Positions 1 to 64,000 of a stretch of DNA of 64,000 nucleotides are shown in pieces. Within the stretch, counting starts at the first letter, position 1, and every line of letters begins with the position of its first letter. The notes below the pieces were generated by a model. That model had not been told where the DNA came from and did no database searches. It was given only the letters and a program-made list of their open reading frames with translations. Made by a program: the position numbers and the translations under genes. The stretch comes from Macrostomum lignano. Taxonomy: Eukaryota. The stretch lies in the NCBI GenBank assembly GCA_002269645.1, contig NIVC01002018.1:148229-212228 (forward strand). The letters run 5' to 3'.

Positions 1-931
1 GTGAGACAAGAGTCAGTTTCATATAAGATTATTTAGATTAGATAAACAAAAGAAATATTATTAAACCAAATATGCAAAGACAGTACACAATTAATCCCTG
101 TTTTAGCACTTCGGTAGACTCCGATTACTTATTTAGACCAATGGTAGACTCCTTTAGTCTTTTCTTATGTTACCTGATTTATAATCCTATTCTCGGTAGA
201 CTCCGTTTTTGACTAAGTGGTAGACTCCTTCTTAGCCTCCCTATTTTACCCCTTAGAATTTTATCCTTAACTTACCCTTGATTTCTTTAAGCTTCTGTAT
301 TAAATTTTGAAAGGGAGACTCCCTTATTTTCTATTCTAGAATTGAGATCTTTGTCTCTATAAATAATGTCCTGATGGACGGTCCTGAACGGATGCTTTTC
401 CCGAGGCTAAACAGCCTTTTACTAATAGAGGAACCCGCTAATACTCGAATTCCCACAACTTCGACTACTTTCCCGAGGGTGAACTACTATCAGTAGTGTA
501 AAAGCAAAACTGCTTATTCTCGATTTTAAAAAGCTGAAGTAAAATGACTTGGCGAATCAGAACCCTTGGCAAACGCCTTTAGCAAAACTGCTTGAACTAA
601 ACCCCCCTACTACAATTTTAATAATATGATGAGATTTTGAGGATAATGGTGATAAGATGTGAGGATTTATGATGTGATTTTGGGGATTGATGAGATTCTA
701 AGGCAGGGGTCTGCAAATCCGGCCTGCTCAAGGTTTATCACTTTTCAGCTCTCTTCTCCATTCTCTCATCTCTGCCCTCTTTTTTCTTTTCTCCCTCTCC
801 TCTCTAGCTACAAGATTATTATCGTACATACGCGACGCTTTAAAAAGTGATTTAATTTAGATTTGCTTTCTGTCCTAATACTAAATCTAAATAATCAGAG
901 TATTAGTTTGGCAGCATTCGCTTTTACCCAC

Positions 932-1552
932 CTTATAAGTCAGCTCCTGCTCATAGCGGTCTCGCAGTGCTTCCTCCTCTGCGTCGCGGGCAGCGGCCAG
1001 CGCCTCCTTGACCTCGGCCAGCTGCGAGCGGAGCAGCGACACCGTCGAGTCGGTTGCGGCTGTCGCCGAGGCTGGATTAGCCGCAGTCACCTGAGTTGTA
1101 GCAGATGCCGATGTGCTGGATGACGCGGCGACTGTCTCCTTGCCAGTCACGCTGGCTGACTCAGCCGGTGTTTGCGGCGAGCTGCCGGCGGAAGCGGCGG
1201 CGGCAGCAGCGGCAGCAGCGGCGGCAGCGTTGGCCTGTTTCAGCTCCGCAGCCAGCGCTTTCCGAGCTCGCTCGAGTTCGTCTAACTCGGAGGCGTAGTG
1301 CGACTCCATTTGGCGGGCAATTTTAAGGCCGCCATTTAGTTCGTGATTCTCCTGCTCAAGTGAGCAGCAGCGACCGTTCAGGTCGGCCAGCTGTCTCTGC
1401 AGGCGGCTGCAGACCGCCCGCTTGTGCTGCAGATTTTCCTCCAGCTCCTGGCGGCTCAAGCAGTCCGGGCTGCCTTTGTTTGGCGTGTCCGCCTCCAGTG
1501 GGGAAGGCAGCATCTCAGTGCTGGTTGCATCAATCATTATTGGACATGCAAG
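932..1552 (-). CDS. Exon of a coiled-coil protein gene (rest of gene not resolved in window)
   Basis: ORF 887..1597(-) has heptad-rich segments (LEENLQHKRAVCSRLQRQLADL; LRSQLAEVKEALAAARDAEEEAL) and an Ala/Ser linker. Acceptor ttgcacag| at 1553 and donor AAG|gtgggt at 931 give a 621-nt phase-0 exon. Confidence 0.7.
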
Positions 1553-1899
1553 CTGTGCAAGATATCCAGACTTGAATGGCAAACTAAAAATATGCAATCT
1601 GACACCTTCGCTCTGTGGCCACTTGAGACTGGCAGAGATATATACTTACCATTGCTGTTTGCTTTCTAGCTGCTGTATAGCATCAAATGATATACATGTA
1701 TCTTATGTAGCTACAGATATGGCTACGGGAAGTTACAGTATATAGAGGTTTTTCAGCAAAGCATACAGATATGGATATCGTTACAGGTACTCTCATACTT
1801 CACATATTTAGTTCCCATCTAGCAATACCACTCAACTGAGAATTGAAAGACCACTGGAGCTATCACTTTGATAGGGTTAAGGTAGTAGAAGTCAATGTA

Positions 1900-2540
1900 T
1901 GTTGCCAGTTTCAAAGTGAGAGGAACTTTTAAGTCCCTAGAATTGAGGATTAGGATAGAACAGGATGGAACATTAGGATGGAACATAGATTATTAATGCC
2001 ATGTCCACATTGCGGTTGGGTGGTATTAGCTAAAGTTAAAACAATTTTTTTCACTTTTAAAGGGGAGCTCTTATGTCCCTGCATTGGGGACTTAGCAACA
2101 GAAAGTTTTGGTGCCACATGCATGATATAGTTGGGTGGTGTGAGGGGGGGGGGCTAATGTTAAGATGAATGTTTTCACTTTCAATGCAGGGAAGCTCTGA
2201 AGTCCCTGGGTTGGGGACGTAAACAATAGAGTTTTGATGTCACATGAACATTGGGATTGGGTGGTGGGGCTAAATTAAAGATGAATGTTTTCACTTTCAA
2301 TGTGAAGGCTAAGGGGAGCTCTTTTTAAGTTACTAGAATTAGGGACTTAAGCAACAAAGACAAATGTTTGACTCTGTATGCATATTGAGGTTCAAATAAG
2401 GGGGGGGGGGTTATAGTTAAGATATGTTTTTACTTTCAATATAAAGGGAGCTTTAAGTCCCTGGGATCAGGGACTCAAACAACACATTTTTGACACCATA
2501 TACACATTTTGGTTGGGATAGTAGGGGCTTAAGTTAAGAT
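1900..2540. repeat. Degenerate tandem repeat, ~120-130 bp unit, ~5 copies
   Basis: Recurring blocks ttaagatgaatgttttcactttcaat / gggagctct / gtccct / gggactt / ttgggtggtg. Confidence 0.6.
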
Positions 2541-4313
2541 AAATAAAGCCAATAAGGAAGCCACCTAGTATCTACCACTATCAAAAAGGCAAAATTGGAA
2601 AGGAGGCTTTTTGGAAACCAACTGATGAGTAGGTCATCGCCCTCGCAGAAGATCTTGGTAAAAATTGGAAGTTTTGTTATATAAGTTACTTAAACAATAT
2701 AAGAAAAGGAGAGGGAAAAGAAAGGAGAGAGAAAATAGTGAGAGGGAGAAAGAGAGGGGAGAGAGGAAGAAAGAGGGAAGAGGGGATAAAAGAAAAGAGA
2801 GAAAAATGATAGAAAAGGACATTTTCCCTTGGCTTCAACTAAGTAGTCTCTGCAACTTGAGTAGCAGCACTTTGTATAGTGGCTCAGGTTAGCAGGCCTC
2901 CAACTAGAGGATGTGACTAGCCAGTTAAAGTCATTGCTGCATTGCAGGTCAGAAATCCACATCAAGTGCACCTTTATATAAAGCATGGTATTGGTCTTAC
3001 TTACTGTCTAGACTAATTAATGCACACTACAAAAACTGCACACAACATAGCCATATATGCAGCATCTAGCTGGTCTCTTCTTGATTGATGTCTATCAAGG
3101 CCCAGGTCTTAGTGTTATACAATATAGATATTTTATTAGCTATAGATATAATAAAAAGGGCCTATTAACTTAAGCTCAAAAAGTCATAAAGTAGAGCCCA
3201 AAAATGTAATCTATAATGTAATGTATATAAATTAAATCACTCTTCTATCTACAGTGACACTAAGAAGCTAGATTTGGTAAAAAAATATAAACATTTGGAC
3301 TTAGGATAGAAAAAAGCAAACAAAGAGATAATAAAAGGTACTCTACTCTACCTTAAAAGCTTAAGTTTACATAATAGTCCTTAATTGTCTCCTTGCTTAT
3401 TTTGTCCTATTCCAGGTCCAAATTTTGTCATTTTTTGCCAAACCCAGCTTTTTACCCTATAGTTAGGATCATGACATGCCTGCCTGTGCTAGAACAAATT
3501 CTATCAAAATGTTTGCTTGTGTTGTATATCATATTTTTTGAAAAAAATGCAAAAATCTATCATTTTCATTTGAAAATAAGCCTACCAAATAAAACTTATA
3601 TTTTAATCTGTTTCATAGAAAATGCAATCTTAATATAAATTAATTAAAAAGCTATCAATATACTAGCAAACGAAAAGTATTAATAAAAAGAAGTTACATG
3701 CTAATTTTCTGATAGAAAATTTTGTCTTGGAAATTTTCATCTTGCACCAAACCATGCCAATTTTTTTATCTTACACCATATTACGCTAGCGCAGCATATA
3801 TCAAACCTTCTTTAATATCAGTATTTTCTATAAAAAAGGCAATCTTCCTAACTATGGCTCTTAATTCATTTAAAATATAACTCTAGAGTCTACTTATAGT
3901 TTTAGGCCTATATTTTCACAAATAAATTTTAACAAATTATACAAGCCTAAATTTTAACCAGGCTAGTCACTTAGTCATATATTTTAACAAATTGACAATA
4001 TATTGACAATAGGCCTATATGCATAAAAAATATTGTGACTAGGGGCCTATTGCCTTTATAAATATTATGGCCTTTTTGATCTATCATCCTTTTGTTTTTA
4101 GTTTGACCTACATTATATATTGTCTTTCCAAAGAATTATAGGGCCTAAGGGGCCGCCTAAGTATTTTAGAGCTCATTTGAAAAAAAAATTGCCAGATGGC
4201 TTTTGAAAAATCAACCTAAGGGCCTAAAAGGGGCCTACCTACAGACAGACAGACAAACAAACAACATAGAATTAGGCCTAGCCTAATTAATAGGGCCGAT
4301 AATGAGACTACAA

Positions 4314-7180
4314 CAGGGTTTTTTTTTTGTGCGCAGAGTGTGCGTATGCACCCTAAATTTTAAAATCGCACCCTGAAATTAAAAAAGTAGGTGCGGTTTA
4401 GGTGCGGTCTTATAACCATTTTTCTTTAAAGGCTTAACCATGCTTAAGCTATTTTTTATGCACTGCCTTAAAATATGAAACAAAATAACTCTTTAAATCC
4501 TATTAAGTCATATAGGCAATATAGCCTATAGCTATAGCCTTATGTAAGATATTAAAATATACATTCCCAGTTGTCTGAACTGTGAGCAATGTGAGGGTTT
4601 CACGAGAGATATTCAGACAAAGGCTCCCTAAAACACGCCCCACACCGGGCCCCGAACTGCTACACATTATAACATTTTTTGTCAATGCAGTATTTGATTG
4701 CAAGGAAAAGTTAAAATAGTAATGGAATAAATATCTTTATTTATTTTTTTAAATATTATTATTTTTATATTCTCGTTTTCATTATTAAATTATAATATTA
4801 TTATTTTATTAATATTATTATTAATATCACTTATTGTTCACCGAATTTTATATTTCAAAGTAAAAAAACTAAATTTAATAAAAACTTGAAGCTTAACAGA
4901 AAATGCATTCTGAAGTGTCTTTAGTTATAGTCCAATTTGTTTTAATGTGTAGCGCTGCAGGGCGGTGCGGGGCGTGTTTTAGGGAGACCCATTCAGACAG
5001 ACATTCAAAATGATTGTCTGTAACTTCAAACAAAATTGACCCGCTTCAACCATCTTTTTGGCAAATACTTACGCAAGTGTTGGGCGTCGAATAAGCTTTA
5101 ATTTATTAACTGAAGTAAAAATCCTTCTGACATACATTGATTTAAAAATTGCTTAGCAACACTAGCTCTGATTAGAAATCGCTTTACTGTTGACTAAAAT
5201 TGTTTTGATCGTAGCAGCCTAAAAGCAGATACTGGATTTAAAAATGCTTCGATTTACTCTATACGCATGTCTCAGCTTTAAAATGACACCTCAGGCGTCG
5301 CAAAAGACAGCTTTGATGCTGAGATATTCGACACTAAACATGCATTGCTTTGCGCAATCTCACATTCAGAAATTTCACTGATTTTTTGTCGATATTTGTG
5401 CAGTTGCCATGTCCTTGTTTTTCATCAGAATCTTGTCAAATTCTAGTCATGTCTATACGCATGTCTCAGCTTTAAAATGACACCTCAGGCATTGCAAAAG
5501 ACAGCTTTGATGCTGAGATATTCGACACTAAACATTGCTTTGCTCAAACTCACATTCGGAAACTTCACTGATTTTTATTCAATATTTGTTCAGATGCTTG
5601 TCTACTTCTCCATTTATTAACCATCGCATGGAGCCTTGCTAACGTACAAGTGTATGTAGTTACAGTAAATGGGGTTTTTGTGACTCACTTAAACTTGTTT
5701 ACGCATTCTGCAGCTATTCGCCGCCTTTCATTGGAGTGATTCATGGAGTCCAGTTGATAAATTTCCACAAATTGGACTGCTTCTACGTCAGATCTCAACA
5801 TTTGGAACCGTCCTTGAACTATTTCAGAGTTAAGTGAGCTAATGGCATCAAATGGAAGGCTAGTGCTCGTACTTGTAAGCGAAGCAGGTTCACAATTGAA
5901 ATGGTTGTATTCATGGCCATGGGATCTAAACTGATCTGTTTTACTTTCACGATCGCTTTGGTCTCAGAAGGAGCAGCAGTTGATGGACTGAGGTGAGAAG
6001 AAGATGTGTCACGACTTGAGCTGTTTATAGAAAATATCTTTATCCAATTAAATATTTTCATGCGGCTCCTTAGGTTGTTCCGAATTCCGAGTCTAGAAGT
6101 CAAGACAGAAAAAAAGTTAAGAACTGCTACTGTAGTCCGTAGGGATTGGAAAGCTTAGCAGTACATTAGAAACCGCCTGTTCAATCTAAAAAGTTTGAAG
6201 TACATATAGCTATTGGGTTGCAACAACAGTAGAAAAAATTCTTCCTTTTTATTTTATTCCCACCGCTTACCTCATTCCGATTTGGATAGCAGAATTGCCA
6301 CGCAAAAAAAGTAAAAACATAACAATAAACTATTTGCTTCATATTAATTGCCACTGACTGTTAATAAACGCGACGTCAATTTCTCTCAATAACAGTTGGA
6401 ACATGTTTCTCGTACACTCGTATATTTATTTGAACCGCAAAGCGGTGAAAAAGTCATGATTGGTTGCCATATGTACAAATGTACACTCACAGACTCACTG
6501 ACTCAGGTACAATCTATGCAATATAAAGGCAGGAATCATTAAAAATCAAATACTTAAGACAGTTTAAGAGAAGTCCAGGTTTAAACTGGACATGACTAGA
6601 ATTTGACAAGTTTCTGATGAAAAACAAGGACACGGCAACTGCACAAATATCGACAAAAAATCAGTGAAATTTCTGAATGTGAGATTGCGCAAAGCAATGC
6701 ATGTTTAGTGTCAAATATCTCAGCATCAAAGCTGTCTTTTGCGATGCCTGAGGTGTCATTTTAAAGCTGAGACATGCGTATAGAGTAAATCGAAGCATTT
6801 TTAAATCCAGTATCTGCTTTTAGGCTGCTACAATCAAAACAATTTTAGTCAACAGTAAAGCAATTTCTAATCAGAGCTAGTGTTGCTAAGCAATTTTTAA
6901 ATCAATGTATGTCAGAAGGATTTTTACTTCAGTTAATAAATTAAAGCTTATTCGACGCCCAACACTTGCGTAAGTATTTGCCAAAAAGATGGTTGAAGCG
7001 GGTCAATTTTGTTTAAAGTTACAGACGATCGTTTCGAATGTCTGTCTGAATATCTCTCGTGAAACCCTCACATTCTAAACAAGACTCAAGAGAAATTGCA
7101 CTCTGAGCCTTAAAATCGCACCTTGAAATTTGGCACAAGGTGCGATTTCGCACCTTATCTCTGGCAAAAAAAAAACCCAG
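4314..7180. mobile_element. Non-autonomous hAT-like DNA transposon with long internal inverted arms (foldback-like)
   Basis: Termini CAGGGTTTTT / AAAAACCCAG; 8-bp TSD GACTACAA at 4306-4313 and 7181-7188; subterminal AAATCGCACC motifs at both ends; ~4991-5453 is the reverse complement of ~6588-7050; no transposase ORF. Confidence 0.85.
4619..4990. mobile_element. MITE nested in the left arm of the hAT-like element
   Basis: 8-bp TSD ATTCAGAC at 4611-4618 and 4991-4998; imperfect TIRs (ctccctaaaacacgcccc / ggggcgtgttttagggag); AT-rich core; the right arm near 7040-7072 shows the empty site. Confidence 0.8.
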
Positions 7181-9516
7181 GACTACAATATAATGAGATT
7201 TTGAAAGTTAGACCTCTATTGACTATTTTAGTAATAGTAGGCTGGCCCTAGGCATACTTTTCATTTTATTTAATAAATCTCATTTGCCTAATAAAAAACC
7301 TTACTATAGAAAATAGGTCTAGTATTAGTAATAAAAACCATGCTAGGCGGCTAGGCCGCCTATTGCTACAATTCAAAAGGTTAGGTTAGGTGACCTCATA
7401 GTCACTGACATCGTCATCGACATGACTGACACACCTGATGGTGACAGACATTAAAAAAGAATGCCAGTAAATTCGAATAGGGGCCTAGGCCTACAGTATT
7501 CTACAGTATTCAGGCGATGGTTAAACTTTGAAATGTCCGTCTGCATAACAGCATAACTGTTGGCTGTTGGTCCGCGCTGGAAACCCAAACATTATTATGT
7601 TTATTAGGCTTGCCTTAATGTAGGCCTAGCTAGTGGAAAATTCTAGGACTAAGACTAAGAGCAGTGAGAAAAAAGACGCAATTTTAGTGAAATGTGATTA
7701 TTTCTTTTAAAGAGCACGGCGAATTCGCAAACACATTAAATATTTTACATAATTTAGGACTTGGTCACTGAAGCCAGCTGCACTGCAGCTGAAAGTCCAC
7801 TGTCTGTCTGGCAGTTATGATCTGCTGAAACTTGAAACCGAAAATATTTGCGCTTTAAAATAGAAGCAAAATTTAACAAATGCAGAGTAGGGCGAACTTA
7901 GGATCACGTTGGACAACCAACTTTGTTGTCGTGTAAAAACGATCAGCAAACTTGAAAAGATTAATTTTTCAGTAGACTAAGTTTCCTTTATTTCCTTATT
8001 CGTGAGTATTTCTTTGAAGCTTTGTGTAAATGTGTAGCATAGAACCTTGATACACTTTAATGATATAGCAAAACTTATAACTTTTAAATCCTAAATATAA
8101 TCTAAACAATTTATTTCATGTTTTGCATGGGATAACCGTTCAATAATAAATAAATATTAGCTCAGGACAATTTTTTGGATCTGAAAGGTTATCTCTGGAA
8201 AGTTTTATAGTTTACCAAGACAATGTGACATGTCAATACTTTCTTAATGCTCAACAGGATCATATTTTCAGAATTCAGAATTCTAGGCACTTAAGGTGGA
8301 GAATTTTGTTTCTTTCTTTAATGTTTGCCATTCCTCCAGGCTCTTTACAATACAAGCTAATCTTGGAAATCAATCTTTGCTAAAAACAGCTTTTGAATAC
8401 GCTAATATAAACGTCATGATGAACTCTTACAAAGCGCACTAACTTAACTTTTTAGTTTTCTAAGAAGCCATATCCTGGTAATTCATATCACGTTACACAC
8501 TAATGTTTTGTAGTGTGAAGCGTTAGTCAGAAATTGACATAAGGATATTACTGGATATATCCTATCCTGTATAGACTATTCATCTAAAAGTGTCCTTATG
8601 TGTCCTTGTTTTGTCCAGGCGCAACATTACCGGGCGTAGATATAAGTGTAAATACCAGTTTAAAATCACATAAAAAGAAAGGCTGTTTTTCAACAATATA
8701 ATTGATAAGGCCTATTGGCTATTATTCTATTGTTTTAGTTTATAAGTTGTCTGAGTTGATAATTTAATTTATTGTTCGGTGAAATATATTTAAATTATAT
8801 TTTTGGCGAAGTAGTTAATTTTTTCTAGGCTCTTGATGATCTTGATCTTAACAATAGTTTGATAGGAGCATGCCATTTTATTAGGTTGCAAGATAGTTGC
8901 TTGTGTTGTATATTGTTCGAAATAAATCTGCTTGAAAAGTCGTTTTTTTGTTTCCATAGGTCCCTTTACAAAGAGCCTACTGCATTGTTTAACTGTTTCT
9001 GCTTTATATTACTTCTAGTTCTAGTCATGTTTTCCTTTAAAAGCTTAGCTAAAATAATTTTTCATAGTTTTTCACAGGTATAATATTAGTTATCAATGGG
9101 CTATATATATTATAATGTTTTTTATCACTGCAAAATTAGTTCAATTATACTTTCGTTTGTGGTTAATTCACTTGTTCTATATTTTGTGTTATGTTTTCTA
9201 ACTTTTAATGTTGCCAAATTATTATATCTAGTTGTTGCTAGTTATTTTATTGAAAAACACTGTTTTGTAGTTTATTTATTTTTTATCAATGTACAATTTA
9301 ACAGCTTATTCAATATAAATTCATTTTCCTATTTCAAGAATAGAATAGTTTTAGGTATTTTTAATCCATTGGGTACTGTTCACATGACAACCTAAATTTC
9401 GTAACTCTTGTGAATTCTACCTACTTTTAATTCATTCCAATTTTACTCATAGTAAGAACTGTACTATAAATCTAGCTTTACTCCAATTTTAGGCATCTGT
9501 GCTATATCTACCGCGC

Positions 9517-12500
9517 ATGGCATCTCAGAGATATATGTATCTGAAAGACATTCCTGCAAGGGATATGTACCATCTGCAAACTGTTGTGAGCACCTCTGAG
9601 TCCACTGACCGCTTTGGCGCCTGGTTACTCCTGGCAAATTTTGCTGGTTTCCCTACCGAAACAATCAACAGAATCAAAGCCATGGGCAGCAATAGAGTAG
9701 AATGGACAAAGACATTCTTTGACAATTGGCTGCAGCGGCTTCCAACTCTGGCCTCGGTTGCTCGCGCTGTCACCAAAGCATCTCTAGTTGAAGCTGTCAG
9801 AATCCTGGAGCCTCTGTGCCACGGCGAGGCTCTGCAAATCCTGCAGCAGTGGCAGCGAATGCAGGATGAAGAGCTTCAGCTGCAGTTGCCGCCGCCGTCT
9901 CCAACCATGGGTGCACCGAGGCATCAGCATCAGCAGCAGCATGGCGAGTTCCAGCAATCAGCTGACAGTTTCGTTGTGCAGCATCGGGAAAACCCGCACG
10001 GCATCGAGGCCAACTCCACCCCCACTGCGACTGACATGGAGACAGAAAATCAGGTGATTTGGTGAAATGAGGGCCCGTTTCTTTGCACCGTTTTGTTTCC
10101 TATTGACGAAGTATTGACGTATTGAGCATATTATTTTTTATTATTTTCAATCCGCCCCTATACACGCATTTTTTGTTTGCTTTATAAACCTTTAATTTCC
10201 GCGTATTCAGCATCGCAAAAATTTATGCTAGATAAAAATCTTAACCGTGCTAACAAACAATTCCTGACAACCCCCCCCCCCCTGCTATCCTATACGCCAA
10301 GCCAACCAGCTGCCTCGCTGAGTTGCCCCAGACTCAGCCTGCTGCTACACCTGCAGCCCCCGTCGCATTGAGACAACTGCCGCCCGCCGTCAGGACTCAG
10401 GTAAAAATAGCTTTGATCGCTTTTTTTAAATCTCTTGCCTTTCTTCCTCGTCTCCAATGCTAATTTCTGTTCTCCTCTGTGCCCTGGATCTATTTTTTTA
10501 ATACATTTCTAGGAATCTTGGGACTGCTAGTTAAATTCGTTACTCTGTTCCTTAATTCTTAATAAGATTCGTATACGTATTATCTCTCATAAAAATATTA
10601 ATATTTTGATGATGTTTTTTCTGTGAATTAATACGATCCGCGTCCAAAGAAGCATTAGCTACTGATTCCCAATCCTTAATTTTATACATCCCGATCTAAA
10701 TTATATTTCTAAGAATCCCGCTCAAATTGATTTAAAATCTAACAAGCCGCATCCAATTTCTAAGGATCCTGATACGCTTTCCAAGAATCTCTGATACGCT
10801 TTACAAGAATCTCTGATACGCTTTACAAGAATCTCTGATACGCTTTACAAGAATCTCTGATACGCTTTCCAAGAATCTCTGATACGCTTTACAAGAATCT
10901 CTGATACGCTTTACAAGAATCTCTGATACGCTTTACAAGAATCTCTGATACGCTTTCCAAGAATCTCTGATACGCTTTCCAAGAATCTCTGATACACTTT
11001 CTAAGAATCTCTGATACACTTTCAAAGATCCCTGATACACTTACCAAGAATCCCTGATACACTTTCCAAGAATCCCTAGTACACTTTCCAATAAACCGTG
11101 ATACACTTTCCAAGAATCCCTGATACACTTTCCAAGAATCCGTGATACACACTTTCCAAGAATCCATGATAGTCTTTCCAAGAATGCCGGATAAACATTC
11201 CAAAAATCCCTGATACACATTCCAAGAATCCATGATACACTTTCCAAGAACTCCTGATACACTTTCCAAGAGTCCCTGATACACTTTCCAAGAATCCCTG
11301 ACACACTTTCCAATAAACCGTGATACACTTTCCTAGAATTCCTGATACACTTTCCAAGAATCCCTGACACACTTTCCAATAAACCGTGATACACTTTCCT
11401 AGAATTCCTGATACACTTTCCAAGAATCCATGATAGTCTTTCCAAGAATGCCGGATAAACATTCCAAAAATCCCTGATACACATTCCAAGAATCCATGAT
11501 ACACTTTCCAAGAACTCCTGATACACTTTCCAAGAATCCGTGATACACTTTCCAAGAGTCCCTGATACACTTTCCAAGAATCCCTGACACACTTTCCAAT
11601 AAACCGTGATACACTTTCCTAGAATTCCTGATACACTTTCCAAGAATCCCTGACACACTTTCCAATAAACCGTGATACACTTTCCTAGAATTCCTGATAC
11701 ACTTTCCAAGAACCCCTGATACACTTTCCAAGAATCCCTGATACACTTTCCAAGAATCCCTGATACAATTTCCAGGAATCTCTGATACACCTTCCCAATA
11801 ACTCCTGATACACTTTCCAGGAATCCAAGAATTCCATGCTTCTAAGTATCAAGTATCCGAAAAAATTCTAAGAATTCTTGAAACAAATTCCAAGAATCCT
11901 TGAAACAAATTCCAAGAATCCTTGAAACAAATTCCAAGAATCCCTTATACATTTTCCAAGAATTCCTGATGCATTTTCCAAGAATTCCTGATGCATTTTC
12001 CAAGAATTCCTGATGCATTTTCCAAGAATTCCTGATACATTTTTTAAGAATTTCAATCAAACTTCTAGGAAACCGGATAATTTCTAAGAATCAATTTTTC
12101 AATTCTAAGAATCAGAGCCAACGTAAACAAAATAATCCCCAATCTCCGAAATCCAACTCCGCTCCATCAGCTGCGCGTCTCGTGGAGGATGGGCAGTTTC
12201 AACCGTCAGCCCGTGCGGCAGCTGCAGCTGGTGACCAACACAGATGAGGCTTGGGCGGCCGCCAATCGGCTGCTGAGTTTCCACCGCCAACTCGCCCATC
12301 CGCACCTGGCACCGCTGCTTGGTTCGCAAAAGTTCTCAGGCAGTGTCGATTTGTACTTTCCAGTCTACCGGTGCACTTTAGAGGATGCTTATTGCTGTCG
12401 AATTATGATGAAATTTGGATGCCCATTGGACTTTGAGTCCCGGCTGCGGTTGCTGTTCGGCATCGCCAAGGCGCTGCTGTACCTGCATGGCGGCCAGCAG

Positions 12501-13824
12501 GCTGGGCAGAGCTTCGTGTTGGGCAACCTGGCTGCCAACTCTGTGAGCCCCAGTCTGGCCTTCAATTTTTGTAGGATTTGTTAATTTGTATTTCTAAGAA
12601 TCTCAATCTCTCATTCTAAGAATTTTGATCGCATTTCCAAGAATCTTCATCTCATTTCTAAAATTCTGGATTCTTTTATTTTTAGGAATCTCAATCTCAT
12701 TTCGAAAAATATTATCCCGTTTTCTATGAAACCTGATCCCGTTTCTAAGAAACCCTTTCTAAGAATATTGATCTCTCATTCTAAGAATCTCGATCTTGCA
12801 TTCTAAAAATCTCGATCTGATTTCTAAGAATCTTGATCGCATTTTTAAGAATCTCGATCTCATTTCTAAGAAGATTGATTTCTCATTCTAAGAATCTCGA
12901 TCTCATTTCTAAGAATATCGATCCCTCATTCTAAGAATCTTTTTCTAATTTCTAAAATTCTCTATTTAATTTTTAAGAATCTCAATCTCATTTCTAAAAA
13001 CATTATCCCGTTTCTAATAATTTTGATCTCGTTTCTAAGAAACCCGATTTAATTTCTAAGAATCTCTTTTCCATTACTACGAATATTGATAACATTTCGA
13101 TTAAATTTCTTAGAATCCATATACTACGAGCTATTTCTAAGCATCCCGATGCCATTTCTAAGAATCACGATCGTATTTTTCAGAACTCCGGCAATTTTAA
13201 GAATCCTAATCATTAGTGATGGGGCGGAGTCTGGAGCTCTTGTGCGCTCCATTAGTGATGGGGCGGAGTCTGGAGCTCTTGTGCGCTCCATTAGAGATGG
13301 TGCGGAGAGTCTGGAGCTCTTGTGCGCTCCATTAGCGATGGGGCGGAGATTCTGGATTAAATTTTCACTTCAAAGCCACTGCCGCAACGCCGCAGGTAAT
13401 GCTTGACAGTTTTTGGTGTCCAGCCATCTGCGACCTGACGGAACTGCGCGAGGCCGACGCCAACGAGAATTTCTCAGCAGACGTGTCGGCTTTCAAAACC
13501 GTCGCCATGGAGACCCTGACTGGCTGGTCCAGCCGCCAGGACAGGCGCAAATTCGACGAAGCAGTCAACAAAGTGGACGAGCTGCTGACACTGCAGTTCG
13601 ATACTCGGACTCAGTTTGTGCTGGACAGCGAGTGCCTGCTGCCGGACGAGATGAGGCTGGACGAGACTCAAGTTGATGAGGATGTCATCAGCTTAATGTG
13701 CACGCGCTATCAAATCTTTCTCACCGTGATGCACGAAACAGCTGGCGTTGTCAGTATGCAAGACTTGGCAGAAGTTATGAGACAGAATCAGTACTTTAAC
13801 AAAATGTGGTACACGTTCTGTTAG
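9517..13824 (+). CDS. Death-domain + IRAK/Pelle/Tube-like pseudokinase, ~478 aa, 4 coding exons
   Basis: join(9517..10053,10302..10400,12171..12542,13396..13824), all phase 0 with GT-AG (exon 2 least certain). N-terminus resembles an IRAK-type death domain (YLKDIP...WLLLA...FFDNW...LASVARAV). Kinase-like motifs: HPHLAPLLG, LDFESRLRLLFGIAKALLYLHG, VLGNLAANS|VMLD...ICDL, SADVSAF...ETLTG. Confidence 0.75.
10770..12060. repeat. Intronic minisatellite, ~22-bp unit (CCAAGAATCCCTGATACACTTT)
   Basis: Directly visible tandem array; accounts for ORFs 10889-12060. Confidence 0.95.
12590..13200. repeat. Degenerate intronic minisatellite, ~21-bp unit (CTAAGAATCTCGATCTCATTT)
   Basis: Recurring ttctaagaatct motif. 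Confidence 0.8.
13211..13345. repeat. 39-bp tandem repeat, ~3.3 copies
   Basis: cattagtgatggggcggagtctggagctcttgtgcgctc repeated just upstream of the last kinase exon. Confidence 0.9.
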
Positions 13825-14014
13825 ATCTGAGACTTGAAAATGCGGTATTCAAGTATTTTTAAACTAGGCAGCTTGTTTTCGTTTCTGTTTTAGAAAGAAT
13901 TTTTTACAAGTATGAAATTGCAAGCGTAATTTTTTGAGTTCTGAGATTTGTGAGCTCTGTAAACTTATAGTTTGGAATACAGAGTTTAAGAGACTTCGAA
14001 CTCCGAATCGTTAG

Positions 14015-14775
14015 TATGAGATTTTGAACCTTTTAGATCTGTGTGGGTCTTTGGTATGAGATTTTGGATCTGTGTGGCTCTTTTGTGAGATTTTGTTTTT
14101 TGTGGATCTTTGTTGTAAGCTTTTGAACACTTGTGGATCTTTGGTGTGAGATTTTGAATCTGTGTGGCTCTTTGGTGTGAGATTTTGAATCTGTGTGGCT
14201 CTTTGGTGTGAGATTTTGAATCTGTATGGGTCTTTGGTGTGAGATTTTGAATCTTTGTGGCTCTTTTGTGTGAGATTTTGAATCTGTGTGGCTCTTTGGT
14301 GTGAGATTTTGAATCTGTGTGGCTCTTTTGTGTGAGATCTTGAATCTGTGTGGGTCCTTGGTGTGAGATTTTGAATCTATGTGGGTCTTTGGTGTGAGAT
14401 TTTGAATCTGTGTGGCTCTTTGGTGTGAGATTTTGAATCTGTGTGGCTCTTTGGTGTGAGATTTTGAATCTGTGTGGCTTTTTGGTGTGAGATTTTGAAT
14501 CTGTGTGGGTCTTTGGTGTGAGATTTTGAATCTTTGTGGCTCTTTTGTGTGAGATTTTGAATCTGTGTGGCTCTTTTGTGTGAGATTTTGAATCTGTGTG
14601 GGTCCTTGGTGTGAGATTTTGAATCTGTGTGGCTCTTTGGTGTGAGATTTTGAATCTGTGTGGCTCTTTGGTGTGAGATTTTGAATCTGTGTGGCTCTTT
14701 TGTGTGAGATCTTGAATCTGTGTGGGTCCTTGGTGTGACATTTTGAATCTATGTGGGTCTTTGGTGTGAGATTTT
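14015..14775. repeat. Minisatellite, 31-bp unit (GAGATTTTGAATCTGTGTGGCTCTTTGGTGT)
   Basis: Directly visible tandem array; accounts for ORFs 13986..14872. Confidence 0.95.
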
Positions 14776-15799
14776 GTCGAAAAAGTCTCAGTTTTAAGTC
14801 CTTGACAGACTGGAGATCAGGAATCAGGAATCCTGTCGTATTCCTGATGGCGTTGGAAAATTTATATTGCATGCAGCATTTTTACTACTTTTACGCTCTT
14901 TACCAGTAGTAAAACCGTAACAGTTAATCAAGGCTCAGAAATATAGCTTCTCTAAATCGATAGATATGTATATTTAATATCACGGTGGATTCAAGTATCA
15001 CCATATTTAAACAATTTTATGGTTTCGCAATATGAGCTAGAGCATGTGATCAATCCATTGATAGATACTCTTGGAAGTATTAAATTGTTTAATAAAATGT
15101 AATTTGTCTTGTACGTCAGGCTAAGATTATTTGTAATTATTATTTTGTTGTAATATTTAATTGTAATTTGCGCTGCGCTTTCGATTCGTCCAAAGTGATT
15201 TCAAATTCGTCAGCGTATGCAACACTACACCTTTTCACGTTCAATTTTGATCAAAGTCCAGTTCTAAAAAAACTAGCGGAAATTCAATTCAGACTGAGGA
15301 TAATTTTGTCTATGGCTAAACCTTACTTCGGTTAGAATGTTTTGAGCTGGGGTTAGACTGGGCCCCAGTCTAAATTGTCTGAATTGAATTTCCGCATTAA
15401 CTGCCCGCTAATTTGAATTAAAGTAAGTTTGACTCCTGCAAGCGGGCTTAAATGTAGTCTATGGCATTAAAAGGCAAGAATAAGTGCCCAGCGGGCACAA
15501 AGGTCATGGTACAATGTACTATTTTAAAGACATTGGATATTGTCATAATTTTTTAGGGCATATGCCTGCATTTTCAGGGCATCAATGTGGCAATTCTTGC
15601 CTCGAATTGTCTATGACATTTTTATTTCAGTAGACGGAACACAAACAAGCAACAGAACAAAACATGCGCATACAATGTGGTTTTAGAAGACAAGTTAGTC
15701 AACAGTTAGTCAGTTGAGTTGCCGTTAATGCGCCAAATTCATCATCAGACATTGGGTTTGCTAGTTGTTCAGGCCTTTAAAATCAAACGTACAATTTCG

Positions 15800-16250
15800 A
15801 AATGTGCCAGAAAAATTGACACTGGTTTAGACAGAATTAGAAGCGATGCAGTCCTGCTCGAATGCAGATCAGACAATTGCTGTAGCATAGTACAGATTGT
15901 CCTTTGTTCTCAGTCTCGATAGAAGAAGCGCAAATAATTAGCCAAAATAGACTTTGGAATTAGTAATAGATCAGTTGACAGCTTGTTATCTTCCAGAAAT
16001 CTCTTAAAAACGGTCTATATTGTCCTCCATCTGCCGAACAGAAGAATCGGGTATACCATCGCGTTCTAGCCCATTTAGGTCTTCAATCACGTCGTCTGGA
16101 ATGTCGAGAATCTCTTCTGATTCGATCTTGTCCGCGAATTCCTTGCTCAATTTCTCCAAATACCGGCTGTTTGACTCCGCTGAAATCCAGGCCAGCTGTT
16201 CGGTCGACATACGAGTACCAAATACAACTTCTCCAGGCAAATATGAATAA
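15800..16250 (-). pseudogene. Degenerate Crypton-like (tyrosine-recombinase core-binding region) remnant
   Basis: Reading across 2-3 frameshifts on the - strand gives IPDSSVRQMEDNIDRFKRFLEDN...ILANYLRFFY.RLRTKDNLYYATA..LICIRAGLHRF, like the region N-terminal to DUF3504 in Crypton/KCTD1/QRICH1-type proteins. Confidence 0.5.
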
Positions 16251-16417
16251 TTGATTAAGTGATTGATCATGCTTGAAGCGTGGTAAGAGCATGCTAACAA
16301 ATTAAAATTTATCCTGACATTCTTTTTCCTTTTACAGTGAAGCTAAGCCCATAAATACGAGGTGTATCCCAAAAGTAAGTTTCCCTCATATGTAACTCGG
16401 CACCCAAGAGGCTCAGC

Positions 16418-16807
16418 CATGGATGAATGAATAGAATGGATTGCTATTCTGGCTCTGGCTATTTTCGTTTTTGACTCTTTTGCATCCGGTTCCCCCCCGT
16501 GCCTTTTCATTGGTTGATGATTGCCATAGACGGTTTTCGGCCTTCGCCCCTTTCTTTCGATGCACAGGCGCAAAGAACTGAGAATGTCAGTTACTTGCAG
16601 AGAATATCGAGCGCTCGTAGGTCTTCCCCCTTTATTTCAAAACACGAGCGAAAGCGCTTGTGCATCGAAAGAAAGGGGCGAAGGCCGAAAATTGTCTATG
16701 GCAATCATCAACCAATGAAAAGGCACGGGGGGGAACCGGATGCAAAAGAGTCAAAAACGAAAATAGCCAGAGCCAGAATAGCAATCCATTCTATTCATTC
16801 ATCCATG
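16418..16807. mobile_element. Palindromic MITE with CATGG termini (P-element-like), inserted in the mariner 5' region
   Basis: ~150-bp near-perfect TIRs starting CATGGATGAATGAATAG; 8-bp TSD GGCTCAGC at 16410-16417 and 16808-16815. Confidence 0.85.
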
Positions 16808-16928
16808 GGCTCAGCTAAGTGCCACGTACGTTGTTGCTTTCTTTTTTGTCTATGTTCCAACTCTAAGCAAGTCCTAGCTGGTTCTCGAGCTGCATGGCTG
16901 CAACCCAAGCACACAACCCTTAGCAACG

Positions 16929-17995
16929 ATGGCCGCGTCCAGCTCGTTCTCTCGCTATGACGTTCGAAGCATCATCAAGTTTTCTGTGCTGTCTGGAAAA
17001 TCGACACCAGAGATTCATCAAGAACTCGTGAGAGTCCTAGGAGAAGCTGCACCATCCATTCAAACGGTCAGGAAGTGGGTGCGAGAAATTCAAGAAGGAT
17101 GGGACTGCATGGAGGACAAAGAGCGTTCTGGACGACCAAGGACTGCGACAACGGATTCCAATGCTGATCGCGTGATGGCTTCTGTGAGTGAAGACAACAG
17201 AAGGACATGCAGTGAGCTGGAGGAACTCCTCGGCATTCCCCACAGCACTGTGCACCGCATTCTGACCAAGAATTTAGGCCTACAAAAGCTTTTCGCCAAA
17301 TGGGTGCCACACCTGCTGACTGACGAGCAGATGGAGGAGCGGGTGATGGTGTCCCAGGACTGCCTCCGTCGGGTTCGTCGTGAAGGCGACGGATTTCTCA
17401 GTAGAATAGTGACTGGAGACGAGACGTGGGTCTACGAATGGGACCCAGAGCTGAAGCGGCAGTCAGCGCAGTGGCTTCCGATAGGATCGGCGAGTCCCGA
17501 GAAGGTGCGACGCAAACAAGGCTCATTGAAGGTGATGCACATCATTTTTTTGACATTGACGGGATCATTCTGGACTGGCCTGTGCCTGTGGGTACCAAAG
17601 TGAATGCTGAGTACTATCGATGGGTGCTTCAAGAGAAACTGCGACCAGCGATAAGGAAAAAGAGGCCGGGCCTTCTGGAGAGAGGCGTCATATTCCATCA
17701 CGACAACGCCCCCGTGCATCGGGCCAGACGGGTTGAAGAGCTGCTCGGCTAGTGGAACTGGGAAATTCTCCGCCACCCGCACTACTCGCCTGATTTGGCT
17801 CCGGCAGACTTCTATCTGTTCCCGAAGATGAAAGAGAGCCTTCGTGGCCAGCGTTTCGGATCTGAGGAGCAGGTGAACAACAGCGCTTCATCAGCTCTCC
17901 GACATATGGCGATCGCAGGCTGCAGGCCCGCCTTTGAAGCGTGGGTGCGTCGCTGGGAAAAGTGCGTTGAGCTTGGCGGCCGATTTGTGGAGTGA
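16929..17995 (+). pseudogene. Mariner transposase pseudogene
   Basis: HTH region, WVPHLLT, TGDETW, HDNAP, YSPDLAPADFYLFP; frameshift in a T-run near 17545 and in-frame TAG near 17750. Confidence 0.92.
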
Positions 17996-18797
17996 CAAAT
18001 ACTTTATGTTGTGGTTTGACAAAGTTTACGTTTTTTAAAACTAATTGCTCACTGTTGGCAGCTGACCAAAACTTACTTTTGGGATACACCTCAGCTCCCT
18101 ATATGTCTATGCCTATATTTGGGATACACTATGCCTATATGTCTATGGTACTAAATTGACAAACGAGGAGAAAGAATGGCCATAGACACTTAAACTTCTT
18201 GTATGTTACAACACAGAGCCCGGAATTTTCGACATTGACGCCCGGACTTTTCTCACATTATGAGTATAAACATTTATTTTTCCTGGGCTTACGCACCCTC
18301 AAAATTCTACATTGTTTCCTGCAAAAATAAACGTTAATGTTATATTCGACATGTAAAGCCACTGAATATTATAGACACTAAGTGTTCTAAAGACACTGAA
18401 TATTCTAAAAGGATGAACAAATTCTTCGCAAAATTTTTTTTAATAAGATTGAAGTACGAAGCATATGTAATTAAGATCCTAAATTTCAAGATCAAGGAGG
18501 TTTAATAAAATTGAAGAAATAATTTCATTCCAAATTTACATTAAACATTTGAATTTGTTTGACGTACATGTAGCTATTTCTTAAAAAGCAGTGGTTTGGG
18601 CTACTTACTGCAAAGCAGAAACAAATGGATGAGGTTGCAAGAAAATCTTAACGATTTTTGTGAAAGAGAAAGAGAGAGAGCAATATTTGGTGGGGTGATT
18701 GCAGCGGCCGGGGCGCCCCCGTGTAATAAAAAATTGATAACTTTTTTGTCTCGCCAATTCTTTTTGCTTGGATTTTCCAGCATAGCGTCCTTTCACT

Positions 18798-26568
<7,771 letters not shown>

Positions 26569-27058
26569 TATAACCAAAAGGTTATTTCAGAGTTGAAGCT
26601 TGAGCACAGTGTCACAGCTTTATTTACTCGAGCTGTTTTTGTGGTATTTTTATGGTATTACCAATCGAGCTGTTGTGACGTAAAGGCAAAATTTACCACT
26701 CGAAACCGTCTCAGCACATGCTGCTGTGTATATGCACAACTTTGCCTAGCAGTGTTTGCCTATTTCTACCAAGTGCTGCTCCGATTTTTTATTCATCTGA
26801 GCTGATAACGCGAGCTGTCTGGAAAAAAGCAAGCAAAGGATTTTTCTCTCGCCGCTGATAAAACAGCATTTGTTATCGGCTGCACTAAGAAACAGACGCC
26901 CTAGCTAGCCGAGCAATTTACATGCTGTTGGCATACATGTAACATGAGCTTTAACTGTTCGTCTAAATCGTCGGGTATCGTAGCTTTTCAAGTAACTTAC
27001 TGCAACTTTTCTGCCCCCTCCCCAGCAAGGGAGATTAGTACAAATCAGAATGTGTGCA

Positions 27059-29400
27059 CTTGACTTACTTGACTTAGCTGCAGGGGGCTCCGTGCATCCG
27101 GATTCAGCGAGGAGGCGTTGCTGCCCATTCCGTTAACCCCTGGCAACCACGGGCAGCTGGTGCTGCGGTGTCGTGAAGAGAGATCCGGTGGTGCCGGTGT
27201 CCGTAGCGCGGTCCCCCTCTGGAGATTCCAGGAGGTGGAGTGGATGGTCGCTCGCCCGGTAGCCCGGTAGATGAGCTGGTAACTTAGATTCTCGGGCCTG
27301 AAAATGTCGGAGAGGTCCGGGTTTGGGCCGAGGTAGGTGAGCCTGTCCTGAGTAAAAACGGGGCATTCACAGATGAAGTGCTTCGCATTCTCGACACCGG
27401 AGAGGCAGAATGGGCATTCCTCGCTACGGATATTTCCCTTTTCGCTACGGACTATGGCCTCTTGCCAGGCTTTTGGCACGTACCCGAGGGTAATGCTGGC
27501 CTTAAAGAGGTTGCAAAGGAGGCTGAGAAACCCATAATTTTTAACTGCATCATGGAGGAAGGCAAGATAAATGTTTTCAGGCCCCGGTGACTTGAAGGGG
27601 AGAGAAGGATTTTGCGGCGCGAGCCATTCTCTCTCTGGTAATGATAGTCGAAGCCAGGATCAGTCCAGTTGTCCAGTGGGCCTAGCTGCGGTGCGGTACG
27701 TGGGAAAGAGCTGGTAAGCATGATGTCCAGCGATTCCCCGGGGTTCTCAGCGAGTCGGCCATCCGGTCTTTTAATGACTGAGAGCTTTGAAATTTTGTTG
27801 AGGGTGAGAGCCTTGACCACGCGTGAAGTAGGGCGGGTGCCTTCTAACTCCGCGCAGTATTGGCGCCACTTGGCGTCGGACTTGGCTTTCCTGGTTTCAC
27901 GCTTAAAGTCGTGAATCGCATCGTGGTAAGCGGCCAGGTCAGCTGGTCCTTGCTCTTGCGAGCTTTCCGTTGGGGGCACTTCGCATTGCGCCGGAGGGAT
28001 CCAAGCGCCGGTTTCCACCAAGGGGCAAATTTATTGCCTTCGTAGGCAATTTTTCCGCGAAAGCTGTCCAGTCAGTGCTCCGGACGTTCTTTTTCCACAG
28101 GATGCTAGGCTTGGGACAAGAGGATTGCAACCGAAAACGAAGCGATGGTCAGACAGAGACTCCTCTTCGTCCCACACCCCCGGTCCTTGACCAGACGAGC
28201 CAAACCATGGGAGACGAGGGTTACGTCGAGGGCCTCCGTCCATCGCCCGTTGTCGAAGGTGGGGGTTCCACCAATATTCCAAAACTCAGTGTTGGTGGTG
28301 CAGATGTAAGCAAGGAGTTCCTTACCTCTGCTGTTGGAGATATTACTGCCCCGGTGGGTGTGGTGGGCGTTGACGACGCCCGCCACCAGCAGCTCAAACC
28401 TACGTTTAGAGCAGTAGTCCACGAGGGAGGTGAGGTTGGGGGGAACCGCGGGGCCATCGCCAGAGATATAAATCGAGGCGATGATGGCCGTGCGGTTGGT
28501 GATTATGTGGCTGGAATCACACAGAGGTCTCTGTCAGAGAGGTCCGGTCTGTGCCAGGCTTTGAGATGGGTAGACACGAATATGGCTACTCTGAGGTTTT
28601 GGGGGTCCTGCAGACAATCAAAACCAGCAAGAATATTCGGAATCTTACCTTTTTTCGTCGAGGGCTCTTGAAGCAGGATGATGCCCGGTTTCACAAAGTT
28701 TGCCACCTGCATCAGGATGTCCACTCCGGGGATTCCATGAATGGTCCGCGCAGCTTCCTGCCGGCTCAGTGTGAGTTGCGCAAAAGGGCTGTCTCTTCTG
28801 CCTCGCCGATGGCTTCAGCCTCCAGTTCCATGGGCTCCTCCCGGATGGTCTCTATAGTCGAGGGCGGGGCCCACCAGGGCGACATTCTCACTCTCGGCCC
28901 GGTTTTCCGAGGGGGGGGGGGGGCGCAGTGGTGACACTAGGCTGGGGGTTGCTGCGGTTATTGGCCTTGGCGGTGTCCAGCAGCTGCTTCTCGCGCTGAG
29001 TCAGACCAGAGCGGATAGTGTTCAGACAAAGATTTCTCTATAACTAGAACCTTTTTCTAGAACTTTAGTTCTAGTTATAGAGCAATCCTTGGTTCAGAGC
29101 GGGTTTCCGGCCCTTTTCACGTCCGCCTGTTGCTGCAGCTTTCGCGGCTTTTCCCCTGACGGGGTTCACGTCCTCGGAGGGGTGTGACGAACGGGAGCTT
29201 TTTTTCCAGGTCGTTTCCGCCCTGCATAGCTCCCACTCGCCCACTTACGCTTCTCCGGGGGCGCAAGCTGAAGGTTTGAATCTGCATCAGCCCGACAGAG
29301 ATTAAGGACATGTCCGGATAGAGGAGCATCCAGCCATCCAACAGTGTGCGCAGAAGGCCTGACAGAGTATGTGTAGAGAGCAGACAGAGTGACCACTCCC
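27059..29400 (-). mobile_element. Internally deleted non-LTR retrotransposon related to the 42752-48643 element
   Basis: Frameshifted APE domain (IILLQEP, GGTPTF), RT start (...VPKAWQEA) joined directly to the C-terminal CPFC...HFICEC; same 3' tail CTGCAGCTAAGTCAAGTAAGTCAAG. 5' limit approximate; no TSD found. Confidence 0.85.
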
Positions 29401-30305
29401 TAAGTTATCAAATTTTCTGAACAGGAAACGACTTTAGCCTCAATATCGCATGCGTGCAAGACCATTAGCACGCAGAATTTTTATGCAAACAACTTCATGA
29501 TTCGTTAATGAACTCAACTCAGGAAGCTAACTCCCAATAATAATGTAGAATGTTTTAATGAGTTTGGCCACTGTACGGTACACCCTGCATGAGCGTGTGC
29601 ATGAGTACAGTATTCGCGCACTTGTATATGTGCTGAGGAGTCAGTCGAATAGGCAGAAGAATTGCCTCAGCGCTGGTTGTGGGGATATATACATCCCCAG
29701 GGTGTCGAGGGTCAGGGTGTCCGCAGCCCTATCCTGAGAATATTTATTCGTTTCCAGTAAGACTGCTTGCTGCTTGTTTCTGTTTAGGTCATCTTGATAA
29801 ATCCTTGGAAGTAATGTGGGAGGTCATTCATCTTTTGGCTGGAAGCGATCGAATTGTGACCTTCTGTTTTATTTTTAAACGACTTTCTGCAACCCTTTGA
29901 GTCACGGAGTAAAACCTAGCTAGTCCTGGCAAACGCATGCTACGCTCGTAGAATGAGGTGATGGTCGCATAGGTTTGTTTGCATAAATGTAGGCTCTCTG
30001 TGCGCATTGTACATGTACGTCGAATGCTAAAGAGACTCGACCGAGTACGTTTTTGTTCAACTTTTTTTCTGCTACGGTGCTCACCTTTTTTCTGGGCTCT
30101 TAATTGCCAGGCTGTACGTACTTTGAGAGCGCGGTGGAAACAATAATGCTGCTACATCGTATAGTCGGGTTTACTGGCGTCTGGGAATGTCCTGCCAAGC
30201 TTCAGAGCAATTTTGTCAAGCCGTTCATGTGCCCAAAAAAGTATAAAGTTTTTTCAAGCTTCCACCTGCTACTGCCTATACAACTCCAACTAACAAAACG
30301 CAGAT

Positions 30306-31460
30306 ATGTGCAAAATTACGTGGGCTCAGCTCTTGCTAATTATACTGATTTTTCAATGTCTTACACTCTGTTTTATTACCCTTCGATCGTGGCGTCCAAG
30401 CTCAGATGGCAAGGTGCAACATCACCATACGACTGCGAGTGCAGAAGTTACAGCAGAATCTCCGTACAGTGACGACTTCTCCGCCTCATTATCGCGCGTG
30501 CTGCAGCAACAGCGATCAAACAGCTGCTTGTACACGTTCAACTCCAGTCTGCAGTTGCCGTTGCTGCGACTTGACTCCCCGGCCGAACTGGATCAGAAGA
30601 ATCGAGTCCAGGCCGCAGCAGCCTGGCTGTGCTCGTCTGTTGACGTCGTGTTCGCCGCCTCGGTGCGCAACGCCATGCGTGGCCTGCCCAGCACGGCCCA
30701 GCAGATGCAGCGCCTGGCCCAGAGCTTTCGCAGCGCCGCATTTGTCTTCGTAGAGAACGACAGTTCGGACGGGACGCGACACTTCCTAGCCAACTGGCGC
30801 CGGAACGACTCCCGCGTGCACCTGCTGGGCTGCGGTGGCACGGACGCCCCGTGCCGCATGAACATCAGTTACTCCTCCGGCCGCGCGCACCACCAGGGCT
30901 GGTCGATGCGGCGCAGTGAAGCGGAGAAAATCGAACGAAGCGTCGTGATGTCCGCCCTGAGGAACATCTACCTGCGATACATTTACCGGCATTTCTACCA
31001 GCCTGATCGAGAGACGCTGCTGATCGTTGTTGATGCAGATATAACCTTCCATGCCTGGGATCTGGACGCTATCCTGCAGGGCTTACACTACTTTCGTGAC
31101 AGACCAACGCTACAGTCCGTGTGCGCCCACACTAGGCACTATATCTACGGCTACGACATGTGTACTCTGGCGTTTCACCCCGACAAGGTCTTCTCCGAGG
31201 CCCCCAAGGAGTCGCCTGTGATTAAGAGCTTCCGCACCAAGTCACCACCGCCTGGCCTCCCTCCCGTGAAGGTATTCGGCTGCTTCCAGGCCGTCACCGC
31301 GTACCGGCTTAGCCACCTTGCCAAGAACCGGATCGAGTACGGACCAGCCCATGGAGAGAGCACCTGCGAGCACCTGACACTGTCGAAGCAGCTGACTGAG
31401 AACTACCTAGATTTGAACATGAAGCTTTCTGTCTTCAAGCAGAACGAAGGCAACTACTAG
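30306..31460 (+). CDS. Intronless type II membrane glycosyltransferase-like protein (GT-A fold), 384 aa
   Basis: N-terminal TM anchor, Ser/Thr stem, VVFAASVRN, FVFVENDSSDGT, SALRN, LIVVDAD (DxD), VFGCFQAVTAY, CEH. Confidence 0.75.
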   Translation: MCKITWAQLLLIILIFQCLTLCFITLRSWRPSSDGKVQHHHTTASAEVTAESPYSDDFSASLSRVLQQQRSNSCLYTFNSSLQLPLLRLDSPAELDQKNRVQAAAAWLCSSVDVVFAASVRNAMRGLPSTAQQMQRLAQSFRSAAFVFVENDSSDGTRHFLANWRRNDSRVHLLGCGGTDAPCRMNISYSSGRAHHQGWSMRRSEAEKIERSVVMSALRNIYLRYIYRHFYQPDRETLLIVVDADITFHAWDLDAILQGLHYFRDRPTLQSVCAHTRHYIYGYDMCTLAFHPDKVFSEAPKESPVIKSFRTKSPPPGLPPVKVFGCFQAVTAYRLSHLAKNRIEYGPAHGESTCEHLTLSKQLTENYLDLNMKLSVFKQNEGNY

Positions 31461-34400
31461 CAGTTGTAATAGTATATGTAGTACAACGAAGACACGAACT
31501 ATTAAATAACAATAAAAAAAAAATTTTAATAATCTGCATTGCATGATTTTCTACGAGTAGCTACGATTTTCGTACGCTCCTTTTATACAATACTTTTATG
31601 CAGACGCATGCATATGCAGTGACTTGATTTTTGGTACATGTGTGTACTTCTAACACTTAAAACTGATTACAATCACACTGATTAAGACAAATAAAGTATT
31701 TCAGGCACCGTGGGATCTTTGCAATTGAGATCTGAAATTGATGCAAAAAAATGCGTGAGCTATACTACGTGTATCTATAGGAGGACTCAAGGGGATCAGC
31801 TACATACGACCTTTCAAAGGGGAAACAGAGGTCTTATTCACTGGAAAAACCACCTGCGGCGCTAAGCTACAATTAAAAATTCGCCTGCAGCGTCAAACTA
31901 TTACGGTCTGTGGGATAAGATGGGTTTCGGCCTTTTCGGCTTCTTGGAGAGGATGCCTTCGGGCCTCAGGTCTCAGAAATAAATCAATTAGAGTCCTGGC
32001 CCCCACTCCTGTCAGATGGTCAGCCCCATGGTAGCTTGATCTGTGGCGAGCAGTCAGAAGGACAGCGAGAGAGACAAGCAGGGAAATTTTTGAAGGTAGA
32101 GATCAGCTAATCCGCAGATTAACTAACCCGCTGCCACCAGCCCGTGCGTTCTGGCTCACCAAACCGGGACTTTCGAAATCGGGCTTCCGACTAGAGGGGG
32201 CTTTGCACTTACCTGCCAACTAGTGTCTTTTTGCTGTCTATCTCGAAGTCATAGCCGATGATAAGGGACACTGCTGGGACTTATCGCATTGGCTATACAG
32301 GTACAGAGGGGACTTGTGCAGGGGATTCTTGCAGTGGCGAGACTATGGGGTAGCTACATGTACTATTACATTGCTAAATACGAAGAATTGTACTTTTGGC
32401 CTTCAAAGCGCCAACCAGCCTCTCGTAGCGCTGATGATAGACTAACTCGAACTTCGGAGACCGCATGACTCACTACCCGAGCCGCTTGGCTAACCTAGAG
32501 TGCACAGAGTACATCTCTAGCGCCGATTTTGCACTCTTGGCAATTTTGCTAACTGATTTGATAGTTGATCGATTGAGAACTGCCTTGCCATTGGTCCACT
32601 GTGACCGGTGCCTATACTAGCTTAGCTACTCATCTGAGCCATCGGCGAACAAAGAAATAAAACCGATAAAAATAACTGTCAGATAACCTTCTCACTTCTC
32701 ACTTCAGATTGAATTGGATTAATGAGATTACTAGCAGTATTATTGAATGATTTCTGCCTCAATAACAGCACTACTGAACAAAATGAGCAAAAGTGTGCGC
32801 CTAATCCAGCTACTGAAATAGTGGACAGATAAGGAATCACCCAATCAAGCAAGTCTAGGTAGCCTCTCACTCAACCAATCAGAAACTCAACAGCCGGAGA
32901 CCAGGTAATCCACAGTGACCGAATCGGCTTAGTGCTTCGCAGCTGGAGGCCCAGGATGTTGGTGTCACCGTCTTTGCTGATAGCTAGCAGGTGATGATCC
33001 TAACCTCGATGATTGATGCCGTCGACCGGGGGGATTTGTCCTTGATGATGAGGGGGTTGTCGCAATCCGGGGAACAAGAGACGACGGTCGTGACTCCGGA
33101 ATAGGCCGAGTCACGGGAGTCCAAAGTACAATAGGTTCCGAGGCGCCAAAAGGAGTGAGTCCGAGCGGGCCAAAAACATCGGTTTATACGAGCCGTATAG
33201 ACGCCAACTGGACCGCAATTAGTTATAATGTAACACTTCGACGCTGATTGGCGGAGCCGATTTGCTATAACTGACGTCGAATTTTCTGATTGGCTGAGCT
33301 TGTTGCCACCCAAACTCACGTGACCAAAAGATCCTATCAGTTCCCTCGGGGCCATAAAAATACGCCAGGTACGTGTCACCATAAATCACTCAAAATCGCT
33401 ACATAATGATTTACGACTTTTCGCGTAGGAATTACAGAAATAAATGAGAAAATGTGCATTAGAAAGATCTTATTAAGCAGAAGGTGAAGATGGTGAAGAG
33501 AAATCGCTAATCGCTAATCCCAAAGTACTTTTAGGGGGAAAACGCATAGCTGTCAGAGCTGTCAAACGCTTGAGTAAACACGAACAATAGGCCCTGACCT
33601 CATAAATCTGATGGCCTGTCAAAATAAATGATTGAGAAAAAAGAATTTGAGAAAAAATCCTCTCAGACCATCTGGCGCCAGCCTCAACACTGAGTGAGGC
33701 GCAGGTGTCTGTCAGACAAGCTCACAAGTAATGATTTATGACACCAAAAGTAGCGAAAACCGCCCCTATGTTATAATGACCACAGGTATGGCAAAATGAA
33801 ATAGTAGGCCTAGTTACAAAATCCTACTAGTACGAATTCTAAGAAAATTACATAAAAAGAAGAAAAATGCCCATAGCCTGCTGTTAGCAGGCTACCAAGT
33901 TCGGAACCCATGTGCGAGCGTGAAATTTGGAAAAAAGTGCGTCCTCATCATGTAGCTCGGAACGAAAAAACCTCTAAAATTGACAAATACCCCCTCTTTG
34001 TCTTTGCTTAATGTAAGGAATTTAACAACACCGAAATTATCGTCTATAAAAAAGCGTGACTTTACAAGAGCGTAACGCCACAACGCCGAATATGATAGCA
34101 TCGACTATATGAAGTGAAAATTCACTCTTGTAGTAAATATAGCAATTAATGAGTAATCCCTTCAGTTGTCAATTTCTTTGTCCTTCAAAAAATATAATAA
34201 GTCAAAAAAATGCTTTGAGTTAAAGTAGAATTTTGTATTTTGCTGTCTAAGCTTTTCTACATGTACGTAGTGTTACTCCTTGAATTTTTTGTTAAGCTTC
34301 GTAGTTTGTACGGAAGTTCCAAGAAAAAAAGCTGGGTGACGGCCATGAGTCGACTAAGTTCGTCTTTTGCAAAGCGCAATTTGTAGACCGTACGTAGGCC

Positions 34401-34725
34401 TAGTTTTAGGGAGTCTTAGGCCTGATTAGTAATTGTAACAGTATATTTTATTTAACAGTGGTTTTTTGTTCAAATAGTATTCGAAATAAACTATTAATCG
34501 ACCAGTTCGAAATTTTGAACAGCAATCGAAAAAAGGACTCGCTCGGACAGTATTTCTTTGGTTTGGTAGGCCTAGGCTTAGGCCTAGTAATGATATGCTT
34601 AGGCCTAGTAATAGGCCTATATTAATAATAATAACTGACTAGCTGGCGTATCCACAATGCTGACACATGTCAAGTGAAGTAGCTGGGGGCCAGGGCAGGG
34701 CCAATCACCATATTCAATTTTGTCA

Positions 34726-37700
34726 ATGGATGCATCTTCACTTATTACTCAAGTTAAAAAGCCAGAGTCAGGCAATGCTGAAGCCAGTGAAGGAAATTTA
34801 GACTGTTTAGTAGGCCTAAGTGAAGCCAAATCTAAAAATGAACAAATTACAGATATAAGTGTGCCTGAAAATACAGCTACAGAAATACATTCTAAGAATT
34901 TTCCAAATGACTATAGAAAGAGTGACTGCAAGAAAACTAGGCCTAAGAAACAAAAGTCAAATAAAGAATTTTCTGCTGGTAAGTTTTTTTTTATTCGAAT
35001 TTAATTTTTTGAGCTTAGGTCTTTTTTGTAACTTGATTTAGGCATTATAAAGCTTAAGCCTTAGTTATTGTTGAATAAATAGGCCTATAGACCTAGTTAG
35101 TTTATAAATATTAATAGGCCTATCACTATAGACCATAGGCATAGGCCATAGATTAAAAGAAACTTAATTAAAAGTAGTTAAGCCCCTAAAGCTTTAGTCT
35201 AAAGACAAAAAAGAAATATTAAAATATAGTCTTATAGTTAGGCCTACCTATTTAGGATTAGGCCTACCTATTTAGGATTAGGCCTATAGGGCCTAGGCCC
35301 TAGTCATTTTGGTGATAAGACATTTTGGTGACAAACAAGTGACAAGTCATTTTGGTAACAACTATTGTGCTTTCAAGTATAGAATTATATTGCCAATCTT
35401 AATTTAATGAAGCCTAAAATTTCATATTACTAAAATGGTAGGCCTAAAGTGTTTATTTGGGATCAAAATGGCTACACCCATAATGGCCAAAAAATTGCCT
35501 TCAAGGATAATACGAGCTCAATTTATTAATCTCCTATGTTTTTAGTGATAATTTTGTATAAATGGTTTTGGAAAAGTATATGCTTGAAAATTGAACTTTT
35601 TTAGAATCTTAACTTCCAAATGTATATATTTTCCAAAATAAATTTATTCTAAAACAACATTTAGAGAATTTTAATTTTAATTTTAATAAACAGTGTTTAT
35701 TCTAATTTTCTTAGGCACAACCTTGGGATTCACTTGGCCATTTCTATTGGCAACATACACACGTAAGTCGCTATTAGATGAAATAGTAGTCACGTGACTA
35801 CTCTCAGCCAATAGCGACTTATATCTATGTGTTGCCAAAAAAGGGCCAGGTGATTCCCAAAGTTGCACATGTATGAGCAACAGTGCTATGTCAGTTTAGG
35901 CTTAGTATTTAAAAAATGCTTACTTAAGGTTTGCTACCTACCCTTCACTTTCCCACTTTTGATTCACTGTCATTCTCTTATCGTTGTGACTAAGCTGTAC
36001 ATTCTTAACTTGTTTACCTATACTAATTTCTACTAATCTGCATTGCCTCTATTCTGAAAGTAACTATAACTGCTGATATGAATTTGTTTTGATAGGATTA
36101 TAATTTTATCAGGTGTTTGATAACTTGCTAAATTTTTAATTTAAGTTTCATTGAAATTTCCCCTTAGGACACCTCCTTCCCCAACCTGTCAGAATTTATC
36201 TACCTAATCTTCAATAGACCCCCGTGCCTCTATTGAAGTTTAGGTTCATAAAATCATTCCTCATGAAAATTCTCCCCACCCATATCATAAACCCCCTATT
36301 CCCCATGCCCCATGGGTTGGATTTAAGCTACAAAATTATGATCCTATCAAAACTGCAACTCTTTTATCTACCTAAAGTTCAAGAAGTCCACTATTTTTGT
36401 CATACCACATGGTATGCTTTGCCATTGTATATTTTCAACGTATTCCAACAAGGAAAATCCATGGTATTTGACTTTCTAGTTGGTATCTTGACTTTGGACT
36501 CCTTAGAATGCTTTTTTCTTCTTTATTACTGTTACTGCTTTATACTCTATTCCTAGTACTGGTCAGTAATGTGTTTAGTTTGATATTTTTTGTTAATTTA
36601 ATTTACCAGGCTCGCCCAGCAGCAGCTTTGGCAGCAGGCTTCTAGCCCAGCTATTCTGCTGTTTCGGCCTGGGTCACGTGCCCGACTATAACTTGGCAAG
36701 CAGCGCCGATGAAGAAGTGATTGTGAATCATAGCAAACTGTTGCCAGCTGAAGAGGATGAGGCTGCTGATCCCCAGTCTAAGTTAGTGAAGCTGGACATC
36801 GAAGAGCAGCCCGATGACGATCTGTTTGCATTCTCCGATCTCGGCGGCCTGTTGCCGGCTGAGGTGCCAGACTTCAGTGGCAGAATTTGCGCCGTCATCG
36901 ACTTGGACGAGACTCTGGTGCACAGCTCGTTTCAGGTTGGCGATTGGTCATGCCCGTTTTGGTGACTCACACTGGTACATGTCATGAGTCATGTACACTG
37001 TGAATCGCAGGGTGCTGACCCGATTTTTAATTAGTCTTAAAATTAATAGATTAATATATAATCTATTATAAGTGTATATACTTAGCAAAACTACTTTCTA
37101 CTTTCAGTTCAGTAGCAATGAAGAATACATAAGCTATTTTATGAGAATAAAGGCAGCTGAAATGACTTTGATAAGTCTAGAAATCAAGCTTGCAGAGGTA
37201 AACAGCTTGCTAGTTATAATGCACATTAGCCTGACTTAAAAAATAAATTAAAATGCTTCAGTTTTTCTTACTACTGAACTGAAAGTAGCTTACACGCACT
37301 TGTGCTGAGTGGCCCATCTAGTTCTTCTAGTATCTGGGTTAGGCTTAAGGTCTAATTCCATTTCTCCCGCACACCACTCTTTTGGAAACGGATTGGCAGT
37401 GCCCAGACGAGCCAGACTTCAGCATCGAAGTGGAAGTGGAAGGCGTGCAGCACCAGATCTACGTGTTGAAGCGGCCATTTGTCGATGAATTTCTTCATCG
37501 AGTCGGTCAGCTGTTCGAGTGCGTCCTGTTCACTGCCAGTATGGGAAAGGTGAGAGAAGTCGAAGGCTTTAATTAACTAGATTCCGTTAGCGTGGCTTTA
37601 AATTCTACTTATATAAAAGTACATTTTCTACTTTTAGTACGCCGACCCCGTGTGCGACGCTCTGGATCCGAACGGTTCCATTCATCATCGACTGTTTCGC

Positions 37701-38494
37701 GAGGCCTGCGTTTACCATTGCGACAGCTACGTGAAAGATTTGGCCACTCTGGGCAGGCCCGTTGATCGATGCTTCATCATGGACAATTCGCCAGCCTCCT
37801 ACATGTTCAATGTGGACAATGCGGTACGTGAACACGAGAGAATCCTCGTTGAAGGGATTTGTGTAGATGGGGTTTAGGGGAATCTTGAGTGATTTGCGTT
37901 CGAAAATTCCCGTGATTTGCGTAGGTGGGTGTAGATAAGGGAATCCCAACTGATTTGCGTGAGTGTAGGAAATCCCAAGTGATTTGTTTAGGGGACGTAG
38001 GGGAATCCCAAGTGATTTGTGTAGGTGGGCTGCAGGGGAATCCCAAGTGATTAGTGTAGTGGGGTGTAGGGAATTCCCAAGTGATTTGTGTAGGCTGATT
38101 GAGGAGAATCCCAAGTGATTTGCGTAGGAGTGTAGGGGAATCCCAAGTGATTTGTGTAGGGAGAGTGTACGGGAATCCCAAGTGATTTGTGGTGGTGGGA
38201 TGTAGGGGAATCCCAAGTGATATGTGTAAAGGGGGTGTTTTTTAGGCTAATGCTAAGGGGAACTGCCTTTAATTCCTGTGGTCCTGCGTTCCTCCGCAGA
38301 TCCATGTCAACACCTGGACAGGCGAGCCTGATGACACGGAGCTTCGCGATCTGATTCCGTACTTGGAGCGTCTGGCCAGTTCCGACTCGGTTGCGGAGTT
38401 CTTGCGCAACAATCCTTCGCCAACTGGCGCCCCAGTTTCTATGGCCCAATTTGCTGTTGCCATGCGGATGCATTCTTTTTCGAGTGAATCCTAG
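34726..38494 (+). CDS. CTDSP: CTD small phosphatase-like (FCP/SCP HAD phosphatase), ~369 aa, 5 exons
   Basis: join(34726..34978,36610..36935,37400..37549,37638..37823,38300..38494). [11 protein letters not shown]-terminus, LFCCF, catalytic [58 protein letters not shown]. Confidence 0.93.
37880..38225. repeat. ~30-bp minisatellite (GGGAATCCCAAGTGATTTGTGTAG...) in last CTDSP intron
   Basis: Directly visible. Confidence 0.9.
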
Positions 38495-38559
38495 CTAGTT
38501 ATATTTCCCGGTTGTGACTTCACGTGTCAGCTCATCTCCATGCTGTACAGGGTTTTGGG

Positions 38560-38750
38560 TGTTACAAAAGTACATCAAAATGGTTTGGGGCTCAGCAAAA
38601 GTGCATCAAAATGGTTTGGGGCTCTGCAAAAAGTACAAAGTGGTTGATTCGCAGCTAAAGTACATCAAAAGGGGTTGGGGCTCTGCAAAAAGTACAAAGT
38701 GGTTGATTCGCAGCTAAAGTACATCAAAAGGGTTTGAGGCGCAGCAAAAG
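38560..38750. repeat. Short tandem repeat (~29/58-bp period) downstream of CTDSP
   Basis: Repeated aaagtacatcaaaa..ggtttggggctc / aaagtacaaagtggttgattcgcagct. Confidence 0.8.
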
Positions 38751-39688
38751 TCCATGCAACAAATAATATCTTAGTTCACTTAGAAAAATCTACAACTAAT
38801 AGTTCATCTTTGAATTAACAGTGTTCTGCATCATGAAAGCAAAGTCTATTATCAGTAAGATCATTTCTGTAGAAGAGGAACCAGATTCGAGACCAATATA
38901 AATGCCAAAATATTCACTGCTGCAAATCGCTTTATTAAGTATTTTTTAAGCTTCATACTTCACTTAGTTTTACATTTTTTACTAATTTAGCCAAGTATTT
39001 AAGTTTTTTATATAAATATTCATACTACTGAAGTAGTATGAGTTAGGTTAGTAATAAACTGCTTGAAGGGATTAATCATTATGTTGGCCTTGAGTTATAA
39101 AATTAGCTATCGCGTCTTCCAGATGTATTCCACTTTGCAAACCCTTCATTTCTTCCTTTGTTTTGAAATTGCGGCTCTATTTTTGTGTAAAATATGTTTC
39201 ATAAATATTATATTAACCATATTTGATGTACCCTAGCTTTCTTCTTTATCAATGCTCATTAATAAATTTTGTATTTTCTGGCCTGGATCTTTGCTATTTG
39301 ATAAAGTTTAGACTGAGTTTTAAGTTTGATTGTGTAAATTTTTTGTCAATATATTTAATCTATGTTTTTTGATTGTTTAAGAATTGGAAAAAAAGCAAAA
39401 ATAATTTGTTGTTTGTTAATATCTTCATCATTATTTACATATAAATAACGATAATGTTTAGTGAGACAATCAACAAGGTTCGATTCCCTTGAGCACGTGA
39501 ATTGGCCTGGGATAGAGTACACGCCTGACGTTTAGAAAGCCAGGGCCGCTGTACACTCCCTGTTGTGAACTTTCGCCACGGTGCCGACAACTTGTACAAC
39601 TGTAGTCAGCTGATTTGGGACAAAAAATCTCATAATGTTAGCTTTCGTCTTTTCTTCAGTCAAAGTGCAACAAAAAGCTTCTAAACAA

Positions 39689-40591
39689 ATGAAAGGCGAC
39701 CCGGATGTTACCAGCTGCGCCGATGGCGGCGGCAGCTCAGCTAGTGCCCCGAGAACGCAGCAGAGTTGCCCAGGATGCGACCTGCTGCGACAAGAGAACG
39801 GCGTCTTGGCCGCCAAGCTGGAACAGTCCAGGCGTGAGGCGGCCAATTACAGCAGCGCGTCCAACGAATTACAGAGCAGAAATCTTCAACTGTCCATGGA
39901 AGTTGCGGAGCTGCAGTGCCGTCTGCGCACAGCCCAGCAGCGTCTGTTGAGCGTCGCCAGCGTAGCCCAGAGCATGGCAACGCAAGGCCAGTTGCTGTCG
40001 ACGCTGTTGAGCGATAGCACTGATTTGCATCGGTCTGACTGTCCGACCTCGACAGACCAGCAGCAGGTTAGCGGCAGTCGTGGAATATTTCTAGCTCCAG
40101 AGCCTGCCGCTAGGGAAGACGTCCTGACCATCAGTGACGACAACAACAACACGGAATATCAGCAGCTGCTAGATGTTGAAATTGTTTCGCTTCCAACTGG
40201 CGGATGCTCTTCGGCTAACGCGAGCGAGCTGGTTCCGCTGACGCCGGAGTCGCCGGACATCAAAGTGACTATGAACGCCACCTCGGACATCAAGTCGCTG
40301 CTGGACGCCTATCTGGCCGACCGGGTGGACGCCAATCTTGACAGGCTGGTCAGGCGCATCATCCGAGCCCTGTTCAGCCCCTACGAGCTGGCGCACACCT
40401 CTTGGTCTGGCCGGACTACGGCGAACGGCGCGAATCGACCGGAGGCTGATCCGGCTAAAAAGTTGGCTTTGATCAACTTTCTTAGAAATACTGGAGTGCC
40501 TTGCGATATTTCTCAGCTGTCCCGCTGCTATCGTTGCATCAGCTGCCTGCAACGGCGCACAGCTCGAGCTCATGCTAGCAAAGGAAACTAG
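39689..40591 (+). CDS. Coiled-coil + C-terminal BEN-domain-like protein, ~300 aa, single coding exon
   Basis: Coiled coil (LRQENGVLAAKLEQSRRE...LQCRLRTAQQRL); C-terminal RLVRRIIRALFSPYELAHTSWSG...EADPAKKLALINFL fits the BEN pattern; acceptor ttttcttcag at 39660. Confidence 0.6.
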   Translation: MKGDPDVTSCADGGGSSASAPRTQQSCPGCDLLRQENGVLAAKLEQSRREAANYSSASNELQSRNLQLSMEVAELQCRLRTAQQRLLSVASVAQSMATQGQLLSTLLSDSTDLHRSDCPTSTDQQQVSGSRGIFLAPEPAAREDVLTISDDNNNTEYQQLLDVEIVSLPTGGCSSANASELVPLTPESPDIKVTMNATSDIKSLLDAYLADRVDANLDRLVRRIIRALFSPYELAHTSWSGRTTANGANRPEADPAKKLALINFLRNTGVPCDISQLSRCYRCISCLQRRTARAHASKGN

Positions 40592-40861
40592 ATTTAATAT
40601 ACATTGATGTACTGGAGGGAAATATCTTCAGTTGGTCATATTTCATAGTCTAGCCGCAATAAAGCGCGACATTGAACACATTTGATTCGTGATTTCAGGT
40701 GCTAATCCTGTAAACTTTACACCATAGTTAAAATAAGTTAATAAGTTAAAGTAATTGAGTTTGAGAATTGGTTTCCAGATTAATCGACGATAAATTGACG
40801 ATTTAATTTTTCAGGAAGCTTAAAAGACAAGTATTATCAAAGTTCCTTGAAGTATTTTTGG

Positions 40862-41227
40862 GGGAACCAGTTAATTAGGCGACAGGTTGACTCGGTGACA
40901 ACCAATTCGGTGACTTTGGCTTTGGCTTCCAAAAAAACGGTATACTCGTCTTAAGTCTGTTGCTTCATTCGACTGGAAGTGCAAGCAGTAGAAAAAATGC
41001 ACTCGCTCCGAGTCCGAGACTCCAGGGGGGCGTACACGCACCTCTTTGAAAACGTGTTATTCAGCATGATTAAAACAAAATTACCTTACTCGAATGGCAA
41101 AGACTAGCAATATTTTAAATTTTAACGAGAGTCGTATATAGCTTTCTATATACGACATTATATAAACTTCAGCATTCGCCGAATCGACTGTCGCCGAACT
41201 GACTTGTCGCCGAATTAACTGGAAGCC
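40862..41227. mobile_element. MITE with GG...CC termini (Mutator/Merlin-like)
   Basis: Imperfect ~45-bp TIRs (GGGAACCAGTTAATTAGGCGAC / GTCGCCGAATTAACTGGAAGCC) with repeated TCGGYGA motifs; 8-bp TSD ATTTTTGG at 40854-40861 and 41228-41235. Confidence 0.75.
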
Positions 41228-43264
41228 ATTTTTGGTATGCTTTACCTTTCGCTTTCTATGATGTTAGAGAAAAAAATTATTTTCAAAATTCAGCGATACA
41301 TTTGATGTTTAATATACTAGTGCTAAAATTATTTTTTATAGTTGCCACTTCATTATTACAACTTCATCATGTTATCCTTGCGTAGAAAGCTTAATTGAAC
41401 TGCATTTTGCTTAATAAGAAATTTTTTGCTTTTCTAAAAAGTCACTGCATTCTTTTACTAAACATTGCCTTGTAACTTTCAAGCAACTTATGAAACTTTC
41501 AACTTTGTGAATTTTTGAAACGAAAGGGCTTCTATTTGTTTTGAAATGCATGTTTTGAAGTACAGCTAATACAGCCTAGGGTGTGTGTGTGCGTTTGAGT
41601 TTTTTATACGTTTTCCGAATCGTAATTCTTGTTATTTATTTATAGCTCGAAGCTTAATAGAAAAAATAATTACAGGCTGTGGGGGGGGCAGCGCTGACGG
41701 CAATTCTGCCCAAATTCCACTGACTCCTGACACAGTACGTCAGGAGTCAGCGGACAGTACGCAAATACTGTACGCAGGTAGTTAGTAGTTTATATTGATA
41801 TTATAAACCGATATTAATAGATGCGTACGCTCCGTTAAGCAGTCACCAGACTTCTAGGACTTGGTGATGTCTAATTGTGTAAAATTAAATTTATCGCTAT
41901 TAAAAAGAACATTGTTGAATAAAAAATGCAGTTTGGATAAATTCAATTAAATTACAAAAGAAAAATATTTGGGTCAATTTGACTTTCAGAAATTTTTACT
42001 GACCCTCTTACAGACGTGTTGGCAGCATCCAGAGAATATGGATTACAAAGAAATTTTAATCCGCCTGTTCAATCTTAAAATTGATAAAAATGAGTCCACA
42101 GACAGCATCGAAGAGGTTGGCGGCGAGATGACGGGAGACACCGGATTCCTCAGCTTCAGGCGAAGGCTCAAGATTAAGAAAGGTGATTCGATGAAGCGTG
42201 TTTTTCTTAAATTTAACGATACAAGCCGAACAGATCTCGGTGACCTGAAGCAGCTCAGTGAGGTGGCCAATGCTCGCGAGTGCCTGTTCTACGGCACCTT
42301 CGCACCCTTGCTGGAGCGGACTGCCTCTCAGCTGGGCTTGGGAAGCGTCGGCCTGCCCACCGTCCACCTGGAAATGGTGCTGCCTACAGGAACTCTCATT
42401 GTGATGGAGGATCTCGGCGAGGCTGGCTTCGAGCTGGCTCCAGCCACAATGAACGTTGCTGAAGCTCGCTGCGTGCTGAGCAGTCTGGCTCGAGTCCAGG
42501 CAGCGTTCTTGCTGACGAAAGCTCGACTGGGCAGTCCGGCTTCGGGTCTGTTCGGACCGCAGTCGCCTCTGTCCGACGGTTTCAAATCGACTGATGTTGC
42601 TGGTTTCGACTTTGCCGAAATGCTGCCTGGCTGCTTTGAAGCGTTTGTTCGCGAGTTTCCAAAGTATTTGAAGTGCGAGAAGCGTGTGGCCGCAATTAAT
42701 TCGTACCTTAATGACGACTTTGTTGCTAAAGCTCAGAGGTACTTGAAGACGCGAAGGCGTATTCAGCATGCCAGTGAAGTATGAGACAGACTAGGCCCAT
42801 GGGCTAAGGTCTGCGATGCTTCACGCCTGCCCCTATCTTCAGCAGGTCAAGGCTGGTGGGAGGTCTGCACCCTCTATTTGCCTCTGGCAGCCGCAGACCC
42901 CCCCCCACGCTGTCTCGCAAGTCGACTCAGGGTACTCGTCCCCGCGTGTGTTCAAGGCAGTCCCTAGGGCTGCTGGACAGACTGGGCTCCGGCGCTGGCG
43001 ACCCTATCCAGTGGCTTCGGCCGAATTTGGGTATGCGGGTCTGGCTCGCCAACCTGCAGGCCGTGGTACTGCTCAACGTACTCTCTAATGCCTAAGGTGT
43101 TGACCGTGCCGATGGGCTGGAAGGCCGGGGAGTAGTCCGGTCGCAAGCGGTCCCCCTCCTGGTGTCGGGCCAGCCTTGAGGGTGCTATTGGCCTACTGCC
43201 CGGTCAGGTGGAGCGGCCGGGTGGGTACCGCGCCCCTTTGAGGGTAGCCCACCAACCTTTTATC

Positions 43265-44784
43265 ATGGCCTTCGAGCCGACTATGGATAAACAAGCTATT
43301 TCTAGGGACGGGGACCCTTCTAAACCCCAACCTCAGTCCGAAGGACCGGCCGGCCCTGCTGGCAGATCCCAACCGACTGATTCAACTGTGGCAAAGGAAG
43401 GACCGGCTGGCTCTGCTGGCAGATCCGACCAGAGCTACCAAACTCAAAATACCCTAAGACCTGCCAGCTCCGCTGGTGGATCTAAGGGAACCGCGAGCTC
43501 TGAGCCTAAAGGACCGGCCAAATCTGGCAGATCCGATGAAGCTCAGCGGGCTCGGCTTGAGCGCAAACGCGCTAAACAACGCGCCAAAAGGCAGGCCAAG
43601 AAGGGAGCTGCGGGGGCCAAAGCGGCGGCGTCCACCATGGATGCTGAAGCGACTGGAGTCCCAAGGCAACCAGGCGGGCCGGCCGGTGGAAGCTCCAGTA
43701 GTTCAGCGGCGGCGCTCCCTGGAGCTGCTGCCGCGGCTGCTGAGGCCAAACCACGGCGCAACAAATGGCCACTGCCAACAAGGAGGTTCCTTCGGGAGCT
43801 ACCTTTGCGGCGAAGGCCAAGGCCAAAATCCCGGGAGTGATCATCCAAGGTCGCGACCAGGACTGGACCACTGATCAGCTTCAAAAAGTGTGGAGTGCTG
43901 TTGACTCCTATCTGATTGAGCTGACTGTCGAGGAGGGAATCTCCATCGGCGTTGAGCGGATGGTGCTGCGAAGCACATTCGTTCTTATTGCTCCTAGCAG
44001 CGAGGAGGACGCTCGGCGGCTGCTCCAGCGGCTACCGACGGTCTCCTTGGATGCTGACCTTGGCGGAGCTCTTTTTCTTCGCGAGGGCCAGCGTCCAAAG
44101 ACGATACCCTATGTGGTTTTCGTCCCTGCTAAGAGCACCGCAGCTGGACCAGACGTTATTCGCCGGGTCCTACTGCGTCTGAACCCCGACCTCCCTGCTA
44201 GTGGACTGGTGTATCACCGTAAAGTCCGCAGGGGGGAGACGGGCAACTCAATTGTCCTCGGCCTTTCCAGCACTTGGGCGAGTCGGTACCCTAATGGATC
44301 CTCTTTCCAGCTGGGTGCCCTCAAGCTCAAGTTGCGCCGAGGAAAGTCTGCCAAAGGGAAGGCTACTGCCAACCCCGGCATCTCCGGCAAGAGCGGGGCG
44401 CAGTCTAAGGCCCAAGGAAAGGCGCAAGCCGATCCCAAAGCCAAAGCTGCATCTCGCCCCTCTGCTAGCAGCAGTTCGGCGACCGCGGTAACGGCTCCGG
44501 CCGAGCCCCGGGAACCAAACCTGCCAGTCGGAGAAGGAGTTGAGGACGAGGCCGGGTCTTCGGAATCCGAGCTCTCCTCGGCCACCTTGGTGGGGTCTGA
44601 AGGTAAAGATGCAGGTGAGGAAGCTTCCTCCATCCTGTCATCGGAGCCTGAGGACTCTGCTGGGGGGCCGGTGGGGGTGAGGAGGCCATGGACGTCGACC
44701 AACTCCCATCTCCCAGTCAAGCCCCAGCGGCCTGGGACGAGGACGATCTGTTGTCCAAGTCTCCTTGATGGCCCTGGGCTCTAG
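43265..44784 (+). CDS. LINE ORF1 (nucleic-acid-binding/gag-like), one apparent frameshift near 43780
   Basis: ORFs 43208..43840 and 43765..44784 join if an A-run gains one base; basic low-complexity N-terminus; no clear CCHC knuckle seen. Confidence 0.7.
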
Positions 44785-44807
44785 CCAGATATTGCATTTA
44801 ATACAGT

Positions 44808-47800
44808 ATGACTAAGCTCCACGCTGCCAAAGGAGCGACATTCTGTCTGCAAATAAATTTACAGCATTGCGTATCTGCGTCAGTAAATCTGATGAAGATT
44901 GCTGAGCTGTACAGGCCAGGCCTCATCCTGATCCAGGAACCCTGGATGCGCAACGGTAAGTTGCCCAACATTCCCTCTGGCTACTCTGATTTTTATGTGT
45001 GTGGCCCGGGGAACAGCCGCCCTAGAGCGGCTATCCTCGCTGCTAGCCATCTCCAGGCTTGGCTGAGGACTGATCTCTCTGATGGAGACCTTTGCGTCAT
45101 CCAATCTAATCATTTCTCTCCGCGTACGTGTCTTGTTGCCTCGGTTTATATCCCAGGCGACAGAGACCCTGCTCCCGAGAGTTTACTGCGCCTTGCGCAG
45201 TACTGCGAGTCCCAGAACGCTGAGCTGTGCTTAGGGGGCGACCTCAACGCGCACCACAAGCACTGGGGCAGCAAAGATACCAACACTAGAGGAGAGGAGC
45301 TTCTGGCCCTCATCTCTAACACAAACCTCATGCTCTGCAACCGCGGCAGCACTCCTACCTTTAATAATGGCAGATGGACCGAGGTCCTCGACGCCACACT
45401 CGTTACCCCAAGACTCTTTGACAGAGTCAAGGAGTGGAGAGTCTGGTCTGAGGAGCCCTCCCTGTCTGACCACTGCTTTATCGCCTTTAATATCGCGGAC
45501 ACTAAAACCCAGTCTCCGATCACTTGGAGACGCAATATCCGCAACACTGATTGGGCGGCCTACAAGGCTGCCCTTGATCTGCACCTGCAGGAACTCACGG
45601 ACTTACGTCCGATTGAGACCTGCGAGGATGTGGATCATATGGCTGAGACGCTGACAGGTTGCATTATTGCAGCCTACGAAGCGGCTTGTCCTGCTCGCGC
45701 CTACAGAGGCAAGACCTCGGCGCCGTGGTGGAACCCGGAGCTGGGGAAACTCAGGCGGAAGGCCAAAAGCCTTCATCGCCGTGCCATGAAGACCGGAAAC
45801 CCGGAGGACATGGAGCTTTTCCGGCAAGCCTCCCGCAATTTCAAATCTGAAGTGCGCAAGGCCAAGGAATGTAAGTGGCGCCAATTCTGCAATGAATTGG
45901 ATCAAGACAGACCTACTTCTAGGCTTGTCAAGGCCCTTACAATGGACAAAATGTCCAAATTAGCCATGATAAAAAAGATGATGGCTCTCTTACTAAAGAC
46001 CCTGAAGAAGTGCTTCAGCATATGCTTAGCACATTCTTCCCGAGGGTACCTACTGCTAGACCGGAGCCCAACCATTCGATGGATGGAGCCACCCTAGCGG
46101 CGGGCATTGTCACTGAAGACCTAATCGCTCGTGCGGTCAGAACCTTCAAACCCTTCAAATCTCCTGGACCTGATGGTATCTACCCTGTTCTCCTTCGTGA
46201 AGCAGCCAAGATACCCTCGTTCCTGAGACTCACCCGCAATCTTATGCGGGCCTCTATCCAGCTGGGATACGTTCCCAAAAGCTGGACTGAAGCTCGAGTA
46301 GTCTTTATTCCCAAACCTGGGAAGGGTGACTACCAAAGCGTCAAGGCCTTCCGGCCAATTAGCTTAACATCAGCAATGCTTAAGCTCACTGAGAGGCTTA
46401 TTCTCTGGCGGCTGCTCTCCTGCGAGCTGACAGCGATGCCCCTCAGCAATAATCAGCACGCCTTCCGTACCGGGAGGTCGACTGACAGCGCCCTGCATGC
46501 GATTGTCGAAAAGATTGAACGGGCGGTACTGGGTGACGGTTACGCCCTGGCTCTCTTTCTTGACATTGTTGGCGCCTTCGACAACGTTATCTTTGAAGCG
46601 TTTCAGAGGGCCCTTCAAAATCGCAAAGCTCATGCTACCCTCATACGGTGGATCATGTACATGATCTCCAACCGTACGGTCACTGCCCAACTTCTTGGGC
46701 AAACTGCCTCCACCAGAGTCTGTAAGGGTGGACCCCAAGGCGGAGTCCTCACCCCGACGCTCTGGAACCTGGTCATGGACGCTCTTCTGAGTGACTCCCG
46801 ACCTGACCCCGTCTTCAAAGTCGGGTATGCTGATGACGTCACGGCCATTGTGGCAGGACCGTCTCCCAGCACGCTCAGGGATCTGATGCAGAGCTTTATC
46901 CGCAAAGCAGAATCCTGGGCCAATGACAATGGTTTGGAACTCTCTGAGCCCAAAACCGTTGCCATTATGTTTACCAGCAGACTACGCTGGAACATACGTC
47001 CTCTGCAGCTCTACGGCAGAGATATTGCCTTCGCGCACCAGACCAGATGTCTCGGGGTCACACTTGACCACCGGCTCAACTGGTCCTTCCACGTGAAAGC
47101 AAAAGCTAAGCGTGCCTCAGCCATCCTGGCCCAGCTCCGACGAGCACTTGGCACTTCTTGGGGTCTATCCCCAAAGCGGCTTTGGTGGATCTATACTTCC
47201 GTAGTTAGACCTGCCATTACGTACGCCTCTGTTGTCTGGGTTAGCGCTACCCAGGTCAAAAGCCATGCAGACCTGCTCAACACGATCCAAGGCAGAGCGT
47301 GTAGGCTCATCTGCAACGCCACCAGGTCCACGCCCTTTGCTGGCATGGGGGCCTTTCTTAATCTTCCGCCTCTTGACCTCTTCATCAGGGGTGAGGCGGC
47401 TAGAACGACGCGGCGTCTAATTGATGCCGGCGTCAAATTCATTTACATGAGAGCACCTGCTAAGCGGAACCTTGTCCCGCATAGCGATCTGTGCCTCAAC
47501 TTTCTCAACGAGTGTCAGGCCAATCGCGTCTTCACCGATGGCATTGCCTCAACGCTCAACCTGAGACAGCGCTACTCCGTAGCTATCGACTCGCGCGATA
47601 ACATCAATGACCATTGGAACCCTGGTGAGCTTCATTGCTACACCGACGGTTCTAAGCAGTCAGCCAACACCGGCTTTGGTGTTGGAATCTTTCTGAACGG
47701 GAGGGTCATCGCTACCCACGCTCAATACACTGGGGTCAACTCCAGTGTTTTCCAAAATGAAGTTCTGGCCATCAGCTCCTGCACTGCAGAGCTTCTCGCC

Positions 47801-48547
47801 ACTGGCGTTACTGGTAAGAACATCATTTTCCATTCGGACAGCCAAGCTGCCTTGCACGCCATCAGTGGCTGCAGCACCAACTCTGCTACAGTCCTTGACT
47901 GTATCAAACTCCTCAATGTGTTGGGTTCCGCCAACAAAATTACCCTTAAGTGGGTTCCGGGGCATGTGGGGATCCGAGGAAATGAGTTGGCTGACACCCT
48001 TGCAAAAGTTGGTGCCTCCGGCTCCTCTCTCGGCCCCGAACCTCTTGTCCCGATTCCTGGCTGTGTCATCGACTCGCGCATCAAAGCGTGGATCAGGACT
48101 CAGCACCGCTCGACTTGGGCGAACCGCACGAACTGCAGGCAATCCAGAGGCGCTGTCCCTCAGCCCTCTCACCAGCTCCGGAAGCTCCTCTTGCGCCTCT
48201 CGCGCAGAGACATCCGGGCTGCCACCATGACCCTCTCTGGTCACGGCTGCTTCTCCAGGCACCAGTACCTGCAGGGCAACGCCACCAACGCCACCTGTAG
48301 TTTCTGCAACTCAGGTGACGAAACCGCTGAGCATTTCGTCAGCATCTGTCCCGCCTTCACGCGGGCCAGACTCACTTACCTCGGGCCACACACATCTATT
48401 ACTGAAGCGTGCAAACCCGAAAACTTTAATCAGCTCATGCGCTACCTTCGGGCCACCCGCAGGGCTGAACTCTCCTTTCCAGAGAGCACCATAGCTGCTG
48501 GCGACACTGGGGGACCTCCCTGGGCGGCGCCAACCCTCCGTCCATAG
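44808..48547 (+). CDS. LINE ORF2: APE endonuclease, reverse transcriptase, RNase H, CCHC; one frameshift in an A-run near 45975
   Basis: QINLQH, ILIQEP, GGDLNAHH, SDH; SPGPDG, FRPISL, QHAFR, FLDIVGAFD, PQGGVL, YADD; YTDGS, HSDSQAA, WVPGH, GNELAD; CSFC...HFVSIC. Confidence 0.95.
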
Positions 48548-49419
48548 CGACGCGTCGGCCGTTCAGGGACTAGCGGAATGGGCGCCCGCGCCTTCCCGCT
48601 GTGTCCCCTCCGGGACAGCCCTGCAGCTAAGTCAAGTAAGTCAAGGTACTTGAAGACGAATGTGACAGAGAAGGAGGGGATCGGGGTGACACACTGCGAT
48701 CTTTGGTACAACAACTGCATGCTGAGTAGGGACTCTAGCGGGCATCCGGTGGCGTGTCGCATTATTGACTGGCAAGTTTTCGGCATCGGTTCCCTAGCTC
48801 ACGATTTCGGGCTGCTGTGGCTGTCGAGTATCGATAACTCCATCGTTATTGAGCAGTTTTTTCCATTTGTGAAATATTATTATGACACTATCCGGCGGTT
48901 TTTTGGCGACTCAAATGCTCAAGTCGACGAGTTTCCGGTCTCTCTAGAGCGAATGAAGCAGCTAGCCGTCGCATCGGTGCTGGATGCCATCATCATGACT
49001 GTTGTATCGGTTGAAATTCTGCCTGCGATTGCCAAACCAGACAACTGGCTAGCAAATATGGCTGACTTGATCCAGTGCTTCAAGTTATAATTAGCTGGAT
49101 TTCTTGTCGTAATCGTAACTTTATGAAGTCTTCTGATAGCTGATCTGGTGAAATGAATTAAGAGAAATACTTGATTTATTCTAATTTCTTTTAGATTTTT
49201 AGATGGTATTTTAAACACACTGTGATTCTTGTGTGTATTGTCAGCGTTTTTTCTACTGTTTTAACGACTAGTTAACCAAAATTTACGCCCTTTCATACAT
49301 TTTTCACGGTATGGAACGATGTGCCATGAACAATTTCCCAAGAGTGAATAAACGTGGACTTGTGAGGGTCTTAGTTATAGACTGTGTTTAGTGTTTACTG
49401 TCTATAGGTATAATAAAAG

Positions 49420-50401
49420 TGAAGTAGAACGCTGTTTGCTTCCCGGTTAGGCACTTAAGATTACCTTAAGACTCGAGCCTCTTCAGTGGGAAGTTCTCTC
49501 AACTCTCAGTAGCGTAGGTAGTGCTGCCACCAGTTCCTTCAGGTCTCGGCCTTCGATGAGGTGAGCTTCCCGTCGGAACGAAATAACGAAGTCAACGAAC
49601 TCAGCACCGGGTGCAGATTTGCAGTTCAATTTACAAGGCGTCTCGTCAGCAGCACCTGCCGGGCTTGGTTGGTATGGAGGGCTGAGTTAGCCTCTCGTAG
49701 GTTTGGGCTTTAGTGGGGTCTCAGTCAGACCAGTACAAACGGATTCAGTACGCAAAGGGCACTTAGTTAGACACTGACGCACACGGGATCTTAGTGAATT
49801 CTCCGCAGATAAGAAGCCTCCTTGACGGAAACAAGGGGAGAGGGGTCCTATTTATAGCCGGGAAACACCCACGCACAAGACCTCGTGACTTGTTCTATTT
49901 TTAGAACTGACGTCACTTGAGGTCTCGAGGCAGGGTATCAGTGCGCGCAAGACCTCGTGACTCGTTCTATTTTTAGAACTGACGTCACTTGAGGTCTCCG
50001 GCCAGAGTACACGCGGCTGTGTCTCAGTTGCTATTTTTAGCAACATGAGTCACTCCTCTCCTTAGAGAAGGAAGGGGTACGAAAGCACGTGATTCTCCCG
50101 GTAAACAGGGCCAACGAGTGCAGTAAACATGTTTACTGCACTTAAAGACTCCAAGAACACAAAATCTGTCATGTGACTTGCTCACAAGTCAGAGGAAAAC
50201 GGGACGGGAACGAAACAGACAGCCTACAGCAGAGAAGCTGAGGGCTGAGAACAGAGACGCAGAAGGGCAGAACAGGCCAAGGGCAGCAACAGACGGGCGG
50301 GAAGCTGACCAGCGGCAGACAGCAACCCAGGGCGGGGGCGAGGGCGAAGGAAGCTGCTGACAATAGTGCGACGCCTAACACCAAACTAGCGGATCACTAC
50401 A
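49420..50401 (-). mobile_element. Probable solo LTR (Ty3/Gypsy-like)
   Basis: TG...CA ends (TGAAGT / ACTACA); 4-bp flanking duplication AAAG (49416-19, 50402-05); TATA-like CTATAAATAG on the - strand near 49850; two ~66-bp direct repeats with TGACGTCA at 49880-50000. Confidence 0.6.
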
Positions 50402-51882
50402 AAAGTTTTTTGTGTTTTATTTAATAGTGCATAGTTAGTCTTTTTTTACTTAATAAAATTCTTGGCTCCATTTATTCATTCCATAGCAGTCTGCGAAGGT
50501 GTAACTTTGACAAGGACCTTGACAAGTCCAAAGATCATTTTAATCTATAGACCAAAAAAATTTTACCATCTGGAACTAAAGCTGCGGAATAATGTTGCTG
50601 ATCTAATCGCTTTCTTCAAACTTGTGACGTAACACAGTTACATGTACGTTAGGACACGTGACTTCGTAAATAATTTTTATGATTACAATTTATCGCTCTT
50701 CAATTTGCAATTGTTCCAATCCGCTTTTAATCTTGTAATTGCTACTTTGAAGTACTGATTTACTTTGATTTTGGTTGTCTCTCTTTTTGTAGCATTTTGT
50801 CATGGTCTTAAATGCTTCATTTTTAATATGTTGCATTGCGATATACATGCAATAGGCAGAATTCTATTACTACTGTTATTATTAGTTGGTCGTCCGCATC
50901 GATTTATGTCTTTATTGCGAAATTCGCTCGTAGCTTGTCCGATGTAACGGTAGCCATGCCAAGAAGTGTCCAAGAATCCACTTGCGTCACCACATAGAGT
51001 CGTGACTGGTAAAATAGGAAAGAAATATCTAGACGACACGAACGACGAGAGGTCACGGTAAAAGTCGCCCAAAAATCGTTGGAAATTGAAGCGCTTTGTT
51101 GTCTTCGGCTCTGAAGCTAATCTGAGCAAACGCAAGTGACTCTGGGGCGTTTCTAGAATGTCTCTGGCGCCGTAAAGTCGTACATGTATCTGAGGCGTGC
51201 TATAGAGTCGCTTTAGAATTACTGAGTTGCGCCTTAATTGCATCCGCGTCACTTTATAAATGAATTAGGATCGTTTTTTTTTCGATTAGTACAACTCTTC
51301 AGTCTACTTGAGTTAGTAGATAGTTAAGCACAAGCACAACGACTCTTGGGTGACTTTCTTTCGACTCTTTTACAGTTTTATACAACTCCCGTGATGCGCT
51401 CGTGACTCAAAAGTTACCCAAAAGTCGTTAGTCACTAGTACGGTAACGCTACAATAACGTTTTTAACGGGTTGATATTTTGCCAAATCATGCTCACTAGC
51501 TAGGACTCGCGTTAGAGAAGCTTTGAACGCCCTTTGACGACCGAAACCATAACCTTAGCTATAGGATTTTCGCAGCTCAAGTAAGTTAACTGAGCTTACG
51601 AATTAACTACAGTATACTTTAACTTTGACTGCAGATACATGTGCTTACAGATACGAATAAGTCTTTGCCTGGCTGTTTGCCCTGTGTGGCTCGAATCGAT
51701 ATCAAAGTTTTTCTTATCTCAGACTATATTTGTATTTTTACTTGTGCTTCGAGCGCGGCACAGCCAATCTACTAGCTAGTAACAACGACAAGGGTTCAAA
51801 CTTCGAAGCTTTTCGTTAAAAAAACTAGCTAAAGCAGTGTACACGACAGACCAGAAAACTCTGCAATTCGAGAACTGACAAG

Positions 51883-53016
51883 ATGGACTTCAAACCTATT
51901 TTGCAGCGACTGTTCAACTTGGCACAGAATGAAACAGACAGCAGTATTGAAGAAGTTGGCGAAGAGATGACTGGTGAAACGGGGTTCCTCAGCTTCAGGC
52001 GCAAGCTCAGGATCAAAAAAGAAGACTCAACAATCAACATCTTTCTCAAGTTCAGCGACAACAGCCGGCAGGAGCTCGGAGAGTTGAAAGAATTCAGCGA
52101 TCATTTTTGTCCGAGAGAGTGCCTGTTCTACGGCACCTTCGCACCCTTGCTGGAGCGGACTGCCTCTCAGCTGGGCTTGGGAAGCGTCGGCCTGCCCACC
52201 GTTCACCTGGAAATGGTGCTGCCCACAGGAACTCTCATTGTGATGGAGGATCTCGGCGAGGCTGGCTTCGAGCTGGCTCCAGCCACAATGAACGTCGCTG
52301 AAGCTCGCTGCGTGCTGAGCAGTCTGGCTCGAGTCCAGGCAGCGTTCTGGCTGACGAAAGCTCGACTGGGCAGTCCGGCTTCGGGTCTGTTCGGACCGCA
52401 ATCGCCTTTTAGCGACCCTTTGAAATCCCTTACTGGCACTGCTGTCAACTTTGACGCCTTCCTCGAACAGGGCTTTGAAGAGTTCCGTCACAAGTTTGAC
52501 AATTATCTAAAATGCGAGAAGCGAGCAGCCATTGTCAATGCCTACTTAGAGGATGGATTTCTTGAGAAAACTCGAAAGGTCTTGAAAGTAAATCAGGAGA
52601 AGAGCGAAGTCGTAGGCGTGATTCACTGTGACTTGTGGTACAATAACTGCATGATCAGCAGGGACTCTCGTGGTCAGCCAATTGAGTGTCGTCTCATCGA
52701 CTGGCAGTTCTTCGGCATCGGCTGGCTGACCTATGACCTGGGCCCGCTCTGGATATCCAGCATTGACAATGCCATCGTCACGGAAGAGTTTCTGCCTTGC
52801 GTGGACTTTTATCATCACGCTGTCCAGTCCGCGTACGAGAGCGCGATAGGGGAGAAGTTCCCAGTCTCCCAGGAGCAGATGAGGCAACAGGCTGTGCAGT
52901 CGTTGGTCTACGGCATCGGTTGGGTCATACTGTCTGCGGATACGCTGTGGGCGTTCCAGTCGGTTAGCAACGTGCTTGCCAACATAGCCGACGTGATCGA
53001 ACACTTCAAGCTCTGA
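51883..53016 (+). CDS. EcKL/choline-kinase-like (APH-fold small-molecule kinase) paralogue 2, 377 aa, intronless
   Basis: RECLFY, IVMEDL, Brenner-type IHCDLWYNN, LIDWQ. Confidence 0.88.
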   Translation: MDFKPILQRLFNLAQNETDSSIEEVGEEMTGETGFLSFRRKLRIKKEDSTINIFLKFSDNSRQELGELKEFSDHFCPRECLFYGTFAPLLERTASQLGLGSVGLPTVHLEMVLPTGTLIVMEDLGEAGFELAPATMNVAEARCVLSSLARVQAAFWLTKARLGSPASGLFGPQSPFSDPLKSLTGTAVNFDAFLEQGFEEFRHKFDNYLKCEKRAAIVNAYLEDGFLEKTRKVLKVNQEKSEVVGVIHCDLWYNNCMISRDSRGQPIECRLIDWQFFGIGWLTYDLGPLWISSIDNAIVTEEFLPCVDFYHHAVQSAYESAIGEKFPVSQEQMRQQAVQSLVYGIGWVILSADTLWAFQSVSNVLANIADVIEHFKL

Positions 53017-53611
53017 TGTCTGCGTCATGTTAACCGGCTTCGATAAGTTAAAACTTTATTAAAATCTAAAATTAGATCTTTATTTTCTATGTTAGCTTAA
53101 GTTACAGTTAGAAGTTGTAATTGAATCACAAGCGATTCGAAATGAGCATGCGACAAAGTTTCCTATGACATTTTTCCATACGAGCGTACTTTTGACTAAA
53201 AGAGCGCCAATTTTATTTATTCATTTACGCGTTTTAGGCTATCTATGAATAAAACAAATAAAATAAAAGAAAAAACAAAGCCTCATGTTTTGATTTAATG
53301 AGCTTTTTCCAGTGGTAATTAAAACATTTTCTAAGTTGCTTCCAAATGTTTTATTGATTTTCACGACCAGATAATTTTGATTTTGTCAGTTAAGTTGATC
53401 ATGGCTTTACTTTTTATGGGGCCAGGGGTTGTAGCTTATAGATGGTTAGAGCGTCGTGGGTAGAAGTAAATAACTAGAAGAGACGGGACTATGATATTGC
53501 TCATGTAATTCTATTTTCTAGTTTTTCGTTTCTGCTGCTAAAAGAAGCAATAGGAGCTTCCTGCTCAAGCGCAGAGATGCTGACTAACGACTGAGCACAG
53601 TCGATCGCGAT

Positions 53612-54763
53612 CTACAGACCGAAATGCTCAATCAAATCAGCGACATTGTTGAGTACATTGTCAATCCGACGAAGCACTGGAATCATCTCGGCGAACGTGA
53701 CCAGCCAGGTGATGCCCCAGTTGAGCGACTGGACAGCCTGCTTCCTTATCGTCTCCTTGGAGACCGGGAACTCTTGCTGCAGCCCCGTCTTGTACAGAGA
53801 TCGAATGGTCTCGTCGTACAACTCCACACACGGCAGGTATTGCTCCACGGCGATGGCGTTGTCAATGCTGGATATCCAGAACGGCCCCAGGTCGAAGGTC
53901 AGCCGACCAATTCCGAACACCTGCCAGTCGATCAGGCGGCACTCGACAGGCTGTCCGCTGGCGTCTCTGCTGAGCATGCAGTTGTTGTACCACAGGTCCG
54001 AGTGCGTTATGCCCACTACTTCACGCTCCTCTTGGCCCGACTTGATCACCTGCTGAGCCTTCTTAAGATAGTCCCTATCCAGGTAGCCGTTGATGATGGC
54101 TATTCGCTTGTCGCACGTCATGTACTTTGCGAATTCGCGGCGGAACAACTCGAAACCGGCCGGTAGGAGCTCGTCCATGCTCTTCTTGGTTGCGGACAGG
54201 GCAAAGAAACCGTCGGACAGAGGCGACTGCGGTCCGAACAGACCCGAAGCCGGACTGCCCAGCCGAGCTTTCGTCAGCCAGAACGCCGCCTGAACTCGAG
54301 CCAGACTGCTAAGCACGCAGCGAGCTTCAGCAACGTTCATTGTGGCTGGAGCCAGCTCGAAGCCAGCCTCGCCGAGATCCTCCATCACAATGAGAGTTCC
54401 TGTAGGCAGCACCATCTCCAGGTGGACTGTGGGCAGGCCGATGCTTCCCAAGCCCAGCTGAGAGGCAGTCCGCTCCAGCAAGGGTGCGAAGGTGCCGTAG
54501 AACAAGCACTCTCTCGGACAGAAGCAGTCCATCAATTCCTTCAGCTCGCCCGAGTCCTGTCGGGTTGTGTCGCTGAACTTGAGAAACACATTGATGGTTG
54601 AGTCGCCCTTCTTAACCTTGAGCCGGCGCCGGTAGCTGAGGAACCCAGTTTCTCCCGTCATCTCCTCGCCCGCCGACGCGATGCACCGGTCGGCCTCGTC
54701 CTCAGTCAGGCTGAACAGTCGAGACAAAATCGCCCTAAAGTCCATTTGTCCGTTTGTTTCCAT
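53612..54763 (-). CDS. EcKL/choline-kinase-like paralogue 3, ~383 aa, intronless, convergent with paralogue 2
   Basis: RECLFY, IVMEDL, THSDLWYNN, LIDWQ. Confidence 0.88.
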   Translation of the reverse strand: METNGQMDFRAILSRLFSLTEDEADRCIASAGEEMTGETGFLSYRRRLKVKKGDSTINVFLKFSDTTRQDSGELKELMDCFCPRECLFYGTFAPLLERTASQLGLGSIGLPTVHLEMVLPTGTLIVMEDLGEAGFELAPATMNVAEARCVLSSLARVQAAFWLTKARLGSPASGLFGPQSPLSDGFFALSATKKSMDELLPAGFELFRREFAKYMTCDKRIAIINGYLDRDYLKKAQQVIKSGQEEREVVGITHSDLWYNNCMLSRDASGQPVECRLIDWQVFGIGRLTFDLGPFWISSIDNAIAVEQYLPCVELYDETIRSLYKTGLQQEFPVSKETIRKQAVQSLNWGITWLVTFAEMIPVLRRIDNVLNNVADLIEHFGL

Positions 54764-55889
54764 TTTTTCCTTTCCTTTCACGCAGTTTTATTCACGGTAG
54801 AACTGCCTATATAGACAGCAGGGTTTTGCGAAGTGTTTGTACACTGAGTGTTTTTCTCTCCCAGGGTAGAGCGACCGAGTGCAGAGTTTACCCAGAAACT
54901 GTCTGTCACACCCCAGCTAAAAGTTTGGCCGTCATTTTGATAGCAAAGGGTAGAGAATAAATTGGGGTTGAGCGGCAGGAGAGTACATTCATTATTGAGA
55001 GTGCACTCGGATAAGATCTCTAACCCCCATACCAATGAACTGCGAGCTGCATGTACGAGTAAGATGTTTGTTGTTAAACGAGGGTCCTAGTGGGCTGGCC
55101 AAACCACTGAGAATAGTGGGGTGGGTCCTTAGAGTTTATGTGCTACTAACAGTAGCGCTATATGGACTTTCGTTCAATTCCTACAAAGACGGTCTAGTTT
55201 TTTATAATTTAACCATTATCTATCTCGTACTAGCTATCTCAACTACATTCAGCTATCTCAACTACATTTAGCTCCCTTAGTGGCTCCTCCCTTGAGGTGC
55301 AAATGTACCTCCATGGCCCGCTCCCACCATGACCCTTCCATCGGTTTTCGATTTCGCTATGACCTTCAATCTATTAAAATCTTTATTTCGCAAATTTTTA
55401 GTCAGCCCAAGTACACAGCAGCCTTCAGTCCAGGACTACCAAGTGCTGCTGTGTGGTTAAAAAATTGCGTGAACCGAAAAAGTTAAAAGTGAGTGCATTG
55501 CAACACGAACACTCCAGCCTCTCAGCTACATCAGCTTTAGTGCTGCTGCTATATAGCGTTTTAGTGTTTCGCTTCTTTTCCTCGAAAGAAGGACGAGAAA
55601 ATGTTGAACGAAGCGTTGCACTTCAGGGTTCGTCAGCTGTTGCTGCAATTAAGTTTTTAATATTCGGGGATTTCTCGAGCGTTCGAAACATTTTCCCCGG
55701 AGATGTCCGCAGGGGGAAGTTCGAAATGAATAAGCCGAGGAAAAGTTCAAGTGCTGGGGCAGAGGTCAGTTCTAACGAGGGGAAATGCTCACGACTCGAC
55801 TTTGAATAATCGCGTCCTTATTGTAACAAAATCTGTTCTATTATTTGAGTTTACGAATGTTAAATATTTCTATATTAATTTCCCAAGAT

Positions 55890-56945
55890 TTGCATAGAAT
55901 TCTCTTGATCTGCATAGATTCTCTAGATCTGCAAAGGTTTCTATAGATCTGCATAAAAGTCTCTAGATCTGAATAGATTTCCCTAGATCTGCATGGGTTT
56001 CTATAGATCTGCATAGGTTTCTCTAGATCTGCATAGATTCTCTAGATCTGCGTAGGTTTCTCTAGATCTGCATAGATTCTCTAGATCTGCATAGATTCTC
56101 AAGATCTGCATAGATTCTCTAGATCTGCATAGATTTCTCTAGATCTGCATAGATTCTCTAGATCTGTGTAGGTTTTTCTATGCATAGATTCTCTAGATCT
56201 GTGTAGGTTTCTATGCATAGATTCTCTAGATCTGCATAGATTCTCAAGATCTGCATAGATTTCTCTAGATCTGCATAGATTTCTCTAGATCTGCAAAGGT
56301 TTCTATAGATCTGCAAAGGTTTCTATAGATCTGCATAGAAGTCTCTAGATCTGAATAGATTTCCCTAAATCTGCATGGGTTTCTATAGATCTACATAGGT
56401 TTCTCTAGATCTGCATAGATTTCTCTAGATCTGCATAGATTCTCTAGATCTGTGTAGGTTTCTCTAGATCTGCATAGGTTTCTCTAGATCTGCATAGATT
56501 TCTCTAGATCTGCATAGATTCTCTAGATCTGCATAGATTTCTTTAGATCTGCAAAGGTTTCTATAGATCTGCATAGAAGTCTCTAGATCTGAATAGATTT
56601 CCCTAAATCTGCATGGCTTTCTATAGATCTACATAGGTTTCTCTAGATCTGCATAGATTCTCTAGATCTGCGTAGGTTTCTCTAGATCTGCATAGATTTC
56701 TCTAGATCTGCAAATGTTTCTATAGATCTGCATAGGTTTCTCTAGATCTGCATAGATTTCTCTAGATCTGCAAAGGTTTCTATAGATCTGCATAGGTTTC
56801 TCTAGATCTGCATAGATTTCTCTAGATCTGCAAAGGTTTCTATAGATCTGCATAGAAGTCTCTAGATCTGAATAGATTTCCCTAGATCTGCATAGATTTC
56901 TATAGATCTGCATAGGTTTCTCTAGATCTCCACAGATTTCTAGCT
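55890..56945. repeat. 20/21-bp minisatellite (TCTAGATCTGCATAGATTTC)
   Basis: Directly visible tandem array. Confidence 0.95.
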
Positions 56946-57619
56946 GCATTGATCTGTTATGGATTTCTCAGTCATCGGCTGTCTTGCAGCTAAAACATAT
57001 TCTTATACCAATGGAATCTGTCTAGTGTGTGACATATGGCGTTTTTTATCCCTTAAGTGACTCTAGTCTAGATGTGTATCGAGACTGTGGGGGGTCTGAG
57101 TGATCCCCTAGCCATATAAAACACTCTCCCAAGAAACCGATAAACTGACTGCCATGCAATGAGATAAAAAGCTCTCTGACTGCACTGAGCTGCCAGCGAA
57201 CTGGCAACGGACCATGGCGATACACGCGGATTTCCACACTTTACACAGCAACTTAAAGACAAGGAGTTGCCCTGCTGCGATGCAATATATAGCCCATGGT
57301 TTACACGCCGGCTCTGCGGCTGCGGACTGAGGCTGAAGACAGAACGGCCAACCGCTTTATGATGGAGAAAGTGCTGGAAGCTGCCCACTCCCCCCCCCAA
57401 GTTTCTGGCCCGTGTAGCCGACCGAAAATCAATTGAGGCCGGGATCGATTTAATGCGGGGCGACGAGGCGCGGGACGGATAGGGGAGACCGCGGCTGCTG
57501 CTGGCGAGGGCTGGGAGAACCCGGCCAGAATCCATAATTTCAATCACTGGGCTCTGTTTTTGCTGCGACGCTCAGGCCTTTTAAAGTGGCATTTTTAGCG
57601 CTTTGAACCTGCGATCGGC

Positions 57620-57665
<46 letters not shown>
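57620..57665. repeat. (TATC)n microsatellite abutting the Polinton-like terminus
   Basis: About 11 units, followed immediately by AGTAG. Confidence 0.95.
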
Positions 57666-57707
57666 AGTAGAAGGCATGAGGGGGCTTCTGGGACAAAATT
57701 TTTCACT

Positions 57708-57925
57708 TCCTCCATAATCCACCTAAATCCATCCATATAATCCCTGACAGAATCAGAAAAAAAGGGGGGTCGCACCCGCTCACAAAACCTCCTCCATAAT
57801 CCACCTAAATCCATCCATATTATCCCTGACAGAATCTTGAAAAAGGGGAGGGGTCGCACTTGCTCCGAAAACTTCGAACATAATCCTATTAAATCCATCC
57901 ATATTATCCCTGACAGAATCAGAGC
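57708..57925. repeat. Subterminal ~80-bp tandem repeats (x3) in the presumed Polinton TIR
   Basis: cataatcc(a/t)(c/a)(c/t)taaatccatccatat(a/t)atccctgacagaatc occurs three times. Confidence 0.85.
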
Positions 57926-58134
57926 ATAACCGGTGTCCTAATGTTATGCTCTGAGGGTTTATGCTCTAAGCATAAAAGCTCCAAATCCACCCATAGCATG
58001 TTCGAAACAATCAGAAAATAATCTGCATTCTTCTCCCCACATTCAATCCGAAGCGGCGAAACCAGATCCCCAAGACTTTAAATCATCAGCGCAGGGTCCT
58101 CACCCTTTGAAAAAAATTAAATTCTCAATAAAAA

Positions 58135-58425
58135 ATGTTTCCAGTTGTCTCTCCAGGTTCTTATTATACTCAGCCCCATCCATTGTACAAATCCAAGTAC
58201 CGATGCAAACTAGAATGCAGCGAGTACATGAGAAAATATTGGCCTGACGTTGATATCAATGGCCCTAATATTAATCAAGCACTTAAATCTCACTGGTTTG
58301 AAAAACACGGAGTAGTCATTAACGATTATGACAGCTACTATAACTTTGCTGAAGTTATAAGGCAATTGAAGTGGCCAACTATAAGGTTGTACCTGGTGGC
58401 TTATATCGTAATTTTACAAGTCTGA
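58135..58425 (+). CDS. Small hypothetical viral ORF, 96 aa
   Basis: ATG preceded by AATAAAAA like the other viral ORFs; convergent with the penton gene; no family recognised. Confidence 0.5.
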   Translation: MFPVVSPGSYYTQPHPLYKSKYRCKLECSEYMRKYWPDVDINGPNINQALKSHWFEKHGVVINDYDSYYNFAEVIRQLKWPTIRLYLVAYIVILQV

Positions 58426-58432
58426 AGACGAC

Positions 58433-59290
58433 TCACATTCTCTCTATAACAATTGTTAGCACAAACTCTTCCCCGTTAAAATCGACACCAACTCCATCCT
58501 CTGTTTCAAACTGCAGAACGATTTCATGTATCTCTCTATTACTCAGAATCACTCTTTTCACGGGGTTTGGCTTTTGCACAAGCATTTTGCCACCAGCAAC
58601 AGAGTTTGAAATGTTAAAAAGTATGTTGGTTCGTTTGCCTTTGAATATCCAATCATGGCTCAGATTGCTACGAATTAATATATTCAAACCTTTGACAATG
58701 TCAGCGATATTTGGCGCCAAGTACATACCGGATATTAGCCGGGACACAGCAACAGTGCCAGGCGCCTGCAGCGGGCTTTGGTCTGTGGCGCCACCATAAA
58801 CTCTCTTTTCAAATCCCAACTCGCGATACCAAGTGCCATCTTTAAACTCTACCTCTGCGTCCTTATGAACTTGCAAGATAACTCTCATGACAGTTAGATC
58901 ATAAGTTAATCTAACAGGGAACAGTTTATTTTCTGGTTTGCTTTCATCCGGTATCTCAAAATGCTTTCGTTTAGTGAAGACGTTCTCCAAGAAGTAATTA
59001 TAAGTATCCACGCTCTGTGTGCTGACAGGAAATATCACAACCTCTGTTGTAGTACGCTTCCATTTGTAATAAAACTTGTTATTTTCCGCTGTCACATTGG
59101 GAACATTTGACCACCCAGTGAAATCATTGAGATAGACGTGGTAATTCGCCTCGGGATCCAAACGAAGTGGTTGCTCCAATTTTTGAATGAAGATTCCGTT
59201 TGACTCAGTAATGCGACCCGCTACAGTGATTGGAATGCTCTCCTTAGAGTGTGAAACAATGTTGTTTAGTCTTTCGGCTATGGCTTCCAT
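58433..59290 (-). CDS. Minor capsid protein (penton, single jelly-roll), 285 aa
   Basis: PLRLDPEANYHVYL...WSNVPNV..ENNKFYY, RELGF, ADIV..LNILIRSNL, NILFNI...GKMLVQKP, VDFNGEEFVLTIVI: pattern typical of Polinton/adintovirus minor capsid proteins. Confidence 0.8.
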   Translation of the reverse strand: MEAIAERLNNIVSHSKESIPITVAGRITESNGIFIQKLEQPLRLDPEANYHVYLNDFTGWSNVPNVTAENNKFYYKWKRTTTEVVIFPVSTQSVDTYNYFLENVFTKRKHFEIPDESKPENKLFPVRLTYDLTVMRVILQVHKDAEVEFKDGTWYRELGFEKRVYGGATDQSPLQAPGTVAVSRLISGMYLAPNIADIVKGLNILIRSNLSHDWIFKGKRTNILFNISNSVAGGKMLVQKPNPVKRVILSNREIHEIVLQFETEDGVGVDFNGEEFVLTIVIERM

Positions 59291-59312
59291 TTTTTTATTG
59301 AAAAAAAATTAT

Positions 59313-60605
59313 TCAAACTTTACTAGACGAGTTATTGATCATATTGACCTTGATCTTCCTCTCAAATGCATAGATAATAAACAGATCAACAGCCGTTGCG
59401 GCACCAAATTCTTTCCGCTCGATATTAGTCACAATGTTAACAGGGCTATTGTCTGTAGGCATTTGTCTAGCAGTCACATCAACACCAAATATTGGATATA
59501 GTTTTTTTATACTGCAAGGTTGTCAAAACAATACCGTTATTCTCTTTGACAGCCAGGTCCGACAGTTCATTGTAAAACTTACTAATCTTGTTCTCCGAGA
59601 AATTCCCATTTTGTGGCAATGCAGGGTATAAATTGTCACTGATCTCATGTTGAATCGATCGAATGTTTCCATGTAGATATCTACCTACATTAGTTGTATT
59701 CCTCATAGTGACAATAATGTACCTTGGATTGCTACAGGAGCCTTCTTTAATGCAAATATTGTGTCTTGCGTCATTCCGCTCATCTCTGCACATATAAGCT
59801 GTATAAGCAACATCAATGTCTTTCTCAATCGCCTTCAAGTATTCAGCTTTGAGTGCAGTCTTGGGCTCAATAATTTCTAAGTACAGCTCCACGCTAGTTA
59901 GCTTAATCTCCATCGATGTATGATTGGCCCCCGACCAAATTCCTCTGTTCCGATCATCTCTAGTCTAAATGTGTAGCTAAAGTTGCTTGTCAACCGATTG
60001 AAACTATTACAGAAACCACTCATAAACCTCAAAGGTACAAAAATATCTACAGACCTAAACAGCGGATTCTTAGCAGCATCGTTCTCACCAACAAGAGCAT
60101 AGTTGTATCTCTCCTTTCTCTTTTTGTAACCAGGGTCATTCTCATCTCCTGTCTGTTCATTGGGGATGAATCCAGCACCGCTCCCCATCTGAATAAAATC
60201 CGGGTTCTCAATCAAGCACTGGGTATCATAGACCACACCAAAGTTTGCTATTCTTTCCAATTCTGTACTTCCATTGGACACATTAAACTCTTTGAACATA
60301 TAAGCCCAGAAATTACTGGTTAGTGCGACATCCGCATTGTGTAGATCATCATTAGCATGAGCGGCGTCTGCGCCTCCTTTAGTTTTGAATTGATACGTCA
60401 TATAGAAGCCGCTCCTTAGACTGTGCACACTAACCAAATACGAACATCCATTGTATGTAAATGTCAGTGTTTGACCAGGACCAAGATTAGTTTCATTCTG
60501 ATTTTCCTGACTGGGAACTCTTACCTGAGTCGCTTTGATTGTGCTATCATCACTCAAAATAGGCTTGTTAATTTTGTAGAAAACTGGTGTCAGTGGGTCG
60601 TTCAT
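59313..60605 (-). CDS. Major capsid protein (double jelly-roll), ~430 aa after correcting two homopolymer frameshifts
   Basis: ORF 59898..60605, ORF 59479..59913 and a tail YKKLYPIFGVDVTARQ...NSSSKV* join by +1 G (G-run ~59927) and -1 A (run ~59505). Beta-rich; VPLRFMSGFC, PRYIIV, YP...GNF. Confidence 0.75.
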
Positions 60606-60635
60606 TTTTTAACTAAAAATAAAATAAAATAAGAA

Positions 60636-61562
60636 ATGAAGCGAAAAAGTACACAGCAGATATCTGAATTGGAGAAGCTAGCACAAGCAGAGAAACGAGT
60701 TACCGGGCTAATAAATAAGGAGCAACAATCCTACAATGAATTCGTCCAAGCAGCCACCGAATTTCACAAACCCGGATACACAGAAGCGAAGAAAAACCTC
60801 GACACTGTGAAGGAAGCAGTTGATGATATTCAAGAGAGCCACTTGCAAAACACATTGGGTAAAATCCCATCTTCACCGGGACAACCACAGGCTCAGCAAC
60901 CAGGACAACCAGTGCAGATGAATGTGAAGGATAACTTTTTTGGCCCCGTATTGGATGATGGAAAATATATTTTTGGAATTAGCGACTGGCGAAAAAATAT
61001 TACCGGGGAACCGGCGGATTACAACATTGAAGTGACGAAGGAAACTATTTCAATCAATAAAGGCGCAGAAACTAAACGAATCCCCTTCACTCAAACTTTA
61101 CTTGATTACATGACTAAAAATCAGAAAAAAAGATCCGAGAAGCAGCTAAAAAATTACAAAGATCTTGTTACCTTTGCTCTCGATAGGGACATAGACATTC
61201 TCAAGAACAACGGTGTTTTGAAAATTTTACATGAAAACGGGATTGTCTTGAACAATTGTAAAAAATACAAATACTTTAAACAATGGTTTGGTTTGCCGGA
61301 TCAAGAAGAGGTCATAAGACAACAAACACAACAACCACAACCGCCACAACAACCACAACAGCAGCAACCACAACCACAACCACAACAACAACTACAACAA
61401 CCACAACAGCAGCAACCACAAACACAACCACAACCACAACAACCTCCACCGCCACAGCAACAAAAAACCCAGGTTGAACAAGTACTTGATCAACTTGACA
61501 CTGTAGACCGATTCTTGTTTCGCAGTACAAAGATAGAAACCCTGATACTTGGCGACAATTAG
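60636..61562 (+). CDS. Polinton accessory protein with Gln/Pro-rich C-terminal tract, 308 aa
   Basis: N-terminal coiled coil; FFGPVLDDGKYIFG...FTQTLLDYMTK...LKNYKDLV block; CAACCA-type repeat tract; divergent from the MCP gene across a 30-bp spacer. Confidence 0.7.
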   Translation: MKRKSTQQISELEKLAQAEKRVTGLINKEQQSYNEFVQAATEFHKPGYTEAKKNLDTVKEAVDDIQESHLQNTLGKIPSSPGQPQAQQPGQPVQMNVKDNFFGPVLDDGKYIFGISDWRKNITGEPADYNIEVTKETISINKGAETKRIPFTQTLLDYMTKNQKKRSEKQLKNYKDLVTFALDRDIDILKNNGVLKILHENGIVLNNCKKYKYFKQWFGLPDQEEVIRQQTQQPQPPQQPQQQQPQPQPQQQLQQPQQQQPQTQPQPQQPPPPQQQKTQVEQVLDQLDTVDRFLFRSTKIETLILGDN

Positions 61563-61581
61563 AACAGTTCTCCCAGAACGA

Positions 61582-61860
61582 ATGAAGCGAATCAATGACA
61601 GAGTATTCACACCTAGGCTACAGCAACCCTCACCAGGAACATCCTTCTCTGACCAATCATTCGAATCACCACCAAGCTCTTCCGGAAAAGGCATGCCTGA
61701 ATTCTACAAGCGAGTAGCGGTTCTTCTAGGTGCAGCAAAGACCGGAATGAAAGATGAGAATAGAAAAGTGTTCGTTCACATCCTCAATAAAATTCTTGAG
61801 AGAAAATACATCGATAAGAGGGCGAGAGAGCTTCTGCTTTCGCGGTTCAACAAAAAATAA
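61582..61860 (+). CDS. Small Polinton accessory ORF (possibly the frameshifted C-terminus of 60636..61562)
   Basis: GKGMPEFYKRVAVLLGAAKTG...ILNKILERKYI resembles the 'RL.LL.AS..AGN' type domain I associate with Polinton group 2 elements. Confidence 0.5.
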   Translation: MKRINDRVFTPRLQQPSPGTSFSDQSFESPPSSSGKGMPEFYKRVAVLLGAAKTGMKDENRKVFVHILNKILERKYIDKRARELLLSRFNKK

Positions 61861-61876
61861 TTTATTTCAAGTAAAA

Positions 61877-62296
61877 ATGCCACTTATTTTCGAAAAAGAC
61901 ATTGACAAATACTATGACAAAGAGGAACTTAATCTCATTAAACGCGAATCTGGACTTTTCCCTGCCGGCCACTATCCAAGAAAAGAACGCTCTGGGAATG
62001 GCCTTGCCGATTTGATCGCTCAGGGGGCCAAGATTTTTAAGGTCATTGGAGAGAACAAAGAGAACATCAAGAACGTTGCCGAAGCGGCTGGCAGTGTAGC
62101 CACAGCAGCCAAAAAGATTAAAGATACGGTTCATAAAACCCGGAAATCAATACCAGATATTCAACCCCTTGCACCGAGTGCAGATAGTGTCGATCCAGCC
62201 ATCTACGCAAAGATGAGAGCTGAATATAAGAAAGGAGGCGTTTTAAATTTGACTAATTTGGTGCACCCTGACGGTAAAAGAGGTGTGAGGGTGTAG
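61877..62296 (+). CDS. Putative virion core / membrane-active protein, 139 aa
   Basis: SGNGLADLIAQGAKIFKVIG...VAEAAGSVATAAKKIK is an amphipathic helix after a Gly-x-Gly site; TAAAAATG start. Confidence 0.55.
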   Translation: MPLIFEKDIDKYYDKEELNLIKRESGLFPAGHYPRKERSGNGLADLIAQGAKIFKVIGENKENIKNVAEAAGSVATAAKKIKDTVHKTRKSIPDIQPLAPSADSVDPAIYAKMRAEYKKGGVLNLTNLVHPDGKRGVRV

Positions 62297-62452
62297 GACT
62301 AGTCGGATGTAGGACTAGTCGAAAAAAGACACACACATCCCGAAAAAAGACACACACTTCCCGCAAAGAGACACACACATACACATCCCGAAAAAAGACA
62401 CACGCGTCTTAAATACACAAGTTTAAAAAGAAAAAGTTTTTTTACATAAAAA

Positions 62453-63251
62453 ATGGACTTCACAAACGACTTTCATCCCCACTGGACACGCAATCAGATA
62501 AAATTTGCTCACAACGAGATAATTCCAGGGCACTTCCGATGCATTGTTGTTGGCTCATCTGGGTCAGGGAAAACCTTCAGAGTTTTTAACATGCTCCTCA
62601 GACCTGGATTCCTCGATTATGACACACTACATATCTATTCACCCACTCTGTATCAAGATGAGTATAAAATGCTAGTAGCGGGCCTACAGAACAAACTCAA
62701 CAAGGAAGATATTATTCAATGTTTTAGACATCAAAAAGACCTCAACAGCAACCCGGAAGTTGTAGCCACCGAATACGCAAAGCACATCCCAGACAATGAA
62801 AAATGGCAAAACATTAAAGTTTTCACTTATGGAGATCCACAGATAGATCCTAAAACTAAACTCTTACCTCAACCTGATGAACTAGAAAAGGGGAGAAAGC
62901 ACCTGATTGTCTTCAATGACTGCATGACCGGTCCCCAGAAACAGATAGAAAATTATTTCACCCGGGTAGACATAATAATTGCAATGTTATTTACATTGCC
63001 CAAAACTGGTTTGAACTGCCAAATAAACAATTAGAGGTAACTGTAATTTGATTCTCCTTTTCCCAACCATACCACAGGATCGACTGAAACGATTTTATAA
63101 TGAGGTCATTGCCCCAGCTCACATTACATATCCAGCTAAGAACTCTAACAGAACAATATCACAGGAGGAATTTGTTAACATATGCTATGAAAAGTGGAAC
63201 CAACCCTATCAGTTTGTCATGATTAATAAGGAGAAAAGAATTTTACTTTAA
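62453..63251 (+). CDS. A32/FtsK-like DNA-packaging ATPase, ~266 aa after two single-base corrections
   Basis: Walker A VVGSSGSGKT, Walker B LIVFNDC; +1 at ~62965 gives FTRGRHNNCNVIYIAQNWFELP and +1 at ~63025 gives TIRGNCNLILLF. Confidence 0.88.
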
Positions 63252-63267
63252 TTTTTCATTTAAAAAA

Positions 63268-64000
63268 ATGTCTATTAATTTTGCTGGTGAGTCAACTACA
63301 GGCAACAGCACTCTCACAACTTCCTTCCTTGACAAGCGCTACATTAACACTGATGAAGAGATCCCAGAGATCAAACTGAATAAAAACAGACTGAAAGCCC
63401 TAGAGCGCTCCATGCACCAGTTGCAAATAAACATGGAAGATCTCAGGCTTAAAGTAGCTAGGCAGAAGTTTGAAAGTGATAAGCTTTATGTGCCGTTGTT
63501 AAACGCAACTAATGAACTTAGGTCAGAAATAACTTCGGCAGTCTCGCAAATCAACGGTTTGAGATCGACAGTTAATCTTCTGGAAATTCCACTGATAGAC
63601 GGATGCGTATTCTTGAAGGAGGAGTTTTCACAAACACAGCTAAAGTAAATAATTTAGAAGAGTTCATGAACCAGTCAACAGCATTGCATGATAGAATTAA
63701 AGAAAACGTCGCAACCAACACAGGTAAAGTAAATAATTTAGAAGAGTTCATGAACCAGTCAACAGCGATGCATGATCGAATCAAAGAAAGACTTGAAGCA
63801 TTAAAGAGAAACGATGTATCACACAGTAGCTATCTAAACGAATGTATAGCTCTTGGGGTAAAAAATAATAAGGAGCTTAATCGTCTGGAGAGAACACTCA
63901 ATCTTCGTGACATTGCTATTGATGAAGCAGAATCTACTGCTCGTCCGGTCATTTCTACAGATGAAATTACAAAAGAAAACAGATCTTTCAAACCGGTAGT
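63268..64000 (+). CDS. Long coiled-coil viral protein (fibre/spike-like?), frameshift near 63585, open to window end
   Basis: Heptad-rich; +1 A restores LLENSTDRRMRILEGG...; contains two 84-bp (28-aa) repeats starting at 63642 and 63726. Confidence 0.6.

Follow-up and report, generated by a model that had tools for sequence, protein, structure and literature searches.

Interlocus gene conversion is known from several tandem families, among them the human gamma-globin genes HBG1/HBG2, the RHD/RHCE pair, the opsins OPN1LW/OPN1MW, and CYP21A2/CYP21A1P. In the MHC class I/II and KIR-type families, homogenised segments lie beside segments that are kept divergent by selection. Escape from gene conversion has reportedly been treated in theory by Walsh in 1987 and by Teshima and Innan in 2004. 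An array of kinase genes in the flatworm Macrostomum lignano resembles the HBG1/HBG2-type systems in its sharp tract bounds, collapsed synonymous divergence inside the tract and old, divergent flanks, as well as in the conflict between tract and flank trees, the polymorphisms common to paralogues, and the conversion of inverted as well as direct copies. It differs from them in having four paralogue types that have one tract with the same edges, and in belonging to a neopolyploid, where the presence of three homeologous arrays places some exchanges after the split of the subgenomes. The M. lignano paralogues are, like the MHC and KIR genes, mosaics of homogenised and persistently divergent segments, but in the flatworm the divergent segments give no sign of being maintained by selection, with dN/dS of at most 0.27, and members of the array are decaying. 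A literature search for interlocus conversion tracts found no flatworm or EcKL example.

The EcKL array and its remnants

The window analysed here is a 64,000-nt stretch of contig NIVC01002018.1 in the M. lignano assembly Mlig_3_7. It holds three kinase genes of the EcKL family (PF02958), A, C and D, which have a 291-nt core in common. The ancestral array consisted of four genes, A, B, C and an inverted D, with gene B deleted in the window. The array is present in two more homeologous copies, loci L001 and L002, and the comparisons cover 11 genes on three contigs, all drawn from the same assembly. M. lignano has three documented subgenomes with SNP divergence of 1.9-2.4%, and 36% of the assembly length is reported to be chimeric between subgenomes (PMC10733133), so that the label 'locus-specific' is not fully secure.

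Gene C (51883-53016, forward strand) is an intact ORF of 377 codons, and its protein is 98% identical to P0001, BOX15_Mlig009006g1. Gene D (53612-54781, reverse strand) is also found as an ORF, and has three candidate starts: the GTG of the ORF at 54781, the Met of P0003 (383 aa) at 54763, and the Met aligning with those of A, B and C at 54745. C and D converge tail to tail, C ending at 53016 and D at 53612, in the inverted arrangement that the original prediction had described for its second and third copies.

Gene A is split by a 5,892-nt non-LTR retrotransposon (42752-48643, forward strand; Pfam PF14529, PF03372, PF00078 and PF00075). The 5' part of the gene, identified as an ORF and by tblastn, occupies 42038-42751 on the forward strand and comprises codons 1-238, including the first copy of the target-site duplication (TSD). 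The remainder, 48644-49090 on the same strand, begins with the second TSD copy (48644-48658) and encodes the C-lobe with HCDLWYNN, IDWQ and the stop codon. The domain order AP-endonuclease, reverse transcriptase (RT), RNase H and the 15-bp TSD AGGTACTTGAAGACG identify the insertion as a LINE; the 5' TSD copy lies at 42737-42751 (forward strand), and the exact repeat occurs only at 42737 and 48644. The element has ORF1 at about 43765-44784, the AP-endonuclease at 44808-46097, RT and RNase H at 46010-48547, and a 3' tail of AAGTCAAGTAAGTCA. No uninterrupted ORF2 was found in the LINE, since the endonuclease and RT are in different frames overlapping at 46010-46097; the frame shift is apparently located in this A-rich overlap, and it may be a long-read indel error. 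Excising the insertion with one TSD copy, which joins the 5' part to 48659-49090, restores an intact 381-codon frame, and the restored protein (381 aa) is identical to the GenBank model BOX15_Mlig009006g2, P0004. The LINE is absent from L001 and L002.

All that is left of gene B in the window is its last ~12 codons (NVADLIAFFKL) with a 1-nt indel, at about 50591-50629 on the forward strand, and ~1.77 kb of L001 (5404-7176) is missing at this position. The array in the window is decaying, with a recent LINE inside A and gene B lost, and the homeologous loci are also damaged, L1_B having a stop codon and L2_D a frameshift. Three kinase copies had been predicted, and three genes are present, but the first is broken by the LINE and a fourth has been deleted.

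Membership of the EcKL family is clear. The Pfam EcKL scores are 97.0 bits for C, 95.5 for D and 92.7 for the LINE-less A, with a cut-off of 22. The catalytic loop HxDxxxxN (Brenner motif) is present in A, C and D as HCDLWYNN or HSDLWYNN, together with IDWQ. In an alignment with distant EcKLs, H248, N255, D273 and Q275 are invariant, as are the beta3 lysine K56 and the alpha-C glutamate E79, and D250 is nearly so (E in one B-type sequence). The AF2 model of gene C (pLDDT 84.5, pTM 0.88) predicts a bilobal choline-kinase/APH-like fold, for which the best Foldseek matches in the PDB are choline kinase alpha, PsiK, Rv3168, N-acetylhexosamine kinase and APH enzymes (probability 1.00, TM ~0.5). The flatworm genes thus resemble other EcKLs in their 93-97-bit scores, in keeping K56, E79, HxDxxxxN and DxQ, and in their tandem arrangement and predicted fold. 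They differ in forming a flatworm-specific clade and in replacing the usual histidine of 'LAxFHA' (LARVQAAF). Apart from the UniProt model P0005 of the same cluster, the closest relative in the databases is another M. lignano paralogue (31% identical), and crustacean EcKLs come next at ~25%. These EcKL-type small-molecule kinase genes make up a tandem array specific to the lineage.

The shared core and a second tract

The core lies at 42278-42568 in gene A (forward strand, CDS nt 241-531), at 52117-52407 in gene C (forward strand, CDS nt 235-525, residues E79-P175) and at 54221-54511 in gene D (reverse strand), where a near-identical block had been predicted. Identity among A, B and D extends past the core, to 42583 in A and to 54206 in D. 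Over the 291 nt the window copies differ at 5 (A-C), 9 (A-D) and 12 (C-D) sites, whereas 27-47% of sites differ in their flanks, in agreement with the handful of differences and widely different flanks first noted. Measured in 60-nt windows, identity ranges over 92-100% within the core and over 38-87% outside it. Both edges are sharp, and no part of the gene is more divergent than the segments adjoining the core, where nucleotide identity is 36-67%. The similarity includes synonymous sites: between gene types, pS averages 0.085 over the core and 0.62-0.80 over the five flank segments, so dS is not uniform along the genes, and the core value is about that of same-type genes across loci (0.075). 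The paralogues are old, since their flanks are saturated at synonymous sites. In a maximal-segment permutation, none of 10,000 shuffles reached the observed score in any of the three window pairs (observed 243-269, shuffle maximum 59-75). Core GC content is 60-64% versus 47-56% in the remainder of each gene, a difference that GC-biased conversion could produce. Long antisense ORFs run across the core.

In the AF2 model of gene C, the core spans the alpha-C glutamate E79, beta4-beta5, the hinge (MEDL) and the 'LARVQAAF' helix, and ends in a low-confidence loop. The glycine-rich loop, K56, the HxDxxxxN catalytic loop and the DWQ metal-binding motif are outside it, conserved as protein with saturated synonymous sites. 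The proposal of a constant hinge/ATP module therefore holds for the hinge, but not for these other elements.

Trees of the 11 genes depend on the segment used. Bootstrap support for the monophyly of each gene type is 100% in trees of the N-flank, of the middle segment and of the C-terminal flanks lying outside the second tract described below, versus 0-3% in trees of the core. The 25 variable sites of the core form 41 four-gamete site pairs and give a Hudson-Kaplan Rm of 6, a minimum of at least six recombination events. Variants 439T and 519T are found only in L1_B and L1_C, that is, in two gene types of one homeologous array, and 408T/410A is carried by L1_A, L1_B and L2_B. Five D-specific variants have been lost from L2_D, the closest core to its own being that of W_C. 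Some variants still track gene type, for instance 473T, carried by every A copy, and the D-specific set, retained by W_D and L1_D. Between-type core divergence is ~3.1%. Same-type genes of different subgenomes differ at 2.5% of sites in the core versus 1.4% in the flanks (odds ratio 1.84, Fisher p = 1.2e-4, the same-type pairs not being independent). In effect, the 11 gene copies of the three homeologous arrays draw their cores from a single sequence pool, and exchanges went on after the separation of the subgenomes, which are about 2% divergent. The ongoing segmental conversion that had been proposed is supported by the non-uniform dS, the incongruence of core and flank trees, the reticulate variants and the events specific to one array.

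A second tract joins B and C. In gene C it lies at 52691-52914 (forward strand, CDS nt 809-1032) and is 96.8-97.3% identical to homeologous gene B, the partner B being absent from the window; overall, B and C are 95-100% identical over these ~220 nt. The tree of this tract recovers A and D at 100%, and B and C at 53% and 56%, merged in a B+C group at 100%. L2_B and L2_C have in common a GAGCAG variant and an extra codon, the latter in a G run of the kind prone to slippage and sequencing error. This is an independent second conversion tract. It lies inside the C-lobe, so conversion is not confined to a constant module as first supposed.

Conversion and the alternatives to it

These patterns argue strongly that recurrent, short-tract, non-allelic (interlocus) gene conversion keeps the ~291-nt core near-identical in old paralogues, and we consider this very probably correct. 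Such conversion would work on direct and inverted copies alike. It is distinguished from double crossover by its non-reciprocity, a property that sequence alone does not reveal. The tract edges common to all copies may be explained by their position, as the sequence just beyond either edge is the most divergent in the gene (see above), and heteroduplex would be unable to extend into it. Identity would then sustain more conversion inside the tract while divergence blocked it outside, making the identity self-sustaining. We infer that this homology barrier is the cause of the tract edges. Purifying selection on the core protein would reinforce the tract, possibly together with selection against converting the neighbouring segments.

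Selection may have a larger part than this. In an adaptive constant/variable design, it would keep the alpha-C, hinge and alpha-E module uniform, and diversifying selection on the adjoining segments would set the limits, in a xenobiotic-kinase family. The sharp edges common to all four gene types would fit such a design, as would the divergence of the adjoining segments, with a pN of 0.35 in the middle segment, which in the AF2 model is a loop and helical insert placed at the predicted substrate-pocket region. The helical-insert region lines the substrate pocket in choline-kinase/APH-type enzymes. However, the neutral homology-barrier model predicts equally sharp edges, the core is not 'the ATP module' given the catalytic and nucleotide-side motifs outside it, and the second tract sits inside the C-lobe. 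The substrate-binding parts had been predicted to diversify, but flank dN/dS stays below 0.3 (with saturated dS) and carries no positive-selection signal at such resolution, nor any coarse sign of positive diversification. Members are also being lost, through the LINE in A, the deletion of B, the L1_B stop codon and the L2_D frameshift. It is therefore unlikely that the tract limits are held by selection and not by a passive homology barrier, with an interchangeable module whose hypervariable sides are diversified for substrate range. On that reading, the shared core could also act as a recombination handle that shuffles N- and C-terminal halves.

The core might have been overwritten in all paralogues by a few replacements shortly before the subgenome split and have evolved independently since, with no current conversion. 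Its between-type divergence is of the same order as the subgenome divergence, and the type-associated variants in the A copies and in W_D and L1_D remain. This history is nonetheless improbable in view of the cross-type variants 439T and 519T confined to one array, the loss of the D-specific set from L2_D, the tract-2 variants common to L2_B and L2_C, and the elevated same-type core divergence.

A third possibility is that consensus building or polishing made divergent cores look alike. The assembly was made by Canu from PacBio reads and polished by Pilon with multi-mapping Bowtie2 Illumina and STAR RNA-seq reads (PMC5730564), and a short read falling wholly within the shared 290-nt block could come from any of up to 11 copies, so individual core variants could be mis-assigned among copies. 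Short reads cannot cross-map between sequences only 55-70% identical, however, and polishing could thus at most have evened out a block whose copies were closely alike beforehand. This block sits between type-specific flanks in long-read contigs and is found in 11 genes on three contigs, where minor variants particular to single copies are kept, and majority-rule polishing would lower, not raise, same-type core divergence. The arguments are indirect, and together they make an artefact very improbable.

Conservation of the core for an embedded element (a structured RNA, a small-RNA target or an antisense gene), suggested by the antisense ORFs and the identity at synonymous sites, is largely refuted, since same-type genes of different subgenomes have diverged more quickly in their core than in their flanks (constraint at the nucleotide level predicts the reverse), 17 of the 25 variable sites are sense third codon positions, as expected for sense-coding sequence, the variants are reticulate and not type-specific, the core RNA fold z-score is -0.52, and an Rfam search of the core gave no match.

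Implications for the family and the organism

The EcKL family includes the Bombyx ecdysteroid 22-kinase and the Drosophila EcKL genes, the latter proposed to encode detoxification-by-phosphorylation enzymes (PMC10859841, PMC9387500). The detoxification-kinase array of the original prediction would be an extrapolation from these insect EcKLs, and one of the three window copies is broken by a LINE. Beyond the arthropods, to our knowledge, neither an ecdysteroid nor a detoxification role is established.

The homogenised core has practical consequences. Core-targeted short reads, qPCR amplicons, RNAi triggers and guide RNAs hit all paralogues and homeologues together, and whole-CDS gene trees are misleading for these kinases. 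The existing gene models need care: one takes the LINE as an intron, and one UniProt entry is a fusion of sense and antisense translations.

The process itself is clean but ordinary gene conversion in a tandem family and reveals no new mechanism. As a natural case of bounded interlocus conversion the locus is very clean, and because its array exists in each of the three subgenomes of a neopolyploid animal, conversion events in it can be dated relative to polyploidisation.

EcKL genes and their homeologous arrays

Three single-exon EcKL / CHK kinase-like genes, named A, C and D by gene type, lie at 42-55 kb of the window and score 93-97 bits against PF02958 (Pfam cut-off 22). Gene C (51883-53016, plus strand) has 377 codons, and gene D (53612-54745/54781, minus strand) converges on it. 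Gene A (plus strand) starts at 42038 and ends at 49090, and is cut after codon 238 by a non-LTR retrotransposon (LINE). Gene C encodes a protein with 98% identity to BOX15_Mlig009006g1. A word-indexed search of 5.8 billion proteins matched only M. lignano proteins of this EcKL cluster, and in an exhaustive search of cluster representatives the next relative beyond it is another M. lignano paralogue, at 31% identity, followed by crustacean EcKLs. The detoxification role in the original prediction is an extrapolation from insect EcKLs (PMC10859841, PMC9387500) to a flatworm clade whose nearest outside relatives have at most 31% identity. In the literature searched, the sole co-mention of EcKLs and gene conversion appears to be an unrelated Drosophila population-genomics study; searching EcKLs with Platyhelminthes gave unrelated papers only. 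The database protein A0A1I8GQF0 (UniProt), at ~52027-54520, is a mis-modelled fusion in which a D-type kinase fragment is joined to sequence translated from the antisense strand of gene C. The antisense frame over the core, a near-identical tract common to the EcKL genes, is kept open by GC-rich sequence.

Two more copies of the array, L001 (NIVC01001655.1) and L002 (NIVC01000860.1), were found by looking up the contigs that encode related proteins. Both carry four EcKL genes (A, B, C, then D in inverted orientation), which with the three of the window makes 11 (prefixed W_ for the window, L1_ and L2_). A NIF phosphatase gene is called upstream of the array in L002 and in the window's contig. 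Outside the core, genes of one type are 0-3% divergent between arrays, in line with the three homeologous subgenomes (S, L1, L2; 1.9-2.4% SNP divergence) reported for the neopolyploid M. lignano (PMC10733133).

None of the three arrays has all its members intact. Besides the LINE in gene A, the window has lost gene B from the interval between A and C (49091-51882) through a ~1.77-kb deletion that removed the counterpart of L001 5404-7176, with AAT microhomology at the junction near 50590, and spared the last ~12 codons of B (near 50591-50629). Unequal crossover within the cores was rejected as the cause, since the deletion runs from the A-B spacer to the 3' end of B, and since gene C has a purely C-type N-flank. 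About 1 kb at 49421-50401, which contains a 72-nt tandem duplication (49872-50009), is without a counterpart in L001. L1_B (L001 6079-7212) carries a premature stop codon (codon 252), and L2_D (L002 14832-15966) is frameshifted near CDS nt 200 by one inserted nucleotide. Unless these changes are long-read indel errors, the loss of a different member per array resembles a reciprocal decay, after polyploidisation, of redundant copies.

The LINE in gene A and neighbouring repeats

The LINE is 5,892 nt long (42752-48643) and encodes an AP-endonuclease, a reverse-transcriptase and an RNase H domain. On its two sides, at 42737 and 48644, stand exact copies of a 15-bp target-site duplication, AGGTACTTGAAGACG. 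The original prediction had the core of this gene right and missed that the LINE splits it. Removing the LINE and one copy of the duplication leaves an intact 381-codon frame ending at 49090, the translation of which is identical to a GenBank protein of the cluster (P0004, BOX15_Mlig009006g2). Since that protein equals the LINE-less product exactly, the gene model, which spans 7,056 nt, treats the LINE as an intron. The target-site duplication (42737-48658 with the LINE) starts AG|GT, so that excising GT(42739)...AG(48645) as an intron restores the frame exactly. Either the model arose by splice-aligning RNA-seq reads of intact homeologues over the insertion, or the LINE is genuinely spliced out and is a nascent intron. 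ORF2 of the LINE changes frame between its endonuclease part (44808-46097) and its reverse-transcriptase/RNase H part (46010-48547), apparently in an A-rich stretch of their overlap. The 3' end is AAGTCAAGTAAGTCA and not poly(A), and there is no second copy in the window, L001 or L002.

Just downstream of gene D is a satellite of about 1.1 kb (55840-57000) made of 19-20-nt units (TTCTCTAGATCTGCATAGA). Shorter tandem repeats are a 34-nt repeat at 38001-38234 and a 59-nt repeat at 38547-38754. An ORF at 16929-17603 has Mos1/mariner-type HTH domains (PF17906, PF13565), suggesting a mariner-like transposon remnant, and an ORF or exon at 22277-23215 (minus strand) has a von Willebrand factor A domain (PF00092).

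Evidence for gene conversion in the core

When A, C and D are aligned by codon and scanned in 60-nt windows, nucleotide identity is 92-100% over CDS nt 241 to ~530 and 38-87% elsewhere, with abrupt ends on both sides, and the coordinates and description of the core in the original prediction were correct. The three 291-nt copies, at 42278-42568 (A), 52117-52407 (C) and 54221-54511 (D), differ pairwise at 5, 9 and 12 sites, and in a maximal-segment permutation test 0 of 10,000 shuffles were as extreme for any pair. Mean pS between gene types is far from uniform along the genes, at 0.085 in the core versus 0.62-0.80 (saturated) in five flank segments; the core value is about equal to that between same-type genes of different arrays (0.075). 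Separate neighbour-joining trees of the 11 genes recover all four gene-type clades with 100% bootstrap in the N-flank, the middle segment and the C-terminal flanks, but in only 0-3% of bootstrap replicates in the core.

The core has 25 variable sites and 41 four-gamete site pairs, and the Hudson-Kaplan minimum is six exchange events within its 291 nt. Variants are common to different gene types in ways that do not follow the flank tree: 439T and 519T are confined to L1_B and L1_C, 408T/410A is found in L1_A, L1_B and L2_B, and L2_D, whose core is nearest that of W_C, has lost five variants characteristic of W_D and L1_D. Between subgenomes, same-type genes are less alike in the core (2.5% difference) than in the flanks (1.4%; odds ratio 1.84, Fisher p 1.2e-4, from pairs that are non-independent). 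This excess is predicted by import of paralogous variants, whereas nucleotide-level constraint predicts the opposite. The collapse of pS, the tree conflict, the reticulate variants and the same-type excess bear out the proposed mosaic; ongoing segmental conversion is well supported, and across the 11 genes the picture of a core homogenised by gene conversion is unambiguous. Flank types always agree within these genes, and no case was found of N- and C-terminal halves recently reshuffled through the core.

An assembly artefact needs care, because Mlig_3_7 was assembled from PacBio reads with Canu and then polished by Pilon with Illumina and RNA-seq short reads (PMC5730564), which could at most have blurred single core variants. 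At 55-70% identity, sequences are too different for short reads to cross-map; polishing could therefore not have created the block, and majority-rule correction would shrink, not raise, the same-type core differences. A structured RNA or other embedded element is not supported, given a fold z-score of -0.52, no Rfam match in the core (an E-value scan of 41.5-55.5 kb gave one sub-threshold chance match, inside the LINE), 17 of the 25 variable sites at sense third codon positions, and faster, not slower, evolution of the core between same-type genes of different subgenomes. Antisense coding in the core was rejected on the same third-position bias.

A second tract of about 220 nt (CDS 809-1032; 52691-52914 in gene C) has 95-100% identity between B and C, falling to about 47-80% beyond both ends. 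B and C of L002 have an extra codon in common, within a run of G that calls for caution, and close to it L2_C and both B copies have GAGCAG where W_C and L1_C have CAACAG. The extra codon and the GAGCAG of L2_C point to a B-C exchange that would be later than the subgenome split.

Position of the core in the kinase fold and limits of the tract

The core was placed by alignment with distant EcKLs and an AF2 model of gene C, which reached pLDDT 84.5 and pTM 0.88 with a 17-sequence alignment (a 5-sequence alignment gave an unusable pLDDT of 46). The best PDB matches of the model are choline kinases, PsiK and aminoglycoside phosphotransferases; searching the PDB by sequence gave no significant match. 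On this placement the core is residues E79-P175, starting exactly at the invariant glutamate and taking in the second half of the alpha-C helix, and it includes beta4, beta5, the hinge (MEDL) and the long 'LARVQAAF' helix. Its end is the first part of a low-confidence loop in the model. Outside the core are the glycine-rich loop (GEEMTGETGF), the beta3 lysine K56, the catalytic loop H248-N255 and D273-W-Q275, motifs in which the protein is conserved and synonymous sites are saturated. The proposed constant hinge/ATP module thus holds for the hinge, but only part of the nucleotide-binding machinery is inside.

The most divergent stretches of the genes (36-67% nucleotide identity) adjoin both edges of the core. 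They fit a passive barrier to heteroduplex extension, and selection acting on the adjoining segments would fit as well; present evidence does not separate these readings. Flank dN/dS is at most 0.27. A conversion-constant part set against diversifying substrate-binding parts, as originally predicted, was not demonstrated and is partly inaccurate; conversion also occurs inside the C-lobe, and members of the array are decaying. It is improbable that selection sets the tract limits in a true constant/variable design.

Bounded interlocus conversion is well known in tandem families such as the globins, RH, opsins and CYP21, and the M. lignano EcKL array is a new and unusually tidy case. Its three homeologous copies let some of the conversion events be dated after polyploidisation.

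Follow-up and report, generated by a model that had tools for sequence, protein, structure and literature searches.

An adintovirus-type Polinton/Maverick provirus in Macrostomum lignano and the mixed capsid and ATPase versions of its family

The window analysed here, a stretch of 64,000 nucleotides from Macrostomum lignano, holds at its right end the left part of a Polinton/Maverick (adintovirus-type) provirus, whose features are collected in Table 1. The element begins exactly at 57,666 with the bases AGTAG, as a sequence-only reading of this DNA had proposed; all 40 best terminal matches (39 places, 28 different flanks) start at the equivalent position, and AGTAG is read in 36 of these 40. 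The window ends where its contig ends, inside the element, so that the remainder was read from other contigs. The sequence-only reading had also described an abrupt switch to an A-rich block: the excess of A holds for the + strand of 60–64 kb alone (AT skew +0.10 to +0.31), and the switch is not abrupt in G+C, which is 37–42% in 58–64 kb and 37–55% across the preceding 10 kb. As had been stated, the block is compact, with no intron signs, and carries a penton-like and a capsid gene on the − strand, then four genes on the + strand; the coding block stood, but its count of eight ORFs did not, because frame breaks split six genes into pieces. The location of the insertion, together with one further copy in the same repeat, suggested a targeting of microsatellites, which was rejected because most of the 28 flanks are unrelated and the (ATCT)n repeat is common, another run of about 0.8 kb lying at 23.2–24.0 kb of the window.

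Table 1. Features at the left end of the provirus (positions in the window).
Feature	Position	Strand	Remarks
Host (ATCT)n microsatellite, insertion site	57620..57665	.	Continues on the far side of the right TIR (C714, C4301)
Left target-site duplication	57,660-57,665	.	Last 6 bases of the (ATCT)n microsatellite
Left TIR core, ~600 bp, starts AGTAG	57666..58270	.	First 600 bp 97-100% per 100 bp vs C714 right arm
Three 82-84 bp subterminal repeats within TIR	57675..57920	.	Repeat families D3/D4
96-aa ORF overlapping inner TIR, doubtful gene	58135..58425	+	No Pfam family above cut-off
Likely penton/minor capsid protein (version A; frame open over 285 aa)	58433..59290	-	Adjoins capsid gene
Version A gene of the major capsid protein, double jelly-roll, in three pieces	59313..60605	-	Homologue Pfam, Foldseek
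Glutamine/proline-rich accessory gene	60636..61860	+	Length 408 aa in two further assemblies of the insertion
Small basic protein, about 125-140 aa	61877..62296	+	Amphipathic-looking stretch after glycine-rich motif
Intergenic short tandem repeats (units of 16 and 21 bp)	62289..62408	.	Families D16 and D5
A32/FtsK-type packaging ATPase, version X, 266 aa on C714	62453..63251	+	PF04665
Coiled-coil accessory gene with 84-bp repeat (63,630-63,789)	63268..64000	+	244 aa on C714 and C5187

By Pfam and Foldseek the major capsid protein (MCP) is a double jelly-roll (DJR) protein, in agreement with the capsid call made from the letters alone. PF21738 is carried by 9 of 9 homologues and is matched by the MCP of a sister copy with an E of 3e-5, below the curated cut-off. 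Foldseek on the MCP model (viral library) gave 110 matches at E ≤ 0.001, with DJR major capsid proteins in the top rows and a best E of 5e-12; the model itself is weak, with a pLDDT of 52.7 and TM values of 0.3–0.4 to these matches. PDB sequence searches with the MCP returned nothing meaningful. The 285-aa protein encoded next to the MCP is likely the penton: its position fits the proposed role, and a homologue, P0130 (64% identical), matches viral clusters at TM 0.78–0.79 (Atlas model) and, by Atlas features, a Sputnik minor-capsid cluster (0.97, 205/256), 26% of whose members carry PF21507. The earlier penton assignment fits the position and the likeness of the homologue to viral minor capsids; the protein itself gave a single-sequence fold with a pLDDT of 30, no Pfam match and no meaningful PDB sequence match.

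The A32-type ATPase recognised on the + strand was confirmed by PF04665, with an E of 7.5e-7 in a sister copy (above cut-off) and 9e-4 for the window piece. Its frame breaks near 62,950–63,050 were found in the window only, as was the split of the glutamine/proline-rich gene, which has a dN/dS of 0.39 and whose sole family match above cut-off is a DUF that looks spurious. The coiled-coil gene is split as well, and cut by the contig end. The small basic protein had no Pfam or PHROG match, and PHROG searches in general gave nothing useful; from its glycine-rich motif, it is possibly a virion protein matured by the protease.

The MCP gene has a break near 59,500 that is common to the four assembled versions of this insertion, and another near 59,950 that two of them show. 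Of 15 loci elsewhere, 12 have the MCP in one piece, versus none of the four versions of this insertion. Moreover, the Walker B motif of the window and of C714 differs from that of 19/19 other loci where it was read. Because of the shared capsid-gene break and the deviant Walker B, the suggestion that the element is possibly virion-competent finds no support for the window copy, which is probably damaged or defective; most of the remaining frame breaks seen here probably stem from errors of the assembly. In short-read contigs the copies of the family are collapsed together, which puts the capsid break common to the four versions beyond what they could confirm at a single locus.

The same insertion was followed on contig C714, where it extends over 16.9 kb to a second TIR and adds genes for protease, pPolB, a pX-like protein, rve integrase and PLA2. 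Of this provirus, roughly 17 kb long, the window holds the leftmost 6.3 kb, and the integrated left arm of about 6 kb, the TIRs and the downstream pPolB, integrase, protease and right TIR anticipated by the sequence-only reading were all found, while none of the results named as refuting it turned up. The expected 6-bp target duplications (TSDs) were present in 6/6 two-ended copies, two of which are probably one insertion. They are clear in five; at this insertion the (ATCT)n repeat fixes the length only to 2 modulo 4, and the shift in microsatellite phase past the right-hand TIR (C714 and C4301) fits 6 bp. The two TIR arms of one copy are 97.5–99.6% alike in four of the six two-ended copies and 86% and 94% in the other two; between copies, TIRs are about 85–93% alike.

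Judged by sequence matches, the family carries the full core gene set. The rve integrase matches PF00665 in a sister copy (E 5.3e-10), and a 338-aa ORF on C714 has the D, D, E motifs. The pPolB gene lies in pieces on C714 and C5187, and Exo I–III and Pol A–C motifs are recognisable on a sister copy. The pPolB query contains an endonuclease VII-like insert and had no PF03175 match at E ≤ 0.05; there were 6,017 homologues among 8,000 scored, and many of the relatives, 42–47% identical, carry PF03175. PLA2 (PF08398, E 7e-13) and pX (PF05829, E 5e-7) are on two separate ORFs. The adenovirus protease PF00770 scored 20.7 bits (E 3.6e-4), just under the cut-off of 21.3, with its motifs present.

These features were compared with known systems, as far as the consulted parts of the cited sources describe them. 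Polintons/Mavericks (Polintoviricetes; 10.1101/2023.08.22.554363, PMC4028283, PMC11161782) have TIRs, a length of 13–25 kb and TSDs of 5–8 bp, to which the 16.9 kb on C714, the TIR core of about 600 bp and the 6-bp TSD correspond; pPolB, rve integrase, protease, A32 ATPase and a DJR MCP with an adjacent, here likely, penton are also shared, so that the Polinton/adintovirus identity first proposed was sustained. What differs is the capsid, which forms a distinct clade, unlike the pPolB, which is of the ordinary invertebrate type. Adintoviruses, in the portion of PMC8502044 consulted, share the animal host and genes for hexon, adenain, FtsK, integrase, PLA2 and a pX-like protein, as well as the penton, here a likely one. 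Alpha adintoviruses join PLA2 and a C-terminal pX in one protein (PLA2X), whereas here the ORFs are separate; of the features that tell Alpha from Beta adintoviruses, the PolB class (PF03175-type or divergent) shows as a query with no PF03175 match at E ≤ 0.05 and many relatives with one, and for the N-terminal OTU domain an OTU-like Cys motif was seen and the His pattern was not found. For the GasderminX and Cupiennin-like genes of the Beta virion module, a motif search of the source's supplement gave nothing. The Foldseek identity of the MCP to the listed adintovirus protein is 9%. Vertebrate Mavericks (consulted parts of PMC8097293) likewise mix broken and open copies, with 6-bp TSDs and purifying selection on morphogenesis genes, but their gene order differs, and they number a median of 8 and at most 287 copies, the largest sets being defective; here a redundant assembly holds 238 capsid markers, many of the capsid frames are open and two versions reside side by side.

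The family is large and young. The 30-nt end motif gave 410 exact matches in the assembly (G000; control 0), and capsid markers amount to 46+192 = 238 and ATPase markers to 66+171 for the two versions of each; copy and break counts are uncertain because the assembly is indel-prone and redundant, several insertions occurring 2–4 times. DNA differs by 0.5–3.4% within a version and by 19–21% between versions, with no intermediates among 12 loci, and version A capsid copies are within 0.8% of each other. Comparison of the versions indicates purifying selection on capsid and ATPase (dN/dS 0.03–0.09: MCP 0.09, penton candidate 0.05 between versions A and B, ATPase 0.03). The "apparently recent" of the sequence-only reading is supported by hundreds of near-identical copies.

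Taken together, these 6.3 kb are very probably the left part of a Polinton/Maverick provirus of roughly 17 kb that lies in a host microsatellite, a likely defective recombinant copy of a recently amplified family. From Polinton and adenovirus biology, the rve integrase would insert the linear genome and pPolB would copy it from its ends; an end-pairing during replication could keep both TIRs of any one copy similar and still leave them different from copy to copy. Packaging of the DNA into the DJR capsid would fall to the ATPase, and maturation of this capsid to the protease. Two lineages that were once separate may have met in one germline and exchanged modules during replication, and the window copy would need proteins of other copies to move again.

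A somewhat unlikely alternative is that the family is a self-synthesising transposon spreading only inside the genome, with capsid genes carried along and their conservation dating from an earlier viral phase. The high copy number with many broken copies, the short and palindromic derivatives, the presence of a host repeat within at least 7 copies and the lack of any sign of particles would all fit; low-depth contigs in guessed-RNA runs cover genes and non-coding TIR alike and are uninformative on expression. However, among the closely related version-B MCPs, too, dN/dS is low, at 0.07–0.11 for a dS of about 0.1 (few pairs), which is hard to obtain without a recent need for the capsid.

Rather improbable is a very recent superinfection, in which the version A capsid would have entered the germline in virions and recombined into the resident family, with particles still produced. 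This host, an animal sequenced in at least 7 studies, would then be a place to find an animal Polinton virion, which is unobserved according to the cited literature and whose capsid clade has elsewhere come from environmental DNA alone.

The record of module exchange is unusually good for one genome. In the assembly, the two capsid (A, B) and two ATPase (X, Y) versions occur in all four combinations; on contigs C1–C1830 the pairings were BY 61, BX 12, AX 7 and AY 6, with 33 of 119 capsid markers unpaired. These mixtures likely arose through recombination. It is very unlikely that the mixtures, along with part of the copy number, are chimeras which the assembly made out of 17-kb repeats: the assembly is indel-rich and redundant, and no public short-read contig spans capsid and ATPase together, but separately assembled contigs of one insertion agree (AX in C2018, C714 and C5187; AY in C4945, C2606 and C3540), the TSDs match in every two-ended copy and each pairing recurs at several sites. 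That a free virus or foreign DNA was attached to the host contig by mistake, as the end of this contig inside the element might suggest, is refuted in practice by the matching TSDs. The same host flank is joined to the element in four contigs (with the right end and matching TSD in two), and 20 runs from 7 studies all stand under one organism label.

Polintons are common in invertebrate genomes, and one more provirus is therefore ordinary; this one belongs to a known kind. Since Polintons were already reported in a planarian (consulted part of PMC8532177), a flatworm host is not new in itself. The literature search found no report of a Macrostomum Polinton, though Repbase, subscription papers and bioRxiv supplements lay outside its view and may list the family; no paper joined Maverick, Polinton, Platyhelminthes and capsid, a search on flatworm transposable elements for Macrostomum gave one review, and the consulted text and supplement of PMC8502044 contained no flatworm terms. 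Virion-module swapping is described for adintoviruses (same source, in part), and modules reassort between Polintons in nematodes (10.1101/2023.08.22.554363) and in polisuvirus mosaicism (10.64898/2026.10.13.758929); in the parts consulted the replicase moves between distant groups, whereas here capsid and ATPase reassort within one family and one genome, at kilobase scale. What stands out is the hundreds of young copies in one animal, the purifying selection on the capsid and a countable capsid/ATPase exchange, which make two open questions, whether animal Polintons make particles and how modules reassort, testable in one host.

Pattern scans of JGI metagenomes and IMG/VR gave no capsid relative among 511 and 91 pattern matches, and no more than 23 among 1.84 billion representatives reach E < 1e-30 with the capsid. 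The close relatives looked up (44–77% identical) are only unnamed ENA, JGI and Logan environmental proteins, to which the capsid lineage described here gives a host anchor.

The stretch from 57,666 to 64,000 is the end of a Polinton provirus, a further member of an already known kind, which the sequence-only reading had recognised and delimited correctly. The window (G000:C2018:148229-212228, in the genome assembly G000) ends where its contig ends, and at 57,666 a host (ATCT)n run switches to a compact gene block. The block was confirmed as such, but the eight ORFs proposed for it are really six genes, the extra ORFs being pieces, and the G+C content does not change abruptly at the boundary, contrary to the compositional switch that had been described. 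A genome search with the first 400 bp of the element gave 636 candidates, the best 40 of which were scored and the DNA at these places compared: AGTAG was found in 36 of the 40, and 28 different flanks preceded the element. Since all 40 junction rows start at the equivalent of 57,666, the left boundary is exact.

The rest of the element was found on other contigs. C714, C5187 and C1655 carry the same host flank as the window and are 99.6–99.8% identical to it, and the right end of the insertion lies on C4301. The element on C714 measures 16.9 kb up to the second terminal inverted repeat (TIR), and downstream of the window's genes it encodes a 212-aa membrane-like ORF, a protease, pPolB, a 154-aa pX-like ORF, an rve integrase and a PLA2-like ORF; thus the polymerase, integrase, protease and right TIR expected to the right were indeed there. 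A 6-bp target-site duplication (TSD), also anticipated, flanks 6/6 copies with both TIRs assembled, two of which are probably one insertion assembled twice. Unchanged ORFs from this insertion and sister copies matched, in Pfam, rve (5e-10), PLA2 (7e-13), adenovirus pX (5e-7), Pox_A32 (7.5e-7) and, slightly below the cut-off, the adenovirus protease (3.6e-4), and the polymerase proved to contain an insert resembling endonuclease VII; the motifs of polymerase, integrase and ATPase were read in the sequence. By its gene set, TIRs and 6-bp TSDs, the element is a Polinton as defined in the available parts of 10.1101/2023.08.22.554363 and PMC4028283.

As a single copy this insertion is ordinary and probably damaged. 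The window differs by indels from both C714 and C5187 near 61,500–61,600, 62,200, 62,950–63,050, 63,550 and 63,800–64,000; because these are absent from those two contigs, and most of them from public-run contigs, the indels between 61,500 and 64,000 are probably assembly error close to the contig end. On C714 the reading frames of the protease and polymerase are likewise fragmented, which may be error. In the major capsid protein (MCP) gene, a break near 59,950 occurs in 2/4 assembled versions of this insertion and another near 59,500 in all four, while the gene is unbroken in 12/15 loci elsewhere; moreover, in the window and on C714 the Walker B motif of the ATPase deviates from that of 19/19 other loci read. 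The common break near 59,500 and the deviant Walker B suggest that the insertion is likely defective, the short-read contigs, being collapsed, offering no proof.

It is the family around this insertion, young and mosaic, that deserves specialist attention. The assembly contains the 30-nt end motif 410 times without mismatch (control 0), and 22-mers specific for the two versions of the capsid (A, B) and ATPase (X, Y) genes marked 46 and 192 capsid genes and 66 and 171 ATPase genes, respectively. Some insertions are present 2–4 times, so that distinct insertions are fewer than these counts. DNA differs by 19–21% between versions and by 0.5–3.4% within a version (12 loci, different flanks), and by just 0.55–0.78% among version-A capsids (3 pairs); for a 301-bp piece, the best 40 of 278 candidates were all 99–100% identical. 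In pairwise comparisons of few pairs, dN/dS was 0.03–0.09 between versions, with synonymous sites near saturation, and 0.07–0.11 among version-B capsids. The insertion on C2018, C714, C5187, C1655 and C4301 is assembled, with its host flank, four to five times at >99.5% identity, and other insertions recur in two to four assembled versions; either the genome is duplicated or polyploid, or it is over-split.

Pairing was limited to contigs C1–C1830, where all four marker lists are complete: for 86 of 119 capsid markers an ATPase marker could be assigned as partner (BY 61, BX 12, AX 7, AY 6; Fisher p 0.007, the copies not being independent). The window itself is AX. TIR arms are 97.5–99.6% alike within 4/6 copies (86% and 94% in the remaining two) and about 85–93% alike between copies. 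On C4576 (L013/L014) the 6-bp TSD matches, yet the arms are just 86% alike; this copy is possibly a recombinant integrated without equalised ends, or the result of later conversion. In the integrase-side arm of C714 (L003:7520-8545), a version-B penton is present as its 3' half, together with a tRNA-like host repeat that has 2,575 candidates genome-wide; this junction is common to at least seven assembled copies (C714, C2344, C1330, C819, C4035, C1486, C869). Capsid markers in opposite orientation, 6.7–14.8 kb apart (C276:289406-300637, between two end motifs; C633:136769/145312; C1098:31721/46513; C1652:30887/37547), look like palindromic defective genomes with a capsid arm at both ends, and end motifs facing each other at 2.4 kb (C28:361607-364036) and 3.8 kb (C105:570690-574509) possibly delimit short non-autonomous derivatives.

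A sister-copy MCP matches the double jelly-roll (DJR) family PF21738 (E 3e-5, below the family's cut-off), which is present in 9/9 homologues found. The AlphaFold model of this protein is of low confidence (pLDDT 52.7); with it, Foldseek gave 110 matches at E<=0.001, the top ones being DJR capsids from giant viruses, virophages, adomaviruses and a MELD virus, at 6–12% identity. The adjoining penton candidate had no Pfam or PDB match and no usable fold in a single-sequence structure model; a homologue (64% identical) matched viral clusters at TM 0.78–0.79 and, in a feature comparison, a Sputnik minor-capsid cluster, which, with the candidate's position beside the MCP gene, points indirectly to a penton. 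Among 1.84 billion representatives, the MCP search retrieved 498 at E<=0.001 and 23 at E<=1e-30, and in a tree of 26 proteins versions A and B were sisters (100/100) within a clade of unnamed ENA, JGI and Logan proteins; the capsid is thus a distinct clade. The polymerase of the same element is, in contrast, widely related, with thousands of relatives at 42–47%, the named ones from sponges, cnidarians, an echinoderm and a mollusc.

Beyond the observed anatomy, TSDs, amplification, selection and mosaicism of the family, Polinton and adenovirus biology suggests that a linear genome would be inserted by the rve integrase and replicated by protein priming from its ends, end-pairing equalising the two TIRs of a copy; template switching between co-resident genomes would swap modules, and the DNA would be packaged into a DJR capsid. 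The versions being well separated, they are most simply two lineages that evolved apart and were reunited in one germline. Module exchange as such is already known, as reported in the accessible text for virion modules of adintoviruses (PMC8502044), pPolB of nematode Polintons (10.1101/2023.08.22.554363) and, widespread, polisuviruses (10.64898/2026.10.13.758929); the parts seen of PMC8097293 describe purifying selection on capsid genes of fish Mavericks, with particles not observed. Compared with Alpha/Beta adintoviruses, PLA2 is present here but separate from pX. Planarian Polintons have been reported (PMC8532177, in part), and literature searches, with Repbase and closed papers outside their scope, found no description of this family.

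Judged by its genes (mariner, LINE, vWA, ecdysteroid-kinase-like; see table), the host is an animal. The first ecdysteroid-kinase-like gene appears interrupted by a non-LTR retrotransposon (endonuclease, RT, RNase H) at about 43.7–48.5 kb. The vWA-domain gene, which resembles a CLCA-type protein, contains about 0.8 kb of (ATCT)n repeat at 23.2–24.0 kb.

Features of the host flank, in window positions
Feature	Position	Strand	Remark
Mariner/Mos1-type transposase fragment	16878-17603		
Multi-exon vWA-domain gene	18800-25100	-	
Ecdysteroid-kinase-like gene array	41951-54787		PF02958 for two
Tandem array, about 20-bp units	55800-56950		shortly upstream of the insertion
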